In this document: one piece after another, positions 1 through 64,000 of the stretch | Layout of the letters: each line of letters begins with the position of its first letter | Position numbering within the stretch: position 1 is the first letter of the stretch | Assembly (NCBI GenBank): GCA_943372935.1 | Contig: CALSAP010000015.1 | Coordinates: forward strand, 1-64,000 | Direction: 5' to 3' | Origin: Synechococcus sp. UW140 | GTDB taxonomy: Bacteria > Cyanobacteriota > Cyanobacteriia > PCC-6307 > Cyanobiaceae | DNA: 64,000 bases | The notes under the pieces: model-generated | Databases searched by the model: none | What the model was told of the DNA's origin: nothing | The model's input: the letters and a program-made list of their open reading frames with translations, nothing else | Program-made: the position numbers and the translations under genes

Positions 1-155
1 TCTGGATCGACGGTTACTACAACCGTGAGCGCCGTCACTCAACGATCGGCTACCTCAGCCCTATCGACTACGAGCAGCAGTACATCGCTGCCCGTACACT
101 CACCACCGCGAGGCCCTGATCACTGTCCACCGAATCGGGGCAACCCCAGCTGCTG
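1..155 (+). mobile_element. Right end of an IS3-family insertion sequence (element continues off the window's left edge)
   Basis: Frame 3 of 3..119 encodes WIDGYYNRERRHSTIGYLSPIDYEQQY..., the conserved C-terminal integrase motif of IS3-family OrfB transposases, and ends at a TGA at 117-119. About 35 bp of terminal sequence follows before homology to a flotillin gene begins at about 158. Confidence 0.6.
3..119 (+). CDS. IS3-family transposase OrfB, C-terminal fragment (5' partial)
   Basis: Own translation of frame 3: YYNRERRHSxxGYLSPxxYE signature; stop at 117-119. Confidence 0.8.
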   Translation, partial: WIDGYYNRERRHSTIGYLSPIDYEQQYIAARTLTTARP

Positions 156-157
156 CC

Positions 158-331
158 ACCTTTGAGCAGGCGATAGCCGATCATCCGGGTGTCGTCCCCA
201 TCGCGACGACCACGCAGTCCGTAGAAGATCAGCACTTGATTGGGCTGGCATACGGCATAGAAAGAACGGAATCCGAGCAGGGCGATGATGCTGCCGCCGG
301 ACATCAGCAGAAGGGTAATCAGTGCTGTCAT
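158..331 (-). pseudogene. Flotillin (SPFH) paralog, N-terminal 58-codon fragment truncated by the IS3 insertion
   Basis: The first 58 aa of the 68..331 ORF (LLGFRSFYAVCQPNQVLIFYGLRGRRDGDDTRMIGYRLLKGG) are paralogous to the N-terminus of the adjacent flotillin (FCFPNSRPNQILVIAGRRHRRSDGQTVGYRVITGG). Similarity stops exactly where the IS3 end begins. The start codon overlaps the stop of the upstream flotillin (ATGA). Confidence 0.55.
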
Positions 332-1728
332 GGTGTGGTCTCGGAGGTGAAGGAGGGGAAAGAAGGCGCAGGGGGATTGAGGGTGCCGATCACATCGATC
401 CCGAAGATGTCGCGCACCGCATCAAGGAAGGTACGCATCACGGCGGGATAGAGGGCCACCAGTTCGGCCAGGGATTCAGCGTTGCCGAACTCCAGAACAG
501 AGATGCGGCCAAGCTTCAGCTGCTCCGGCAGCAGTGCCACCTCGCCGAGGATCGTTTCCAGTTGCTGGAGCAGGAAGATCGTGGCGGCGTCCTCGCCAGC
601 GTCCTTCCAGATCTCGGCCAGCCGGTCATTGACCAAGGCCGAGGCCTTGGCGTTCTCGGCGGTGGGAGCCGCGGCCCCCTTGGCCAGCCATTGATCCGCC
701 TCCTGCCGCGCCTGGGCCGGCAGCACGATGTCGGCCTCCAGACGCTTGCGCTCCAACTCCGAGCGCAGGGCCTGCAGAACCTGTTGGGCGCGGGCACGGG
801 CTTCGCCGGCCGCCGCTTCTACCCGTTCCTCCGCCGACTGGGCCTTCTGCTTGAGCTGCGCACGGATCGTGCGCAGCCCATTCTGCTTCTGCTGGATGAT
901 CGTGCGCGCCTGGGTGCAGGCCACCTCGGCCCGCTGCTGGGCTTCGGCCTCGCGCCGATCGGCATCCCCCAGGCCCTGCGCTTCGGCGATGGCTGCATCC
1001 AGCAGCACCTCAGCCAGCACGGCCCTGCCAAGGGAGTCGAGGTAGTCGACCTTGTCGGTGACCCGCAGGATCTTGAACGTGTCGAGGCGGATGCCGAGCT
1101 TGGCCATGTCGGGCTGCACGATTTCCGCCACCTGATGGGCGAAGCGCAGGCGGTCCTCATTGACCTGCTCCGGCGTGAGATTGGCCACCAGCGAGCGCAG
1201 GCTGCCCTCGAGGGTCTTGCGCGAAACCTGCACCAACTCTCCGCCGTCATGGTGGAGAAACCGCTCGATCGCATTGCCCACACGGGCAGGGTCTGTGTCG
1301 ATCTTGATGCTGGCGATCGCCTCCACATCGATCGGCGTGCCGCCCTTCGCGTAGGCGTTCTCCACATGGATCATCACCGGTGTGGTTCGCACATCCATCC
1401 AGCTGCGGGTTTCCAGGACCGGCAAAGCAAAGGCCCTGCCACCTGTGATCACGCGGTAGCCCACCGTCTGACCGTCGCTGCGGCGATGGCGGCGACCGGC
1501 GATCACAAGAATCTGGTTGGGACGGCTGTTGGGAAAACAGAAGCGGTAGCCAAGCCCCAGCACAAGGGCCAGGGCCAGCAGCAGACCCGGCACCAGATGG
1601 CTCTGGAGATTGGCCTCGATGCGGGGGATGCCGGGGGTGGTGCCAGGAGGAGCTCCGGGCACCTGGGCCACCAGCAGTGGGGGTTCAAAGCGTTGTGGAA
1701 GGGTCATGGTGCTGGAAAGTGAGAGCAA
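328..1728 (-). CDS. Flotillin-like SPFH/band-7 domain protein
   Basis: N-terminal TM segment, SPFH core (GYRVITGG...FALPVLE...) and a long Ala/Glu/Gln/Arg-rich coiled-coil region typical of bacterial flotillins (FloT/YqiK). The equally long + strand ORF 322..1722 is a low-complexity antisense artefact. Confidence 0.85.
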   Translation of the reverse strand: MLSLSSTMTLPQRFEPPLLVAQVPGAPPGTTPGIPRIEANLQSHLVPGLLLALALVLGLGYRFCFPNSRPNQILVIAGRRHRRSDGQTVGYRVITGGRAFALPVLETRSWMDVRTTPVMIHVENAYAKGGTPIDVEAIASIKIDTDPARVGNAIERFLHHDGGELVQVSRKTLEGSLRSLVANLTPEQVNEDRLRFAHQVAEIVQPDMAKLGIRLDTFKILRVTDKVDYLDSLGRAVLAEVLLDAAIAEAQGLGDADRREAEAQQRAEVACTQARTIIQQKQNGLRTIRAQLKQKAQSAEERVEAAAGEARARAQQVLQALRSELERKRLEADIVLPAQARQEADQWLAKGAAAPTAENAKASALVNDRLAEIWKDAGEDAATIFLLQQLETILGEVALLPEQLKLGRISVLEFGNAESLAELVALYPAVMRTFLDAVRDIFGIDVIGTLNPPAPSFPSFTSETTP

Positions 1729-1768
1729 AGGGTTGGGTTGACAGCTCGCGTGCCGGCGCGCTGAGGGG

Positions 1769-2095
1769 TCAGCGGCCCATCCCGGCCAGCGACGCCACCC
1801 ACACGTCGCTGCCCCTGCGTTGCAGCACCATCACCCGCAGGCCCCTGGGCAACGGCGTGTTGTTGCTGTAGGCGGGAACGTCCATCAGGGCGCCCCTCAC
1901 CGTCAGGCGAACCAGACCGCGCTCCTGGGCGCTGCAGGGGAGGACGACCACGCCCACCTGGCCGATGAAGTCGGCATCGGTGACGAGGCTGTTGCCCACC
2001 TGGATGGCGAGGGCACGCCGCCAGAACAGCAGCAGCGCCAGGACGGCCAGGCCGGCCATGACGCCGAGGGCAAGGGCCAGAAGGTGGTGGGCCAT
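1769..2095 (-). CDS. NfeD-like small membrane protein (flotillin-associated)
   Basis: 108 aa with an N-terminal hydrophobic segment and a C-terminal beta-rich region, lying immediately upstream of and co-directional with the flotillin. The NfeD-flotillin operon arrangement is established knowledge. Confidence 0.6.
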   Translation of the reverse strand: MAHHLLALALGVMAGLAVLALLLFWRRALAIQVGNSLVTDADFIGQVGVVVLPCSAQERGLVRLTVRGALMDVPAYSNNTPLPRGLRVMVLQRRGSDVWVASLAGMGR

Positions 2096-2161
2096 GGCTT
2101 CGAGGTGGATGGGGGCGATGCCCCCGTCAACGTCCGTTGGTTCCTGCCAGGGCCGGCTGAT

Positions 2162-3265
2162 TCAGCTGCCACTGCAACCGCCACCCCCACAGCTGCTGCC
2201 GCCCCCGGCGCCGCAATCACCTCCCCCCCAGCTGCTCCCAGCACCACAGCTGTCGCCGCTGCCAGCGCCGCCACCCCAAGTGCCGGCCCCGCCGCCGCCG
2301 CAGTTGCCGATCCCGACCGACCGCCAGCTGAGGGTCCAGAAGCACTGCCACACGTTGTGCCGCATCGCTGCGACAAGGCCAGGACATGGGGTGTAAGCCT
2401 TCGCCAGGCTGGCCAGGGCAGGCATGGTGGCGATCACGCCCATTCCCCCCAAAGCCACCAGGCGCAGCGGACAAGCGGGATCACCCCCTTCGAGAGCGGG
2501 CTGGGGATTTCCCCTGGCCTGGCGGTGAACCTCAGCCCGGCAGCGATGGCCAACGGGCGTCAGCCACTCGGACCGGGCCAGGCACACGGCTGGAAGCACC
2601 AGGCTTAGAGCCAGAAGCGCCAAGGTTCCCTCCATCGGCCCCTGTTTGGGAAACTGGCTCAGAGCCGCCACGGCTTCCAGCAGCAGCAGCTGCAACGGCA
2701 GCCAGGGGAGCATCAGCAGCAGCAGTCGTCGCCGCTGCTGGCCGCGCGTCCGCCGCAGACCGTTCGCCTGCAGCGACCGGTTCAGGGCCGTGAGCTCCGA
2801 CACCACCGTGTTCGACCGCAGCAGTCGCTCCATCTGCATGGCGCGGTCCACGAAGCCTCGATGCCGGCTCAGATGGTGGGCACGGTCCGACGGCCCGCCG
2901 CGGCCGGACTCGTGGTGCAGCGGCCGGCCAAGCACCACGGGGCAGAACTCTTCCCAGTAGCGCCTCGAATCGATCAGGTGCAGGTGCCATGCCGCATCCA
3001 CTGCCCTCGAGGGCGTCACGGCAGCGTCGGCCACCACCGCCAGATAGACGAAGCGTCGGTACTCCTCCACCACCCGGCTGGCCTTCCCCAGCGGCCAGCG
3101 CTGAGCGCTGGCCAGGCGCCGCTCGAAGGGATGGGCCGCCGGGGTGGGATCAAATCGGTAGCGCTGCAGCCGCTCCCACAGGCAGGAATCGCCGCCAGGA
3201 AAGATGGATGGGGTCATGGCCGTCGACGCGGAAGGAGCACAACGCCCTCGGGGGGTGGGGGGCAT
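2162..3265 (-). CDS. GRDP/DUF1399-like protein with an internal hydrophobic segment and a C-terminal Gly/Cys-rich tail
   Basis: DAAWHLHLIDSRRYWEEF matches the D..WHTH.L.P..Y motif recalled for glycine-rich-domain proteins (DUF1399). The C-terminus is GGGGAGTWGGGAGSGDSCGAGSSWGGGDCGAGGGSSCGGGGCSGS. Same strand as the NfeD/flotillin genes. Confidence 0.5.
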   Translation of the reverse strand: MPPTPRGRCAPSASTAMTPSIFPGGDSCLWERLQRYRFDPTPAAHPFERRLASAQRWPLGKASRVVEEYRRFVYLAVVADAAVTPSRAVDAAWHLHLIDSRRYWEEFCPVVLGRPLHHESGRGGPSDRAHHLSRHRGFVDRAMQMERLLRSNTVVSELTALNRSLQANGLRRTRGQQRRRLLLLMLPWLPLQLLLLEAVAALSQFPKQGPMEGTLALLALSLVLPAVCLARSEWLTPVGHRCRAEVHRQARGNPQPALEGGDPACPLRLVALGGMGVIATMPALASLAKAYTPCPGLVAAMRHNVWQCFWTLSWRSVGIGNCGGGGAGTWGGGAGSGDSCGAGSSWGGGDCGAGGGSSCGGGGCSGS

Positions 3266-3484
3266 TTCTGCCTTCGTTCCACGCTTGCCGCCGTGATTCA
3301 GCCGGGGCCCAGGCCTGGATCCTGGAGCAGATCAGCCGCCTGACCGAAGCGTTCACGACCGGCGAAGCGGACCTGCATGGCTGGGGATGGCACGGGGAAG
3401 CTCTGCTCTGGGGGCAGCCTGTTGACCGCCTCTACCCTGACTAGATTCAGGCCCGCGACGAAATCGCCCCATTCCAGGGCCTGC

Positions 3485-3775
3485 ATGGTGCTTGCCAACC
3501 CCTCCGACGCCGCGGCCGCCCCGACCACCGGCAGCGCCCACGCCGGGACCAGCCCCAGCAGCCCGTCGACCGTGGCCGACAGCAGCCGCCTCTACGGCCT
3601 GGAGGGCTGGGGCGATCCCTACTTCACGGCGAATGCCCGGGGCCACGTGATGGTGCAGCCCCGCGGCGACCGGGGCGGGTCCCTCGATCTGGTGGAGCTG
3701 GTGCGGGAGCTGCAAGGCCGCGATCTCACCCTGCCCCCTCAGATGCGCTGCGACGACATCGTCGAAGACCAGCTC
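3485..3775 (+). pseudogene. Duplicated 5' fragment (about 97 codons) of arginine decarboxylase speA
   Basis: The translation (MVLANPSD...SRLYGLEGWGDPYFTANARGHVMVQPRGDRGGSLDLVELVRELQGRDLTLPPQMRCDDIVEDQL) aligns residue by residue with the N-terminus of the intact speA at 14228 (LYGLDRWGDPYFGVGARGNVMVQPRGERGGSLDLVELVRELQGRDLSLPLLIRFDDILEDRL). Nucleotide identity is about 85-90% over roughly 170 bp. Homology ends abruptly at 3775. Confidence 0.75.
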
Positions 3776-3776
3776 A

Positions 3777-4471
3777 TCAGAGCAGCAATCCGCGCCGCTG
3801 CAGGGGTTCCAGATCGACGATGCCCCAACCGCCCCCGTCCAGGTCCTCCACGATGCCCTGGCTTCGCAGTCTGCTGAGGGTCCGTGAGGCCGTTTCCCTG
3901 GCCAGACCGGCGAGAAGAGCCAGCTCACGCTGGGGCAGGGGGGGATCGATGCCGTGGCATCGGCGCCCGGGGCGCTGTGGCAGGCCAGATCCAGAAGCAC
4001 GGCCAGCATCCTGGTGGTGGCATCGGCGGTACGCAAGGTGAGTCGGCGGCTGAGGCTCTGCAGACGTTGAACTTCCAGGCGTGCCAGGGCAAGGCACAGC
4101 GCCGGGGACGTGTCCAACAGACGGCGGAACGGCCCGGCACGCAGGATCAGAACCTCGCAGGGGGTGAGCGTCACCACATCGGCGATGCGGCGGCCGGCAT
4201 GCAGCACCGCCATCTCTCCGCAGATGTCGCCGGGCCCGAGGAGCGACAGCACCACCTCGTCGCCGCCCACCCCGAAGCTGCGCACCTTGGCAAGGCCGGC
4301 GCCGATCAGCAACAGACCCTGCGACGCATCCTGCTCCAGCAACAGCAGCTGGTCTGCTGCGAAGGACAGCAGCCGATGCTGCTCGAGCAGCTGTTGACGC
4401 TCCGCCTCAGCCAGGTCGGCGAACAGCACCACACGGTCGAGGTGATCGTCACGCTCAGGACCGGTGGGCAT
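3777..4471 (-). pseudogene. Crp/Fnr-family transcription regulator (cNMP-binding domain plus HTH), frameshifted
   Basis: The cNMP-binding domain (GPGDICGEMAVLHAGRRIADVVTLTPCEVLILRAGPF...) reads in one frame from the ATG at 4469-4471. The DNA-binding HTH (PLPQRELALLAGLARETASRTLSRLRSQGIVEDLDG, ORF 3777..4097) is in another frame. The switch lies around 3950-3990, near a C7 run. Confidence 0.7.
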
Positions 4472-4567
4472 GGAACGCTCCGGCGCTGAATCAGCCAAAT
4501 GGACACCCTGGCTCCCATCCTGAAGGCCATGAGGCCAGGGCGCCCAAAACGATCGGGGGCCTGAGCC

Positions 4568-4583
4568 TGTGAGCGATGTCACA
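4568..4583. promoter_or_regulatory. Perfect CRP-type palindrome TGTGA-gcgatg-TCACA in the divergent crp / tpsA-1 intergenic region
   Basis: Seen directly: tgtgagcgatgtcaca at 4568-4583. It sits about 53 bp upstream of the tpsA-1 ATG (4637) and about 97 bp upstream of the divergent crp start (4471). It matches the established CRP/SyCRP consensus TGTGA-N6-TCACA. Confidence 0.5.
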
Positions 4584-4636
4584 GCAAAGGCGATCCTGCT
4601 TCGCTTCAATGACAAATCTAGGGCGAGCCTGGCTCC

Positions 4637-7600
4637 ATGACGCAGCCGCCACGATCAGCATGGCAGGCATCGACAGCATGCCGGAAAGCCACCCGGATCC
4701 TGGCGCTGGTGCTGGCTCCCCTGCTCGCCGGTCCGGCAGGGGCCCAGGTGTCGAGCGGTGGCCTGGGCACGCTGGTCAACGGCTCGGCGGAAAGCAGTTG
4801 CGGATCCGGCGCCTGTCGCGTGGAGGGCGGCACGGCCGCGGGCGCCAACCTGTTTCATCGCTTCCGGCAGTTCGACACCCGCGGTGGCATCAGCGGCGTC
4901 AGCATTGACAGCCGCGGGCTGGCCAATGTGATCGTGGGGGTGACCAACCCGGCTGGCACCTTCCTCAACCGGCCCCTGAGCCTGACCCAACAGGCCAACC
5001 TCTTCTGGCTCTCCCCTGGAGGCATCTGGGTGGGTCCCGGAGCAGACCTGGTGCGCGTGTCGAACCTGCTGCTCACCACGGCCACGGCGCTGCCGCTGGA
5101 GGGAGGTGCCACCTTCGACGCCCTGCGGACCACGGCGCAGGAAGCCTCCGGCTACCCGGGCGCGCCGTCAACGGGCTGGACCACCCTCACCTCCCTGGCC
5201 AGCCTGGCCGACCTGGGGCTGAAGGAACCCGGCCCGATCGTGCTGGCTGGCGGCCGGCTCAGGGTGGATCGGTCCCTGGTCCTGGATGGCGCCAACGGCG
5301 ACGTGCGGTCGCTGACGGGTGCGGGAAGCCGACTCGAAGCCGGCGAACGTGTGCGTCTCAGCGGTCGGGCCCTGGATCTCGACGCTCTCACAATCTCGGC
5401 GGGTGAGCCCGGGCAGCGGGGGCCGGTGATCCTCCAGACCACCAGCAGCGCAACCGGCGAGGACAGCGGGGCGATCCGCCTCTCGAACAGCCACCTGGAG
5501 GGGAGCAAGGTCATCCTCCGGGCCGGGGCGGTGACGGTGGCCGGCAGCACACTGGCGGCACCCAAGGGTGTGATCCGGCTGGAGAGCACCAACACCCGTG
5601 GGGACAACGGGATCCTGCTCCGCAACGCCCGTCTCGATGTAGGGGTGCACACCCTTGAGGATCTGCGCGCGGACGGATCGGTCACCGTCGAGAAGCAGGA
5701 TGGCGCCATCGTGCGCCAGTCGGCGCCCACACCTCTGATCCATCTGTTCTCCCAGGGAGATGTGCAGGTGGAGGCCGACTCCACCCTCACGGCCAGCCAG
5801 GATCTGGGGCCGATCCGGGCGGCGCTGCTCAAAGAGACGGGGGCGTCCCTGGCCGAGGGCGACGTGAAGCTTGCGGGCACCAGCGGCAACGTGGTGCTCG
5901 ATGCCGCTGGAAGGATCGGCGTGAGCCGCAGCAGGCTGGTGGCCGATGCCAGCGACAACCTGGCCGGCAACATCGCCCTGGTGGCCAGGGGCGGCGAGGG
6001 CAGAGGCGGCATCGGCATCGAGCGCAGCACGCTCTCGGCCAGCGGCGGCGCCGGATCGGGCGATATCCGGCTGAGCAGCAGCGACGGGATCACGATCACC
6101 GGCGCCACGCTGCGCACCGAGAGCAGCCACGGCCCGGGATCCCGTGAGGGCGGCATCGACTGGGCAACCGGCTATCCCTTTGCAGCCGGGGAGATCACTC
6201 TCAGCAATGATTCCCCGACCCGGCCCGTGCTGATCAACGGAAGCCGGCTCGAAGCCACCTACCACACCCGTGAGGGTGGGCTGCCGGTGGGTTTTCCCAA
6301 CCCAGACGATGGGGGCACGACGCAGGTTCCTTTCGTGGACCTTCACGATGATCGCGATCTGATCGAGCTCAGCTTCGACCAGACCCTGGATCCACCCAGG
6401 CTCGCCGGCATCTTTCCCCGCAGCACGGTGGCCATCATCAGCGCGGGTGGCATCTCCATCTCGAACGGGTCGACACTCGATGCCGGCAGCCATCCCGCAG
6501 GCAGACCCGACCTCCTCGAGGCCTTAGGAGGCCGGGTGCTGGTCGTGAACACCGGCACGGGGCTGGGAGCCGGCGCCCTGAGCATCACGGACTCCACGCT
6601 CCTGAGCCGGGTGGACAGCGCCAGCGGCATCCGCTTCCCCAACCCGGAATTCCCGGACTCTTCTGCGCAGGAGAGCCTGCCGATCGGCGAGCCGGGCAGC
6701 GTGCAGCTCTGGAGCGCCGGCTCCCTGCGCCTGAGCAACAGCTCCGTGGATGTGGGCGATGCCGGCCGGATCATCCGTGCCGGTGATGCCATCGGCCCAC
6801 CCCCTTCGCCCGTGCGAGACCCCTATGCGCCCCCCGGGAGCCCGGATCCCCCCACCGCCCAGGCCATCCTGGAGCGGCTCGCCCTTGACAGCCGGGGCGT
6901 GGGGGAGAGCGCGAGACAGACGGTGATCGTGGATCCCGATAACCGGGTGAAGGTGGTGACCACCGATCCTGATGGCGGAATCACGGTGCTGCGCGATCCG
7001 AGCCCTCAGCTCCTCACGACCTTGGTAGGGGAGGCGCGGGCAGCCCTGCTCCCCCGCGGTCTGCTGACACCCCCGCTGATCGTCGCGGCCGGCCCCGGCG
7101 TCGGCCCAGCCGACAGCAGCCGGATCATCACCCCGCTGCGGCGGGAGTCCACCGCGCCGGCTCTCGCCACCAGCAGCATCGTCTCCATGCCCATCTCGGT
7201 CTCAAGCCTGGAAGCGGCGGAGGCCAGCCGAGCTTTCGCGCACGCGGAGGAGCGCTCCCGGCAGGAGACCATCGCTGGCCTGGGATTGGAGGCAGGACAA
7301 GCAACGGCGCCACCCAACAGCGAACAACTGCAACGGCAGCTGCAGCGCATCAGTGCTGCCCTCTCCCAGCCCAGTCAGCACAGGGCGACCTCCTACCGGC
7401 CGGCCATCGTGTTGCTCAACCTCAGCCGACGCGCCGGGGCGGACGCCGCCCTGGATCTTCTCTACCTGCCCCCCAGCGGCCCGATGAAGGGGTGGCGCGT
7501 GGAGATGCCGGAAGCGCAGCTGAGGGGTTGGATCACCACCTTCCAGCGACAGCTCAGTCGCATGGAGCCGTTCGATGGCAGCAGCCAAGGTGCAGGTCGC

Positions 7601-8497
7601 CAGCTCTCCAACCATCTGTTCACCCCCCTGCTGCCGACGTTGCGGCACGACGGCATCACGGCCCTGCTGCTCAGCGTGGACCGGGGGCTGCAGGCCATTC
7701 CCTATGCGGCCCTGCCTCTGGACGAAGGACGCCCCCTGGGTGAGGCCTTCTCCCTCACCCTTACCCCTTCCCTGGGCCTCACGGCACTCGATGCGGCGTC
7801 GAACCCGTCCGCAGGCCGCATGTTGCTGGCCGGTACCAGCCGCTTCCGCAACGGGCTTGCCGATCTGCCCCTGGTCCGTCAGGAACTGGAAACGTTGGCA
7901 GCCGAGCATCCCGCCGACATGCTGCTCGACGACGCCTTCAGCAGCGCGGCCCTGCTGGACCAGGCCGGACGCCGCGAGTACCGGCGCGTGCACCTGGCCA
8001 GCCATGCCGAGTTCCGCCCTGGCCACCCCCCCATCGCCCGGCTCTTCACCGCCACAGGCGACGTGAACATCACCCAGCTGGGACGGCGCCTGCAGAGCGA
8101 TCCGGCCAGGGGGAACGTGGATCTGGTGAGCCTGAGTGCCTGCCGCACCGCCCTGGGTGACGAGAGCAGCGAACTGGGGCTGGTCGGCCTTGCCCTGCGC
8201 ACCGGCAGCCGCAGCGGCCTGGGCACCCTCTGGTTCGTGGACGATGCCGCCAGCGCCGCCTTCTTCGTGCACTTCTACCGCCAGCTGGCCCGGGGCCTGC
8301 CCAAGGACGAGGCTCTCCAGTCCACCCGAAGGGCGTTCCGAAGCGGGGAGATCCGGGTCAGGGGCGACAGCCTGGTGGGCCCCGATGGCAGCCACCTGAT
8401 CCAGGGCCTGTCTCCGGGCGACAGGGCGCGCTTCGCCGAGGGCCTGAGCCATCCCTACTTCTGGGCCGGGGTGGTTCTCTCCGGCTCACCCTGGTAG
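4637..8497 (+). CDS. TpsA-type secreted exoprotein: N-terminal TPS (hemagglutination-activity) domain, beta-helical repeats and a C-terminal CHAT (caspase-like) domain
   Basis: Signal-like N-terminus. TPS motifs: [21 protein letters not shown] and ANLFWLSPGGIWVG (the NPNGI-type motif). The C-terminal CHAT signature has His (VHLASHAEF) and Cys ([13 protein letters not shown]) plus GLVGLALRTGSRSGLGTLWFVDD. Confidence 0.9.
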   Translation: MTQPPRSAWQASTACRKATRILALVLAPLLAGPAGAQVSSGGLGTLVNGSAESSCGSGACRVEGGTAAGANLFHRFRQFDTRGGISGVSIDSRGLANVIVGVTNPAGTFLNRPLSLTQQANLFWLSPGGIWVGPGADLVRVSNLLLTTATALPLEGGATFDALRTTAQEASGYPGAPSTGWTTLTSLASLADLGLKEPGPIVLAGGRLRVDRSLVLDGANGDVRSLTGAGSRLEAGERVRLSGRALDLDALTISAGEPGQRGPVILQTTSSATGEDSGAIRLSNSHLEGSKVILRAGAVTVAGSTLAAPKGVIRLESTNTRGDNGILLRNARLDVGVHTLEDLRADGSVTVEKQDGAIVRQSAPTPLIHLFSQGDVQVEADSTLTASQDLGPIRAALLKETGASLAEGDVKLAGTSGNVVLDAAGRIGVSRSRLVADASDNLAGNIALVARGGEGRGGIGIERSTLSASGGAGSGDIRLSSSDGITITGATLRTESSHGPGSREGGIDWATGYPFAAGEITLSNDSPTRPVLINGSRLEATYHTREGGLPVGFPNPDDGGTTQVPFVDLHDDRDLIELSFDQTLDPPRLAGIFPRSTVAIISAGGISISNGSTLDAGSHPAGRPDLLEALGGRVLVVNTGTGLGAGALSITDSTLLSRVDSASGIRFPNPEFPDSSAQESLPIGEPGSVQLWSAGSLRLSNSSVDVGDAGRIIRAGDAIGPPPSPVRDPYAPPGSPDPPTAQAILERLALDSRGVGESARQTVIVDPDNRVKVVTTDPDGGITVLRDPSPQLLTTLVGEARAALLPRGLLTPPLIVAAGPGVGPADSSRIITPLRRESTAPALATSSIVSMPISVSSLEAAEASRAFAHAEERSRQETIAGLGLEAGQATAPPNSEQLQRQLQRISAALSQPSQHRATSYRPAIVLLNLSRRAGADAALDLLYLPPSGPMKGWRVEMPEAQLRGWITTFQRQLSRMEPFDGSSQGAGRQLSNHLFTPLLPTLRHDGITALLLSVDRGLQAIPYAALPLDEGRPLGEAFSLTLTPSLGLTALDAASNPSAGRMLLAGTSRFRNGLADLPLVRQELETLAAEHPADMLLDDAFSSAALLDQAGRREYRRVHLASHAEFRPGHPPIARLFTATGDVNITQLGRRLQSDPARGNVDLVSLSACRTALGDESSELGLVGLALRTGSRSGLGTLWFVDDAASAAFFVHFYRQLARGLPKDEALQSTRRAFRSGEIRVRGDSLVGPDGSHLIQGLSPGDRARFAEGLSHPYFWAGVVLSGSPW

Positions 8498-8553
8498 CGC
8501 TTCTCTCCTGCCGCGAGATCCGCAGTCCCCAACGTTCCGCTGCCCCAACCGCG

Positions 8554-9786
8554 ATGCCTTCCCCCCGCCGCCGCAGTTCACACCCCCGCACCGCCTGGCT
8601 CATTGGCTGCCTGGCCGTCCTTGTGCTCACCCTTCTGGGGGCCTGGACGGAACCCGCCCAGGCCCAGGACGAGTACTGCGTGAGAACCAATGCGCTCTGG
8701 ACGACACCGTGCACAACATCTGTACGGGTGGACAGCCTGATGGACACCTATTTCTGGTCGCCCAAGAGCCAACCAGCCTCCAACATAAGCATCAGCATTG
8801 GGCCCACTCGAAATGTGAAAGTGTCAAAGATGACACTTCACGGGCCAAGCACGATGCGCCTGAATGCAACAGGCTCATTGCAACGGGAAACACTGATCGG
8901 CAGTCTTGGCAATAACACCCTGACGGGTGCCGGCGGCGGCGACACCTTCGTGATCGGCAACGAAACATCCGTCACCAGGAACCTGGCAAACTGCTCCCCC
9001 ACGAGCATCAACGACTGCGTCTACCGCATCAGCCCTGGCCAGGAAACAGATACCGTGAACATCAGTGGATTTAATGGATCTCCCGATGGGGTCGATATCG
9101 TTTACATCAACAAATGTCTTCAGCTCGTGGCCACTGGGAATCCTGGAAAGGGTGGCGACGCCATCCGTTCAGCCGTCGCTTCCCCCGGGCTCGACAACCA
9201 GGGATTCCCCCAGCAGCCCATTCCCCTCACCGAACCCATGGCGGTGAACTGCCGCATGGGGGGAACTTCCCTGATCCGTTCGTTCACCGGTCAGCTATCC
9301 GATGGCAACGCAGGCCTCTTCGAATCGCTGTGCACAAAGCTAAGGAATATCCTTCGTTTCATCCACTTCAAGCTGACCGGTCGGCTTCCCCTCTATGTCG
9401 GCACACCGCGGATCGTTCAGCCAGCCAGCTTCGGGGGGGCGGAGGGCGATCGCATCGTCATCGAAGCGGAGGGCCTCCGCTTCAATGACGCTCCCCTCAC
9501 CCCTGAGCAGACGGAGGTGTTCGTGCAGGCGCGCAACCGAGACCCCGTCGCCGAGGGCAGGGCACTGATCTACCACCAGGAGATGGGCGTGCTGGCCGCC
9601 TATGGGACCGACCGGGCTGCCTACGGAAGCGAGGCCAATCCCGGCAGCGTGATCGCCCAGCTGGTGCGGCCGGGAGGACGGGCCCTGACGATTGACGCGG
9701 GAATCAGCCCGGACGCGCTCGACTGGGTGAGCCTGGTCCCGCCCGTTCCCCCCGGAGCGGGGGAATCCCCTTCTCCGGCCGGCTGA
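8554..9786 (+). CDS. Hypothetical secreted protein with an RTX-like GGxGxD calcium-binding motif (low-GC insert)
   Basis: Signal peptide (MPSPRRRSSHPRTAWLIGCLAVLVLTLLGAWTEPAQA). One hemolysin-type nonapeptide-like motif (GNNTLTGAGGGDTFVIG). Local GC is clearly lower than its surroundings (roughly 8700-9400). It sits between tpsA-1 and tpsB-1. Confidence 0.6.
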   Translation: MPSPRRRSSHPRTAWLIGCLAVLVLTLLGAWTEPAQAQDEYCVRTNALWTTPCTTSVRVDSLMDTYFWSPKSQPASNISISIGPTRNVKVSKMTLHGPSTMRLNATGSLQRETLIGSLGNNTLTGAGGGDTFVIGNETSVTRNLANCSPTSINDCVYRISPGQETDTVNISGFNGSPDGVDIVYINKCLQLVATGNPGKGGDAIRSAVASPGLDNQGFPQQPIPLTEPMAVNCRMGGTSLIRSFTGQLSDGNAGLFESLCTKLRNILRFIHFKLTGRLPLYVGTPRIVQPASFGGAEGDRIVIEAEGLRFNDAPLTPEQTEVFVQARNRDPVAEGRALIYHQEMGVLAAYGTDRAAYGSEANPGSVIAQLVRPGGRALTIDAGISPDALDWVSLVPPVPPGAGESPSPAG

Positions 9787-9792
9787 GCGCCG

Positions 9793-11496
9793 ATGCTGCT
9801 CCTGCTGGCCCAGCTCGTTGCCCCGCCCCTGCAGCCAGGGCCGGCTCGACTGCCCGGGCCGGCCACCGAAGAGCAGCGAGACGGACCCACACGGCCGCCG
9901 CAGCCCCCACGGCTGCTGCGCCTCCCCCCCGATGAGCCGGCCCCCGGGAGCGAACCACCGCCGGGCGGTCCCCTGGAACTGCCCCCCCCAGCGGGGTCCG
10001 AGGGCCTGCTTCCTCAGGTGCATGGGCTGAATCGCTACGACGCCAAGGAGCTGCACCGGATCCTGGCTCCCTGCGGCGCCATCACCGATGCGGCGACCAG
10101 GCTGCGGGCCTGCGCCGCCGCCCTCAGCAGCCGGCTGTCGGCGGACGGCTACGTCAACAGCAGGGTGTACCCCCTGGCTGATCCCCCCCCAGGCCGGCTG
10201 GAGGTGGTGGAAGGGAGGATCGCCGAGGTGCGGATCGAAAGTGACAGCCCGCGGCTGGCCCGTCGGCTGCGCCAGCTGCTGCTGCCCCTCAGGGGCACGG
10301 TGCTGCACCTGCCCAGCCTGGAGCGCACCGTGGCCCAGCTGCAACAGCTGGGCGGCGTGGGGCAACTGGAGGTGAGCCTCAACCGGCTGGGCAGTGACTC
10401 CACCCGTGCCGTGCTGGACGTGAGCGCCGAACCGGCCCCGCAGCCGTTAAGGGGCGAGATCTCCCTGCGCAACGATGGCAACAGCGGCAGCGGTCAGTTC
10501 CGTGCCCTGGCCACCCTGGTGAAGACCGATCTGGTCCTCGATGGCGACATCCTGCTCCTGTTCGGCGAGCTCGATGGCGACCAGAATCCCGACCTGGGCT
10601 ACAGCCTCGCGTCGCTCAGCTACAGCCTGCCCCTGGGTGATCGCCTGAGCCTCACCACAGCCTTCGGGGCCAGCCGCCGCAACCTGGTCGAAGCCCTGGG
10701 ACCTTCGGAAGACCTGTCGTTCCGACAGTTCCAGTTGCTAAGCCAGCTGGAGGTGACCCTGGCCTCATCGCTCACCAGGCGCTGGTATGGCTTCGCCGCT
10801 CTGAGCCTGAACCGAACCGACTCCTACCTGGCGGGCCAAGCCCTGCCACTGGTGACCGGAGCCGGTGCCGACGGGTGGGTTGGCAACGGCTTCCTGCGGG
10901 TCGGACTGGGGGCAGAGGGCGGGGGCGAGCGACTTCAGTGGGCCGCCAGCGTCTTTGGTTTGCAGGGGATCGCCTGCTTCAGCACCGCCGAACAGCTCCA
11001 GAACCAGGCCTTTTTCGGCATCCGGCCCGGTGAGGCTCGCGCTGCGGGAGGCCAGATCTACGGCCAGTGGCGCATCGGGCCACGCTGGCAGCTGGAGCTG
11101 CGCGCCGCCTTCCAGCAGGCCTTCACGCCCCTCACCAGCCCGATGGGCCTGAGCCTCGGCAGCGACAACGGGCTTCGGGGTCTCCCGGGCCAGGTGGTGA
11201 GTGGCGACAGCGGTCTCCTGGGAGCGCTCGAACTGAGCTGGACCGCCTGGCGCAAGCACCAGGCGGAGATCCAGCTGGTGCCGTTTCTCGGAGCGGGCCA
11301 GGTCCACACCCGTTTTCCCGAGGGCAGTTTCAGCGAAAGCATCGCCGCAGGTGGCCTGCTGGTGCGCTGGCTCCAGGGCCGCCACTGGCAGATGGAACTG
11401 GGCTGGGTCTCCCAGTTCGGCGATGGGTCCCGGTCGTACTGGAACGACTGGCTCCTGGGCAGCGGTCTCTACTCCAAGCTGAGTTACCGCTTCTGA
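9793..11496 (+). CDS. TpsB transporter (ShlB/FhaC/HecB family; POTRA plus Omp85-like barrel), partner of TpsA-1
   Basis: Polypeptide-transport POTRA region, a beta-barrel with alternating hydrophobic residues and a C-terminal ...SKLSYRF ending in aromatic F. It is paralogous to the ORFs at 34746 and 41797, and all three share the N-terminus M(S)LLLLAQLVAPPLQ.GP.RLP. Confidence 0.85.
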   Translation: MLLLLAQLVAPPLQPGPARLPGPATEEQRDGPTRPPQPPRLLRLPPDEPAPGSEPPPGGPLELPPPAGSEGLLPQVHGLNRYDAKELHRILAPCGAITDAATRLRACAAALSSRLSADGYVNSRVYPLADPPPGRLEVVEGRIAEVRIESDSPRLARRLRQLLLPLRGTVLHLPSLERTVAQLQQLGGVGQLEVSLNRLGSDSTRAVLDVSAEPAPQPLRGEISLRNDGNSGSGQFRALATLVKTDLVLDGDILLLFGELDGDQNPDLGYSLASLSYSLPLGDRLSLTTAFGASRRNLVEALGPSEDLSFRQFQLLSQLEVTLASSLTRRWYGFAALSLNRTDSYLAGQALPLVTGAGADGWVGNGFLRVGLGAEGGGERLQWAASVFGLQGIACFSTAEQLQNQAFFGIRPGEARAAGGQIYGQWRIGPRWQLELRAAFQQAFTPLTSPMGLSLGSDNGLRGLPGQVVSGDSGLLGALELSWTAWRKHQAEIQLVPFLGAGQVHTRFPEGSFSESIAAGGLLVRWLQGRHWQMELGWVSQFGDGSRSYWNDWLLGSGLYSKLSYRF

Positions 11497-13452
11497 ATGG
11501 CGCGTCGCCCCATGGCCGAGTCGACACCATGGGCGCTTCAGCCCCCGTTCCTCCGGCATTCGCCCTTCCGGCTTCCCCTGCGGCCATGGCTGCCCTACGC
11601 CTTCGCCGCACTGCTGCTGGTGGCCCTGCAGCGCGGTGGCGTCACCGAAACGGTGAACCTGCTGCTCCATGACATCGCCACCCAGCTGCGGCCGGCTCCC
11701 GATGGCGCCGCCACACCGGTGCGGGTGATCGGCATCAACGAGCCCGACCTCAGAAGGCTGGGCTGGCCGATCGACGACGACCTGCTGAGCGAGGCGATCC
11801 GCCGGCTGGAGCGCGCTGGCGTGCGTGCCATCGGCCTCGATCTGTTTCGAGACATCGGCGTGGGCAACAAGCCGGGTCGGCTACGGGCCCTGGCAGCCAG
11901 TGATCCGCGGCTGGTGTCGGTGTTCAGCGCCGTGGACGGCATCGGTGTGATCCCCGGAACGCCGCCGCAGCGCCGCGCCTACAACGATGTCCTGGTGGAC
12001 CCTGATGGGGTGGTACGCCGTGATCTGGTCCATGTGCGGGGCCAGGGGCCGCACATGGTGGCCCTTCCGATGCGGCTGCTGGAGGTGGCATCGGGCGACG
12101 ATCGGCTGCGCCGCGCCCTGGAGCGGGATCCTGCCGCAGTGCCCCACCTCGGCGAGAACTCCGGCGGGTACAGCCATTTCGATCATGGCGGCGTGCAGCG
12201 GATGCTGGCGTTCCAGCGACCCGGCAGCATCCCCACCTGGTCGCTCAGCCAGCTGCTGGCGGACGAGGTGCCCGAGGCCAGCCTGCGCAACGCGATCGTG
12301 CTGATCGGCAACGCGGCCCCCTCGCTGCGGGATGGTTTCCGGGTGCCCTTCGGAAGGATCGGGCAGGGTCAGGCGCTGCGCATGCCCGGCGTGGAGGTGC
12401 ATGCCCATCGGCTGGCGGCCCTGCTGGCCCTGGAGGCAGGACGGCCGATCGGCCTGCGTGTGGCGCCGGGCTGGCTGAACAGCCTGCTGCTGGTGGCTGG
12501 AATCGGCATCGGGATCGGCCTTGGGGAAGGTGTGAGAACACTGAGTCGCAGCCAGTTGGCCGTGGCGGTCGCAGGGGGGGTGGTGGTGCTGGCCAGCGGG
12601 GTGGCCCTGGCGCAGGGGTTCTGGTTCGATGCCGCCCTGCCGCTGGCCGGACTGGGCGTGATGGCCAGCGCGGCATGGATCCGCAGGGCCGGCGAACAGC
12701 AGCGCCAACGGGAACAGCTCCTGCAGCTGCTCAGGCAGACCACCTCGCCGGCGGTGGCCCGTGAACTGTGGCGACAGCGTGATGTGCTGCTCGAGGGCGG
12801 TCGCTTCCCCGGACGCACGACGGAGGTGACGGTGCTGTTCACCGACATCGAGCGCTTCACCGGCGTCGCCGAACTGCTGGACCCCCATACCCTGCTCAAC
12901 TGGCTGAACAGGGGCATGGCCGCGATGGTCGGCCCCGTGGAGGATGAGGGGGGCCTGGTGAACAAGTTCACCGGCGACGGCCTGCTGGCGGTGTTCGGAG
13001 CGCCGTTGGGCAGGGGACCTGCCGTCGATGCCGCAGCAGCGGTACGGGCCGCCAGTGGCATCCGCCGTGCGGTGATGGCGCTCAATGCAAACCTGGCAGA
13101 AGAAGGATTGCCGGCGATGCAGCTGCGGGTGGGGGTGCACAGCGGCCGTGTCCTGACCGGCTCGGTGGGCACCCCGAACCGGTGGGAATTCGGCGTGGTC
13201 GGCGACACGGTGAACTGCGCCGCCCGCATTGAAGCCCTGGACATGGGCTCCACCATTGCGCCGTTCTGCCGGGTGCTGATCTCAGACTCCACCCGCGCTC
13301 TGGTGGGGGAAACGGTTCAGGGACGCTGGTTCTGCTGGGGCAAAAGGGCGCTGTCGGGACGTTCCTCGGCGGTGGAGATCTGGGAGCTGATGGAGGGGCC
13401 TGAACCCGAGGCGCTGGAGGCTTCGAGCGGCTCGCAACGAACGGGGAGCTGA
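11497..13452 (+). CDS. CHASE2 extracellular sensor / class III adenylate-guanylate cyclase
   Basis: N-terminal periplasmic CHASE2-like region, TM helices, then the cyclase catalytic core (VLFTDIERFTGVAE...NKFTGDGLLAVFGAP...VGVHSGRVLTGSVGT...VGDTVNCAARIE). The ATG follows immediately after the tpsB-1 stop codon (TGAATG). Confidence 0.9.
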   Translation: MARRPMAESTPWALQPPFLRHSPFRLPLRPWLPYAFAALLLVALQRGGVTETVNLLLHDIATQLRPAPDGAATPVRVIGINEPDLRRLGWPIDDDLLSEAIRRLERAGVRAIGLDLFRDIGVGNKPGRLRALAASDPRLVSVFSAVDGIGVIPGTPPQRRAYNDVLVDPDGVVRRDLVHVRGQGPHMVALPMRLLEVASGDDRLRRALERDPAAVPHLGENSGGYSHFDHGGVQRMLAFQRPGSIPTWSLSQLLADEVPEASLRNAIVLIGNAAPSLRDGFRVPFGRIGQGQALRMPGVEVHAHRLAALLALEAGRPIGLRVAPGWLNSLLLVAGIGIGIGLGEGVRTLSRSQLAVAVAGGVVVLASGVALAQGFWFDAALPLAGLGVMASAAWIRRAGEQQRQREQLLQLLRQTTSPAVARELWRQRDVLLEGGRFPGRTTEVTVLFTDIERFTGVAELLDPHTLLNWLNRGMAAMVGPVEDEGGLVNKFTGDGLLAVFGAPLGRGPAVDAAAAVRAASGIRRAVMALNANLAEEGLPAMQLRVGVHSGRVLTGSVGTPNRWEFGVVGDTVNCAARIEALDMGSTIAPFCRVLISDSTRALVGETVQGRWFCWGKRALSGRSSAVEIWELMEGPEPEALEASSGSQRTGS

Positions 13453-14036
13453 GCCGGCAGACCCTCGGCCAGGTGCTGGAGGGAGAAGGCCCCCAGCAAT
13501 GGAGCGGTGGCCACGGACGTGCCGCAGGCCCTGGCCAGAATCCTCAACTGGTCCGTCACCTGTCGATCCTCCCCCCTCGGCGCGGTCGAGGGTGTCGGCG
13601 GCTCGAGCCAGGTTCGGGCCGGTGGCGCAGTGGCGCTCTCCATGTCGGCGCCGCAGAGGGGAAAGCTCTCCCACAGCAGTCCACGGGACACGGCAGGAAT
13701 GGTCAGCAGCCTCACCCCCGTGGGCCTGGCGGCGAGAGTCCACTCACCGATGAGGCCCAGCTTCACCACCAGTGGAGTGGGGCGGGGAGCGGTGCCCTCC
13801 AACAGGGCGATGGTGCTGCCGGGACCGGGTGCGAAGCGGCCGCTGCTCGGCACGAGGTGAGCCAGACGGCGTGACTCGCAAGGGTCGCGGCTGCCACCGG
13901 ACTCCCTGTTCATGGGAAAGGATTTCGTGCGATCCTTGGCGACGGCTGCTGGGATGGACAGGCCAGCAGAGAGATTCGCCAGCAGTCCGACCGCCAGCGC
14001 CAGGTAGATCGTTCGGGAAAGAGCGGCTGAGTCCAT
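13317..14036 (-). CDS. Small secreted protein, DUF928-like paralog family member (copy 1, degenerate)
   Basis: Paralogous to the ORFs at 28435..29220 and 36997..37653 (shared RLAHLVPSS, W.S..C and a C-terminal LPVRC). The family motif FPGRRVGGGTRGEC is degraded here to FPMNRESGGSRDPCE. A 3' extension past the family's normal stop overlaps the convergent cyclase by 136 nt. Confidence 0.5.
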   Translation of the reverse strand: MDSAALSRTIYLALAVGLLANLSAGLSIPAAVAKDRTKSFPMNRESGGSRDPCESRRLAHLVPSSGRFAPGPGSTIALLEGTAPRPTPLVVKLGLIGEWTLAARPTGVRLLTIPAVSRGLLWESFPLCGADMESATAPPARTWLEPPTPSTAPRGEDRQVTDQLRILARACGTSVATAPLLGAFSLQHLAEGLPAQLPVRCEPLEASSASGSGPSISSQISTAEERPDSALLPQQNQRP

Positions 14037-14111
14037 CGCAGCCGGTGCTAGGTGAAGAGACCATTATGCAGTTCTGATAGCCTCATTGGCCCCCAGCCGG
14101 TCACGGCATGT

Positions 14112-14127
14112 AGTGATCCTGATCACA
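14112..14127. promoter_or_regulatory. CRP-like palindrome AGTGA-tcctga-TCACA in the speA / DUF928-like divergent intergenic region
   Basis: Seen directly at 14112-14127; 9 of 10 half-site matches to TGTGA-N6-TCACA. It sits about 100 bp upstream of the speA ATG and about 75 bp from the divergent DUF928-like start. Confidence 0.35.
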
Positions 14128-14227
14128 GGATCGGGCGAAGTCATCGCAGCGGTCCTCATCGCCGCCCCTCGACAAGCCTGCCAGCTTCACAGGGAGGCGT
14201 GGGCAGCATCGCTAGATTCCATCGGCA

Positions 14228-16264
14228 ATGCACGTTCACTCACCGGGAAGCATGGCGCTCGCCGATCCGCCCAGCGTCACCCTTCCCGACGCTGCATCCC
14301 CTGGGCGATCCGAACCCTGGAGCGCCGCCGACGGTGCCGCCCTCTACGGCCTCGACCGCTGGGGTGACCCCTACTTCGGCGTGGGCGCCCGGGGCAACGT
14401 GATGGTCCAGCCCCGCGGCGAACGGGGTGGCTCGCTGGATCTGGTGGAGCTGGTGCGGGAGCTGCAGGGGCGCGATCTGTCCCTGCCTCTGCTGATCCGC
14501 TTCGACGACATCCTTGAGGACCGTCTGGAGCGGCTCCACGGCGCCTTTGAGCGGGCCATCACCCAGTACGGCTACGACGGCCGCTACCAGGGGGTGTTCC
14601 CGGTGAAATGCAACCAGCAGCGCCATGTGGTGGAGCAGCTGGTGGAGAGCGGCCGCCGCTGGCACTTCGGCCTGGAAGCGGGCAGCAAGGCCGAGCTGCT
14701 GATCGCCCTGTCCCTGCTCGACGACCCCGACGCCCTGCTGATCTGCAACGGCTACAAGGACCGCCGCTACATCGAGACGGCAATCCTGGCCCGGCGCCTG
14801 GGGCGCCAGCCGGTGGTGGTGATCGAGCAGGCCGATGAGGTGGATCGCATCATCGCCGCCAGCAGCGCCCTGGGCGGGGCCCCGTTCCTCGGCATCCGCG
14901 CCAAGCTCTCGGCCCGCAGCACCGGCCGCTGGGGCAGCTCGGTGGGCGAGCGGGCCAAGTTCGGCCTCTCGATCCCCGATGTGCTCACCACGGTGGAGCG
15001 GCTGCGGGAGGCCGGCCTGCTCGACGACCTGCGCCTGCTGCACTTCCACATCGGCAGCCAGATCAACGACATCGCCGTGCTCAAGGACGCCCTGCAGGAG
15101 GCGGGCCAGATCTATGCCGAGCTCACCCGCCTGGGGGCCCCGATGGGCTTCCTCGACGTGGGCGGCGGCCTGGGCATCGACTACGACGGCAGCCGCACCG
15201 CCACCGCCGCCTCCACCAACTACTCGCTGCAGAACTACGCCAACGACGTCGTCGCCACGATCCGGGAGTGCTGCGAGCCCCACGGCATCCGGCCGCCCAC
15301 GCTGGTGAGCGAGAGCGGCCGGGCGCTGGCCAGCCACTTCAGCGTGCTGGTGTTCGACGTGCTCGGGGCCGGCGGCCACGGCGAAACGCTGCCGCCGGCC
15401 GCGGAGGGGGAGGCGCTGATCCTGCGCAACCTGCGCGACACCCACATCCTGATCATGGCGATCGCCGCCGAGGGGGGCCTCGAGGGGGACGACGCCAGCG
15501 ATCGGGCGGTGGTGGAACGGCTCCAGGAGGCCTGGAACGATGCCCTCAAGTTCAAGGAGGACGCTCTCACCGCCTTCCGGCTCGGCTACCTGAGCCTGCC
15601 GGAGCGGGCCACGGCCGAGCGCCTCACCTGGGCGAGCTGCCAGGCGATCGCCCGCCAGCTCGAAGGCCTGCCCCCAGGCGCCGTGATCCCCCAGGAGCTG
15701 CAGGCCCTGCCGGCGGCGCTGGCCGGCACGTACTACGCCAACCTCTCGGTGTTCCGCTCGGCCCCGGACACCTGGGCGATCGACCAGCTGTTCCCGGTGT
15801 TGCCGATCCATCGGCTCGATGAACGGCCCACCCGGCTCGGCAGCTTCGCCGACCTCACCTGCGATTCCGACGGCAAGATCGCCCGCTTCATCGACCGGGG
15901 CCAGGTCAAGCCCCTGCTGGAACTCCACGGCCTGCGGCCGGGCGAGCCCTACTGGATCGGGCTGTTTCTCGGCGGCGCCTACCAGGAGGTGATGGGCAAC
16001 CTGCACAACCTGTTCGGCAGCACCAACGCCGTTCACATCCGGCTGGCGGCCGGGGGCGGCTACCGGGTGGACCACGTGGTGCGGGGCAACACCAACGCCG
16101 AGGTGCTCGAGGCGATGGAGCACGACCCAGCACTGCTGCTGGAGCGGCTCCGCCTGGCCAGCGAACAGGCGATCGGCCGGGGCGACCTGGCCATCAGCGA
16201 TGCCCGCCGCCTGATGGCCCACCTGCGGGCCAGCCTGGAGCAGACCACTTACCTGGAGGCGTGA
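14228..16264 (+). CDS. speA: Biosynthetic arginine decarboxylase
   Basis: 678 aa with the characteristic SpeA N-terminus (WGDPYF...VMVQP), a PLP-fold core (FPVKCNQQRHVVEQLV...) and full length. The long antisense ORF 14240..16222 is rejected. Confidence 0.95.
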   Translation: MHVHSPGSMALADPPSVTLPDAASPGRSEPWSAADGAALYGLDRWGDPYFGVGARGNVMVQPRGERGGSLDLVELVRELQGRDLSLPLLIRFDDILEDRLERLHGAFERAITQYGYDGRYQGVFPVKCNQQRHVVEQLVESGRRWHFGLEAGSKAELLIALSLLDDPDALLICNGYKDRRYIETAILARRLGRQPVVVIEQADEVDRIIAASSALGGAPFLGIRAKLSARSTGRWGSSVGERAKFGLSIPDVLTTVERLREAGLLDDLRLLHFHIGSQINDIAVLKDALQEAGQIYAELTRLGAPMGFLDVGGGLGIDYDGSRTATAASTNYSLQNYANDVVATIRECCEPHGIRPPTLVSESGRALASHFSVLVFDVLGAGGHGETLPPAAEGEALILRNLRDTHILIMAIAAEGGLEGDDASDRAVVERLQEAWNDALKFKEDALTAFRLGYLSLPERATAERLTWASCQAIARQLEGLPPGAVIPQELQALPAALAGTYYANLSVFRSAPDTWAIDQLFPVLPIHRLDERPTRLGSFADLTCDSDGKIARFIDRGQVKPLLELHGLRPGEPYWIGLFLGGAYQEVMGNLHNLFGSTNAVHIRLAAGGGYRVDHVVRGNTNAEVLEAMEHDPALLLERLRLASEQAIGRGDLAISDARRLMAHLRASLEQTTYLEA

Positions 16265-16266
16265 CC

Positions 16267-18147
16267 CTACCTGGAGGCCTGATCCGCGAGGGCGACGGTG
16301 AAGATCTCCACCTCCCCGAGACTCTTCACCGCCTGGGGTCCCAGGGAGCGGGCCGAGAGGCCGGGGTCGGCCGCGATCAGGCTGGCGGTCTGGGCGTCAC
16401 ACACCACCGCCGCGTCCACATTCCGCGTGGCCGATTCGAGCCGGGCCGACAGGTTCACCGTGTCGCCGATCACGGTGAACTCCATCCGCTGTGGGCTGCC
16501 GATCTGGCCCACCATCACCTGGCCACTGGCCAGGCCGATGCCGTTGTCGAGGCTGGCGATGTCCCGCCGCGCCCAGTCCTCGTTGAGGCCGGCCAGGGCC
16601 GCCCGCATGGCCAGGGCGCAGCGCACCGCCTGGCGGGCCTCCTCGGCCACTCCCCGGCTCACCGGTGAGCCGAACACCGCCATCACCGCATCGCCGATGA
16701 ATTTGTCAACGGTGCCGCCATGGGCCATCACCACCTCCACCATGGCGCCCAGATACTCGTTGAGCTGGCGCACGTGCAGCTCGCTCTGGCCTTCACCGCT
16801 GCGCTGCTTGGTGAGCACCGTGAAGCCCTTGATGTCGGTCATCAGCACGGTCACTTCCAGCAGGCGGCCGCGCAGGATGCCCTGGGCCGATTCCGGGTCG
16901 GAGAGGATCTCCGCCACCACCCCGGGGGCCACGTAGCGCTCGAAGGTGCGGCGCAGGCGCCGCCGCTCCTGCCCCTCCCGCAGGTAGGCATCCCCGCCGT
17001 AGAGCAGGCCCAGCAGCACCAGGCCCGAGGAGGGCGCCAACAGGGGCAGCCAGCGGTTGGCCTGCTGCAGCGCCACGGCGACGACGGCCCCCTGGAGGAC
17101 CAGCACCAGCACCACCAGGGCGAGGCGCCAGCGCAGGTCGGTCCAGTGGCGGGCCGCCGCCAGCACGAGCAGCAGCGGCAGCAGGGCCAGCAGGGCCCGG
17201 CCCGGCGCGCTGCGGGGCCAGGGCTGCAGCCCATCCCCCTGCAGCGAGTTGGCGGTGGCGGTGGCCAGCACCTCCAGTCCCGACAGGCGGCCGAAGGGGG
17301 TGGGGTAGCCGTCGGTCCCCTGGGCGACCACCGGGCCAAGCAGCACCAGGGCCCCCTTCACGTCCTGGCGCAGGGGATGGGTCTGCCAGCGCGCGGGGTC
17401 GAGCACCTCCCAGGCCGGCAGGCGCTGGAAGCTGCCCTCCGGGCCATAGAAATTGAGCGCGCTGGCCCGGTCGTCCTGGTGGCTCCGGTGGCCCCCCAGC
17501 CGCAGCAGGGTGGAGGAGAGGGCGCTGTGGCCCTCGGCGCCCCGGGCGGGAAGCACGCCGCTGGCGTAGGCCTCGGGGTGGCGGCTCGGCTCGCTGGAGG
17601 TGCCGGCGAGGATGTTGGTGAGCCCGAGGGAGCCGGTGCCGCCGATGGCCGCCAGGAAGCGCTCCGGCCGCACGAAGGTGAGGGCTCCCGCCCCCTGGGT
17701 GTCGTCGGATTCGAGCATCTCGGCCGCCAGGGCGACCCGGCCGGGGTAGCGCCGCAGCCGCAGCTCCAGGGCATCGTCATCGGCCGGCCCCTTGCCGCTG
17801 GGCCCCTCGAAGACCACATTCACGGCCACGGCCCTGGCACCGGCCTGCAGCAGCTTCTCCGCCACCATGCCGTAGGTGGCGCGGGGCCAGGGCAGGCTGC
17901 CGACGCCCCTGGCCCATTCCGGGATCCGGCCTTCCTCCTCGAACCAGTCCCCCTGCTGCAGGGTGGCGTCATCGACCGTGACCAGCACCACCTTCTCTGG
18001 CGGCCGGCGCGGGCCCCGCAGCAGCATCAACTGCTGCTCCACCCCCCGCTCCCAGACACGCATCCGGGGTCCCGGCCAGCCGGAACTGACCCCCACCCAG
18101 GCCAGCACGGCCACCACGAGGACCTTGAAGGTGCGGCGTCGCGCCAT
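16267..18147 (-). CDS. CHASE2 sensor / class III nucleotidyl cyclase (second copy)
   Basis: CHASE2-like N-terminal half, TM block, cyclase core (VLMTDIKGFTVL...DKFIGDAVMAVFGSP...IGLASGQVMVGQIGS...IGDTVNLSARLE). Convergent with speA. Confidence 0.9.
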   Translation of the reverse strand: MARRRTFKVLVVAVLAWVGVSSGWPGPRMRVWERGVEQQLMLLRGPRRPPEKVVLVTVDDATLQQGDWFEEEGRIPEWARGVGSLPWPRATYGMVAEKLLQAGARAVAVNVVFEGPSGKGPADDDALELRLRRYPGRVALAAEMLESDDTQGAGALTFVRPERFLAAIGGTGSLGLTNILAGTSSEPSRHPEAYASGVLPARGAEGHSALSSTLLRLGGHRSHQDDRASALNFYGPEGSFQRLPAWEVLDPARWQTHPLRQDVKGALVLLGPVVAQGTDGYPTPFGRLSGLEVLATATANSLQGDGLQPWPRSAPGRALLALLPLLLVLAAARHWTDLRWRLALVVLVLVLQGAVVAVALQQANRWLPLLAPSSGLVLLGLLYGGDAYLREGQERRRLRRTFERYVAPGVVAEILSDPESAQGILRGRLLEVTVLMTDIKGFTVLTKQRSGEGQSELHVRQLNEYLGAMVEVVMAHGGTVDKFIGDAVMAVFGSPVSRGVAEEARQAVRCALAMRAALAGLNEDWARRDIASLDNGIGLASGQVMVGQIGSPQRMEFTVIGDTVNLSARLESATRNVDAAVVCDAQTASLIAADPGLSARSLGPQAVKSLGEVEIFTVALADQASR

Positions 18148-18558
18148 CTCGAAGACCTCTCCCGTCGGCGCCGCTGTAGACGCTCAGCCGCAGGCCATCA
18201 TCGTGGCAGCTAGGGGCGAGCGCCTAGGACCTTGGAGCCTGTTGTACCTCGGAGCCTCAGGCCTGGGGCTGCCTGTGAACGAGGAGCGCTCCTCTCGAAG
18301 TGCTGCCCGTTGGTTCTGGCCGCTCAGGCCGTTGCCAAGGCTGCCCTGCACAGCTCGAGGATGTTTTGGGTGGTGGCCATTGGCACCCGCTCGCCATTCC
18401 CCTTCTCAAGGCCCCGCAACCGGAGGCGCTCCAGCCCTCGGGCTCCATTGATCTGGACTAAGCACGACTCCAGGACCGTCTTGAGGAGGACGTGGATCGC
18501 CTAGCCAGCCGCTGAGCGGAACTTGGGATCCAGCCGGCTGAATAGAACTCATTCTCTT

Positions 18559-19968
18559 TCATTGCCGAAGAAGATCTTCGATCAATGCGTTTCTCCGCTG
18601 AAGAATGTCTACGGCCGCCTGGCCATTCCCCACAATTTGCCTGAGTTGCCGAGCGCCGTCACTCAGGAGAGAGAAAGCAGGCCTGACCCACCCCTTTCCC
18701 GGAACAAGGGACACAATATCAATGACAGCGTTCACGGGATCTCCGCCTATATACTTAGAATAGGCCGAGAAAAGCTTTTCGCCAGCAACAATTGGTTTTA
18801 AGGCTGTTTGAAGGACTCTCAAGCTATTGCTTTGCGTGACAATCCCGAAGACATTCAAGGCTATATCTACATGAGAGGGCCTTAGAAACCGAAAACGATC
18901 AGCAATGACACCCCTAACCGTGCCTATGTCTGTAGCCTGATAGGCTTGAAAGCTGGACACTCTATCATTGAGGAAACCAATATTCGCAGCATCGGCAGTA
19001 TAGGATATCCTCCGCCCAAAGAAGTTGGGATGCTCAAAGAGATCAATGCGTGCCCCCCGCGGAAGATCAATTGACGAGTAATCGTCATTAAACCTGACTT
19101 GTCGTCGGCTTCCAAGTGTATCACTATGCGCAAGTCCCTGGAAGTTCGAATGCTGATAAAGGATAACTTCGTCGCTTCGTTGGCGGCGAACTCGCAGACT
19201 GCTTATGCTATCGTTCAGATATGAGGTTCTCCAGTTGGGGTCGCTCCAGTCAGCGCCAATACTGGCCTGGGAGTGGGAAACGACAGTGCTTCTTCCTTGG
19301 AAATTGGCATGCTCGAAGAACTCTACAACCAAATCACTACCGGCAGGGATGCGTATCGAAGTCGCGATGTCATTAAAATCGCCGCCAATGAATGAATAGT
19401 TGCCAATTCCGAATGTCTTTGAGCGGCCAGAATACGCCGCATGCTCAAAGAGAGTTACAGAAGCATTGAATTCGACTTGGACAGGCGAGCCATCAATCAA
19501 GAGAATTCCGGAATCATCCTCGCTGAACGCAGAGGCCGAAAGATCCGACATGCTTTTCGACATCACCAAAGACGCAAAAATCTCGCCTTCATCTCCAAGG
19601 CTATCAACAAGGTTGATTCTTGCGTCAATTGCGTGGCCAATCTCCTCGGCAAGGACATCCGCAATCTGCCATGTGGCAGAGCTATCAACGAAGTTGCCAT
19701 CAATGTAGATTGTATTGTCAGCTCTCGCGTAGGCAGCCGTTTCAAGTCCCGTAATATTATCAACCCTGACGACATTCAAGTCCAGGGCGTCTACCAAGCT
19801 TTCGTTTGCACTTATGGACGGCCCAACAAGCTCTTGAATCTTTGCGTAAGAGCCAACTCCAAAAACACTGTCGAATGAACTGATAGGCGTGGCTAGAAGA
19901 GCTGAATGAATCGATGCCTCTGCAAAGGCAATGCCATCAGAGAGATTACAAAAAGCAGGGGGAGCGCC
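18559..19968 (-). pseudogene. Low-GC gene for a protein with four beta/gamma-crystallin-type Greek-key repeats, 5' end interrupted by an ISAs1-family insertion
   Basis: There are four repeats of the type (L/V)(F/Y)EHxNFxG(R)S ... NDxxSSxxV (e.g. VEFFEHANFQGRST...LNDSISSLRV; VILYQHSNFQGLA...FNDDYSSIDL; IDLFEHPNFFGRRIS...LNDRVSSFQA). GC content is far below its surroundings. The first 45 codons of the annotated ORF (to 20103) are IS sequence; the native 5' end continues at 21236..21315 on the other side of the IS. Confidence 0.7.
19958..19968. repeat. 11-bp target-site duplication (left copy) gggggagcgcc
   Basis: The identical 11-mer recurs at 21236-21246, immediately outside the inverted repeats. 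Confidence 0.7.
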
Positions 19969-21235
19969 AGGGCCTATTAAAAGTCTGGCCCAGTATGGCT
20001 GGCTGATCCTGTCAGCATGGGATTCGGTCCACGGGAATGGTCCTTTTCCCATACCCGTCTCTTCCGATCCAAGCCAGCTTGACGCCGCTGCCGATCTGAT
20101 CACCCTGCTGCAGGCCTTGCCCAGCTGCAGGATGCGCCGCGGGGTGCGCTATCCGCAGTGGTGGATGCTGCTGGTGGCGATCCTCGCGATCCTCAGTGGG
20201 CAGGGCTCCTTGGTTGGCATGGAGCGTTTCGCTAAGCGCCATCTGGCCTTGCTCAACGAAGTTCTCGACTTGGAGATCGGCAAGCCACCGTCTGATTCCA
20301 CGTTCCGTTACCTGTTCCTGCAGCTCGATGTGGAGGCGTTCGAGGCCCTGCTGCTCCACTGGATGAATCAGCAGCCTGCCTTGGCGGATGGCGTCGATTC
20401 TCTCGTGTGCGATGGCAAGACGCTGCGCGGCTCGATCGATGAGAAGCCTGGTGCCGCAGCGACGTTCATTGCCCAGGTGAGTCTGTATTCCCAGGCGCTG
20501 GGCGTGGCCATTGCCCAGACCACCTATGCCACTGACGAGAGCAGCGAGACGGCTGCGCTCCAACGCCTCCTCAGCGGCATCGAGCTCACCGACGTACTGG
20601 TGCAGGCGGATGCCCTGCACGGAAATCGTCCGTTTTTCTCTTCCTTGCGGAGCAGGGCGCCGACTTCTTGATTGCCATCAAAGGCAGTCGGCGAAAGGCT
20701 TTTCAGCTGATCCGCGATCGACTGACCTACGGCAAGCGGGTGCCATTTCAGGCCAGCGCGTCGGAACGCGGCCACGGCCGCGAGAGCACCTGGACCCTGC
20801 GGGCAGTGGAAGCCCCCACGACGATCAAGGAGATCTGGCCAGGAAGCGCCTTGATCATCTCGGTGAGATCCGCGGGTACCCGTGAGGGAAGGGCGATCAA
20901 CGAGACTCGCTACTACGTCACCAGCCTGCGCACCACGGCAAAAGCCTTGCTGCAACACGTGCGGGATCGGTGGTCGATCGAGAACTCCTGGCACTGGGTC
21001 CGTGACACCCAGCTGCGTGAGGATGCCCACAGATACCGGGAACGCAACGGGGTGCAGGTGCTGGCAGGGCTACGCACCGTGGCGCTGAACCTGTTGCGCC
21101 TCAACGGGTTCCACTCCATCGCAGATGCGTTGGGTGCTGTCAGCCACAACGTGGAGCTCCTGCTCCGTCTGATGCACTGGCACGGGCAGGGAGGCCCGGA
21201 GCCGGCTTCATCATGAGACTTTTAATAGGCCCTGA
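19969..21235 (+). mobile_element. ISAs1-family insertion sequence (about 1.27 kb) with 18-bp perfect terminal inverted repeats
   Basis: IRL agggcctattaaaagtct (19969-19986) and IRR agacttttaataggccct (21216-21233), flanked by 11-bp direct repeats. The internal transposase has the ISAs1 hallmarks (VRYPQWWMLLVAILAILSG...LVCDGKTLRGS; RYYVTSL...HVRDRWSIENSWHWVRDTQLREDAHRYR). Confidence 0.75.
19990..21216 (+). pseudogene. ISAs1-family transposase, split by a frameshift near 20640-20675 (T-run cgtttttctc)
   Basis: The N-terminal half reads in the 19931..20671 ORF and the C-terminal half in the 20668..21216 ORF. The expected continuation ...NRPFFLFLAEQGADFLIAIKGSRRKAF is only obtained by shifting one nucleotide within the T-run. 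No in-frame ATG exists inside the IS before the conserved N-terminal region, so the start is uncertain. The stop TGA overlaps the IRR. Confidence 0.7.
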
Positions 21236-21246
21236 GGGGGAGCGCC
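21236..21246. repeat. 11-bp target-site duplication (right copy) gggggagcgcc
   Basis: Direct repeat of 19958-19968. Confidence 0.7.
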
Positions 21247-21315
21247 GAGAATAGAATCAAGGCAACTTGCACCCGCTAGCGCTGGGGATGCAGGCACGAA
21301 ACCTATCCCTTCCAT
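21236..21315 (-). pseudogene. Displaced native 5' end of the beta/gamma-crystallin-repeat gene (MEGIGFVPASPALAGASCLDSIL-GAPP...)
   Basis: Own translation of the minus strand from the ATG at about 21313-21315 runs in frame into the TSD (GAPP). Deleting the IS plus one TSD copy joins this exactly to AFCNLSDGIAFAEASIH... at 19957 and below. The low-GC character continues to about 21450. Confidence 0.5.
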
Positions 21316-21675
21316 TGTTCAGCAGGAAATTATCAATATCTTGCCAGCCGCCAAGACACCTAGCAGCCGGAAGAACATTTCTTAATACGTTGTCGTCCAA
21401 TATGCGATAGGCGCACAACTAGACGCTCGCACCGCTCAAATTCGGGTTTTCCATTGTCGGCTTGGGCTCGTGAGCTGAGCCCCTCCAACACAGCAGGATT
21501 GGTCACGGCATCGGGCAGCGCCGGCTGTCCTACGCCTCTCTCACTGAGGTCGGATCCAGCTCCGACACCCTGGCACAGCCGCTTTGATGCCACCGACTCG
21601 CATCGGCTGAGCAGAGTGGCGAGGCCGATCAGCTGTCGGCCACTCCATGCAGCCGGAACACAGTTCCCAACTGGA

Positions 21676-22020
21676 TCACCCCCAAGTCTTGAGCGGCCTC
21701 AAGCCTCCAGCCTGTTTGATCCAGCCGCACACCTTCCCAATCCGCTGCCTGGCGTTGCTCGGGCGGGCGCTACCCGCGTGGCGAAGGATACGGCCGTCGA
21801 TCGCAGAGCGGAGGCACACCCAGATAGTCCGGGCGCCATGGGGCGTGATGCCCGAGTTACGCAGATCGGCCACAAAATCCCTGGTGTCGTGGCCCTTGCC
21901 GGCCACAATTGGCTTCTGGTGAGCAGCCGGCAGAGAGCGTGCTATGTGCACGGCCGCCGCATAAATCCTTCGCCGTCCACGGGTGTCACCCTGCCACTTC
22001 AGGGACTGTGAGGATCCCAA
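21676..22020 (-). pseudogene. IS5-family (IS427/IS1031-like) transposase relic
   Basis: SSQSLKWQGDTRGRRRIYAAAVHIARSLPAAHQKP... IVAGKGHDTRDFVADLRNSGITPH resembles the DSQSVKT...GRKRHI..D.LG and GDKGYD..F...L...GI.P blocks of IS5-family DDE transposases. It is degenerate and incomplete. Confidence 0.35.
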
Positions 22021-22357
22021 GCCACATTCAGGTTGGCATCTGACGGGAACTTCTCAGCCAGCATCAACTTCTGACGGATGCCGCAGATTGCCTGCAGCAA
22101 CAGCTCCCGCAGCAGCAGCTTCGGCGGGATCGAGGGACTCGCGCCCACGGAGTGAAGCAGGCAGAAGGTGGGATTGAGACCGCCCATCGCCTGATCCTCC
22201 AGGCGTCGCACCCCTGATGGAGATGGGCCTAGGGGATCCTGTTCTCGATGGAGAAGCAAGAAAAGAAAGGAGAAGACCGATCCCCGCTTGCGGGCGGCAT
22301 ATCCGCTGGATGCCATTGATCCATTCACTGTCAGCGTGCCTTGTGTCCCGCAGCCTC

Positions 22358-23452
22358 CTAGCGCGCGCCCCCCGCCACCGGACTCCACAGCGTGCAGATG
22401 GCGACGGCCCGGCCGGAGCGCTCCAGCCGCACGCAGTCGATGGCCCGGGCCCTGGGACGGTTGATCAGGATCTGGGTGTGCAGGGGCGAGCCCATCCAGC
22501 GGGACACGATCAGCTCCGGGTTCCAGGCGCCCGCCGGCATCGGGCAGGCGATCACCTCACTGGTGGGCATGAGCCTGGCCGTCGCCGCCATCCGCTCCTG
22601 GAACGCCCCCCAGCTGGAGCGGTCGTGGTCGCAGTCGCGGCTGTTCAGCACCCCCTCGAGCACCGGCGCCAGATAGGCGGCGTTGCGGGCCGCCAGGTCC
22701 GCCGGCAGGGGTTCCAGGGCGGGGCGCCCAGCCTGGGCCCGGTAGCGATTGATGGTCTCCACCAAGGGATCACGGCTGACCACCGGCCTCGGCGGGGCGG
22801 CGATCACCCCGGGGAAACGGCGCTCCACGAAGGCCTCCAGCGCCGCCATGCCCGGCAGGGGGGCGGTGAAGCCCTGGAACAGGGGCCCCCGCAGGATGGC
22901 GGCGTAGTCGTCCGCCGTGAGGGGTCGCTGCCAGAGCAGGGCCCCCTGGCTGGAGAGGCGCACCCGGTTGCCTCCAGCCAGCAGGAGCGGCGCCCCGGGC
23001 AGGGGCCGTCCATCGGCGAGGGGCTGGAGCTCCACCGACCCCTCCAGCACCGTCACCTCCTGCTCGCTGCTGTCCAGCAGGGTGATCAGGTAATTGGTGC
23101 CCCGGGTGCTCAGCCGTGAGGAGCGGGTGCAGCCGTTCTGCTGGCCGGACACCAGGATCTGGCCGCTGTTGAGCAGGAAGCAGGTGCTGCCGAGTCGCAG
23201 CTGGGTGAAGCGGTTGAGGCGGCCGGCGGCCCCACCGGCGAAGCCCAGCTGGCCGCGACTCTTCTGGGTGCGGACCAGCTCGGGGGTGAACGCCTGCTCC
23301 TGCACGTGGGCCTGACGGCGTTCGATGAACAGCTCCGGGCCATCGAGGATCTCCTGCACGACGGCCGACGGGCTGGTGCTGGCCACGCTGCCGCTGGGCC
23401 AGGCCAGGGCCGCCGCCAAGGCCGTCATCAGCACCGGGTGCGGTCGGATCAC
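22358..23452 (-). CDS. Secreted FecR-domain protein with a C-terminal CAP/SCP (PR-1-like) domain
   Basis: Signal peptide. The FecR-like region (AVVQEILDGPELFIERRQAHV...GQILVSGQQNGCTRSSRLSTRGTNYLITLL...VTVLEGSVEL) is paralogous to the next gene. The C-terminal block (NAAYLAPVLEG...DCDHD...GSPLHTQILI...) resembles the cysteine-rich secretory protein (CAP) fold motifs. Confidence 0.65.
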   Translation of the reverse strand: MIRPHPVLMTALAAALAWPSGSVASTSPSAVVQEILDGPELFIERRQAHVQEQAFTPELVRTQKSRGQLGFAGGAAGRLNRFTQLRLGSTCFLLNSGQILVSGQQNGCTRSSRLSTRGTNYLITLLDSSEQEVTVLEGSVELQPLADGRPLPGAPLLLAGGNRVRLSSQGALLWQRPLTADDYAAILRGPLFQGFTAPLPGMAALEAFVERRFPGVIAAPPRPVVSRDPLVETINRYRAQAGRPALEPLPADLAARNAAYLAPVLEGVLNSRDCDHDRSSWGAFQERMAATARLMPTSEVIACPMPAGAWNPELIVSRWMGSPLHTQILINRPRARAIDCVRLERSGRAVAICTLWSPVAGGAR

Positions 23453-23456
23453 CGGC

Positions 23457-24176
23457 TCAGAAGAAGCGCGGCAGGCCGAAGGGCAGCGACGGCGGACTGA
23501 TCGGAACCGGCAGGTTCACCCCCGGCACCCGGGAGCGGATGTAGCTCTCCAGGGAGCCGTAGGCCGGCAGCGGCACCCGGAAGCCCTGGAACAGGGGCCC
23601 ACCCAGGATGCTGTTGTAGTCGCTGACGCTCAGCCCCAGGATCGCCAGCACCACCCCGGCGGGGGAAAGGCGCAGCTTCTGGCCTGCTTCCACTGTGGTG
23701 GCGGGTTTGCCGGTGGGTTCCCCGTCGGCGAGCGGCTCCACCTCCACCGATCCCTCCAGCACGGAGATCTCCGCCTCCCCCGACTCACTGACATCGATCA
23801 GGTAATTGGTGCCCCGCACGCTGAGGCGGGCGGAACGGGTGCAGCCGCTCTGCTTGCCCGACACCAGAATCTGGCCCTTCTCGATCAGGAAGCAGCCCTG
23901 GCCCAGCTTGAGCAGGGCGAAGCGGTTGAGGCGGCCGGCGGCGCCGCTGTCGAAGCGGATCTGGCCGCGGCTGTTCTGGGTGCTGACCTTCTGGGGGGCG
24001 ACGGCCTTCTCCTTCACCTTGGCCGTCTTGCCATCGATGAACAGCTCGTTGCCATCGAGGATCTCTTGCACCACGGCGCTCTCGGATGCCTCTGACGGCA
24101 GCGACCCCAGGGGCGGGCCCACCAGGAGGATCAGGATCGGCAGGAACGACAGGCTCTGCAGGCGGCAGCGGCGCAT
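23457..24176 (-). CDS. Secreted FecR-domain protein (tandem paralog)
   Basis: AVVQEILDGNELFIDGKTAKV...GQILVSGKQSGCTRSARLSVRGTNYLIDVSESGEAEISVLEGSVEV is a near-copy of the N-terminal domain of 22358..23452. The likely start is at the Met preceding the hydrophobic signal (MRRCRLQSLSFLPILILLVG); the ORF track extends to 24254. Confidence 0.65.
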   Translation of the reverse strand: MRRCRLQSLSFLPILILLVGPPLGSLPSEASESAVVQEILDGNELFIDGKTAKVKEKAVAPQKVSTQNSRGQIRFDSGAAGRLNRFALLKLGQGCFLIEKGQILVSGKQSGCTRSARLSVRGTNYLIDVSESGEAEISVLEGSVEVEPLADGEPTGKPATTVEAGQKLRLSPAGVVLAILGLSVSDYNSILGGPLFQGFRVPLPAYGSLESYIRSRVPGVNLPVPISPPSLPFGLPRFF

Positions 24177-24253
24177 TCGCTCAAGGCTCCGGGTCCGGAT
24201 GGCTGCATTCTGCTTGGTGGGCCCCAAAACGCATCCGCCCTCCAAAAAACGCA

Positions 24254-24958
24254 TCAGCGCGCGCAGAACCGCACCGTCAAGCTCAAGCGGTCCTTCGGCA
24301 GCGCCAGCTCGGCCGGGTCGAAGGGTGGGGCGGCGTCGGCCGCGGCCGCCCGCATCAACATCGGCCGCAGTTCGTTGCCGTCCAGCTGCACGTCCAGGGG
24401 GTTGAGCTTGCTGAGCCCGACGGCGGCAGCCACCTCCCGGGCCTGGGCGAGGGCGTCCTGGTAGGCCGCCCGCAGCAGCTGGCGCCGCACCCCCCCGTCC
24501 AGGCCCCGGTCAGCCTCGGTGGCCACCGGTGCCAGCCGCACCCCGGGCAGGGCCCCCACCTCCCGGATCAGGGCCTGCAGCCGCTGGGGCACCAGCCGGC
24601 CGCTGACCTGCAGGCTGGCCGTCACCGCCGCCGGCCGGTTGCGTTCGGCGTCACGCCGCCAGGTGCTCGGCGAGGTGACCCGCAGCTCCTCCACCTGCTG
24701 GCCCTGCAGGGCGGTCCGCACCGCCGCCAGACGCTCCTGCAGGCTCTGCAGGGCCCCATCGGCGGTGGGTGCTTCCGCCTCCATGGACAGGGAGAACGAA
24801 AGTCGACGGGTGGGACGCTCCTGTTCGGCACTGCCCCTGGCCTCCAGCAGGGTGCCCTCGCAGCGCAGCTGCACCTGGGCGACCGCAGTGCCCGGCCAGG
24901 AACCGAGCGTCGTCAGGCCCAGCAGCAGGACCAGGGGGCGCAGGCAGATCGGGCGCAT
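24254..24958 (-). CDS. Periplasmic SIMPL/DUF541-like protein
   Basis: A size of 234 aa, a signal peptide and a composition/pattern resembling the 26-kDa periplasmic immunogenic protein (SIMPL) family. Co-directional with the two FecR-domain genes. Confidence 0.5.
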   Translation of the reverse strand: MRPICLRPLVLLLGLTTLGSWPGTAVAQVQLRCEGTLLEARGSAEQERPTRRLSFSLSMEAEAPTADGALQSLQERLAAVRTALQGQQVEELRVTSPSTWRRDAERNRPAAVTASLQVSGRLVPQRLQALIREVGALPGVRLAPVATEADRGLDGGVRRQLLRAAYQDALAQAREVAAAVGLSKLNPLDVQLDGNELRPMLMRAAAADAAPPFDPAELALPKDRLSLTVRFCAR

Positions 24959-25047
24959 CGACGTGGTGAACGGTTGCTCCCAGCCTGCTCGGCCAAGGAG
25001 CCGAAGATCAGGATCGGCGGCAGGATGGGGCGATCGAAGCGAGCGCC

Positions 25048-26529
25048 TTGGCCCTGCTGCAGATCTGGATCAGCGCCCTGGCCGCCACGGTCGGGCTGCT
25101 GGTGCTGGCCCGTCTCTGCCGCCACAGGGCCCTTCCGGCTGTGCCACTGAGGCTGCCGCTGCTGGCCATCGCCGCCTGGGCGCTGCTGAGTTCCCTTCCG
25201 CTGCAGGGGTTGCCGCCAGCCTACCGGGTGTGGGTGCTGCTCACCGACGACCTGCTGCTCACCTACGCCGCCATCCTCATCGCCCTCTGGGTCACGCTGC
25301 AGGTGCCCGCCCACCTGGGGCTGTGGCGCCCGCCGCCCCAGCTGTTGATGCAGCTGCTCACCCTCGGCAGCGCCGCCCTGGCCACGGTGGTGCTGGTGCG
25401 GCAGTCGGCGCGGCTGGATCTGGTGGGGCTGGTGACCACCTCTGCCGTGCTCACCGCCGTGATCGGCCTGGCCGCCCAGGAGTCCCTCAAGGACCTGTTC
25501 GCGGGCCTGGAGCTGCAGCTGGGGGACGACTTCACCGAGGGGGACTTCCTGGAGCTGGACCAGGGGGTGCGCGGGGTGGTGGTGCGGGTGAGCTGGCGGG
25601 ACACCATGCTCCGCAACATGGACGGCCAGCTGATGGTGGTCCCCAACAGCCTCGTCACCGCGCGGGTGTTGCGCAACCTGGGCCGCTCCGGGGCCGTCAG
25701 CAACCGGTTCAGCGTCGGCCTCGACTACGACCTGCCGCCCGCCCAGGCCAGGGCCCTGCTGGAGAAGGTGGTGCTGCAGCATCCCGGGGTGTTGCGGGAA
25801 CCGAGCCCCCGCATCCGGGTCCAGGAGTTCCAGGACAGTGCCATCGCCTACGAGCTGCAGGTGTGGCAGCGGGAGCTGGGGGATGGGGCCATCGGCGACC
25901 TGCGCAGCGACCTGCTTGAGCAGATCTGGTACGCCCTGGCCCGCGAAGGCCAGAGCATCCCCTACCCGGTGCGGGAGCTGCTGCCGCGCCGCTCCCGGGA
26001 CCGGCCCCAGCTCCCGGCAAGGCCCTCCCCCCAGCTGTGCTGCCAGACCCTGGCCAGCGTGGGCATCTTCACCGACCTGAGCGGCGAGCAGCTGGAGACC
26101 CTGGTGGAAGGCAGCCATCAGGTGGCCTACGGGCCCGGCGAGGCGGTGGTGCAGGAGGGGGCCGAGGGGCACTCGATGTTCCACGTGCTGCGGGGGACCG
26201 TGGAGATCCTCAAGGAGATCGAGCCAGGCCACACCGTGGCCGTGCGCGAGCTGGGGCCCGGCGAGGTCTTCGGCGAGATGACCCTCTTTCTCGATGCCCC
26301 CCGCAGCGCCACGGTGCGGGCCACCGAGGAGTGCCTGCTGCTGCAGGTGGACCGGGACAGCATCAAGGGCCTGCTGGAGGAGAATCCGGACCTGCTGGAG
26401 CGCTTCGCCGCCATGGTGCAGGAGCGGCAGGCGGAGCTGCAAAGTCTGGATCGCGAACAGCACACGGAGCGGTCCAATGCACTGCTGGTCACGATGAAAC
26501 GGCTCTTCTTCGCCTTCACGGGCACCTGA
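25048..26529 (+). CDS. MscS-family mechanosensitive channel with a C-terminal cyclic-nucleotide-binding domain
   Basis: Three or more N-terminal TM helices. MscS signature region (ESLKDLFAGLELQLGDDFTEGDFLELD...GVVVRVSWRDTMLRNMDGQLMVVPNSLV). C-terminal cNMP-binding fold (GEVFGEMTLFLDAPRSATVRATEECLLL). Confidence 0.85.
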   Translation: MALLQIWISALAATVGLLVLARLCRHRALPAVPLRLPLLAIAAWALLSSLPLQGLPPAYRVWVLLTDDLLLTYAAILIALWVTLQVPAHLGLWRPPPQLLMQLLTLGSAALATVVLVRQSARLDLVGLVTTSAVLTAVIGLAAQESLKDLFAGLELQLGDDFTEGDFLELDQGVRGVVVRVSWRDTMLRNMDGQLMVVPNSLVTARVLRNLGRSGAVSNRFSVGLDYDLPPAQARALLEKVVLQHPGVLREPSPRIRVQEFQDSAIAYELQVWQRELGDGAIGDLRSDLLEQIWYALAREGQSIPYPVRELLPRRSRDRPQLPARPSPQLCCQTLASVGIFTDLSGEQLETLVEGSHQVAYGPGEAVVQEGAEGHSMFHVLRGTVEILKEIEPGHTVAVRELGPGEVFGEMTLFLDAPRSATVRATEECLLLQVDRDSIKGLLEENPDLLERFAAMVQERQAELQSLDREQHTERSNALLVTMKRLFFAFTGT

Positions 26530-28481
26530 TGGACAGCAGAACCCCTCGCGGATCCAATCGGGCGGCCTGGCTGGCACGGCTGGGGGACCTCCATCTGGGG
26601 GATGGCCTGCGCTCGCTCGTGCCCTACGCGGCGGCCGGACTGCTGTTGCTGACCCTGCAGCGCAGCCCCATCAACGAAACCCTCAACTTGCTCCTCTACG
26701 ACCTGATCACCAACTTGCGCCCAGCTCCGCTCGGTACGGACAAGCCGATCACGATCATCGGCATCGACGAATCCGACCTGGCCACCTATGGGTTCCCGAT
26801 CGACGACAAGGTGCTGTGCGCAGCCATCGACCGGCTGAACGCCGAGGGTGCCGTGGCGATCGGCCTCGACATCTACCGCGACCAGGGCGTCGGCCCCGAC
26901 CAGGCCTGTCTGCGGGAGCGCTTCCGCCGCAATCCCCGCCTCGTTTCGATCTTCAACGTGGCCGAAGCCACCGGCCCGGTGCCGGGCACGCCGGCCGATC
27001 GCCGCGGTTTCAACGATCTGGTGCTGGATGCCGATGGGGTGATCCGCCGGGATCTGGTGCATGTGGCCGGCCAGGACGAGGCCACCGTGTCGCTGCCCCT
27101 GCGCCTGCTGGAGGTGGGCAAGGGTCAGCGGAGCCTGCGGCAACGGCTCGAGAAGGGCACCGAACCAGGCCCATGGTTGGAGCCGGCTTCAGGGGGCTAC
27201 GACCAGGTGGATGCCGCCGGGATGCAGCAGATGCTGTCCTTCCACCAGCTCGGCAGCTTCCACCTCTGGAATCTCCAGGATGTCCTCGGCCGCCGGCCGA
27301 TCCCCAGGGACCAGATCCGTGGCCACATCGTGCTGATCGGCAGCACCGCCCCGACCCTGCGCGACCTTTTCCCCGTGCCCCAGACCCGCTCCGCCCTGGG
27401 GGCGAAGCAGTTGCTGGTGCCAGGCGTCGAGATCCATGCCCATCGCCTGGCCGCCTTGATGGATCGCTATGTGGCCGGCGACCCGCGACGCATGCGGACC
27501 CTGCCCGGCTGGGTGGAGCGCCTCGCCGAGGTGGTGGCCGTGGTGCTGGGGATCGTGCTGGGGGAAGCTTTCCGTCTGCTGCGCCGCAGCGTGATCGTGG
27601 TGGTGCTGGTGGCAGCGCTGATGGTGGGAGGCGCTGTGCTGCTGCTCTACAACTTCGTCTGGGTCGGGTTAAGCCTGCCGCTGACCGGACTGATCGCGAT
27701 GGCCGGTGCGGCCTGGGTGCGCCGGGGCGCCTCCAGCCAGAAACAACGCCAGCAGATCGAGCGGCTGCTCGGCCAGACCACCTCCCCGGCCGTCGCCCGC
27801 CAGCTCTGGAACCAACGCGATGGGCTGCTCAGCGACGGCCGCTTCGAAGGGCGTCAGTTGCCGGTCACCGTGCTGATGTCCGACACCTGCTCGTTCACGG
27901 GCGTGTCGGAACGCCTCACCCCCGGGGAGCTGCTCGACTGGCTGAACCGAGGCATGGCTCTGTTCGTGCCGGCGATCACGCGCCGGGGCGGCATGGTCAA
28001 CAAGTTCACCGGCGACGGGCTGCTGGCCGTCTTCGGCGCCCCCCTGAGCAGCGGCGAGCAGGCCGACGCCAAGGCCGCCATCGATGCCGCCCTGGCAATT
28101 CAGCGGGCCGTGGTGAGCCTCAACGAGGAACTGGAGCAGGAGGGGCTGCCAGCCATGGGCCTGCGCATCGGCGTCCACTCCGGCGCCGTTCTGGCGGGAT
28201 CGATGGGCAGCAGCGAACGGCTCGAATACGCCGTGATCGGCGATGCCGTGAACTGCGCCGCACGGCTGGAGAGCATCGACAAGGAGCGTCAGTCCAATCT
28301 CTGCCGGGTGCTGGTGTCCTCCAGCACGGTGGACCTGCTGCCCAAAGGTCTGCCGCTGGAGTGGCTCGACTGGGGCGCGTTGAGCGTCAAGGGGCGCACC
28401 GAACCCCTGCGCATCTGGGAGCTGCGGGGTGGCCTCAGGCGGGACAGCGCACGGGAATCCGCTCCGGCCACTGGGCCGTGA
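26529..28481 (+). CDS. CHASE2 sensor / class III nucleotidyl cyclase (third copy)
   Basis: Close paralog of 11497..13452 and of the same length (651 aa), with the core VLMSDTCSFTGVSE...NKFTGDGLLAVFGAP...IGVHSGAVLAGSMGS...IGDAVNCAARLE. The ATG at 26529-26531 overlaps the mscS-cNMP stop codon (TGATG). The ORF track's upstream extension to 26037 is rejected. Confidence 0.9.
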   Translation: MDSRTPRGSNRAAWLARLGDLHLGDGLRSLVPYAAAGLLLLTLQRSPINETLNLLLYDLITNLRPAPLGTDKPITIIGIDESDLATYGFPIDDKVLCAAIDRLNAEGAVAIGLDIYRDQGVGPDQACLRERFRRNPRLVSIFNVAEATGPVPGTPADRRGFNDLVLDADGVIRRDLVHVAGQDEATVSLPLRLLEVGKGQRSLRQRLEKGTEPGPWLEPASGGYDQVDAAGMQQMLSFHQLGSFHLWNLQDVLGRRPIPRDQIRGHIVLIGSTAPTLRDLFPVPQTRSALGAKQLLVPGVEIHAHRLAALMDRYVAGDPRRMRTLPGWVERLAEVVAVVLGIVLGEAFRLLRRSVIVVVLVAALMVGGAVLLLYNFVWVGLSLPLTGLIAMAGAAWVRRGASSQKQRQQIERLLGQTTSPAVARQLWNQRDGLLSDGRFEGRQLPVTVLMSDTCSFTGVSERLTPGELLDWLNRGMALFVPAITRRGGMVNKFTGDGLLAVFGAPLSSGEQADAKAAIDAALAIQRAVVSLNEELEQEGLPAMGLRIGVHSGAVLAGSMGSSERLEYAVIGDAVNCAARLESIDKERQSNLCRVLVSSSTVDLLPKGLPLEWLDWGALSVKGRTEPLRIWELRGGLRRDSARESAPATGP

Positions 28482-29121
28482 TCAGATCAGCCAGGCCGAA
28501 GGCGGCTCCCACTTCCTCGCGGGGCACGCTGGAGCCGCAGGACCGATGCAGCTTGGCCAGGGAGGCCTGCACGGCTGCGTCTTCCTTGGAGGTTTCCGTG
28601 ACCAGGAGGCTGAGGGCCGGCGGCGAGTCCGCAGCCACGAAGTTGAGCGGATCGGCCGGGGTGGAGGTGGCGGGCGCCCCGGGGCAGATGTAGCTCGACT
28701 CCCACATCGTCGGCACCTTCACTGGGGGCAGGGTCAGGAGGGTGATCCCCGGTGCGGAGGCTGGCAGCACCCGGCGTTGGCCCGAGGCGATCGAGCCATC
28801 CACCGTGCCGCGATCGCTCAATGGTCGGAAGGTGATCTCCAGGGGACTGGGGGCCGCGCTGGGGCCTTCGAGCACGCCCAGGAAACGGGCCTTGCCGGGG
28901 GCAAAGACGCTGCTGGAGGGCACCAGGTGAGCCAGAAGGCGACTGGCGCATTCACCCCGGGTTCCTCCACCCACCCGCCTGCCCGGGAAGCTTTTCCGCA
29001 GCTCACTCTGGGCCTGGGCCTGTGGCGGCTCGATCACCGCCAGGGGGGCCAGGGACAGGAGGGAAGCGGCCAGCAACGGGAGGGGGGACAGTCGCGAAGA
29101 GCCGGGGGGGCGGAAACGCAT
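28435..29121 (-). CDS. Small secreted DUF928-like paralog (copy 2)
   Basis: Signal peptide (MRFRPPGSSRLSPLPLLAASLLSLAPLAV), the conserved SFPGRRVGGGTRGECASRLLAHLVPSS motif, W.SSY.C, and the family ending ...PVRCPA. Its 3' end overlaps the convergent cyclase by about 47 nt. Confidence 0.6.
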   Translation of the reverse strand: MRFRPPGSSRLSPLPLLAASLLSLAPLAVIEPPQAQAQSELRKSFPGRRVGGGTRGECASRLLAHLVPSSSVFAPGKARFLGVLEGPSAAPSPLEITFRPLSDRGTVDGSIASGQRRVLPASAPGITLLTLPPVKVPTMWESSYICPGAPATSTPADPLNFVAADSPPALSLLVTETSKEDAAVQASLAKLHRSCGSSVPREEVGAAFGLADLITAQWPERIPVRCPA

Positions 29122-29156
29122 CGGAAGAGGCATGGGGGAACCGGCAACCTTTCTCT

Positions 29157-29516
29157 TCATTGGAACCAGAGTGGTGTGGAGGCCTGCCGAATCGCCAGCC
29201 AGGCCCAAACGAGCTTGCACATGATGTGAAGCGCTTGATCAAAGGACAGGGTCCATAGACGACGGCATTTGCCCACGTCGATCAACATATGCACCACCCA
29301 TTCTGCCACACCTAACTGGGGTGACTGGGTAACCATCCCCACCAGAAACCCATGAATAGCAGCGTGGGAGGTGAGCCACCATCCCCATCCGAGGGTGACT
29401 CCACAACCTGGGCATTTCTCTCGAGCCATTCGATCGCTCTGGAGCGCGAAATCCCCGACAAAATGGGCCATCGCCAGCATCAGAAAAATGTTAAAGACCG
29501 CTGGAAGATCAGGCAC
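29157..29516 (-). CDS. Small membrane protein, possibly DUF3307-like (H..DF..Q motif), in a low-GC patch
   Basis: 119 aa with hydrophobic segments and AHFVGDFALQSD. GC content is lower than the flanks. Lies between the DUF928-like gene and tpsA-2. Confidence 0.4.
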   Translation of the reverse strand: MPDLPAVFNIFLMLAMAHFVGDFALQSDRMAREKCPGCGVTLGWGWWLTSHAAIHGFLVGMVTQSPQLGVAEWVVHMLIDVGKCRRLWTLSFDQALHIMCKLVWAWLAIRQASTPLWFQ

Positions 29517-29600
29517 TGCAGAAAAAACTGGGTTGGGCTGTGACGCTTGTTGGGAAGGGCTAAGAATCTGGATCAGGAGGTAAAAGCTGTGGCAGATCGA

Positions 29601-32600
29601 TCACCAGGGAGTGCCGATCAGCTGAACCCCCGCCCAGAAGTAGGGATGGGTCATTCCTAAAGCGATACGGCGTTGCTGGGACGCTGTCAGTCCCGTGAGG
29701 AGGGGGACGCCATCTGACCCAATGACCTTATCCCCCTGAAGCCGCAACTTACCAGTGAACATGGCCTGTCGTGTGGCCCGGAGGGCCTCGGCTTTGTGCA
29801 TCCCCTGGTTGAGGTAGCGATACAGCTGGACAAAGAAGGCCGAGGTGGCGACATCGTCGACGTACCAAAGTGTGCCGATTGCGCTACGTGCGCCCGCCTG
29901 CAGAGCCAGACCAGCGAAGCCAAGCTCACTGTCGCTGTCGCCAAGAGCCGTGCGGCAGGCGCTCAGTGCGAACAATTCCAGGGGACTGTCACTGCGCTGT
30001 TGCCGCAATCCTGTGAACTCCGCAAGGCTGATGGCGCCCGTCCCTGTATAGATACGGGCCTGGGAAGGACCACCGGGCATGAAGTCTGCGTGGGTGGCCA
30101 CGTGCAGGCGCTCGTAGCTCCGGTCAGCAGCCCGTTTGAGGAGGGCCTCTGGCGTGAAGCTCCTGTTCAGGAACCGATCAACGCCGACACCTTCCGGAAT
30201 GCCGGCCAGTTCATCCGGCACCAGGGGCAGCGGACTGAGCCCCTCGAACTCCGAAGCCCCTAACGCCAGTACCCGCCCCCGGTTCAGACGGGGAGGGGCG
30301 AAGGATGTGAGGTTAAGCGAAGGGGTGATGGAGAAGGCAAATCGATCGCCGAGGTAGGTGCTGCCGTCATGCAGGGCCGCGAAAGGGAGACCCTGCAGCC
30401 CCCGGTCGGCGACGATCACCAGTGTGGTGATGCCCTTGGCCTTCAACTCCTGGGCCAACTGGGTGATGAGGACCTGGTGGATCTGCCTGGAAGGGGAATC
30501 GGGATTCTCCACCTGGAGGCTCTCGAGACGAGCCAGCTGCCGGTAGAGCGCTCGCAGCTGCTCCCCGAATCGCTGCCTGGAGAGCTCAACCCGTTTGCCG
30601 ACGGGTTCTCCCCGGCGGCTGATCAAAATGAGATCGAGGAACGAATTCGCCGCCTTCTGGTCCTGGCCAGCTGGGGCGGCCTGGCTAGTCCCCGCAGCGT
30701 CCTTCTTTTCGTTGAAGGAAATCATCAGAACCGCCGGATTGAAGCGTTCGTCGTCCCTCCCATCTGCCTGGGAAGCCTTTTGCAGCCGTTGCTGTAATTC
30801 CTCCAGGCTAAGGGTTCCGCCTGAGCCCGCCTCCGTACCCACATCCCCCAGGGTGTTTCGCACATCCTCCGTACGCTGCCGATCTCCTTCCGAGAGGGCC
30901 GCGGCCACTTGCTCCGGGGATAGGGATGTGGTGGTGAAGGTGAGGGGGCCAGGAGCCACCAGGGACTCGTCCGCCAGGCGGAAATCTGCCTCCGCGAGGT
31001 TCACCGCCAGGGCATCGGAACCAACCTCTCGGCGGCTGGCACTGAGGGACCAACCGGCAGGAGTCGTCTGGGCCGAAGGAAAGATCAGAAATCCGAGTTC
31101 GGGCACAAATCGCGACTGAGTTGCTGGCGTCGTGGTGGGGGTCGGCGCAGGCGTCGGAGTGGGCGTGGGCGTCGGCGCAGGCGTGGGGGTGGGGGTCGGC
31201 GTCGGTGTCGGAGTCGGCGCAGGCGTCGGCGTTGGGGTCGGTGTCGGTGTCGGCGTGGGCGTCGGAGTTGGGGTCGGCGTTGGCGTCGGCGCAGGCGTGG
31301 GCGTGGGCGTCGGAGTGGGGGTAGGTGTCGGCGCAGGCGTCGGGGTCGGCGCAGGCGTCGGTGTCGGCGCAGGCGTCGGCGTTGGGGTCGGTGTCGGCGT
31401 GGGCGTCGGAGTTGGGGTCGGTGTCGGCGCAGGCGTGGGCGTGGGCGTCGGAGTGGGGGTCGGCGTCGGCGCAGGGGTCGGCGTCGGCGCAGGCGTCGGT
31501 GTCGGCGCAGGCGTCGGCGTGGGCGTCGGACTGGGCGTCGGCGTCGGAGTGGGTGTCGGCGCAGGCGTGGGGGTAGGCGTGGGCGTCGGCGTCGGGGTGG
31601 GCGTCGGAGTCGGCGCAGGCGTCGGGGTCGGTGTCGGGGTTGGTGTCGGGGTTGGCGTCGGCGCAGGCGTAGGTGTCGGCGCAGGCGTGGGGGTAGGCGT
31701 GGGCGTCGGCGTCGGCGTCGGCGCAGGCGCAGGCGTCGGAGTTGGGGTCGGCGACGGCGTAGGGGTCGGCGTGGGCGTTGGCGTCGGCGTGGGCGCAGGC
31801 GTGGGCGTCGGAGTCGGCGTCGGAGTGGGCGTCGGAGTGGGTGTCGGCGTCGGCGTCGGCGTAGGTGTCGGAGTCGGCGCAGGCGTCGGCGTCGGCGCAG
31901 GCGTGGGCGTCGGAGTGGGTGTCGGCGTCGGCGTAGGTGTCGGAGTCGGCGTCGGCGTTGGTGTCAGGGCCCCGCGCAAGGCGGCTGGGAACTGCGGATC
32001 TCCGGTGTTGACCACGCCCTCGAGCTGGAAATCAGGGGGCAGAGAGATCTCGCCGGGGGCAAAGTCGCCGCTGATGCTGGCGGCTCGGATCAGGTCGATG
32101 GGGGTGATGGCCGGCACAACCGGGGCTGACTCCACCAGCAGTCCCCCGCCGAGCTCCACATCACCGAAGACGGAGATCTGGTCGGCCGTGGAGAGGTCGA
32201 AACGGAGCTGGCTGTTGTTCCCCAGCAGGAAGCTTCCTGCCTTGATCTGGAGCGATCCGATGGGATCGATCAGCGCCGGCGCTGCGCCCAGGGACAGGGA
32301 ACGGAAAAAGACCAGGGACAGGCCATTGGTGAAGGTCCCCTGGCCGTCCTTCACTTCGATCAGACCGGAGCCCTCGATCGTCCCTTCGTTTTGAAGAACG
32401 TCGGCCTTCACCTTCAGGCTCGCAGAACCCGATCCCTGCAACACGATGGAAGAACCAGGGGAGAGAGCAGCACTCTGCATCTCAAGAGTGGCATCGGGAG
32501 CAATGAGGATGGATCCGGAATTCGATACCGCTGACAGCTGATTGAGACCAGAAAGCTGAAGCTGCCCCCCAGATTGAACGGTCAGGCTGGGACCACTGAT

Positions 32601-34646
32601 GGTCGCTTGCTTGAGCTCAAGAGTGGCTCCACCAGAAACCTTGATCAACGTGTTTTGCCCTGCCGCGCCATCCCCGAACACACTCCCCTCAATGCTGCTC
32701 ACCTGGGCCGAAGGGCCGATGGTCAGCTGCCCATTCATGTAGGCCGTGACGTTGCGACCAGCCCCCTGAAAGTACCGTCTGGAAACATCCAGAACGGCGG
32801 GTCTGGCGTCACCCGGCTGCGACAGCTGGACCGCGCCCAGGCTGGTTGGACTCCAGGCGAACTCTCCTGTGCGAACGGTTCCCGAAAGAAGCTTGAAGGG
32901 GTCGACGGCACCCGTCAGTTCGATGTTTCCGTCGATCTTGGCCGAACCCTGCAAGACACGCAGCGTTCCGGCATTGAGATCAACCGCACCTTTTTGCCAG
33001 CCAATGGATTGCACCAGCTGGGAAGGGTCTGCAAGCTTGCCGTACCAGAGCGTGACATCCAGGGTCCCCACTCTGGCGCTGTTCGAGAACGCAACGGGAT
33101 CAGCACCGGGAACATCGATGAAAATCCTGGCGTCTGCCCGCAACTCCAGACTGGAGTCCGTGCCTGCCCGCTTTCGGATCGGAGCCAGAACGGAGATGTT
33201 CCCCTGCTGGGTGGCCGCCGCATCGGTCGTATCCACGATCACCGACTGACCGAGGTTGAGGGCCGTGTTGATGAGCGTTACATCGATGCGTGACGGGGAG
33301 CCCAGCGCCCCTCCTGGTGTACCGGCTGGGGGAGGTCCGCCCCCAAGCCCGGCGGCGACAATCTCGATGTCGCGGGGATCGATCAGCCAGGTGCCCCCTC
33401 GCCCCTTGGGGGCGGACAGATTCGGCACCGTGGAGAGCCACAGCCAGTTCGCCGAGGTTTCGACGAACCCACCATCGCCACTCAGGGGACCGCCCTGGGC
33501 GCTGATGACGCCATGCACCTCGGTCCGTTCCTTGCCGAGAACCAGGATGCGGCCCCCATGGCCAGCACCGGTGGCATCAGCACGCAGAGTAGAGGCTGCG
33601 TCCACCGTGGTGCGCAAGGCGGTCACGGCACCGAGGCGATCATCACCAACCTGCATGTCCCCACCCGCCGTCCGTCCCGTCGCCAGAAGGCTGGATCCGA
33701 CCAGTGAAACCTGCTGTCCAGAGAGGCTGATGCTTCCGCCGGAGCCGGCCGGATTGGACACATCCACCGTGCTGTTCTGAAGCGTCACCTGCTGGCCCTG
33801 CAGGGCGACCTGGCCGCCGGGAGCCTCAAGCCGGGATCCCCCCAACAACACGTGGCCTCCCTGGGCATCCAGCAGCAGACCGCCATCCACGGTGAGCAAG
33901 CCGCCATCCAGGGACAGATCCCCCTGGGCGGAGAGGCCAAGCTGGCTCAGGGTGGACGGATCGGTGCTGAGACCGGACAGTCCAAGGACCGGCGCCCCGA
34001 CCAAGGAGGTGGCGGCAGCCGCCGTGGTGCTCAGCACATCAAAGCGCCCCTCTCCCAGCCGCAAGCCGGTGGCGGTCGTCAGATTCAGTTGCTGAACATT
34101 CTTGAAGCTGCCGGCACCACTCAGCCGGATGCCCCCAGGGGAAAGCCAGACAAGGTTGGCCCGCCCGCTCAGGGTGATGGCCTTGTCGATGAAGCTGCCC
34201 AGCGGGTGGGTAACGCCCACCATGACGTTGCGGTGGGCCCCCACATCCAGGGTGACACCGGTGATGCCGCCCCGGGTATCGAAGGCGGAGAAGCGGTGAA
34301 AGAGGTTGGCCCCGGCGGAGGTGCCCCCGCCGATCGCACAGACACCACTGAAGCAACTGCCACCGGATTGGCCATTCACCACACTGCCGAGTCCCAGCGC
34401 GCCGCCGGTGGCGGTGATCTCGCCAGCGGCGACGGGAGAGGATGCCACGCCCAGCAGAACGATGACCCGAAGAGAGGCGAGCCAACACGTGGATTTCCAC
34501 ACCTGCGCCGAACCCGAACGAGCCATCTGCGCCAACCCAACAAGAGTTTGGTAGCTGTTGCTACTCAAAGCCCAGCCCATGTCGCTAACTGGCGGGTAAG
34601 TTCTCTTGGCTCCGGTGACAGAGGCATTTCCTTGGTCATCATTCAC
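29601..34646 (-). CDS. Giant TpsA-type exoprotein with TPS domain, a roughly 280-residue Pro-Thr(/Ala) linker and a C-terminal CHAT domain
   Basis: TPS motifs [21 protein letters not shown] and [14 protein letters not shown] long (TP)n/(AP)n tract. CHAT His/Cys (LHVATHADF; [14 protein letters not shown]) with [20 protein letters not shown]. The start codon is uncertain (GTG at the listed start; in-frame ATGs lie downstream). Confidence 0.9.
31121..31975. repeat. Tandem hexanucleotide repeat (GGNGTN on the + strand), encoding the PTPTPT/APTPT linker of TpsA-2
   Basis: Near-perfect periodicity over about 850 bp. On the + strand it generates spurious GVGVGV... ORFs (31121..31324, 31132..32394, 31325..31576). 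Confidence 0.9.
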
Positions 34647-34745
34647 GGGTCATCATTCACGGGTCAGGGGCTAGTCCTCCTCAACCCGTCAATAACGACG
34701 CACGCTACCAGCCTTTCATTCTGAGCGAGAAATCCGCCTTTCCCG

Positions 34746-36479
34746 ATGCTGCTCCTTCTCGCCCAGTTGGTAGCCCCGCCCCTACAGGACGGCCCGGTCC
34801 GCTTACCAGGTCCCCCCCGTCAGCTGGAGCGGCCATCCCCCGATGTGACCCGGCCTCCTGATCCTGTGGACATCAGGCCCCTCGAGGCACCGGCGCGCGA
34901 TCCAGATGTCAAGCAGCCGGCCCCCGCCACCCCGGAACCGCCCTCTCAACCACCGCCATCCGAGACACCCACCTCAGAGCCGGCGAGCCCCCTGCCGGAA
35001 ATCCGGGGGCTGACGCTCTACAGCCCTCTCCAGGTGCGCGAGATCCTGGCCAAGTGCAGCAGGATCGCCGATCCCCAGGAGCTCCTCAAGGCCTGCGCCG
35101 CTGCCCTCAGCGCCAGGCTCGTCTTCGATGGGTATGTCAGCAGCCGCGTCTACGTGGTGAGCGAGCCTGCGCCTGGGTACCTTGAGGTGGTGGAAGGTCG
35201 GATCGTTGGGATCCAGGTGTCCGGCCGCGATCCGTTGCTGAACCGTCGTGTCGGACGGCTGCTTAACCCCCTGCGGGGCCAGATCCTGCGGCTGAGCAAT
35301 GTGGAGCAGCAGTTGCAGCTGCTCAAGCAGCAGCCAGGCATCGAGAGCGTGCGGGGCACCCTGGCGCGGTTGGGCAGCGATCCCTCCGAAGGGGTGTTCC
35401 GGGTCGCCGTGGAACCGGCCAGCGAACCCTGGCAAGGGGATCTGGCACTGCGCAACGACGGCACCAGCGGTTCGGGCGAGTTTCGGGCCGTGGCCACGCT
35501 GCTCAAACCCGGCCTGCTGCGGCGCGGGGACACCCTGCTGGTCTACGGCGAGCTTGATGCCACCGACACCCCCGAACTGGGGGCGGCCATCGCCTCGGTG
35601 AGTTACACCTACCCCTTCAGCGACACCTTCAGCCTCACCGGTGGTTTCGGTTTCAGCCGCCGCAACCTGGTGGAGCTGCCGGCACCGGTCGACGGGTTCT
35701 CCACCAGCCAGTTCCAGGCCCTGGCCCAGTTCGAATGGGTGTTCCGCGAATCCCTCAGCCAGCGCTGGAGCCTCTTCGCCGGCTACAGCAACAGCCGCAG
35801 CAACACCTACGAACAGGGCGCCGTCCTGCCGGCCGCCGTCCCCGACAGTGTCCGCAGCCCAGCCGGCGGCTACCTGCGCTTCGGCGTCAACGCCAGCGGG
35901 CTCAGTCGCCGCGCCAGCTGGAATGGCAGTGCCTACCTGCTGCAGGGTGTCACGGCCGCGACCCCGGCGGTCCAGCGCCAGCAACTGGCAGAGGCGGGCA
36001 TTGCCGTGGGTGGGGCCACCGCCATCGGTGGCTTCCTCTCCGGCTCCTGGACCGTGGCACCCCGCTGGCAGCTCAACCTGCGAACCGCCGCCCAGCTGGC
36101 CTTCGCCCCGCTCACCTCATCGATGCAGTTCACCCTCGGCTCCGATGTGGGGCTGCGGGGCCTCCCCGGCCAGCTGATCAGCGGCGACAGTGGCTGGCTG
36201 GCCAGCACCGAAGCGGTGTGGACCTTCTGGAACGGCAAGACCAGCGCCCTCCAGCTCGTGCCGTTCATCGGCGCCGGCGGCATCCGCACCAACTTCAACG
36301 GTGGCTCCTTCGGCGACACGGTGGGGGCCGGTGGGGTGCTGGTGCGCTGGCTGGCCAGCAACAACTGGACGGTGGAACTTGGCTGGGCCCAGCCGTTCTC
36401 CACCAACGACAACTTCGGAGTCTGGAACGACTGGCTGCTGGGACAGGGCCTTTACACCAAGGTCAATTACCGATTCTGA
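34746..36479 (+). CDS. TpsB transporter (ShlB/FhaC family), partner of TpsA-2 (divergently transcribed)
   Basis: Paralog of 9793..11496; conserved MLLLLAQLVAPPLQ N-terminus; C-terminal ...TKVNYRF. Confidence 0.85.
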   Translation: MLLLLAQLVAPPLQDGPVRLPGPPRQLERPSPDVTRPPDPVDIRPLEAPARDPDVKQPAPATPEPPSQPPPSETPTSEPASPLPEIRGLTLYSPLQVREILAKCSRIADPQELLKACAAALSARLVFDGYVSSRVYVVSEPAPGYLEVVEGRIVGIQVSGRDPLLNRRVGRLLNPLRGQILRLSNVEQQLQLLKQQPGIESVRGTLARLGSDPSEGVFRVAVEPASEPWQGDLALRNDGTSGSGEFRAVATLLKPGLLRRGDTLLVYGELDATDTPELGAAIASVSYTYPFSDTFSLTGGFGFSRRNLVELPAPVDGFSTSQFQALAQFEWVFRESLSQRWSLFAGYSNSRSNTYEQGAVLPAAVPDSVRSPAGGYLRFGVNASGLSRRASWNGSAYLLQGVTAATPAVQRQQLAEAGIAVGGATAIGGFLSGSWTVAPRWQLNLRTAAQLAFAPLTSSMQFTLGSDVGLRGLPGQLISGDSGWLASTEAVWTFWNGKTSALQLVPFIGAGGIRTNFNGGSFGDTVGAGGVLVRWLASNNWTVELGWAQPFSTNDNFGVWNDWLLGQGLYTKVNYRF

Positions 36480-36493
36480 GCCGCCGCCGCACG

Positions 36494-36556
36494 CCGCCAC
36501 CTGGATCACCTTGCCCCGATCCCCAGGATCCGGCAGACCACCGAGCACCATCCCGG
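36494..36556 (-). other. Relic of an internal 3'-region segment of alaS (about 60 nt, about 85-90% identical to 43748-43810)
   Basis: The minus-strand translation MVLGGLPDPGDRGKVIQVAA matches AlaS residues VVLGGLPDPGDLGKVMLVAA about 80 codons before its C-terminus. It lies immediately downstream of the tpsB-2 stop, just as the real alaS lies downstream of tpsB-3. Confidence 0.6.
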
Positions 36557-36996
36557 CCCTGCCCCCAGCTGGTCAGCCAGCCCAGGCGTGCAGCGTCGCA
36601 GACCGGCGCCAGCGACACCATCGAACTTGGTGGTGCACTCGTCCTCTGAGCCGATGGCCTGGCTGAATCGTTGCTTGAGGCTGTACATCCCTTTGCCATT
36701 TCGGCACGGTGACTAGGTGACGAAGACACCTGTGATGGCGTGATGGCGGAGTTCGGAGGCCGCCTCAACACCCATCCGGTCGTTGACGCCCGCGCCGCCA
36801 AGCAAGCCACGCTCGGCATCAGCGGGGGATTGAGCGATTTCAAACCCATTTAAATCTCCAAAGTGGGATTGGCTGCCGGAAATCCGGGGCCCTGCTCTTC
36901 ACGCCTGGATCCGGCGCTGGACCAGAAGTTGCGGTGGCTGCCCAGGAGGGCGCTGCAGCGCAGAGGGCGCGAAGTTCTGTTGGCGTTGTCCGAGAT

Positions 36997-37641
36997 TCAG
37001 GAGGGGCAGCGAACTGGTAGCTGATCGGGCCAGCCATCCTTCAGCAGATCAGCCAGACCGAAGGCGGCACCCAGCTCAGCCCGACTCACTGTGCCGCCGC
37101 AGCGACCCTTGAGGCCTTCTAGCCGTTCGCGGATCCCAGCATCCTGAGGCGTGACGTCCTTCACCAGCAGGCTGATGGCAGGGGGTGAGGACGTCGACAC
37201 CACCTGCAGCTGATCGTCGGTGGAAGCTGCGCCCCCGCCGCAGAGATATCTCGATTGCCACAGGGTGGGGCCTGACAGGGGTGTGCCGCTCAGAAGAACC
37301 AGGGCAGGGGGGCCTGGAGGCAGCAGGCGCTGGGCCGGTGGTGCCGATACGCCCATCAGGCTGAACTGGACGAGCAGGGGATGCAACACACTGGCGGGTC
37401 CTTCCAGAAGGCCCAACAAAGGCGCGTCGCTGGGGGCGAACACACTTGACTCCGGCACGAGATGCACGATCAAGCGGGAAGAGCATTCGCCGCGGGTGGC
37501 GCCAGCCACCCGCCTGCCGGGGAATGTGGTGCGGGGGCTGGCCTGGACGGCGCTGCCAGCCATCAGCCAATCCACCTTGGCAAGCCCGAGGTTGAAAAGA
37601 CAGAGAAGCGACAGAGAGCGCAGCGAGAACGAATAGCGCAT
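36997..37641 (-). CDS. Small secreted DUF928-like paralog (copy 3)
   Basis: Signal peptide (MRYSFSLRSLSLLCLFNLGLA), TFPGRRVAGATRGECSSRLIVHLVPESSVFAP, WQSRYLC, ending ...LPVRCPS. Confidence 0.6.
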   Translation of the reverse strand: MRYSFSLRSLSLLCLFNLGLAKVDWLMAGSAVQASPRTTFPGRRVAGATRGECSSRLIVHLVPESSVFAPSDAPLLGLLEGPASVLHPLLVQFSLMGVSAPPAQRLLPPGPPALVLLSGTPLSGPTLWQSRYLCGGGAASTDDQLQVVSTSSPPAISLLVKDVTPQDAGIRERLEGLKGRCGGTVSRAELGAAFGLADLLKDGWPDQLPVRCPS

Positions 37642-37646
37642 CGATG

Positions 37647-40600
37647 TCACCATGGGGAGCCCAGCAGGGAGATCGCCGCCCAGAAGTAGGGATGGCTGAG
37701 CCCAGAGCGGATGTTCTGGCTCTGGGCTATCGATAGATCCTTTAGCAGGGTTGTGCCATCGGGGGCCAGCACGCGGTTGCCATCCAGGCGGATCCGGTTG
37801 GCAATCAGGTCCTGCCGGAGCGCCCGGACTGCTTCAGCCTTTGGGAAGCCCTGATCCAAATAGCGGTAGAGCTGAAGGAAGGCCGCTGATGTGGCGGCAT
37901 CGTCCACGTACCAAAGGGTGCCAATGGCGCTGCGGGCTCCGGCCTGCAAGGCCAGCCCGGCAAAGCCGAACTCAGCATTGCTGTCCCCCACGGCCGTGCG
38001 GCAGGCGCTGAGACTGAAGAGATCGAGGAGATCACCCTCACGTCGATTGCGCATACGCGCGAATTCTTGGAACGACACAATGCCTGCTCCTGTATGAATC
38101 AGTCCATACTTCGGGTCGCCCGGCAGAAACTCGGCGTGGGTGGCCACATGCACGCGGTCATAGCGTGCCTCGGCAGCTTGATTAAGTAGCACGCTGGGGG
38201 TGAAGAACTGATTGAGGAAGGCATCCGCCGGTCGCTGAGCGGCAATGCCATCAATTTCCTGACGCACCAGAGGCAGGGCCGCCAGCCCTTTAAAGCTGGA
38301 GGCCCCGGCGGCCAGAAGCCGGGACGATTCAGCCTTGGGAGGATTCAGGCAGGTGAAAAACAACGACGGTGTGACCGAGAAGGCGTAGCGCTCGCCGAAG
38401 CTGCTGCTACCGTCGTGCAGGGCCGCAAATGGAACCGAATGCAGGCCGCGATCGGTGCTGATCAAGAGGCTGGTGATTCCGTGCGCCTGAAGATCTGCCT
38501 CGATCGGTGCAACCAGGGCACCGTGGAGCTGGCGAGCCGGCGAAGAGGGATCCGCTGGGTCGTATGGTTCGCGGGACGCGACTTGGTTGTAGAAGCTCTT
38601 CAGCAGGGTGCGGAATCGCTCCAAGGACAGCTGCACCCGCTGACTCTCTGGTTGCCCCTGGCTTGTGATCAGCGTCAGGTCGAGAAAGGCCTGATCGGCT
38701 GTCGCAGCGCCACTGCCGGTGACTTGCCTCTGGGTGAAGGCCAGGCTCAGGATCGCCGGCTGATAGGCCTTGAAGCGCTCTCCTGGGCGGCCCCTGATCT
38801 GGCGCTGGGCAGCCTGTAACTTCGATTGCAGAGTGGCTGTCGTAACTTCCGACATGCCACATTCTGGCCGCATTACATCCGGCAGGGAGGCTGTCACATC
38901 GTCGCTTCGCTGCGCCTCCACCTCCCACAGCTGGGTCTGGGATAGGGAGATTGGCAGGGGAGCGATACTGGAAATTAAGGTCTGAGATGTGCTCCCACCC
39001 CCGAAACGGCTGGGTGAGGATTCGGCAGCGGCCGGATCAGCAGGGTTGAGGTTATCCACGAGCTGGGCCGGCGTGGCGGGCGCGATAAGCCGCGTCGCGA
39101 AGGTCAACGATGGTTGGCTTGACCAGGGAGGCAGGATCGGCCGATTGGCCTGGTTGAAGATTTCCACAAAGGCCGTGGCGTCAGCCGCTGCTAGCGCCTG
39201 ATCCGCAGCATTCAGCGATGGCGGTGCAGTCGCACTCAGGATCACATCCTGGAGATTGGCGTTGAATCGTTCCATAAAGGTGGCGGTCGCCGGCGCCGCT
39301 GGCGGCGACGGGGGTGGTACCTCACCCAGGATCACGGCCTGGGGATTGGCGGCGATGCTGCCGCTCCCCCCGAGCGAGCCAATCACGATCGAGGATTGGC
39401 TCTGCAGCGAAAGGGCCGTGCGATTTTCAAGGTTTCCTGCAAAGTTGATGCTGGATCCTTCGCCGGTCGTGGTCAGTTGGAGAGCGGCTGGCAGTGGGTC
39501 TGGACTGAACAGATTCAACGGCAGCAAGGAGGAGGCTTCGATCGAATCCACCTGCATTGAGGCCCCTACAGCTTGGCCGCCTGTACCATCGTAGGAACCG
39601 GTGGCGTAAACGAATTTGTAATTGCCGATGGCATCGGAGGGCGCCAGAGTCACCGCGGATGTAATCCAGCCGCTGTTGGTATTGTCTTTTGACCAGCTTC
39701 CAATTCTGTCAGCGCTTGTGTTGTATTGCTGCAGGACGTTGTCGATGCCACCTTGGTTCCAAGCCGCGGGCACACTGCCGCCTGATGAATTGAGCAGGCT
39801 GATCGTTCTGCCAGTGCTTGGCTCCAGCAGAAAGGCATTGACATTGTAATCATCATTGGCGCCCGAGGCGGTCCATTTGAATGTCACCGTGTCGCCAGGT
39901 CCCAGGAAGACAGTGCCCTTGGAGACGACGTAGGGGCCCATGATGATGCAGCTTCCTGTGTTGCAGAAGAAGTTGCCGGTCTCCAATAGAAGGGACTGCG
40001 TGTTGCCTGGTGTGGAATCACCGGTCAGTGTGGAGCTTCTGACCCTGAGCGTACGGGTTTCATTACTGCCACAGTTATCAAAGCAGGGTGCCAGTCGAAT
40101 GGCATTTCCCTGGCCGACCCCGGAATTGGCGCCAGCTTCGATGTCAAGGACATTGCGGGTATCATTCGGTACCCGCATCCCATCGACGCGCGAGCTGCTG
40201 GCTTGGGGGTTGAGACCAAAGACAAGCGGCCCAAGATACACATCCCAGCCATCGATTTGAGCAGGGGTGATTACAGTGGAGTCTGATTCCAGGCCAATCT
40301 TACTTGGCCCTGACAAGTCAAATTGCGCAGCATCAAAACCGTTGTTTGTGAACGCCCCCACGCCTTTAACGCCAACAGAAGCATCATTGAAATAGAGCTG
40401 ATTACCAAGCGTTGTTGTATTGGCATTGATGAAGGTGCGACCCAGGCGGCTACTACTCGACCCAACCACAAGGCTGTTGAGAGGAGCACTGGCACCGACC
40501 TCACGATTGAACACCAGCCGTCCGAGCGGGGATCCGAGGTCTACCTGCAGGCTCCCTGGCCCATCCACCCTGCCGAAAAAGCCGATCCCACCGGACCCAG

Positions 40601-41609
40601 ATGGGTCGGTTCTGAGGGCAAACAGATTGTTGGCATTGATCGACACATTGCCCCGGTAAATCTGATCGCCTTCAGAGAAGATACTGACCAGTGGGCTATC
40701 GATGGTGATCTGCTCGGTGGCCTCCAGCAGAACGTTTGAACCCATGCCGGTCGTCCTGATATCTGAGCGTAATTTGATGTGCTTCCCAAGCACGGCGACG
40801 CTCTGCGCCGCCAGCGGCTGGTCACCTCCCAGCAGCACGTTGCCACCCTTCGCATCCAGCAGCAGGCTCCGATTCACTGTCAGCAGGCCGCCATCGATGC
40901 TCAGATCCCCGTTGTTCAGCAGCCCCAGCCCACCCAGCGTGGCGGCTTCGCTGACCAGGCCGGCGCCACCCGGCAGCGGCGCACCGCTCAGCAACCCGGC
41001 CTGTTGCGCCGTGGTGTTTCTGACATCGAACACCCCTGAACCGATCTGTAGGCCGGTTGCCGTGCTCAAGGTGAGGTTGGTGACGTTCTGGAACTGGCCG
41101 CCAGCCTGCAGGGTGATCCCCGCGGGTGAGAGCCAGAACAGGTTGCCCGGCGCTCCCAGGGCCACCGGCTTGTCGATGAAGGTGGGGCTCAAAACCCCCA
41201 CCACCAAGGTGTTGAAGCCTCTGTTCTGGAAATTCACCCCGCTAATCGCGCCACGGGTGTCGAAGGCATCGAAGCGGTGGATCAGGTTGCCGCCTGCTCC
41301 GGTGCCACCGGTCACCAGGCAGGCCCCAGTGGTGCAGGCCGTGCCACCGTTCACCGCGGTGCCAAGGCCGGCAGGACCAGAGGTCGCCGTGATTTCGCCT
41401 GCAGGAACCGCTGTCGCGCCAGCCATAACCGCTAGCAGCGTCAGAACCTGGAGCCCCGATCGTGGAAACAGGGTTGGACCCGTTGAACGGCCAGGCGCCA
41501 CGGCCTTGGCCTGGCCACGCCGCCGCTGCCGCCTGGACGAAGGGGCTGGATCCATGACCGAACCAAATCCTTTCAGCAAACCAACTATGAACTCATCTCT
41601 ACAAGCCAC
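37647..41609 (-). CDS. TpsA-type exoprotein with TPS domain, beta-helical repeats and a C-terminal CHAT domain (third copy)
   Basis: GAGGNLIHRFDAFDTRGAISGV and GNLFWLSPAGITL TPS motifs. CHAT His/Cys (VHVATHAEF; FSLSACRTAVGDSN) with [20 protein letters not shown]. The start within the first about 60 codons is uncertain. Confidence 0.9.
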   Translation of the reverse strand: MACRDEFIVGLLKGFGSVMDPAPSSRRQRRRGQAKAVAPGRSTGPTLFPRSGLQVLTLLAVMAGATAVPAGEITATSGPAGLGTAVNGGTACTTGACLVTGGTGAGGNLIHRFDAFDTRGAISGVNFQNRGFNTLVVGVLSPTFIDKPVALGAPGNLFWLSPAGITLQAGGQFQNVTNLTLSTATGLQIGSGVFDVRNTTAQQAGLLSGAPLPGGAGLVSEAATLGGLGLLNNGDLSIDGGLLTVNRSLLLDAKGGNVLLGGDQPLAAQSVAVLGKHIKLRSDIRTTGMGSNVLLEATEQITIDSPLVSIFSEGDQIYRGNVSINANNLFALRTDPSGSGGIGFFGRVDGPGSLQVDLGSPLGRLVFNREVGASAPLNSLVVGSSSSRLGRTFINANTTTLGNQLYFNDASVGVKGVGAFTNNGFDAAQFDLSGPSKIGLESDSTVITPAQIDGWDVYLGPLVFGLNPQASSSRVDGMRVPNDTRNVLDIEAGANSGVGQGNAIRLAPCFDNCGSNETRTLRVRSSTLTGDSTPGNTQSLLLETGNFFCNTGSCIIMGPYVVSKGTVFLGPGDTVTFKWTASGANDDYNVNAFLLEPSTGRTISLLNSSGGSVPAAWNQGGIDNVLQQYNTSADRIGSWSKDNTNSGWITSAVTLAPSDAIGNYKFVYATGSYDGTGGQAVGASMQVDSIEASSLLPLNLFSPDPLPAALQLTTTGEGSSINFAGNLENRTALSLQSQSSIVIGSLGGSGSIAANPQAVILGEVPPPSPPAAPATATFMERFNANLQDVILSATAPPSLNAADQALAAADATAFVEIFNQANRPILPPWSSQPSLTFATRLIAPATPAQLVDNLNPADPAAAESSPSRFGGGSTSQTLISSIAPLPISLSQTQLWEVEAQRSDDVTASLPDVMRPECGMSEVTTATLQSKLQAAQRQIRGRPGERFKAYQPAILSLAFTQRQVTGSGAATADQAFLDLTLITSQGQPESQRVQLSLERFRTLLKSFYNQVASREPYDPADPSSPARQLHGALVAPIEADLQAHGITSLLISTDRGLHSVPFAALHDGSSSFGERYAFSVTPSLFFTCLNPPKAESSRLLAAGASSFKGLAALPLVRQEIDGIAAQRPADAFLNQFFTPSVLLNQAAEARYDRVHVATHAEFLPGDPKYGLIHTGAGIVSFQEFARMRNRREGDLLDLFSLSACRTAVGDSNAEFGFAGLALQAGARSAIGTLWYVDDAATSAAFLQLYRYLDQGFPKAEAVRALRQDLIANRIRLDGNRVLAPDGTTLLKDLSIAQSQNIRSGLSHPYFWAAISLLGSPW

Positions 41610-41796
41610 TCAGGAAAAGCACCAATCAAGCAACAAACCAAAACCTGCTAGGTCAGAAGCAAACATTCTTGTTCATCGAAAATGTAGCCATAAGCACTTT
41701 TCATGGGCCGTGCCATTGCAACGGCAGTCACGCGCCCAACCGACCAATGGTTGGAAAACACGATCTAATGGGGAACTTTAGATAGCACAACTGGCC

Positions 41797-43491
41797 ATGT
41801 CTCTGCTGCTGCTGGCCCAATTGGTCGCTCCTCCCCTACAGCAGGGGCCGGTCCGATTGCCGGAAACCAGGCCAGCCCAGGAACGTCCTGCGCCCTCCCA
41901 GGAGCAGGAGTCGCCCCCCGGTCTTGAGGTCGAACCTGGCATCGCTCCGCAGTCCCTGCCACCTGAGGCGATCCCGGCCCGGCCGGCCCCAACCCCGCCC
42001 CTGAGCGCACTTCCAGCTGTCGAGGGACTAACCCTATACAAAAAACAACAACTGTTCTTGATCCTGGGCCGTTGCAGCGCCATCGCCGATCCGGCAGAGC
42101 GCCTCAACGCCTGCGCCGCCGCCCTGGGCTCCAGGTTGGTGGTCGATGGCTACGTCAACAGCCGCGTTTATGCCGAGCCCACCCCGGCGCCCGGAAGGCT
42201 GGTGGTTGTGGAGGGGCGGCTGGTGGAGCTGAGGGTCAATGGCAATGGGCCCTGGCTGAATCGGCGAATTGACCGGCTGATGCGCTCGCAGCAGGGTCGT
42301 GTGCTGCACATCCCCTCGCTCGAGAGAAACCTGCAACTGCTGCGCCGCATCCCAGGGGTCAAGCAGCTGCGCGCCAATCTCTCCCGCCTAGGCAGTGATC
42401 CCACCCAGGCCACCCTCACGATCGACGTTGAGGCTGGGGGACCGCGTTGGCAGGGAGACCTGGCGCTGCGCAATGACGGCAACAGCGGCTCCGGCGACGC
42501 GCGCATTCTGGCCAGCCTGCTGAAGCCCGGTGCCCTCACCGCCGGCGACAGCCTGCTGCTCTACGGCGAGCTCAACGGCAAGACCGATCCCCAGCTCGGC
42601 CTCGGGCTTGTGTCGCTCAGCTACAGCCTGCCACTTGGTGACTCACTCAGCTTCACCACAGCCGTCGGCTTCAGCCGCCGCAACCTGATTGAGCTTCCCA
42701 GGCCGGAGTTCTCCAACGAGCAGTTCCAGGCCCTCGGCCAGCTGGAGTGGATTTTCTCTGAAAGCCCCACCCAGCGCTGGAGCACTTTTCTTGGCCTCAG
42801 CGGCACGGTCAGCGCCAACTTGATCGATGGGCAGTCGCCGCCCTCTCTTCTGCCGGAGATCCTTCGGAATCCTCAGAGCGGCTACCTGCGCCTGGGGGTC
42901 AGCGGCAGCGGCCAAGGGCTTGGGTTCGGATGGGGCGGAACGGCCTATTTTCTGGCGGCGACACCCGGCCTGATGCCCGGTCATCAGGTGTCGGAGTGGC
43001 GCCAGGCCGGCATCGACCCAGCCGGAGCCTGCGCCATCGGAGGACTGATCTCCGCCTCCTGGGCCTTTGCCCCCCGTTGGCAGCTCAATGGCCGCCTGGC
43101 CGGGCAGTGGGCCTTTAATCCCTTGTTGCCGCCCATGCAGTTCAGCCTGGGCTCAGATGTGGGGCTGCGCGGGCTGCCCGGCCAGTTGATCAGCGGCGAC
43201 AGCGGCTGGCTGGTTGTGACCGAGGCTGCCTGGACCTTCTGGCAGGACCGGACTCATTCCCTGCAGCTGGTGCCGTTCCTCGGAGCCGGTGGGATCCACA
43301 CCCAGCTGAACAGCTTCAACGTCACGGAAACCATGGGATCCGGTGGATTGCTTGTGCGCTGGCTGGCTGGCAACAACTGGGCCTTCGATCTGGGCTGGGC
43401 CCACCAGTTCACCAGTGGTAACGTCCAAGGCCCTTGGAACAACTGGGTCCTGGACAACGGTCTCTACGCCAAGGTGCACTACCGCTTCTGA
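41797..43491 (+). CDS. TpsB transporter (ShlB/FhaC family), partner of TpsA-3 (divergent)
   Basis: Paralog of the other two TpsB genes; N-terminus MSLLLLAQLVAPPLQQGPVRLP; C-terminal ...AKVHYRF. Confidence 0.85.
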   Translation: MSLLLLAQLVAPPLQQGPVRLPETRPAQERPAPSQEQESPPGLEVEPGIAPQSLPPEAIPARPAPTPPLSALPAVEGLTLYKKQQLFLILGRCSAIADPAERLNACAAALGSRLVVDGYVNSRVYAEPTPAPGRLVVVEGRLVELRVNGNGPWLNRRIDRLMRSQQGRVLHIPSLERNLQLLRRIPGVKQLRANLSRLGSDPTQATLTIDVEAGGPRWQGDLALRNDGNSGSGDARILASLLKPGALTAGDSLLLYGELNGKTDPQLGLGLVSLSYSLPLGDSLSFTTAVGFSRRNLIELPRPEFSNEQFQALGQLEWIFSESPTQRWSTFLGLSGTVSANLIDGQSPPSLLPEILRNPQSGYLRLGVSGSGQGLGFGWGGTAYFLAATPGLMPGHQVSEWRQAGIDPAGACAIGGLISASWAFAPRWQLNGRLAGQWAFNPLLPPMQFSLGSDVGLRGLPGQLISGDSGWLVVTEAAWTFWQDRTHSLQLVPFLGAGGIHTQLNSFNVTETMGSGGLLVRWLAGNNWAFDLGWAHQFTSGNVQGPWNNWVLDNGLYAKVHYRF

Positions 43492-43562
43492 CCAGCGCCG
43501 TGACGGTATTCGCCCCCGTAAGGGGACCGTGAGCTGCGTTTGGTGCTTCGAGCCGTGAGTGC

Positions 43563-46238
43563 TCAGTCCAGGACCGACTGCAGTTGCTTTCGAGCCTGCT
43601 CCAGCGCCCCATCCAGCGCCGCCCCGTCGCGCCCCCCCGCCTGGGCCAGCTGGGGACGGCCGCCGCCGCCGCCGCCACAGAGTTTGGCGATGCCACCGAC
43701 GAAGGCGCCCGCCTTCAGCCCGGCCGCCACCACCGTCCCACCGAAGGCCGCCACCAGCATCACCTTGCCCAGATCCCCTGGATCCGGCAGACCACCGAGC
43801 ACCACGGCCGCCCCCTCACCGAGCTGCTGCTGCAGGCGCTGGGCCGCCTCCTGGAGTCCGGCCCCGTCCACCCCATCGAGGCGCTGCACCAGCAGCCGAT
43901 AGGGGCCGAACGCTTCGGCCCGCTCCGCAAGGGCACTGGCCTTGGCCACCGCCAAAGCGCCGCGCGCTGCCACCAGCTCCTTGGCGGTGGCCCGCAGCTC
44001 ATCGGCCTGGGCGGCGACACGTTCAAGGATCTCGCCGGGCTGGGCCTTGAAGCGATCAGCCAGCTCCCGAACCACCCGGTCGCGCTCCCGCAGGTAAGGC
44101 AGCAGGGCGGGACCGGCCACCGCCTCGATGCGGCGGATCCCCGCCGCCACGCCCGTCTCGGCGATGATCCGGAACAGGCCGATCTCAGCGGTGTTGGCCA
44201 CATGGGTGCCGCCGCAGAGCTCCATCGAGACACCGGGGACATCCACCACCCGAACGACCTCGCCGTACTTCTCACCGAACATCGCCACGGCTCCGGATGC
44301 TCGGGCCTGCTCCAGGTCCATCTCCTCCACCTCCAGGGGATGGGCCTCGGCGATCCAGCCGTTGACCAGGTCCTCGATCTGCTCCAGTTCGGCCGGGGTG
44401 AGGGCCCGGGGGCAATGGACGTCGAAGCGCAGCCGGTCGAAGTCCACCAGAGATCCCGCCTGGGTGATGCCGTCATCGACGACTTGCTTGAGGGCCGCCT
44501 GCAGGAGATGGGTGGCGGTGTGGTGGGCCTGGGCGCGGCGGCGGCAGCTGCGATCCACCCGTGCCTGCACCACCTGGCCCACCACCAGACTGCCGCGCTC
44601 GACGCGGCCGCCGTGCACGAACACGCTGCGGTTGCGGCTCACGGCGTCGATGGGCACGATCAGACCGGCCTCAAGGCCGGCCTCCGCCTCGCCGGCCAGC
44701 AGCACGCCCCGGTCGCCCACCTGGCCACCGGATTCGCCATAGAACGGCGTGCTGTCCAGCACGATCTGCACCGCATCACCGGCGCCAGCGACGGTGGCCG
44801 GTTCGCCGTTCACCACCAGGGCCAGCACACAGGCCGGCTGGTCGAGGGCCTCGTAGCCACGGAAGTCGGTCGGCTCGAGGGCACCGGCCACCTGATCGAT
44901 CGCGCCCTGCAGGGTGAGATCGATGCTCACGGCCGCAGCCTTGGCCCGCTGCCGCTGCCTCTCCATGGCCGCCTCGAAGCCGTCCAGATCGACTCTCAGG
45001 CCATGCTCTTCGGCGATCTCCTCGGTGAGCTCCAAGGGGAAACCGTAGGTGTCGTAGAGCTCGAAGGCCGCATCGCCACTGATGCACTCCGGCCGGGCGG
45101 CGAGCACCTCGGCCAGCAGCTTCTCGCCCCGCTCCAGGGTTTCCAGGAAGCGGGCCTCCTCCCGCACCAGTTCAGCCAGGATCACCTCCCGCCGCACCAG
45201 CAACTGCGGGTAGGCCGCCGCCATCAGGGCGATCGCCGCCTCCCCCATCGCTACCAGGAAGGGGCGGTCGATGCCCAGCAAGCGGCCATGGCGCACCACC
45301 CGGCGCAGCAGGCGGCGCAGCACGTAGCCACGGCCGAGGTTGGAGGCGGTCACCCCATCGGCGATCAGCTGGGTGATGGCCCGGCTGTGGTCGCCGATCA
45401 CCTTGAGCGACGTCTGGCCACGGTCATCAAGGGCGGGGTAGTCCAGCCCCGCCAGCGCAGCGGCCGTCTCGATCAGGGGATAGATGAGGTCGGTTTCGTA
45501 GTTGTTCGGAACCTTCTGAAGGATCTGGGCCATGCGCTCGAGGCCCATGCCGGTGTCGATGCTGCGCCGGGCCAGGGGCGTGAGGGTGCCGGCCGCGTCG
45601 CGGTTGTACTGCATGAACACCAGGTTGTAGAACTCGATGAAGCGGCCGTCGTCCTCCAGGTCGATGGCTTCATCGCCCTGTTCGGGGTGGAAGTCGTAGT
45701 AGATCTCCGAGCAGGGGCCACAGGGGCCGGTGGGGCCTGAGGCCCAGAAGTTGTCGGCCTCATCCATGCGGATGATCCGCTTCGGATCCACCCCCACGCT
45801 GTCCCGCCAGATCGCAGCCGCTTCGTCGTCGTCCCGGAAGACACTGACCACGAGGTGGGCCGGATCGAGGCCGAACACCTCGGTGATCAGCTCCCAGGCC
45901 CAGCGGATGGCCTGCTCCTTGAAATAGTCGCCGAAGGAGAAGTTCCCCAGCATCTCGAAGAACGTGTGATGCCGGGCGGTGCGGCCCACGTTCTCGATGT
46001 CGTTGGTACGAATGCACTTCTGGCTGCTGGTGGCCCGGGGCGCCGGTGGCGCCGCCTGGCCGAGGAACACCGGCTTGAACGGCAGCATGCCGGCGATCGT
46101 GAGCAGCACCGTGGGGTCGTCCGGCACCAGGGAGGCACTCGCCATCAACCGGTGGCCACGCCCTTGGTAGAACGACAGGAAGGCGTCACGGATCTCGGCC
46201 CCGCGGCGAGGCGTGGGGAGGGTGGGGTCGGCAGCCAT
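43563..46238 (-). CDS. alaS: Alanine--tRNA ligase
   Basis: 891 aa from the Met at 46236-46238 (MAADPTLPTPRRGAEIRDAFLSFYQ...). Class II aaRS motifs, FFEMLGNFSFGDYFK, an editing domain and a C-terminal DHHA1-like region. The ORF-track extension to 46451 and the antisense ORF 43584..45740 are rejected. Confidence 0.95.
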   Translation of the reverse strand: MAADPTLPTPRRGAEIRDAFLSFYQGRGHRLMASASLVPDDPTVLLTIAGMLPFKPVFLGQAAPPAPRATSSQKCIRTNDIENVGRTARHHTFFEMLGNFSFGDYFKEQAIRWAWELITEVFGLDPAHLVVSVFRDDDEAAAIWRDSVGVDPKRIIRMDEADNFWASGPTGPCGPCSEIYYDFHPEQGDEAIDLEDDGRFIEFYNLVFMQYNRDAAGTLTPLARRSIDTGMGLERMAQILQKVPNNYETDLIYPLIETAAALAGLDYPALDDRGQTSLKVIGDHSRAITQLIADGVTASNLGRGYVLRRLLRRVVRHGRLLGIDRPFLVAMGEAAIALMAAAYPQLLVRREVILAELVREEARFLETLERGEKLLAEVLAARPECISGDAAFELYDTYGFPLELTEEIAEEHGLRVDLDGFEAAMERQRQRAKAAAVSIDLTLQGAIDQVAGALEPTDFRGYEALDQPACVLALVVNGEPATVAGAGDAVQIVLDSTPFYGESGGQVGDRGVLLAGEAEAGLEAGLIVPIDAVSRNRSVFVHGGRVERGSLVVGQVVQARVDRSCRRRAQAHHTATHLLQAALKQVVDDGITQAGSLVDFDRLRFDVHCPRALTPAELEQIEDLVNGWIAEAHPLEVEEMDLEQARASGAVAMFGEKYGEVVRVVDVPGVSMELCGGTHVANTAEIGLFRIIAETGVAAGIRRIEAVAGPALLPYLRERDRVVRELADRFKAQPGEILERVAAQADELRATAKELVAARGALAVAKASALAERAEAFGPYRLLVQRLDGVDGAGLQEAAQRLQQQLGEGAAVVLGGLPDPGDLGKVMLVAAFGGTVVAAGLKAGAFVGGIAKLCGGGGGGRPQLAQAGGRDGAALDGALEQARKQLQSVLD

Positions 46239-46303
46239 CACGGGAACGCAGGGAGATGTCCTGGCACAGGCATGATCGCCCAGCGCCGGAGCGCGGCGGG
46301 CGC

Positions 46304-48199
46304 TCAGTAGTGCTCCATCAGGGTGAGCTGGACGCTCGTTTGGCTGAGCTTGGCGCCGATGTCGCAGGTGAGCGCCTTGAGCAGGGCGATCACCACGTCC
46401 GGATGGCTGGCACTGAGGGCCTCGAAGTCGCTGCGGTGCAACACCCAGCACTCACCAGGCCGGGTGGCGATGATGTCGGCGGTGCGCGGCGTCTGGGCCA
46501 CGAAGCCGATCTCGCCGAAGCAGAGACCCGGGCCGAAGGTGGCCAGCCGGGTGGAATGGCTAAGGCCGTCGCCGGTCTTGATGTCGAGGGCGATGTCGAA
46601 GGAGCCGGAACGCACCAGGAACAGCTCATCGCCGGGATCACCCCGGCGGATGACGAAATCCCCGGCCGCGAAGGATCGTCTGGCCATGCGATCCACCAGG
46701 ATCCGCCGATGCTCCTCGCTCAGGGGCGCCAGAAAGCCCTGCTCACCGAGGTCGTCGCCATGGACCGGTGCGCCCGCAGCGGCCTGGGGGTCGTACCACG
46801 ACAGGAGCAGCTCCTCGGCGGCCTCCAGGGCCGAATCCAGATGCTCGTAGGCGTCGATGCGATCGGTGATGGCCCAGTCCGGCTTCGAGACCAGGGGCAA
46901 TCGGCCGGCACGGGAGAGCAGAATCTCGACCCCATTGTCCTCCAGTGAACAGAGCTGGCGGTCCAGCAGATCGGAGGATTCCATCGGGCACTCGGTCACG
47001 TGGGCCAGGTCGAGGATGAGGATGCGAACGTCGTTGCTGAGCCGCACCAGTTCAGAGGCCAGCTGCTCGATGCCGCCGAAATCGAGCACCCCCTGCACGT
47101 GGATGATGCGTACCTTGTCCCGGTGGGGCGCCAGGACCTCCAGCTCCCGGTCGCTGCGCCAGCGACGCGATTTTCGCTGGGACCCCTGGTAGGAACGGCG
47201 AATGGTGGCATCGGCCTGGAAGTACTGGTTGAACAGGCTCAGGCCCACCCCCACCGACAACTGACGGCAGACCGCCACCCCCCGGACGCTGTTGCCGAAG
47301 TTGTCGAGGGGCGGAGAGTAGGTGGCGATGCCGAGCCGTCCCGGAATCACCGCCAGCACACCACCCGCGACCCCGCTCTTGGCCGGAATGCCGACGTCAT
47401 GGAGCCACTGGCCGGCGAAGTCGTACATGCCGCAGGTGCCCATCAGGGCCAGCACCCGAACGGTGATGTCGTAGGTCAGCGGCTGACCGCCGGTGAAGGG
47501 ATTGCGTCCCTGGCAGGCCAGGGTGGCGGCCATCACGGCCAGGTCACGGCAGGTGACGGAGATGGCGCACTGGCGGAAATAGAGATCGAGGGCCGGTTCC
47601 GGATCCGACTCGATGATGTTGAAGTTGCGTAGCAGATGGCCGATGGCGCGGTTGCGGTGGCCCGTTTCCCTTTCCGAGCGGTAGACGTCTTGATTGATCG
47701 TCAGGCGCCGGCCGGCCAGCGATTCGAAGTAGTCCAGCAGCAGATCGACGGCACCGCTGGGATCGGCGTCACAGATCTGGGCGGAGGCGGCGATCGCCCC
47801 GGCATTGATCATCGGATTGCGCGGCTTGCCCGAGTCCGGATCCAGGCTGATGGCGTTGAAGGCTTCCCCTGAAGGCTCCACGTCAATCTTGCTGGCCATG
47901 AAGTCGAACGAAAGCGTCTTCAGCGCCAGTGCATAGATGAAGGGCTTGGAGATCGACTGGATCGTGAACTCCTTCCTGGTGTCGCCGATCTCATAGATCC
48001 GCCCCCCCGATGTGGCGATGACGATGCCGAAATCATCGGGGCAGGCCTTGGCCAGCTCGGGGATGTAGTCGGCCACCCGACCCTCCTTGAGCCCGGAAAA
48101 GGACGCGTGCAGCTCGCCCAGCAACTCCTGGATGACGTTGGCATGGCGATCGGCACCCGGCCGCTGCGGCAGGTCGTCGTCCCGGAGATGGTCAGGCAT
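46304..48199 (-). CDS. glsA: Glutaminase A fused to STAS and cyclic-nucleotide-binding domains
   Basis: Serine-dependent glutaminase core (IPELAKA...SISKPFIYALAL...NPMINAGAI...), then a STAS-like block (IIHVQGVLDFGGIEQLASELVRL...RILILDLAHVTE) and a cNMP-binding domain (LCFGEIGFVAQTPRTADIIATRPGECWVL). Confidence 0.85.
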   Translation of the reverse strand: MPDHLRDDDLPQRPGADRHANVIQELLGELHASFSGLKEGRVADYIPELAKACPDDFGIVIATSGGRIYEIGDTRKEFTIQSISKPFIYALALKTLSFDFMASKIDVEPSGEAFNAISLDPDSGKPRNPMINAGAIAASAQICDADPSGAVDLLLDYFESLAGRRLTINQDVYRSERETGHRNRAIGHLLRNFNIIESDPEPALDLYFRQCAISVTCRDLAVMAATLACQGRNPFTGGQPLTYDITVRVLALMGTCGMYDFAGQWLHDVGIPAKSGVAGGVLAVIPGRLGIATYSPPLDNFGNSVRGVAVCRQLSVGVGLSLFNQYFQADATIRRSYQGSQRKSRRWRSDRELEVLAPHRDKVRIIHVQGVLDFGGIEQLASELVRLSNDVRILILDLAHVTECPMESSDLLDRQLCSLEDNGVEILLSRAGRLPLVSKPDWAITDRIDAYEHLDSALEAAEELLLSWYDPQAAAGAPVHGDDLGEQGFLAPLSEEHRRILVDRMARRSFAAGDFVIRRGDPGDELFLVRSGSFDIALDIKTGDGLSHSTRLATFGPGLCFGEIGFVAQTPRTADIIATRPGECWVLHRSDFEALSASHPDVVIALLKALTCDIGAKLSQTSVQLTLMEHY

Positions 48200-48288
48200 T
48201 AGGTAACGACAGATACCAGAAATTGGGCACGCTTGCTTGGCCCATCACCCACCATGGCAGCGGCAGGTGTGACGACGGACGGCATCCT

Positions 48289-50040
48289 TCACGGGACGCG
48301 TTGTTCGGGGACCAGCAGCGCGTCCAAATCCACTGGATCGATCTGGTCGGGGGCCAGAAATCGCTTCGCATAGGTGAGGTAGACCCCGGATCGCAGGAAG
48401 AGATCGAAAAGGTCCGCATCGATGCGGCCACGATCCCGCAGGCCGGCCAGGATCGCCAGCGCCTGGGACAGGGGCATGCCGCGTTTGTAGGGGCGGTCGG
48501 CGGCGGTGAGGGCCTCGAAGATGTCCGCAATGGCCAGAATCCGGGCCGGGATCGACAGCTGCTCCGCCGTCAGTCCCCTCGGGTAACCGCGGCCATCCAG
48601 GGTTTCATGGTGGGCCCCGGCGATCTCCGCGACACGGTCCATCGACGGGGGAAAGGCCATGCTCTCCAGCATCACGATCGTGTGGATCATGTGCTCGCGG
48701 ATCTTGTAGATCTCCTCCGGGGTGAGCGTGCCCCTGGCCACGGAGAGGTTGTAGAGCTCGCCACGGTTGTAGAGCAACTCCGGCACCGCCAGGTTGAAGC
48801 CCCAACTGGACTCGGGCACGTCGGCGGCGGGCCTGGGCAGGCGGTGGTGGGGGGCATCACTGAGCAGGGTTTCGGGGGCTGGCAGGGGCACCGGCGGGCC
48901 GCTGTGTCTGGCCTGCTCCTCCCAGCCCAGGCCCTGCCGGTCGTCGAAATGGCGCCACCAGCGGCGCACAGCCAGCTGCTGAAGCTGGGCGAGGTCCCCA
49001 GGGTCGGTGCCCTCACTGCCCAGATTGCAGCGGGCCACGCAGGCGAAATCCCGCTGCAACTCCTGCTCCAGTTGGGCAAAGTCCCGCTGCAGGGTTTCCG
49101 CGTCACCGCCCGCCAGCAAGCCCTCGAGCATGGCGATGCGCCCATCCCGCAGCAGCACCTCAAAGCGGGTGCGGATCTCATGGATCCGGTTGGTCGGGGC
49201 GTCCAGCTTGGTGGCCTTCTCCACCACGGCTTCGGGGGTGACGAGCTTGCCGCAGTCGTGCAGCCAGGCCGCCGTGCGGAACTCCCGCCGCTCCGCCTCC
49301 CCCCGGAAGCGGAAGGCCGCCAGCGGCCCCGCCTCGATGGCTTCCGCCGCCTCCGCCAGCAGCAGCGCCAACTCCGGCACCCGGCAACAGTGCTGGCCGG
49401 TGTGGGCGCTGCGGGCATCGATCGCTCCGGCCAGCAGGGCGATCATCGAATCGATCTGTTGCTGCTGCCCTTCCAGGGCCTGGGCCCGCTCGACACAGAC
49501 GGCCGCCAAGGCCGCCAGGGCCTCGATCAACTGCTGGTCGCCGGCGTCGTAGGGACGCACCAGCGCCGCCGCCGTCTCGGGGGTGAGCAGGGAGGAGGAC
49601 TCCCGCTTCCTGTTGATCAGCTGCATCACACCCAGCACGTCTCCGGCCATGGTCCGCAGCGGCACCACCAGCATCGACACCGCCCGATAACCCGTGCGGC
49701 GATCAAGCGTGGCGTCGAAGTGATAGGGACGATCGGGCGGAATCGCATACACGTCCGGCAGGTTGAGCACATCGCCATGCAGGGCCGACCAGCCGACAAG
49801 GCGCTCGGGAGTGATCGGGAAGCGCACATCCAGGAGGCCCGAATCGATGCCGGCCCCGCGGGCCGCCAGGGAGCTGTTCTGGAAGGCCGTGAACCAGAGG
49901 CGTCTCTCCCCCTTCTCCTCCTCCACCAGGTAGATGCTGCCGGCATCGCTGAGGGTGAGATCTCTGGCGCTGGAGAGGATCTGTCGCAGCAGGGCGGGAA
50001 GGTTCAGTGCACCGCTGATGGCCGTCGCGATCTGGAGCAT
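48289..50040 (-). CDS. GAF-domain / HD-GYP-domain protein (putative cyclic-di-GMP phosphodiesterase)
   Basis: N-terminal GAF (LQIATAISGALNLPALLRQILSSARDLTLSDAGSIYLV...). HD motif (AAWLHDCGK) and GYP motif (HHETLDGRGYPRGL). The start is uncertain (50040 vs 50142 vs 50292); 50040 is preferred because it opens the GAF domain and avoids a divergent overlap. Confidence 0.8.
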   Translation of the reverse strand: MLQIATAISGALNLPALLRQILSSARDLTLSDAGSIYLVEEEKGERRLWFTAFQNSSLAARGAGIDSGLLDVRFPITPERLVGWSALHGDVLNLPDVYAIPPDRPYHFDATLDRRTGYRAVSMLVVPLRTMAGDVLGVMQLINRKRESSSLLTPETAAALVRPYDAGDQQLIEALAALAAVCVERAQALEGQQQQIDSMIALLAGAIDARSAHTGQHCCRVPELALLLAEAAEAIEAGPLAAFRFRGEAERREFRTAAWLHDCGKLVTPEAVVEKATKLDAPTNRIHEIRTRFEVLLRDGRIAMLEGLLAGGDAETLQRDFAQLEQELQRDFACVARCNLGSEGTDPGDLAQLQQLAVRRWWRHFDDRQGLGWEEQARHSGPPVPLPAPETLLSDAPHHRLPRPAADVPESSWGFNLAVPELLYNRGELYNLSVARGTLTPEEIYKIREHMIHTIVMLESMAFPPSMDRVAEIAGAHHETLDGRGYPRGLTAEQLSIPARILAIADIFEALTAADRPYKRGMPLSQALAILAGLRDRGRIDADLFDLFLRSGVYLTYAKRFLAPDQIDPVDLDALLVPEQRVP

Positions 50041-50209
50041 CTCCGGCAGGGCACGCCTCGCCTGGTGGGCGTCGGAGGCGTGCGGTGGCGGATGGGCGGC
50101 GCTCAAGATGGTGGCCTGCCGGAATGGAGCTCCCTGGCACATCCATGGCCGTGAACGGAACGACGCCCGATGACCGGCCAGGGGTCGGAGAAAGGCTGAG
50201 AAAAGGTCT

Positions 50210-50740
50210 GTGCTGGTTGAACCGCTGGCATGGCCAGCCTCACTGGATAATGTAAGCCTGCCGATGGCCAGGCATGATCGGGCCATCGCCAAGGCCTTGC
50301 CGTTGACCCAGGCGTCCGACGATTCCCGTGCCCGTCTGCGGCTGCAGTCCCTGTCGTGGGCGCTGCTGGGCGGTCTGGCCGCCGCCCTGATCGGGCTGCC
50401 GGCCGGCCTCGACAGCGGACTGCGGTCGGCGGGCTGTGGCTTCTTCTACGGTCTGCTGGCCTTCCACCTGCAGCGGGTCGATCCCGACGACGAGCACCTG
50501 GCCGCCGGCCTGGTGGGGGCGGTGTGCGGGATCCGCAGCCTGGGGGGACCCGTCCTGATCACCTCCCTGGCCCTGCCCGTTCCCGAGATCCACTCCCTGC
50601 TCCACCAGCCCCTGGCGCACAGCGCCATGGCGGCGATCATCGAGCTGATGCGCGGCTGGTTGCCGCTCTGGCTTCCCCTGATCGGCAGCGCCCTGCTGCT
50701 GAGGGGCGCCCAACGTCTGCTGCCCGCCTTGCGGCCATGA
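50210..50740 (+). CDS. Hypothetical small membrane protein
   Basis: Hydrophobic segments (LSWALLGGLAAALIGLPAGL...; LPLWLPLIGSALLL). The stop overlaps the start of the SNF2 gene (ATGA at 50737-50740). The start is uncertain (50210 or 50264). Confidence 0.35.
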   Translation: MLVEPLAWPASLDNVSLPMARHDRAIAKALPLTQASDDSRARLRLQSLSWALLGGLAAALIGLPAGLDSGLRSAGCGFFYGLLAFHLQRVDPDDEHLAAGLVGAVCGIRSLGGPVLITSLALPVPEIHSLLHQPLAHSAMAAIIELMRGWLPLWLPLIGSALLLRGAQRLLPALRP

Positions 50741-53700
50741 GCCTCCTGCACGCCACCTGGCTGTTTCCTCCCGAAGGGGCCGGGGGCCGACTGCTGCTCT
50801 GGGCCGACACCTGGCGTGTCGCCACACCGGTGGCGCCGCTGCGCACCGTTCCCGACCATCCCCTGTCCCTCAGCGTCGACGATCTGGGCGCCTGGCTCGA
50901 TGACCATGGCCTGTGGTCGGAGGCCTTCCGCCCGGCGGAGGCCCTGCTCACCCTGCCCAGCCGCAGCCAGGGGGCCCGCGGCCGCCGCAAGGCCGCCAGT
51001 GAGGGGCTGGCGGCCTGGAGCGGCCTGCCGCTGCAGGCGGGCGAGCCGATCCCGAAGGAGGTGCAGTGGTGGCCCTGGCGGGTGGAGGGGCTGGCCCTTG
51101 ATCCCGCTGGGGCCGGCGACTGGCTCGCCGGGCTGCCCCTGTCGGGCGACGATCCCGGGCTGGCGGACGATCTGCGCTGGTGGAGCCACCTGGAGCGCTG
51201 GGCCCTGAGCCTGATCGCCCGGGGCCGCTGGTTGCCCCAGGTGGAGGAGGACCGGGCCCGCTGGCTGCCCCTGCTCAACCGGGAGGGGGACCGGCGGCGG
51301 CTGGAAGAACTGGCCATCCGCCTGCCCCAGGTGGCCACCTGTGCCATGGCCGCCGGGGCCACCGGGGACGGGGCCCTGGCCTGCCGCCGACCCGGCAGCG
51401 GCCGGCTACGGGTGGCCAGCCTGCTGGAGGCCCTCCTCGATGGCCAGCTGCGCAGCGGTTTCCGGCCCGGGGCCGAGGGCCTGGATCCCCTGCTGGGGGC
51501 CTGGCAGAAGGCCCTGGGCCCCGGCCCCGGCCGGCTCGAGCTGGACGAGGAGGAGCGGGAGCGGCTGGCCGTGGCCACCCAGCACTGGCGCGAAGCCGTG
51601 GCAGGGCGCGTGGCGCCGGCCAGGACCTGCCTGGAGCTGTTCACCCCCGAGGAGGGCGAAGAGCTCTGGGAACTGCGCTTCTCCCTGCAGGCGGAGGCCG
51701 ATCCCAGCCTGCGCATGCCGGCCCGCACCGTCTGGAATGCGGGCGACGGCAGGCTGCAACTGGGCGAAGTGGAGGTGGCCGAACCGGGCCAGCTGCTGCT
51801 GGAGGGCATGGGCCGGGCCCTGCAGGTGTTCGAACCGATCGGACGGGGTCTGGATGCGGCAGCTCCCGAAACCATGCAGCTCACGCCAGCCGAAGCGTTC
51901 GTGCTGGTGCGCACCGCCGCCACCCAGCTGCGCGACGTCGGCGTGGGCGTGGTGCTGCCCGCCAGCCTCAGTGGCGGCCTGGCCAGTCGGCTGGGCCTCT
52001 CGATCGAAGCCGAGCTGCCCGAGCGCTCCCGCGGCTTCTCCCTGGGGGAAAGCCTTGAGTGGAAGTGGGAACTGATGATCGGCGGCGTCACGCTGACGCT
52101 GAAGGACCTTGAGCGCCTCTCCGCCAAGCGCAGCCCGCTGGTGCAGCACAAGGGGGCCTGGATCGAGCTGCGCCCCAGCGATCTCAAGAACGCCGAGCGC
52201 TTCTGCGCCGCCGATCCCAACCTCAGCCTCGACGATGCCCTGCGGCTGACCGCCAGCGACGGCGACACCATGATGCGACTGCCGGTGCATCGCTTCACCG
52301 CCGGGCCCAGGCTGCACGCCGTTCTGGAGCAGTACCACCAGCAGAAAGCCCCGGACCCCCTGCCGGCACCGGAGGGCTTCGCTGGCCAGCTGCGGCCCTA
52401 CCAGGAGAGGGGCCTGGGCTGGCTGGCCTTCCTGCACCGCTTCGACCAGGGGGCCTGCCTGGCCGACGACATGGGCCTGGGCAAGACGGTGCAGCTGCTG
52501 GCCTTCCTGCAGCACCTCAAGGTGGAGCAGGAGCTGAAGCGTCCTGTCCTGCTGGTGGCCCCCACCTCGGTGCTGACCAACTGGAAGCGGGAGGCGGCGG
52601 GCTTCACGCCGGATCTGGAGGTGCGCGAGCACTACGGCCCGCGCCGACCGTCCACCCCTGAAAAGCTGGCCAAGGCCCTGGACGGGGTGGACCTGGTGCT
52701 CACCAGCTACGGACTGCTGCAGCGCGACAGCGAACTGCTGGAGAGCATCGACTGGCAGGGCATGGTGATCGACGAAGCCCAGGCGATCAAGAACCCATCG
52801 GCCAAGCAGAGCCAGGCGGCCCGCGACCTGGCCCGCCCCGGCAAGCAGGGGCGCTTCCGCATCGCCCTCACCGGCACGCCCGTGGAGAACAGGGTGAGCG
52901 AGCTGTGGGCCCTGATGGACTTCCTCAACCCCCGGGTGCTGGGGGAGGAGGGTTTCTTCCGCCAGCGCTACCGCCTGCCGATCGAGCGCTACGGCGACAT
53001 GAGCTCCCTGCGGGACCTCAAGGCCCGGGTCGGGCCCTTCATCCTGCGGCGGCTCAAGACCGACCGTTCGATCATCTCCGACCTGCCCGAGAAGGTGGAG
53101 TTGCGCGAGTGGGTGGGCCTGTCGGCGGAGCAGACGAAGCTCTACCGCCAGACCGTGGACGACAGCCTCGACGCCATCGCCCGCGCGCCCCTGGGCCAGC
53201 GCCATGGCCAGGTGCTGGCCCTGCTCACCCGCCTGAAGCAGATCTGCAACCACCCTGCCCTGGCCTTGAAAGAGGGCCGGGTGGACAACGGCTTCGCCGG
53301 CCGCAGCGCCAAACTGCTGCGCCTGGAGGAGATCCTTGAGGAGGTGATCGAGGCGGGCGATCGCGCCCTGCTGTTCACCCAGTTCGCCGAATGGGGGCAC
53401 CTGCTCAAGGCCTACCTGGAACAGCGCTGGCGCCAGGACGTTCCCTTCCTCCATGGCGGCAGCAGCAAGACCGACCGGCAGGCGATGGTGGACCGCTTCC
53501 AGGAGGATCCCCGCGGTCCCCAGCTGTTCCTGCTGTCGCTCAAGGCCGGCGGCGTTGGCCTCAACCTGACCCGGGCCAGCCACGTCTTCCACATCGACCG
53601 CTGGTGGAACCCCGCTGTGGAGAACCAGGCCACCGACCGGGCCTACCGGATCGGCCAGACCAACCGGGTGCTGGTGCACAAGTTCATCACCAGCGGTTCG

Positions 53701-53838
53701 GTGGAGGAGAAGATCGACCGCATGATCGAGGAGAAATCCAAGCTGGCCGCCGACATCGTCGGCAGCGGCGAGGAATGGCTCGGAGGCTTCGACGTGGGCC
53801 AGCTCCGGGATCTGGTGGCCCTGGAGGACGGGCCCTGA
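50737..53838 (+). CDS. SNF2/RapA-family helicase with a long N-terminal extension
   Basis: SNF2 N-terminal ATPase motifs (LADDMGLGKTVQLL...LLVAPTSVLTNW...DEAQAIKN) and a helicase C domain (LFLLSLKAGGVGLNLTRASHVFHIDRWWNPAVENQATDRAYRIGQ). The antisense ORF 51406..53679 is rejected. Confidence 0.85.
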   Translation: MSLLHATWLFPPEGAGGRLLLWADTWRVATPVAPLRTVPDHPLSLSVDDLGAWLDDHGLWSEAFRPAEALLTLPSRSQGARGRRKAASEGLAAWSGLPLQAGEPIPKEVQWWPWRVEGLALDPAGAGDWLAGLPLSGDDPGLADDLRWWSHLERWALSLIARGRWLPQVEEDRARWLPLLNREGDRRRLEELAIRLPQVATCAMAAGATGDGALACRRPGSGRLRVASLLEALLDGQLRSGFRPGAEGLDPLLGAWQKALGPGPGRLELDEEERERLAVATQHWREAVAGRVAPARTCLELFTPEEGEELWELRFSLQAEADPSLRMPARTVWNAGDGRLQLGEVEVAEPGQLLLEGMGRALQVFEPIGRGLDAAAPETMQLTPAEAFVLVRTAATQLRDVGVGVVLPASLSGGLASRLGLSIEAELPERSRGFSLGESLEWKWELMIGGVTLTLKDLERLSAKRSPLVQHKGAWIELRPSDLKNAERFCAADPNLSLDDALRLTASDGDTMMRLPVHRFTAGPRLHAVLEQYHQQKAPDPLPAPEGFAGQLRPYQERGLGWLAFLHRFDQGACLADDMGLGKTVQLLAFLQHLKVEQELKRPVLLVAPTSVLTNWKREAAGFTPDLEVREHYGPRRPSTPEKLAKALDGVDLVLTSYGLLQRDSELLESIDWQGMVIDEAQAIKNPSAKQSQAARDLARPGKQGRFRIALTGTPVENRVSELWALMDFLNPRVLGEEGFFRQRYRLPIERYGDMSSLRDLKARVGPFILRRLKTDRSIISDLPEKVELREWVGLSAEQTKLYRQTVDDSLDAIARAPLGQRHGQVLALLTRLKQICNHPALALKEGRVDNGFAGRSAKLLRLEEILEEVIEAGDRALLFTQFAEWGHLLKAYLEQRWRQDVPFLHGGSSKTDRQAMVDRFQEDPRGPQLFLLSLKAGGVGLNLTRASHVFHIDRWWNPAVENQATDRAYRIGQTNRVLVHKFITSGSVEEKIDRMIEEKSKLAADIVGSGEEWLGGFDVGQLRDLVALEDGP

Positions 53839-53850
53839 GGGCCTGCCGGA

Positions 53851-55002
53851 TCAGCGGCTGACCAGGGCAGCGACATCAGGCTCCCCCATCACCGGCAGAA
53901 GCACCTGTAGGGCCAGGGGGGTGGCGGCGGCTGGCGTCTGACCCATTCGGCGCAGCCAGCGGTAGTGGGAGACCACACCGGCCAGGAAGGAACGGTGGCT
54001 GCGGAAGGGCACACCGCAGTCGCGGCAGGTCTGCTCGACGATGGCGGAGAGCTGGGGGTAGTGGACGTGGCAGATGCGGGGGAACAGGTGGTGCTCCACC
54101 TGGAAGTTCAAGCCCCCCAACAGCCAGCTCAGCAGGCCGTTGGAGCGGCTGAAATCCACTGTGGTGGCGAGTTGGTGGTCGGCCCAGGGACCCATGCCGG
54201 CACCGGCGTCAGCAACACCAGGGAAGTCGGCCTCCTCCACACAGTGGGCCAGCTGGAACACCACACTCAGGACGATCCCCTGCACCATGGCCGTCAATAG
54301 GTAGCAGCCGATCACCGCCGCGAAGGAATGGTGCTGCAACGGCAGGGCAAAAGCGAGAGAGAAGAAAATCACCTTGCCGCCCACGACCAGCAGCCAGTCG
54401 GCCGGCGAGAGCGGTGGCAGGGAATGGTCACCGCGGCCCCGGCTGGCGAGATCGGCGAAGTCGTCGAAGAACTGCCACTTGATCGGCAGCATTCCGTAGA
54501 GGGGCCACAGATAGAGGTGCTGCCAGCGGTGCCACCAGCGGTGGGGCTGGTGGGGCGAGAGACGCCCGATCAATCCGAGGTTGATGTCGTCGTCGTGGCC
54601 GGAGATGTTGGTGAAGGTGTGGTGCAGACCGTTGTGCTTATGGGCCCAGATCAGGGAACTGCCGCCCAGCAGGTCGAGCGTCATGGCGGCGGCCTTGTTG
54701 ATCCAGCGGTACCGCGAGTAGGCGCCGTGGCCACCGTCGTGCTGAATGTTGAAGCCGATGGCGGCGATCGCCAGGCCGAGAGACACCGAAAGGGCGACAG
54801 CCATCGGCCAGCTCCTGACCTGGAAGACCAGCAACCCGTAGGTGAACGCGAACCAGCCCAGGATCAGGGCCGATTTGACCACCATGGCCCGGGAGTCACG
54901 CCGGTCCTGGCCCGTGCTCTCGAAATGCTCGTGAACCCTTGCCCTCAGAAGACTGTGAAAACCGTCGCCGGCGCCGAACGTGATGCGATTCAAGGACTCC
55001 AC
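53851..55002 (-). CDS. Membrane fatty-acid desaturase (three His boxes HDGGH, HKHNGLHH, QVEHHLFP)
   Basis: His-box spacing and TM topology are typical of acyl-lipid desaturases. The third box starts with Q (QxxHH). Confidence 0.8.
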   Translation of the reverse strand: MESLNRITFGAGDGFHSLLRARVHEHFESTGQDRRDSRAMVVKSALILGWFAFTYGLLVFQVRSWPMAVALSVSLGLAIAAIGFNIQHDGGHGAYSRYRWINKAAAMTLDLLGGSSLIWAHKHNGLHHTFTNISGHDDDINLGLIGRLSPHQPHRWWHRWQHLYLWPLYGMLPIKWQFFDDFADLASRGRGDHSLPPLSPADWLLVVGGKVIFFSLAFALPLQHHSFAAVIGCYLLTAMVQGIVLSVVFQLAHCVEEADFPGVADAGAGMGPWADHQLATTVDFSRSNGLLSWLLGGLNFQVEHHLFPRICHVHYPQLSAIVEQTCRDCGVPFRSHRSFLAGVVSHYRWLRRMGQTPAAATPLALQVLLPVMGEPDVAALVSR

Positions 55003-55072
55003 GCCCTGCGTCGGGACAACCTAGGCCAGTGGGTCCGGCAGGCGTCAGGATGGGCGGCGTGAGGCCGGCGGC

Positions 55073-55939
55073 ATGACCAGCTCCTTCCCCGGCGCCTCCG
55101 GCGCCATCACCACCCAGCTGGGCCAGCAGGGTCTGGGACAGCAGCCCTGGTGGGTGGAGCAGTGGATGGAGCTGATCCACTCCTACCGGTTCAAGAAACG
55201 CCTGGAGCGCGCCTGGACCTACGCCCGGGAGGGCAATGTCGTCTCGATCCGCTTCGAGGGACGTCGGGTCCATGCCCGGGTGCAGGGCACCGATCCAGAC
55301 CCTTACAAGGTGAAGCTCTGGCTCGATGTGCTCAACGACGAGGACTGGGGCTATGTGCTGGAAGCCCTGAGCCAGAAAGCCCGCTGGTCGGCCCAGCTGC
55401 TGGCTGGGATCATGCCGGCCGACATCGAGCGGGCCTTCGCCGCCAGCGGCAAGCGGCTGTTCCCCTTCAAGCTCCAGGAGGTACGCAGCGAATGCAGCTG
55501 TCCCGACAAGGCCAACCCCTGCAAGCACATCAGCGCCGTCTATTACCTGATGGGGGATCGCTTCAGCGAGGACCCCTTCGTGCTGTTCCAGTTGCGGGGC
55601 CGCACCCGCAGCCAGTTGCTGGGTGATCTGGCCAAACGCCGCCGGGAGGGGGTGGTGGCGCCCGTGGAGCATGCGCCCCATCCGACCCATCCCGCCATCG
55701 CCGATCCGGCCCGTTGGTGGCGCTACGACGCCCCCCTCGATCCCGATCTTGTGGTGATCACGCCGGCCATGGAAGGGGAATCGGGTCTCGATGGCGCCGG
55801 TCCCCTGCCGCTGGCGGAGGAGCCCCGATTCCCGGAGGCCAACCAGCTCTTTCTGGACACACTCAAGACCCACGGGACCGGGACGGCCCAGCAGGCCATG
55901 GCCCGGGCGATGGCCACTGGGGCGGATGCCGAGGCCTGA
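55073..55939 (+). CDS. SWIM zinc-finger protein (SNF2-associated)
   Basis: C.C...C.H signature (CSCPDKANPCKHISAVYYLM). This is the typical genomic partner of SNF2/RapA-like helicases. Confidence 0.75.
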   Translation: MTSSFPGASGAITTQLGQQGLGQQPWWVEQWMELIHSYRFKKRLERAWTYAREGNVVSIRFEGRRVHARVQGTDPDPYKVKLWLDVLNDEDWGYVLEALSQKARWSAQLLAGIMPADIERAFAASGKRLFPFKLQEVRSECSCPDKANPCKHISAVYYLMGDRFSEDPFVLFQLRGRTRSQLLGDLAKRRREGVVAPVEHAPHPTHPAIADPARWWRYDAPLDPDLVVITPAMEGESGLDGAGPLPLAEEPRFPEANQLFLDTLKTHGTGTAQQAMARAMATGADAEA

Positions 55940-56396
55940 GTCGCCCCCCTGGCTCAGCGAGGCCGCCATCACCACCGCCGGGCGCCTCCTGGCTGGTCAC
56001 CGGCAGGCCTTCGATCGGCCGCTCCTGGCCGGGGTGGAGAACGGCCGTTCGCCACTGCAGGCGGCCCAGGAACTGTTCGTGGCCGCCACGGTCGTCCTGG
56101 CCCATGACGGCGGCGCCGATCCGCAGCTGATCTATGCCAACCGCGCCGCGTTGCTGCTGTGGCGCCGCCCCTGGAACGCCATGGTGGGCTTGCCGTCCCG
56201 GCTCACGGCCGAGCCGGCCGAACGCCGCAGCCGGGCCCTCGCCCTGGAGCAGGCGCGACGCCGTCAGACCCTCACTGGCTACGCCGGCGTCCGCATCGAC
56301 AGCGGAGGCCGCCGGTTCCGCATTGAAAAGGCACGGCTGTGGACCCTGCCGGATGGCGGCCAGGCGGCTGCATTCGCCACCTGGTGGTGGCTGTAG
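55926..56396 (+). CDS. MEKHLA (PAS-like) domain protein
   Basis: AATVVLAHDGGADPQLIYANRAALLLWRRPWNAMVGLPSRLTAEPAERRSRALALEQARRRQTLTGYAGVRIDSGGRRFRIEKARLWTL matches the conserved MEKHLA blocks (PFVVLSH...DP.F.YAN.AAL.L....W.....LPSR.SAE...ER.....G....Y.GIRIS..GRRF.I..A.VWN). The ATG overlaps the 3' end of the SWIM gene by 14 nt. Confidence 0.65.
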   Translation: MPRPESPPWLSEAAITTAGRLLAGHRQAFDRPLLAGVENGRSPLQAAQELFVAATVVLAHDGGADPQLIYANRAALLLWRRPWNAMVGLPSRLTAEPAERRSRALALEQARRRQTLTGYAGVRIDSGGRRFRIEKARLWTLPDGGQAAAFATWWWL

Positions 56397-56569
56397 CCGC
56401 CCCGCTCCGGTTCTCCACCCCCGTTGGCGAAGAGGCCGAACCCGGTTGGGGGGACCGAACCCGGAGCGTCGGTTCTCCCCCTCGAAGCCTGAGGGCAAGG
56501 CGGGCACATTGATGGGGCGGGTGGTTCCTCACCCGGCCATTCCCGTGACTCGTATCGGAAACCACAACC

Positions 56570-56989
56570 ATGCGCACCCTGCATTCTTCCCCATTCGATC
56601 TTTTCGACCGGCTGGAGCAACAGCTGCAGACAGCCGAACGGGTTCCTGCCGCCGAGATTCATGAATCCGAAGCGATGTACACCATCGCTCTGGAACTCCC
56701 CGGCGTCGACCGCTCCTCCATTGATGTCAAGGCCACGGACCGTTCCTTGATCATCACCGCCGAGCGACGTGCCCCCCAGCCGGTGGAGGACAGCAACACC
56801 GAAACCGCAGGCAGCCGCCGCGCACCCCTGCTGAGCGAATTCCGCTACGGCACATGGAGCCGCAGCTTCCGTTTCCCTGGCGGCATTCAACGGGACGCCC
56901 TCGAGGCCCACTACCGCGATGGCCTGCTCACCGTGACGGCACCGAAAGCACAGTCACTGACCTCCGTCAGTGTGAAGCTGGCTGACTGA
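56570..56989 (+). CDS. Hsp20/alpha-crystallin family small heat-shock protein
   Basis: Alpha-crystallin domain (YTIALELPGVDRSSIDVKATDRSLIITAER...FRYGTWSRSFRFP...LEAHYRDGLLTVTAPK). Confidence 0.85.
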   Translation: MRTLHSSPFDLFDRLEQQLQTAERVPAAEIHESEAMYTIALELPGVDRSSIDVKATDRSLIITAERRAPQPVEDSNTETAGSRRAPLLSEFRYGTWSRSFRFPGGIQRDALEAHYRDGLLTVTAPKAQSLTSVSVKLAD

Positions 56990-56994
56990 GGCCA

Positions 56995-57393
56995 TCAGGC
57001 CTCGATGCGGTGGGCGGAATCAAGGGAGAGACCGATCACGGAGATGTAGCTGGTGGCTTCGATCCAGCGCACGGTGCCTCTCAGGTCGTAGGTCTCTCCC
57101 TCCCCGTCACCCACCACAACACTGCAGTGCTGGCCAACAGCGAGATCATGACTGGCCTCGATGGCAATTTTCATTCCATCCGCATTCAGGTCGAGGACCT
57201 CACCGGGCACCCCCTCAGAGGCGTTGATCGACTCCTGGTGAAGGCGGGCCGTGGCCAGGCCCGTCGGCGGCTTGAAACGGTCGGACCGCGAGCCTTCCAG
57301 AAGACGCTCTTCCAGGCGGCGGAACGCGTTCCGAAACCGCTCCAAGTCGTCAGTGACCACCAATCGGCTCGTCTTCGGAATGTTCCTGCTCAT
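56995..57393 (-). CDS. Stand-alone PilZ-like domain protein (putative c-di-GMP receptor)
   Basis: R...R (RFRNAFRRLEER) followed by the D.N..G motif (LDLNADGMKIAI), with PilZ-like beta-barrel spacing; 132 aa. Confidence 0.5.
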   Translation of the reverse strand: MSRNIPKTSRLVVTDDLERFRNAFRRLEERLLEGSRSDRFKPPTGLATARLHQESINASEGVPGEVLDLNADGMKIAIEASHDLAVGQHCSVVVGDGEGETYDLRGTVRWIEATSYISVIGLSLDSAHRIEA

Positions 57394-57491
57394 TGTCCAC
57401 CGTCCCGCAAGGTTCTTGCGAGGTTGCCTGGCAGACCGAAAGGGACTTCACCCTGCCTACAGTCGTGAGCCTGCGGAAGGAGTCTGACCCC

Positions 57492-59267
57492 ATGAGCAGC
57501 AGCACCGCCACCGCCCCGGCCTCGATGGCGGCCCCGACCGGTCGCCTCAGTCTTCAGTGCGAGCCGATCGCGGCTGACACCACGGCGATCCGCTCCCTCG
57601 ACTGGGACCGCAGCCGTTTCGACATCGAGTTCGGCCTGCGCAACGGCACCACCTACAACGCGTTCCTGGTGCGCGGGGAGCGCACGGCCCTGGTCGACAC
57701 CAGCCACGCCAAGTTCCGCGACACCTGGATCCCCCTGCTGGAAGGTCTGGTCGAGCCAACGGCGATCGATCACCTGATCGTCTCCCACACCGAACCGGAC
57801 CATTCCGGCCTGATCGGGGATCTGATCGATCGCCACCCGGACATCGAGATCGTCGGCTCCAAGGTGGCGATCCAGTTCCTCCAGGACCAGGTGCACCGCC
57901 CCTTCCGCAGCCGGGCGGTCAAGAGCGGCGACGATCTCGACCTGGGCGTCCATCCCGACAGCGGTGTGGCCCATCGCTTCAGTTTCCTCAGCGCCCCCAA
58001 CCTGCACTGGCCAGACACGATCTTCTCCTTCGACCATGGCACCGGCATCCTCTACACCTGCGATGCCTTCGGCCTCCACTACTGCTCCGACGACCTCTTC
58101 GATGTCGACCCCGGCGCCATCGCGCCGGACTTCCGCTTCTACTACGACTGCCTGATGGCGCCCAACGCCCGCAGCGTGCTGCAAGCGCTCAAGCGCATGG
58201 ACGGGCTGCCGGAGATCAACACGATCGCCGTGGGCCACGGGCCCCTGCTGCGGGAGCACCTGCCCCTGTGGGTGGGCGACTACCGCGACTGGAGCGGCCA
58301 GCGCAGCGCCGGCGAGGCCTACGTGGCCGTCTGTTATCTGAGCCAGTACGGCTTCTGCGACCGGCTCAGCCAGGCCATCGCCCGGGGCGTCGGCAAGGCC
58401 TCCGGCCAGGTGCAGCTCGTCGACCTGCGCGGCACCGACCCCCAGGAGCTCGCCGCCCTGATCGGTGAGGCCAGCGCCGTGGTGGTTCCCACCTGGCCCG
58501 CCTCCCCCGATCCGGACCTCCAGACGGCCATCGGCACCTTGCTGGCGGCCCTCCATCCCAAGCAGTGGGTGGGCTGCTACGACGCCTTCGGAGGCAACGA
58601 CGAACCGATCGACACCCTGGCCGGCCAGCTGCGCAACCTGGGGCAGAAATGGGCGTTCGAGCCCCTGCGCATCCGCCAGGTTCCCGGTGGCGCCGACTAC
58701 CAGCGCTGCGAGGAGGCCGGCACCGACCTGGGCCAGCTGCTCACCAAGGAGAAGACCATCGCCGCCATGAAGGCCATCGACGGCGACCTGGACAAGGCCC
58801 TCGGTCGCCTCAGCGGCGGGCTCTACATCGTCACGGCCCGCCAGGACGACGAGGCCGGCAGCCGCAGCGGCGCCATGGTGGCCAGCTGGGTGAGCCAGGC
58901 GAGCTTCGATCCGCCGGGGCTCACGGTGGCTGTGGCCAAGGACCGGGCCATCGAAGCCCTGATGCAGGTGGACGACCGCTTCGTGCTCAACATCCTGCGG
59001 GATGACAACCACCAACCGCTGCTGCGCCACTTCCTGCGCCGCTTCCCGCCGGGGGCCGACCGCTTCGCCGGCGTCAACGTGCTCGAAGGCGTGGCCGCCG
59101 GCGGCCCCGTCCTCGGGGATGCCCTGGCCTACCTGGGCTGCCGGGTGACCCAGCGCATGGAAGGCCCTGACCACTGGATCATTTACGCGGTGGTGGAGGA
59201 GGGCAATGTGGCTGACACCACCGCCGCCACGGCCGTGCATCACCGCAAAGTGGGCAACCACTACTGA
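57492..59267 (+). CDS. Flavodiiron protein (metallo-beta-lactamase-like, flavodoxin-like and flavin-reductase-like domains), first of a tandem pair
   Basis: HTEPDHSG di-iron site motif, a flavodoxin-like region and a C-terminal NAD(P)H:flavin oxidoreductase-like domain (LYIVTAR...AMVASWVSQASFDPPGLTVAVAKDR). This is the cyanobacterial Flv1/Flv3 type. Confidence 0.9.
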   Translation: MSSSTATAPASMAAPTGRLSLQCEPIAADTTAIRSLDWDRSRFDIEFGLRNGTTYNAFLVRGERTALVDTSHAKFRDTWIPLLEGLVEPTAIDHLIVSHTEPDHSGLIGDLIDRHPDIEIVGSKVAIQFLQDQVHRPFRSRAVKSGDDLDLGVHPDSGVAHRFSFLSAPNLHWPDTIFSFDHGTGILYTCDAFGLHYCSDDLFDVDPGAIAPDFRFYYDCLMAPNARSVLQALKRMDGLPEINTIAVGHGPLLREHLPLWVGDYRDWSGQRSAGEAYVAVCYLSQYGFCDRLSQAIARGVGKASGQVQLVDLRGTDPQELAALIGEASAVVVPTWPASPDPDLQTAIGTLLAALHPKQWVGCYDAFGGNDEPIDTLAGQLRNLGQKWAFEPLRIRQVPGGADYQRCEEAGTDLGQLLTKEKTIAAMKAIDGDLDKALGRLSGGLYIVTARQDDEAGSRSGAMVASWVSQASFDPPGLTVAVAKDRAIEALMQVDDRFVLNILRDDNHQPLLRHFLRRFPPGADRFAGVNVLEGVAAGGPVLGDALAYLGCRVTQRMEGPDHWIIYAVVEEGNVADTTAATAVHHRKVGNHY

Positions 59268-61084
59268 TGACCACCTCCCCATCCGCGTCCGACCGGCGCG
59301 TCATCACCCTGCCGGTCGAACCCGGCCTCATCTGCCTGCGCGGCCTCAGCCCGCGCCGCCTGCGCTTCGAAGTCGAATACGGCCTCGAGCGGGGCACCAC
59401 CGCCAACAGTTTCCTGTTCCAGCAGGGCGCCTCCGGCGGCGCCCCCGTGCTGGTGCATCCGCCGGGGGCCTCCTTCGCCGCCCCCTTCCTGGAGCAGCTG
59501 ACCCTGCTGCTGCCGACCGACGCGCCCCTCAAGGTGGTGGTGGGCCACGTCAACCCCAACCGGGTCGCCCTGCTGAAGCAGCTGGCGACGGGCTGGCCGG
59601 CCACGGTGCTGGTGGCCTCCAATCCCGGCGCCCAGGTGCTCGCCGAGCTGTGGGAGCAGCAGCGGCCCGGCCCGGGGGGTGAGCCCGCCGCCACTGCCGA
59701 CTCCGTGCCCCTGCCGACGATCGAGGTGGTGAAGCAGGAGACCAGCCGCACCCTCGCCGACGGCCATGTCCTCACCCTGCTTCCCACCCCCACCCCCCGC
59801 TGGCCCGGCGGCCTGATCGCCTTCGAGGCCACCACGGGGCTGCTGATGAGCGGCAAGTTCTTCGCCGCCCACCTCTGCACCGAGGACTTCGCCGAGGCGA
59901 ACCGCAGCAGCACCGAGGAGGACCGCCGCTACTACTACGACTGCCTGATGGCGCCGATGGCCCGCCAGGTGGAGACGGTGGTCGACAGGTTGGACGAACT
60001 GCCGATCCGCACGATCGCGCCGGGCCACGGCCCGGCCATTGCCCAGAGCTGGCGAAGCCTGCTGGCCGACTACCGCCGCTGGGGGGAGAGCCAGGAGCGG
60101 GCCAGCCTGTCGGTGGCCCTGCTGTACGCGAGCGCCTACGGCAACACCGCCGCCATCGCCGACGCCCTCTCCCAGGGGGTGGCCCGCAGTGGCGTTCGGG
60201 TCGAGAGCATCAACTGCGAATTCGCACCCGCCGAGCAGCTGCTGGAGGCGATCCACACCTGCGACGCCCTGCTGATCGGCTCCCCCACCCTCGGTGGCCA
60301 TGCCCCCACGCCGATCGTCTCGGCCCTCGGCACCGTGCTGGCCGAAGGCGACCGGGCCAAGCCCGTGGGGGTGTTCGGCAGCTTCGGCTGGAGCGGAGAG
60401 GCCATCGACCTGCTCGAAGCCAAACTTCGCGACGGCGGCTTCCAGTTCGCCTTCGATCCGATCCGGATCAAGTTCAGTCCCGATCTGGCCACCCTGCGCA
60501 CCCTGGAGGAAACCGGCACCGCCCTGGGCCGTCGCCTGCGCAGCCAGCATCGCCAGGCCCAGCGGCGCAGCACCGGCGGAGGCCTGAGCGAGAGCCGCAC
60601 CAATCCGGCGATCCAGGCCCTCGGCCGGGTGGTGGGTGCCCTGTGCGTGGTGCTGGCCCGCAAAGGGGATGGGCCTGAGGCCATCGGCGGAGCGATGGTG
60701 GCCAGCTGGGTGAGCCAGGCCAGCTTCAGTCCCCCAGGCTTCACCGTGGCCGTGGCCAAGGATCGGGCCATGGAATGCCTGCTGCACGTGGGTGACGTCT
60801 TCACCCTCAATGTGCTGGCCTCCGGACGCGAAAGCGGCCCGATGAAGCGGTTCCTGCAGCCCTTCCCCCCGGGGGCCGATCGTCTGGCGGGCCTGGATCT
60901 TGAAGCCACCCCCAGCGGGCAACCGCTGCTGCCGGAAGCCCTGGCCTGGCTGGAGGCCCGCGTCAGCCAACGGATGGAATGCGGCGACCACTGGCTGCTC
61001 TATGCCGAGGCCCTCAGCGGCGACCTGCTGGATCCGGCCGCCACGACCGCCGTGCACCAGCGACGCAGCGGCGCCAACTACTGA
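59267..61084 (+). CDS. Flavodiiron protein, second of the tandem pair (start overlaps the upstream stop, TGATG)
   Basis: Same three-domain architecture (…AMVASWVSQASFSPPGFTVAVAKDR…). Paralogous to the upstream gene, a tandem arrangement of the Flv1/Flv3 type. Confidence 0.9.
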   Translation: MTTSPSASDRRVITLPVEPGLICLRGLSPRRLRFEVEYGLERGTTANSFLFQQGASGGAPVLVHPPGASFAAPFLEQLTLLLPTDAPLKVVVGHVNPNRVALLKQLATGWPATVLVASNPGAQVLAELWEQQRPGPGGEPAATADSVPLPTIEVVKQETSRTLADGHVLTLLPTPTPRWPGGLIAFEATTGLLMSGKFFAAHLCTEDFAEANRSSTEEDRRYYYDCLMAPMARQVETVVDRLDELPIRTIAPGHGPAIAQSWRSLLADYRRWGESQERASLSVALLYASAYGNTAAIADALSQGVARSGVRVESINCEFAPAEQLLEAIHTCDALLIGSPTLGGHAPTPIVSALGTVLAEGDRAKPVGVFGSFGWSGEAIDLLEAKLRDGGFQFAFDPIRIKFSPDLATLRTLEETGTALGRRLRSQHRQAQRRSTGGGLSESRTNPAIQALGRVVGALCVVLARKGDGPEAIGGAMVASWVSQASFSPPGFTVAVAKDRAMECLLHVGDVFTLNVLASGRESGPMKRFLQPFPPGADRLAGLDLEATPSGQPLLPEALAWLEARVSQRMECGDHWLLYAEALSGDLLDPAATTAVHQRRSGANY

Positions 61085-61414
61085 GCCTGTGGCCTAGGCC
61101 GCCTGGGGCGGCGTGGGCGACCCGCCACCGCCCGTCTGGAAAGGAAGGACGAGGGTGGCCCAGTGGTCGGGCCGTTCCGGACGGCGGCGCCGGGCCCGGC
61201 GCACCCCGAAGGGCACCCGCACCACGTTGGTGCCATCCACCCGTTGGCTGGCCTCCGGCAAACCCGGGGCAAGAACGCCCGTGCCCGGCTCATCGCCTGA
61301 ATTGTCGTTGCCGTTCATGAACCCCATGAAAATGAAAGGCGGTTGCCGTCACCGCAGGGGTGGTGGCACAGCAATGATGCGCCATGGCGGGGGGAAAAGG
61401 TACCGCCGGAACAC

Positions 61415-64000
61415 TCAGGCGGCCAGTTCGGGAATTGCCACCTCCTCCACGCTCGGACAGGTGCAGACAAGGTTCCGATCGCCGAAGGCGTTGTCGATGC
61501 GGGCGACCGCCGGCCAGAACTTGGCCTGCCGCTGGCTCTCCCCAGCGGGGAAGGCGGCCTCACTGCGGCTGTAGGCCCGATCCCAGTGGTCGGCGGTGAC
61601 GGCCGCCAGAGTGTGGGGGGCCTGCTTGAGCGGGTTGTCGAGGGGGTCGGCGGCGCCGGTTTCGATCGCCCAGGCTTCACGGCGGATCCCCTCCATCGCG
61701 GCGCAGAAGCGATCGATCTCCGGCAGCGATTCGCTCTCAGTGGGCTCCACCATCACCGTGCCGGCCACGGGCCAGCTGACGGTGGGGGCATGGAAGCCGT
61801 AATCCATCAGACGCTTGGCCAGATCATCCACCTCCAGGCCACAGCTGCGCTTGAGGGGCCGCAGATCGAGGATGCACTCGTGGGCCACCCGGCCGCCGCG
61901 GCCGCGGTAGAGCACAGGGAAATGGGGCTCGAGGCGCTCGGCGATCACGTTGGCCGCCAGCAGGGCCACCTGGCTGGCGGTGCGCAGGCCCGACCCCCCC
62001 ATCATGCGGATGTACATCCAGCTGATCGGCAGGATGCCGGCACTGCCCAGGGGCGCGGCCGACACCGGGCCGATCGCCTGGCTGCCGGCGGCGGCGTCCA
62101 GGGGATGGGAGGGCAGGAAGGGCACCAGGTGGGCCGCCACACCGATCGGACCCACCCCGGGGCCACCGCCGCCATGGGGGATGCAGAACGTCTTGTGGAG
62201 GTTCAGATGGCAGACGTCGGCGCCGTAGAGCCCCGGTTTGCAGAGCCCCACCTGGGCGTTGAGGTTGGCCCCATCCAGATACACCTGGCCGCCGTGGTCG
62301 TGGACGACCTGACAGATGCGGCGGATGCCCGTTTCGAACACGCCGTGGGTGGAGGGGTAGGTGACCATCACGGCCGCCAGGTTGGCGGCGTGGGCGGCGG
62401 CCTTGGCCTCCAGGTCGGCGATGTCGATGTTGCCGTGGCTGTCGCAGGCCACGGCCACCACCCGCATGCCGGCCATCACGGCGCTGGCGGGATTGGTGCC
62501 GTGGGCGCTGGTGGGGATCAGGCACACCTGTCGATGGCCCTCGCCCCGGCTGTGGTGCCAGGCCCTGATCACCATCAGGCCGGCGTACTCCCCCTGGGAG
62601 CCTGCGTTCGGCTGCAGGGACACCCCCGCGAAACCGGTGATCGCCCCCAGCCAGTCCTCAAGATCCGCCGCAAGGGCGGCGTAGCCCCCGGTCTGGTCGG
62701 CGGGCGCGAACGGATGCATCTGGGCGAAGGCCGGCCAGCTCACCGGAGCCAGTTCGGCGGCGGCGTTGAGCTTCATCGTGCAGCTGCCCAGCGGGATCAT
62801 GCCGTGGACGAGCGACAGATCCTTGCTCACCAGGCGCTGGATGTACCGCAGCAGTTCCGTCTCGCTGCGATAGCGGTGGAACACCTCCTGACGCAACCAG
62901 GGGCGCTCCCGAAGGGGAACGCCGTCGAGCAGCTCCGCCAGGGGGCTGCGCTGCAGGGTGGACAGGCCGGCCCGCATGGCGGCCTGCGCGGCGTCAGCGG
63001 CGGCCGGGTCCGGTGCCAGGGCCGTCAGCAGGGCGACCAGTTCCTCCGGCGTGGAGAGTTCATCGAGGCTGATGGCCAGGGCGGCCTCGCCGTCGTCGCC
63101 ACGGACCCCGCAGCGGAGGTTGAAGCCGGCGGCCACGGCCCGCTGGCGCAGGGCGGGGGCCGCCGCGGTCTGCACCACCACGGTGTCGAAGGCGGCGCCC
63201 GGATCGGCCGGCAGCCCCAGGGCGTCCAGGGAGAGCACCAGACCCTGGCGCAGGACGAGCAGGCGACGGGCGATGGCCTCAAGGCCATCGGGTCCGTGGT
63301 GGACCGCATAGAAGCTCGCCATCACGGCGAGCAGCACCTGGGCGGTGCAGATGTTGCTGGTGGCCTTGTCGCGCCGGATGTGCTGCTCCCGCGTCTGGAG
63401 GGCCAGCCGCAGGGCCGGATTCCCCTCCGCATCCTTCGACTGCCCCACCAGGCGGCCGGGGATCTGGCGCTTGAAGTCCTCCCGGGTGGCGAAGAAGGCG
63501 GCGTGGGGCCCCCCGAACCCCATCGGCACGCCATAGCGCTGCAGGCTGCCGACGGCGATGTCGGCACCCAGCTCACCCACCGGGGCCAGCAGCGCCTGGG
63601 CCAGGGGATCCACGGCCACCGTGCTGATCACGGCACTGGAGCGGGCCGCCGCCAGCAGCGGAGAGGGATCCCAGAGTCGGCCCTCGACCCCCGGCAGTTG
63701 CAGCAGCAGACCGAAGACGCCCTCGCCCAGCGCCCCGTCAGGGCTGTTGGCGACGGCTTCGGCATCGAACGTCTCGATGACGATCCCCAGGGGCTCGGCC
63801 CGGGTGTGGAGCACGGCGAGGGTCTGGGGCAGGACGGCCCGGTCGACCAGGAAGCGGCGGGCGCCGTGGCGCGTCGTGACCGCCGCCGCCATCGCCATCG
63901 CTTCGGCAGCCGCGGTGGCCTCATCCAGCAACGACGCATTGGCGATCGGCAGCCCCGTCAGCTCGCTGACCAGGGTCTGGAAATTGAGCAGCGCCTCCAG
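61415..64000 (-). CDS. gcvP: Glycine dehydrogenase (decarboxylating), P-protein; N-terminus lies beyond the window edge
   Basis: The ORF runs to the window boundary. Both PLP-dependent halves of the single-chain GcvP are recognisable (...[24 protein letters not shown]...), with the C-terminal stop at 61415. Confidence 0.95.

Follow-up and report, generated by a model that had tools for sequence, protein, structure and literature searches.

Positions 4637-13452 of the window (the whole 64,000-nucleotide stretch of DNA analysed, from a freshwater picocyanobacterium) probably form a single unit controlled by cAMP and Crp. The unit (tpsA-CHAT, X, tpsB and a CHASE2 adenylate cyclase gene) would be autoregulated, with the cyclase co-expressed with the secretion pore. 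We regard it as a conserved secretion-plus-signalling unit of picocyanobacteria, hitherto uncharacterised. The locus has the following features:

3801-4471, minus strand: Crp-like regulator gene (cNMP-binding domain and HTH), divergent from the operon (Pfam, tblastn)
4568-4583, no strand: perfect CRP-type palindrome TGTGAGCGATGTCACA; its centre lies 61.5 nt before the TPS-CHAT ATG
4637-8497, plus strand: TpsA-type exoprotein with signal peptide, TPS-like N-terminus, beta-helix shaft and C-terminal CHAT domain (Pfam, profile)
8554-9786, plus strand: protein X, secreted, Cys-containing, fast-evolving, of no known family, with one RTX-like GGxGxD stretch
9793-11496, plus strand: TpsB outer-membrane transporter of the ShlB/FhaC/CdiB type (Pfam ShlB, profile, AF2 model)
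11494-11499, plus strand: TGA/ATG stop/start junction, zero spacer, in frame
11497-13452, plus strand: CHASE2 sensor with class III nucleotide cyclase, predicted adenylate cyclase (Pfam, alignment)
13317-14036, minus strand: gene Y, secreted protein of about 230 aa, possibly DUF928-like, converging on the cyclase gene and overlapping its last 136 nt
14112-14127, no strand: second CRP-type box AGTGATCCTGATCACA, one mismatch, 76-91 nt upstream of the Y start

The first gene product carries a CHAT domain (Pfam, 161.8 bits), which is a caspase-like protease domain. Its N-terminus scores 24.1 bits against Pfam TPS, under the cut-off of 33.5, and is also below the TIGRFAM cut-off, a point against our reading; an N-terminal profile matches the TPS adhesin EtpA (8vba, E = 9e-13). 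TpsB exceeds the Pfam ShlB cut-off (40.4 bits vs 22.7), and its profile matches CdiB (6wim, E = 8.9e-16), the L6 motif GLRGLPG lining up with SVRGF. Its AF2 model has 16 strands and two POTRA-like units, the best four PDB matches being CdiB and FhaC, and the protein ends in LSYRF; a Phe as last residue is typical of outer-membrane barrels. Protein X had been called RTX-like in the sequence-only reading. This goes too far, as the sole basis is one sub-threshold repeat match (HemolysinCabind, E = 0.018); searches of Pfam and NCBIfam gave no family match. Only seven homologues of X were found, and their alignment shows a signal peptide and conserved Cys residues. Its identity is 78% in L009 and 74% in L010, loci where that of the cyclase is 93% and 91%, respectively.

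All four genes lie on the plus strand, separated by 56, 6 and 0 nt. Direct reading of the sequence confirms the earlier observation that the tpsB stop TGA (11494-11496) immediately precedes the cyclase ATG (11497-11499), in the same frame and without a spacer (...tac cgc ttc TGA ATG gcg cgt...). The gene identities and the ORF listing agree with it: ORFs 9793-11496 (567 aa) and 11497-13452 (651 aa), both on the plus strand, share one frame and are parted by the stop alone. A scan of the junction for promoter- or terminator-like sites found none; between the two genes there is no Shine-Dalgarno-like sequence and no space for a promoter or terminator, and RNA structure at the junction is nothing unusual (z = -0.18). 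We infer that tpsB and the cyclase gene are translationally coupled. 'Stoichiometric' co-expression of secretion and cNMP signalling, as proposed before, is an overstatement, since coupling does not imply stoichiometry.

Two ORFs sharing a frame with a single TGA between them could also mean that this TGA is a sequencing error or a read-through codon and that TpsB and the cyclase are one fusion protein. We consider the chance of this negligible: TpsB and all its homologues share the conserved (Y/F)RF terminus of outer-membrane proteins, the genes are in different frames or 2-14 nt apart in most related loci, and joining an outer-membrane barrel to an inner-membrane receptor is topologically implausible.

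A TpsB gene lies directly upstream of the cyclase gene in about 38 distinct related picocyanobacterial loci, mostly with a gap of 0-14 nt (0 nt in 7 distinct loci, 2-3 nt in 6, 5-10 nt in 15 and 14 nt in 1). Being kept so widely, the tight juxtaposition is more than chance; it persists to about 50% identity while adjoining genes vary. Zero-gap junctions read TGA/ATG in L009 and L010, TGA/GTG in L001 and L013, and TAA/GTG in L011 and L012; the stop and start codons thus vary while the zero-gap position stays, to 63% protein identity. In the sister clade (L001, L011-L013) the GTG abutting the stop is the sole canonical start ahead of the first membrane helix, which makes the second in-frame ATG of the cyclase gene, at 11512, a less likely start. 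In one sub-clade of 7 loci there is no ATG, GTG or TTG from the tpsB stop to the first membrane helix, and an independent initiation site is therefore hard to place there. TpsB is directly upstream of 22 of the 23 cyc1-type cyclases and of 16 of 33 more distant cyc3-type cyclases, and TpsB or CHAT lies no more than 9 kb away in 43 of 46 loci with 5-kb flanks. TpsB and the cyclase diverge to the same degree (92/93%, then 60/63% identity), and TpsA and X faster. Across genomes, the four co-oriented genes thus behave as the single unit they had been taken for, and they are likely to be co-transcribed.

According to another explanation, pore and cyclase genes are adjacent yet independent: the cyclase would have its own promoter within tpsB and a separate initiation site (11497 or 11512), and the spacing would reflect compaction. 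Picocyanobacterial genomes are compact, the ATG at 11512 is in frame, and the gap widens to 74-151 nt in L014, L062 and L066 and to 1.9 kb in L042. Moreover, in close relatives the orthologues of cyc3 do not share the orientation of TpsB (at 'type B' loci they are instead coupled to a channel gene, and TpsB is divergent); cyclases elsewhere work without the tpsB junction, which counts against our reading. However, independence fits poorly with a junction that outlasts its neighbours and with clades whose only canonical start abuts the stop or that have none. In addition, among the operon genes a CRP box is found only upstream of tpsA, and CHASE2 has links to CHAT, TPS and DUF928 genes across the phylum, including fusions with CHAT. 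Independent expression therefore appears rather unlikely.

The palindrome at 4568-4583 is the only zero-mismatch CRP box in the window, where about 0.017 exact matches are expected. Of 16 loci that share this gene order, 13 have an equivalent box with 0-1 mismatch upstream of TpsA; of 25 loci with other orders, 1 does. In total, 25 exact sites (19 distinct) were found in 1.41 Mb against 0.38 expected, most of them upstream of TpsA or Y. Exact or one-mismatch boxes precede Y in L001, L002, L009, L011-L013, L050, L066 and others, and the gene beyond Y varies in loci with such a box. The Crp-like gene (Pfam cNMP_binding, E = 2.5e-16; recognition helix RETASR, i.e. RE..R) is split in the window by a frameshift near the G7 run at 3938-3944: in tblastn with the intact L002 orthologue, residues 6-181 align in frame -2 (3932-4459) and residues 169-225 in frame -1 (3801-3971). 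Intact copies exist in L002, L011-L013 and L016, and decayed ones in L009, L010 and L001, a group that includes the closest relatives of the window. This counts against our reading; the feedback loop could be interrupted in the window or depend on a different Crp paralogue. The sequence-only reading had overlooked the CRP boxes as well as the divergent Crp-like gene and gene Y, which is conserved and convergent.

The cyclase matches Pfam CHASE2 (147.8 bits) and Guanylate_cyc (63.7 bits), and its residues D450, K490, D494 and N573 are invariant among 30 orthologues. K490 aligns with position E488 of Cya2, occupied by Glu in the wild-type structure 2w01 and by Lys in 6fht (E488K). Wild-type Cya2 is a guanylate cyclase and its E488K variant an adenylate cyclase (PMC5995499). 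Because K490 sits at this position, we predict an adenylate cyclase, with cAMP as the probable product.

Gene Y is tail-to-tail with the adjoining cyclase gene in nearly all of 78 loci, and its orthologues in L001, L003 and L004 share 35-52% identity. No match to Pfam was found for Y, and hhalign against DUF928 gave a probability of 53% (E = 1.4e-4) with the PxRRxGGG(T/S)RGxC...LVP motif aligned, so that Y is possibly DUF928-like. Its predicted model is an Ig/FN3-like beta-sandwich of moderate confidence.

Other copies in the window are as follows:

25048-26529, plus strand: cNMP-binding MscS-like channel gene upstream of cyc3, its stop overlapping the cyc3 ATG
26529-28481, plus strand: cyc3, a paralogous CHASE2 cyclase gene whose ATG overlaps the channel gene stop by 1 nt (TGATG)
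28438-29160, minus strand: Y2, after cyc3
29601-34646, minus strand: TPS-CHAT-2, after Y2
34746-36479, plus strand: TpsB-2
36997-43491, no strand: third system as a whole (Y3, CHAT-3, TpsB-3)
36997-37653, minus strand: Y3
37647-41609, minus strand: CHAT-3
41797-43491, plus strand: TpsB-3

A TpsA-like substrate gene accompanies every TpsB copy. The third system has no adjoining cyclase in the window; in L004 and relatives, a cyclase follows the syntenic TpsB.

In the preferred reading, transcription would start just downstream of the CRP box at 4568-4583, ribosomes ending tpsB at the TGA would most likely re-initiate at the abutting ATG 11497, and TpsB would export the CHAT-protease exoprotein. 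Since the CHASE2 domain lies in the periplasm, the cyclase, made with the pore, would report a periplasmic or surface cue tied to the secretion system; this cue could be TpsA in transit, a product of cleavage by CHAT, or the secreted partner Y (or X). The resulting cAMP would be read by the divergently encoded Crp-like regulator, whose binding to the predicted boxes before the operon and before Y would close the feedback loop. The sign of this feedback and the signal sensed by CHASE2 are presumptive, and any physical or signalling contact of CHASE2 with TpsB, TpsA or Y is putative, which we count against this reading.

Alternatively, the locus could be a Pycsar- or caspase-type system for anti-phage defence or programmed cell death, in which the cyclase makes a nucleotide alarm signal and the CHAT protease is the effector. 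PADLOC PycC models hit the cyclase domain (best E = 1.3e-23), CHAT and caspase-like proteases are known from bacterial conflict systems, where some are fused to CHASE2 (PMC8195603), and TpsA and X are fast-evolving. Yet the PycC match is generic class III cyclase homology, and no other protein of the locus matches a PADLOC defence model. The cyclase, a membrane receptor, has an extracytoplasmic sensor and a purine-type Lys, the adjoining cNMP-binding protein is a Crp-type transcription factor and not a TM or TIR effector, and CHAT sits on a signal-peptide, TPS-type secreted protein and should therefore act outside the cytoplasm. We consider a defence role highly improbable.

The cAMP/Crp-controlled unit resembles the NsrA-CyaK-Clr system of Sinorhizobium meliloti, where the inner-membrane CHASE2 adenylate cyclases CyaK, CyaD1 and CyaD2 need the outer-membrane beta-barrel NsrA for an external (protein) signal, and cAMP acts through the Crp-family regulator Clr on a defined regulon (PMC7529298, PMC13001267, PMC10463352). 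Both combine a CHASE2 adenylate cyclase (a predicted one in the window), an outer-membrane beta-barrel partner and a Crp-family regulator, the system in the window being known from sequence alone. Unlike NsrA, the partner here is an Omp85-type TpsB with two POTRA domains, which lacks a FecR domain and has its own cognate TpsA-CHAT exoprotein; in Shinella (L087), the partner of rhizobial type is a FecR-domain protein. Also in contrast to the rhizobial system, the cyclase gene lies inside the Crp-box-controlled operon, so the loop would be autoregulatory.

Envelope genes directly upstream of the CHASE2 sensor gene, often overlapping it, are found in Campylobacterota, Burkholderiales and magnetotactic bacteria as well, although the partner there is FecR, TPR or Ig-like instead of TpsB, and a secreted CHAT exoprotein is absent. 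Such clusters in other phyla raise the possibility that TpsB serves mainly as an outer-membrane co-receptor or transducer for the cyclase, as NsrA does for CyaK in signal perception (PMC7529298), instead of or besides export, making the operon primarily a trans-envelope signalling device. FecR-domain protein genes overlap the CHASE2 cyclase gene by 1-4 nt in L088 and L089, the partner is a FecR outer-membrane protein in Campylobacterota (PMC9239204) and MtxA in magnetotactic bacteria (PMC4439547), and the equal evolutionary rates of TpsB and cyclase fit too. However, the protein has all TpsB hallmarks and always comes with a substrate gene, ShlB-1 lacks a FecR domain, and exporter and co-receptor roles are compatible. 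We therefore find a mainly co-receptor role unlikely.

Cya2 of Synechocystis PCC 6803 (2w01), a CHASE2-regulated guanylate cyclase, has the same architecture as the cyclase of the unit (CHASE2, membrane helices, class III cyclase). Among solved structures, the catalytic domain of Cya2 is one of the closest relatives, on a par with the Cya2-derived fusion 6fht (E = 1.4e-21). Both proteins have Gly at the second specificity position; at the base-recognising position, Cya2 has Glu and makes cGMP, whereas Lys occupies this position in the window protein and in each of the 30 aligned orthologues, as it does in E488K. A link of Cya2 to TpsB is unreported.

As in FhaB/FhaC, CdiBAI, EtpBAC and HMW1ABC, the TpsB pore is encoded with a beta-helical TpsA bearing an N-terminal TPS domain. 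Here, a CHAT protease forms the end of the passenger, whose TPS domain is divergent, and the gene order is tpsA-X-tpsB-cyclase. TPS operons often carry extra genes, and the accessory genes listed in a TPS review include no nucleotide cyclase or sensor (PMC5422565). A cyclase in such an operon, described earlier as unusual, is indeed so against described TPS operons, but it is the rule in picocyanobacteria, and CHASE2 sensors commonly adjoin an envelope partner gene.

Other cyanobacteria have CHAT-CHASE2 fusion proteins and CHASE2/DUF928/CHAT/ShlB/FHA-N clusters, known from annotation only. The same family set occurs in Planktothrix p1, Nostoc flagelliforme, Picosynechococcus PCC 7003, Gloeothece PCC 7424 and Nostoc C052. 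In those genomes CHASE2 has CHAT, AAA_35 or a histidine kinase as its output in place of a cyclase, separate proteins often carry TPS and CHAT, a sigma-70/DUF1822 pair or a response regulator stands in the place of Crp, and no direct TpsB-to-CHASE2 junction was seen. By analogy, the operon in the window is best read as a counterpart of the Sinorhizobium NsrA-CyaK-Clr system with TpsB as the partner.

The stop codon of tpsB directly abuts the start codon of a gene for a CHASE2 cyclase. Read directly, the junction is TAC CGC TTC TGA ATG GCG, with TGA at 11494-11496 and ATG at 11497-11499, and the ORF listing places 9793..11496 and 11497..13452 on the + strand in one shared frame. Sequence and ORF coordinates thus confirm the abutment claimed in the sequence-only reading. 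The 0-nt spacer lies within the range used to recognise coupled gene pairs. Two further same-strand ORFs, 4637..8497 and 8554..9786, precede tpsB, and the intergenic gaps along the row are 56, 6 and 0 nt. The genes concerned are:

3801-4471, - strand: Crp-like gene, divergent from the putative operon
4637-8497, + strand: TPS-CHAT (TpsA), with a signal peptide, a divergent N-terminus like that of two-partner secretion (TPS) proteins and a C-terminal CHAT (caspase-like protease) domain
8554-9786, + strand: protein X, secreted, Cys-containing, of no family
9793-11496, + strand: TpsB
11497-13452, + strand: CHASE2 cyclase (cyc1)
13317-14036, - strand: Y, a secreted protein of about 230 aa, convergent with the cyclase gene and covering its last 136 nt

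Since an in-frame stop lies immediately upstream, the cyclase cannot start before 11497. Only two candidate starts, ATG 11497 and ATG 11512, precede its first hydrophobic helix, and both are conserved in the related loci L009, L010 and L002. In a sister clade (L001, L011, L012 and L013), no canonical start other than a GTG that abuts the stop precedes this helix. For this reason we favour 11497 over the internal ATG at 11512, which the earlier reading had held open as an alternative. The 20 nt upstream of the start, read directly, contain no AGGA, GGAG or GAGG, and the predicted RNA fold of 11437-11556 is no better than that of shuffled sequence (z = -0.18). A promoter and terminator scan of 4000-14500 gave counts at chance level and no consensus site at the junction, where a mapped pair would have spoken against the proposed coupling. 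A TpsB-cyclase fusion made by read-through of the in-frame TGA was considered and rejected: the outer-membrane-protein C-terminus of TpsB is conserved, and the two frames differ in relatives.

A genome scan returned 78 loci, which were then searched with HMMs built from the window's proteins. TpsB is encoded immediately upstream, on the same strand, in 22 of the 23 cyc1-type loci with enough upstream sequence, the exception being L042, where TpsB lies 1.9 kb away. Among the more distant cyclases resembling cyc3, another CHASE2 cyclase of the window, TpsB is immediately upstream in 16 of 33. Over distinct loci, the distance between the TpsB stop and the first canonical start after it is 0 nt in 7 loci (TGA|ATG, TGA|GTG or TAA|GTG), 2-3 nt in 6, 5-10 nt in 15 (8 nt in the majority), 14 nt in 1 and 74-151 nt in three. 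L014 is the only locus to carry an A+T-rich repetitive insert (accccctttaa...; 9760-9910, ~150 nt) between the two genes, which may be a small mobile element.

In seven loci (L032, L051, L067, L078, L080, L082 and L084), the stretch from the TpsB stop to the first membrane helix contains neither ATG nor GTG nor TTG, and what is left for initiation is a CTG that overlaps the stop (cTGa) or an ATC/ATT; gene callers in this sub-clade begin the cyclase inside the helix and truncate it. Such loci are expected if initiation depends on the terminating ribosome, though they fall short of proof. An independent expression of the cyclase from a promoter inside tpsB is weakened both by these loci, which lack a start codon of their own, and by the conservation of the junction across relatives. 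Re-initiation after tpsB, which we prefer, would mean that production of the sensor always accompanies that of the pore, in place and in time. The earlier interpretation of the junction is supported in part: the anatomy holds, but the stoichiometric co-expression of secretion and cNMP signalling that it proposed does not follow from coupling.

TpsB and the cyclase have diverged equally (identities of 92/93% in L009 and about 60/63% in L001 and L011), and TpsA has diverged faster (84%, then 50%). Protein X is the fastest-evolving gene product of the operon, with 74-78% identity where the cyclase has 91-93%, and about 31-34% where the cyclase has ~63%.

Profile and model evidence indicates that the 9793-11496 product is a TpsB transporter of the ShlB/FhaC/CdiB type (type Vb, Omp85 superfamily). 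It matches Pfam PF03865 (ShlB) with 40.4 bits against a cut-off of 22.7, and a profile of 20 homologues matches CdiB (6wim; E = 8.9e-16); POTRA_2 alone remains sub-threshold (16.6 bits against 24). The AF2 model (pLDDT 68.7, core 80-90) has two alpha/beta POTRA-like units at residues 75-214 followed by 16 strands at 220-566, and the four PDB entries that match it best are CdiB and FhaC structures (E <= 1.8e-17). The L6 motif SDNGLRGLPGQVxSGD is invariant in 20 TpsB homologues and aligns with CdiB SSVRGFKDQYISGN. All homologues finish with the C-terminal aromatic in YRF or a close variant, SYRF in the window. The N-terminus is nearly invariant among all copies and orthologues, M(L)LLLLAQLVAPPLQPGPVRLPG (window 9793-9860, 34746-34815 and 41797-41870), and has no basic n-region, with a long Pro-rich linker after it. 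A signal peptide would not normally look like this, so the segment may serve a different purpose, e.g. as a plug helix or in targeting.

For the TPS-CHAT exoprotein, Pfam TPS scores 24.1 bits, below the cut-off of 33.5, and TIGR01901 is likewise sub-threshold. A profile of its N-terminal part matches the TPS adhesin EtpA (E = 9e-13), mostly via beta-helix repeats, and its ANLFWLSPGGI motif aligns weakly to the NPNG region. Protein X had been described as RTX-like; a repeat match does exist, but it is a single one and sub-threshold (E = 0.018), and a family search assigned X to none. Only seven homologues were found; conserved Cys residues occur, as do a DTYFWSP motif and a C-terminal segment of the IAQLV type.

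Gene Y is conserved and lies tail-to-tail with the cyclase gene in nearly every locus. The window holds three copies, all on the - strand (13317-14036, 28438-29160 and 36997-37653), one per TPS-CHAT/TpsB system. Y has no Pfam match at E <= 0.1, and its structure model, of moderate confidence (pLDDT 61.6), gives generic Ig/FN3-like matches only. In a profile-profile comparison (hhalign) it aligns with DUF928 over 86 columns (probability 53%, E = 1.4e-4), sharing an N-terminal motif PxxRxGG(S/T)RGxC...L(V)P, and its genomic partners match those of DUF928. From these alignments, Y may be a divergent DUF928 protein.

The cyclase consists of CHASE2 (147.8 bits) followed by Guanylate_cyc (63.7 bits) by Pfam, with hydrophobic stretches, judged by eye, at about residues 32-45 and 326-395. 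D450, K490, D494 and N573 are invariant in 30 orthologues and R577 is nearly so. The Cya2 catalytic domain (2w01) is among its closest solved relatives, tied with a Cya2-derived fusion (6fht), and alignment to both puts Lys490 at the position of Cya2 E488. Wild-type Cya2, with Glu, is a guanylate cyclase, and its E488K variant, with Lys, is an adenylate cyclase (PMC5995499). Judged by this residue, we predict that the substrate is ATP and the product cAMP.

The only exact match to TGTGA-N6-TCACA in the window, at 4568-4583, is located between the divergent Crp-like gene and the start of TPS-CHAT. A second CRP-type box, with 1 mismatch, lies 5' of Y at 14112-14127, so that the two boxes flank the operon on either side. 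Exact boxes number 25 (19 distinct) over 1.41 Mb of picocyanobacterial loci, where 0.38 would be expected, an enrichment of about 65-fold, and most are located 5' of TpsA or 5' of Y. A box with no more than 1 mismatch accompanies 13 of the 16 distinct TpsA genes that share the orientation of TpsB and the cyclase (9 of these boxes are exact); for TpsA in other arrangements the figure is 1 of 25. Half-sites are conserved and spacers variable, and orthologues of Y retain an upstream CRP-type box despite differing next genes. No box was found directly 5' of the cyclase, in keeping with one Crp-dependent unit that encodes a cAMP synthase of its own, i.e. a feedback loop. More speculatively, the position of the CRP box would be near -41.5, judged by a TTCAAT hexamer at 4605-4610.

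The recognition helix of the Crp-like protein reads RETxSR, and in E. coli CRP an R-E-x-x-x-R pattern contacts TGTGA. The window's Crp-like gene (3801-4471, - strand) is frameshifted near a G7 run at 3938-3944, which leaves the cNMP-binding domain and the HTH in separate frames; the gene may truly be a pseudogene, or the frameshift may be an error of sequencing in the homopolymer. The closest relatives (L009, L010 and L001) carry copies that have decayed along different routes, and an intact gene is present in the more distant L002, L011-L013 and L016.

A Pycsar or cell-death system was considered as a further alternative. Generic cyclase homology favours it and nothing further does, and topology argues against it. 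Membership in the Pycsar anti-phage family was rejected: PycC models match the generic cyclase domain only, the window's enzyme is a CHASE2 membrane receptor whereas PycC is cytosolic, and the cNMP-binding protein encoded next to it is a transcription factor of the Crp type rather than a TM/TIR effector.

Other signalling genes lie nearby, including two that encode further cNMP-binding proteins:

25048-26529, + strand: MscS-like channel, cNMP-binding
46304-48199, - strand: glutaminase-STAS-cNMP protein

The start codon of cyc3 (26529-28481) overlaps the stop of the MscS-like channel gene by 1 nt (TGATG, 26527-26531), making this the second tightly joined pair of envelope protein and cyclase in the window. 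The third CHASE2 cyclase gene, cyc2 (16267-18147, - strand), has no neighbouring TpsB or Y in the window and ends 2 nt from an arginine decarboxylase gene; the cyc2 orthologues of L038 and L073 lie tail-to-tail with a TpsB gene. With three cNMP-binding proteins encoded within 45 kb of three cyclases, the region looks like a cyclic-nucleotide signalling island. Between 18000 and 22000 the G+C content falls to 0.54-0.62 from about 0.69 elsewhere, and this stretch, which may be foreign DNA, contains an ORF (18559-20103, - strand) for a beta/gamma-crystallin / inhibitor I36-like protein.

The anatomy, its conservation, the CRP boxes and the residue pattern are observed; how the operon is expressed, what the cyclase produces, the sign of the feedback and the CHASE2 ligand are inferred. 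The genes for TPS-CHAT, X, TpsB and the cyclase would form one operon controlled by Crp and cAMP, the cyclase being translated by re-initiation. CHASE2 would report a periplasmic or surface cue tied to the secretion system, and cAMP would act back, by way of the Crp-like factor, on both the operon and Y.

The organism is a picocyanobacterium of the freshwater Cyanobium/Synechococcus type. All of the best 120 homologue matches for TpsB, and likewise for the cyclase, are picocyanobacterial, and the comparison beyond this group was drawn from annotated plasmids. A CHAT gene and/or a gene with a filamentous-haemagglutinin N-terminal (TPS) domain lies within ~10 kb in 9 of 11 CHASE2 loci examined on cyanobacterial plasmids. 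DUF928 adjoins CHASE2 in seven and an annotated ShlB gene is present in one; tblastn of TpsB against plasmids gave no match. Five of the loci encode a CHASE2-CHAT fusion in a single protein, and in the others CHASE2 is fused to AAA_35 or to a histidine kinase. As the outputs vary, the constant partner of TPS/CHAT is CHASE2, not the cyclase.

The extracytoplasmic sensor domain CHASE2 occurs widely, and its ligands have been described as unknown (PMC10581220). We tentatively propose, as a single statement that is doubtful when taken in all its parts, that cyanobacterial CHASE2 is dedicated to monitoring a CHAT protease system exported by two-partner secretion, the readout being wired through cAMP and Crp into a self-regulating surface-protease circuit in picocyanobacteria. 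The periplasmic CHASE2 may read the transit of TpsB/TpsA, a CHAT cleavage product or the DUF928-like Y, and the circuit might serve cell-cell or cell-death signalling. If true, this would provide concrete ligand candidates for a whole sensor family. In the locus and its about 80 relatives the candidate partners are few and constant (TpsB, TPS-CHAT, X and Y), and they come with cAMP as predicted output, the Crp-like factor as predicted receptor and the CRP boxes as predicted DNA targets, which makes the CHASE2 ligand question testable in a picocyanobacterium. The locus also points to a secreted caspase-like protease system that is uncharacterised and of which an abundant freshwater phototroph has three copies within 40 kb.

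The literature searched contained nothing linking CHASE2 with CHAT, two-partner secretion, ShlB or DUF928, and we did not find a TpsB partner, a secreted CHAT protease or an autoregulatory CRP box described for such a cyclase. To our knowledge, only the Sinorhizobium case of CHASE2 has a named signal and an outer-membrane partner. A TPS review lists no cyclase among accessory genes (PMC5422565), to which the sensor cyclase would be a new addition. In Proteobacteria the gene just upstream of CHASE2 encodes a FecR-domain protein, and we found the FecR domain in the partners from L087, L088 and L089; the same order is reported for Campylobacterota (PMC9239204), and in magnetotactic bacteria mtxA precedes the CHASE2 cyclase gene (PMC4439547). 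Signal perception by CyaK of S. meliloti requires the outer-membrane protein NsrA, and cAMP acts via the Crp-like Clr (PMC7529298, PMC13001267). A pSymB search for cyaK/nsrA with the CHASE2 region returned only Shinella and Burkholderiales matches, the region being too diverged. TpsB might, like NsrA, be chiefly a co-receptor, a reading compatible with the feedback operon proposed here. The locus follows a scheme known from elsewhere: an envelope partner is encoded alongside a CHASE2 cyclase, whose signal a Crp-like factor reads. It differs from the NsrA-CyaK-Clr type in that the partner is a TpsB without a FecR domain, and resembles it in having a Crp-family gene, frameshifted in the window, and conserved CRP boxes.
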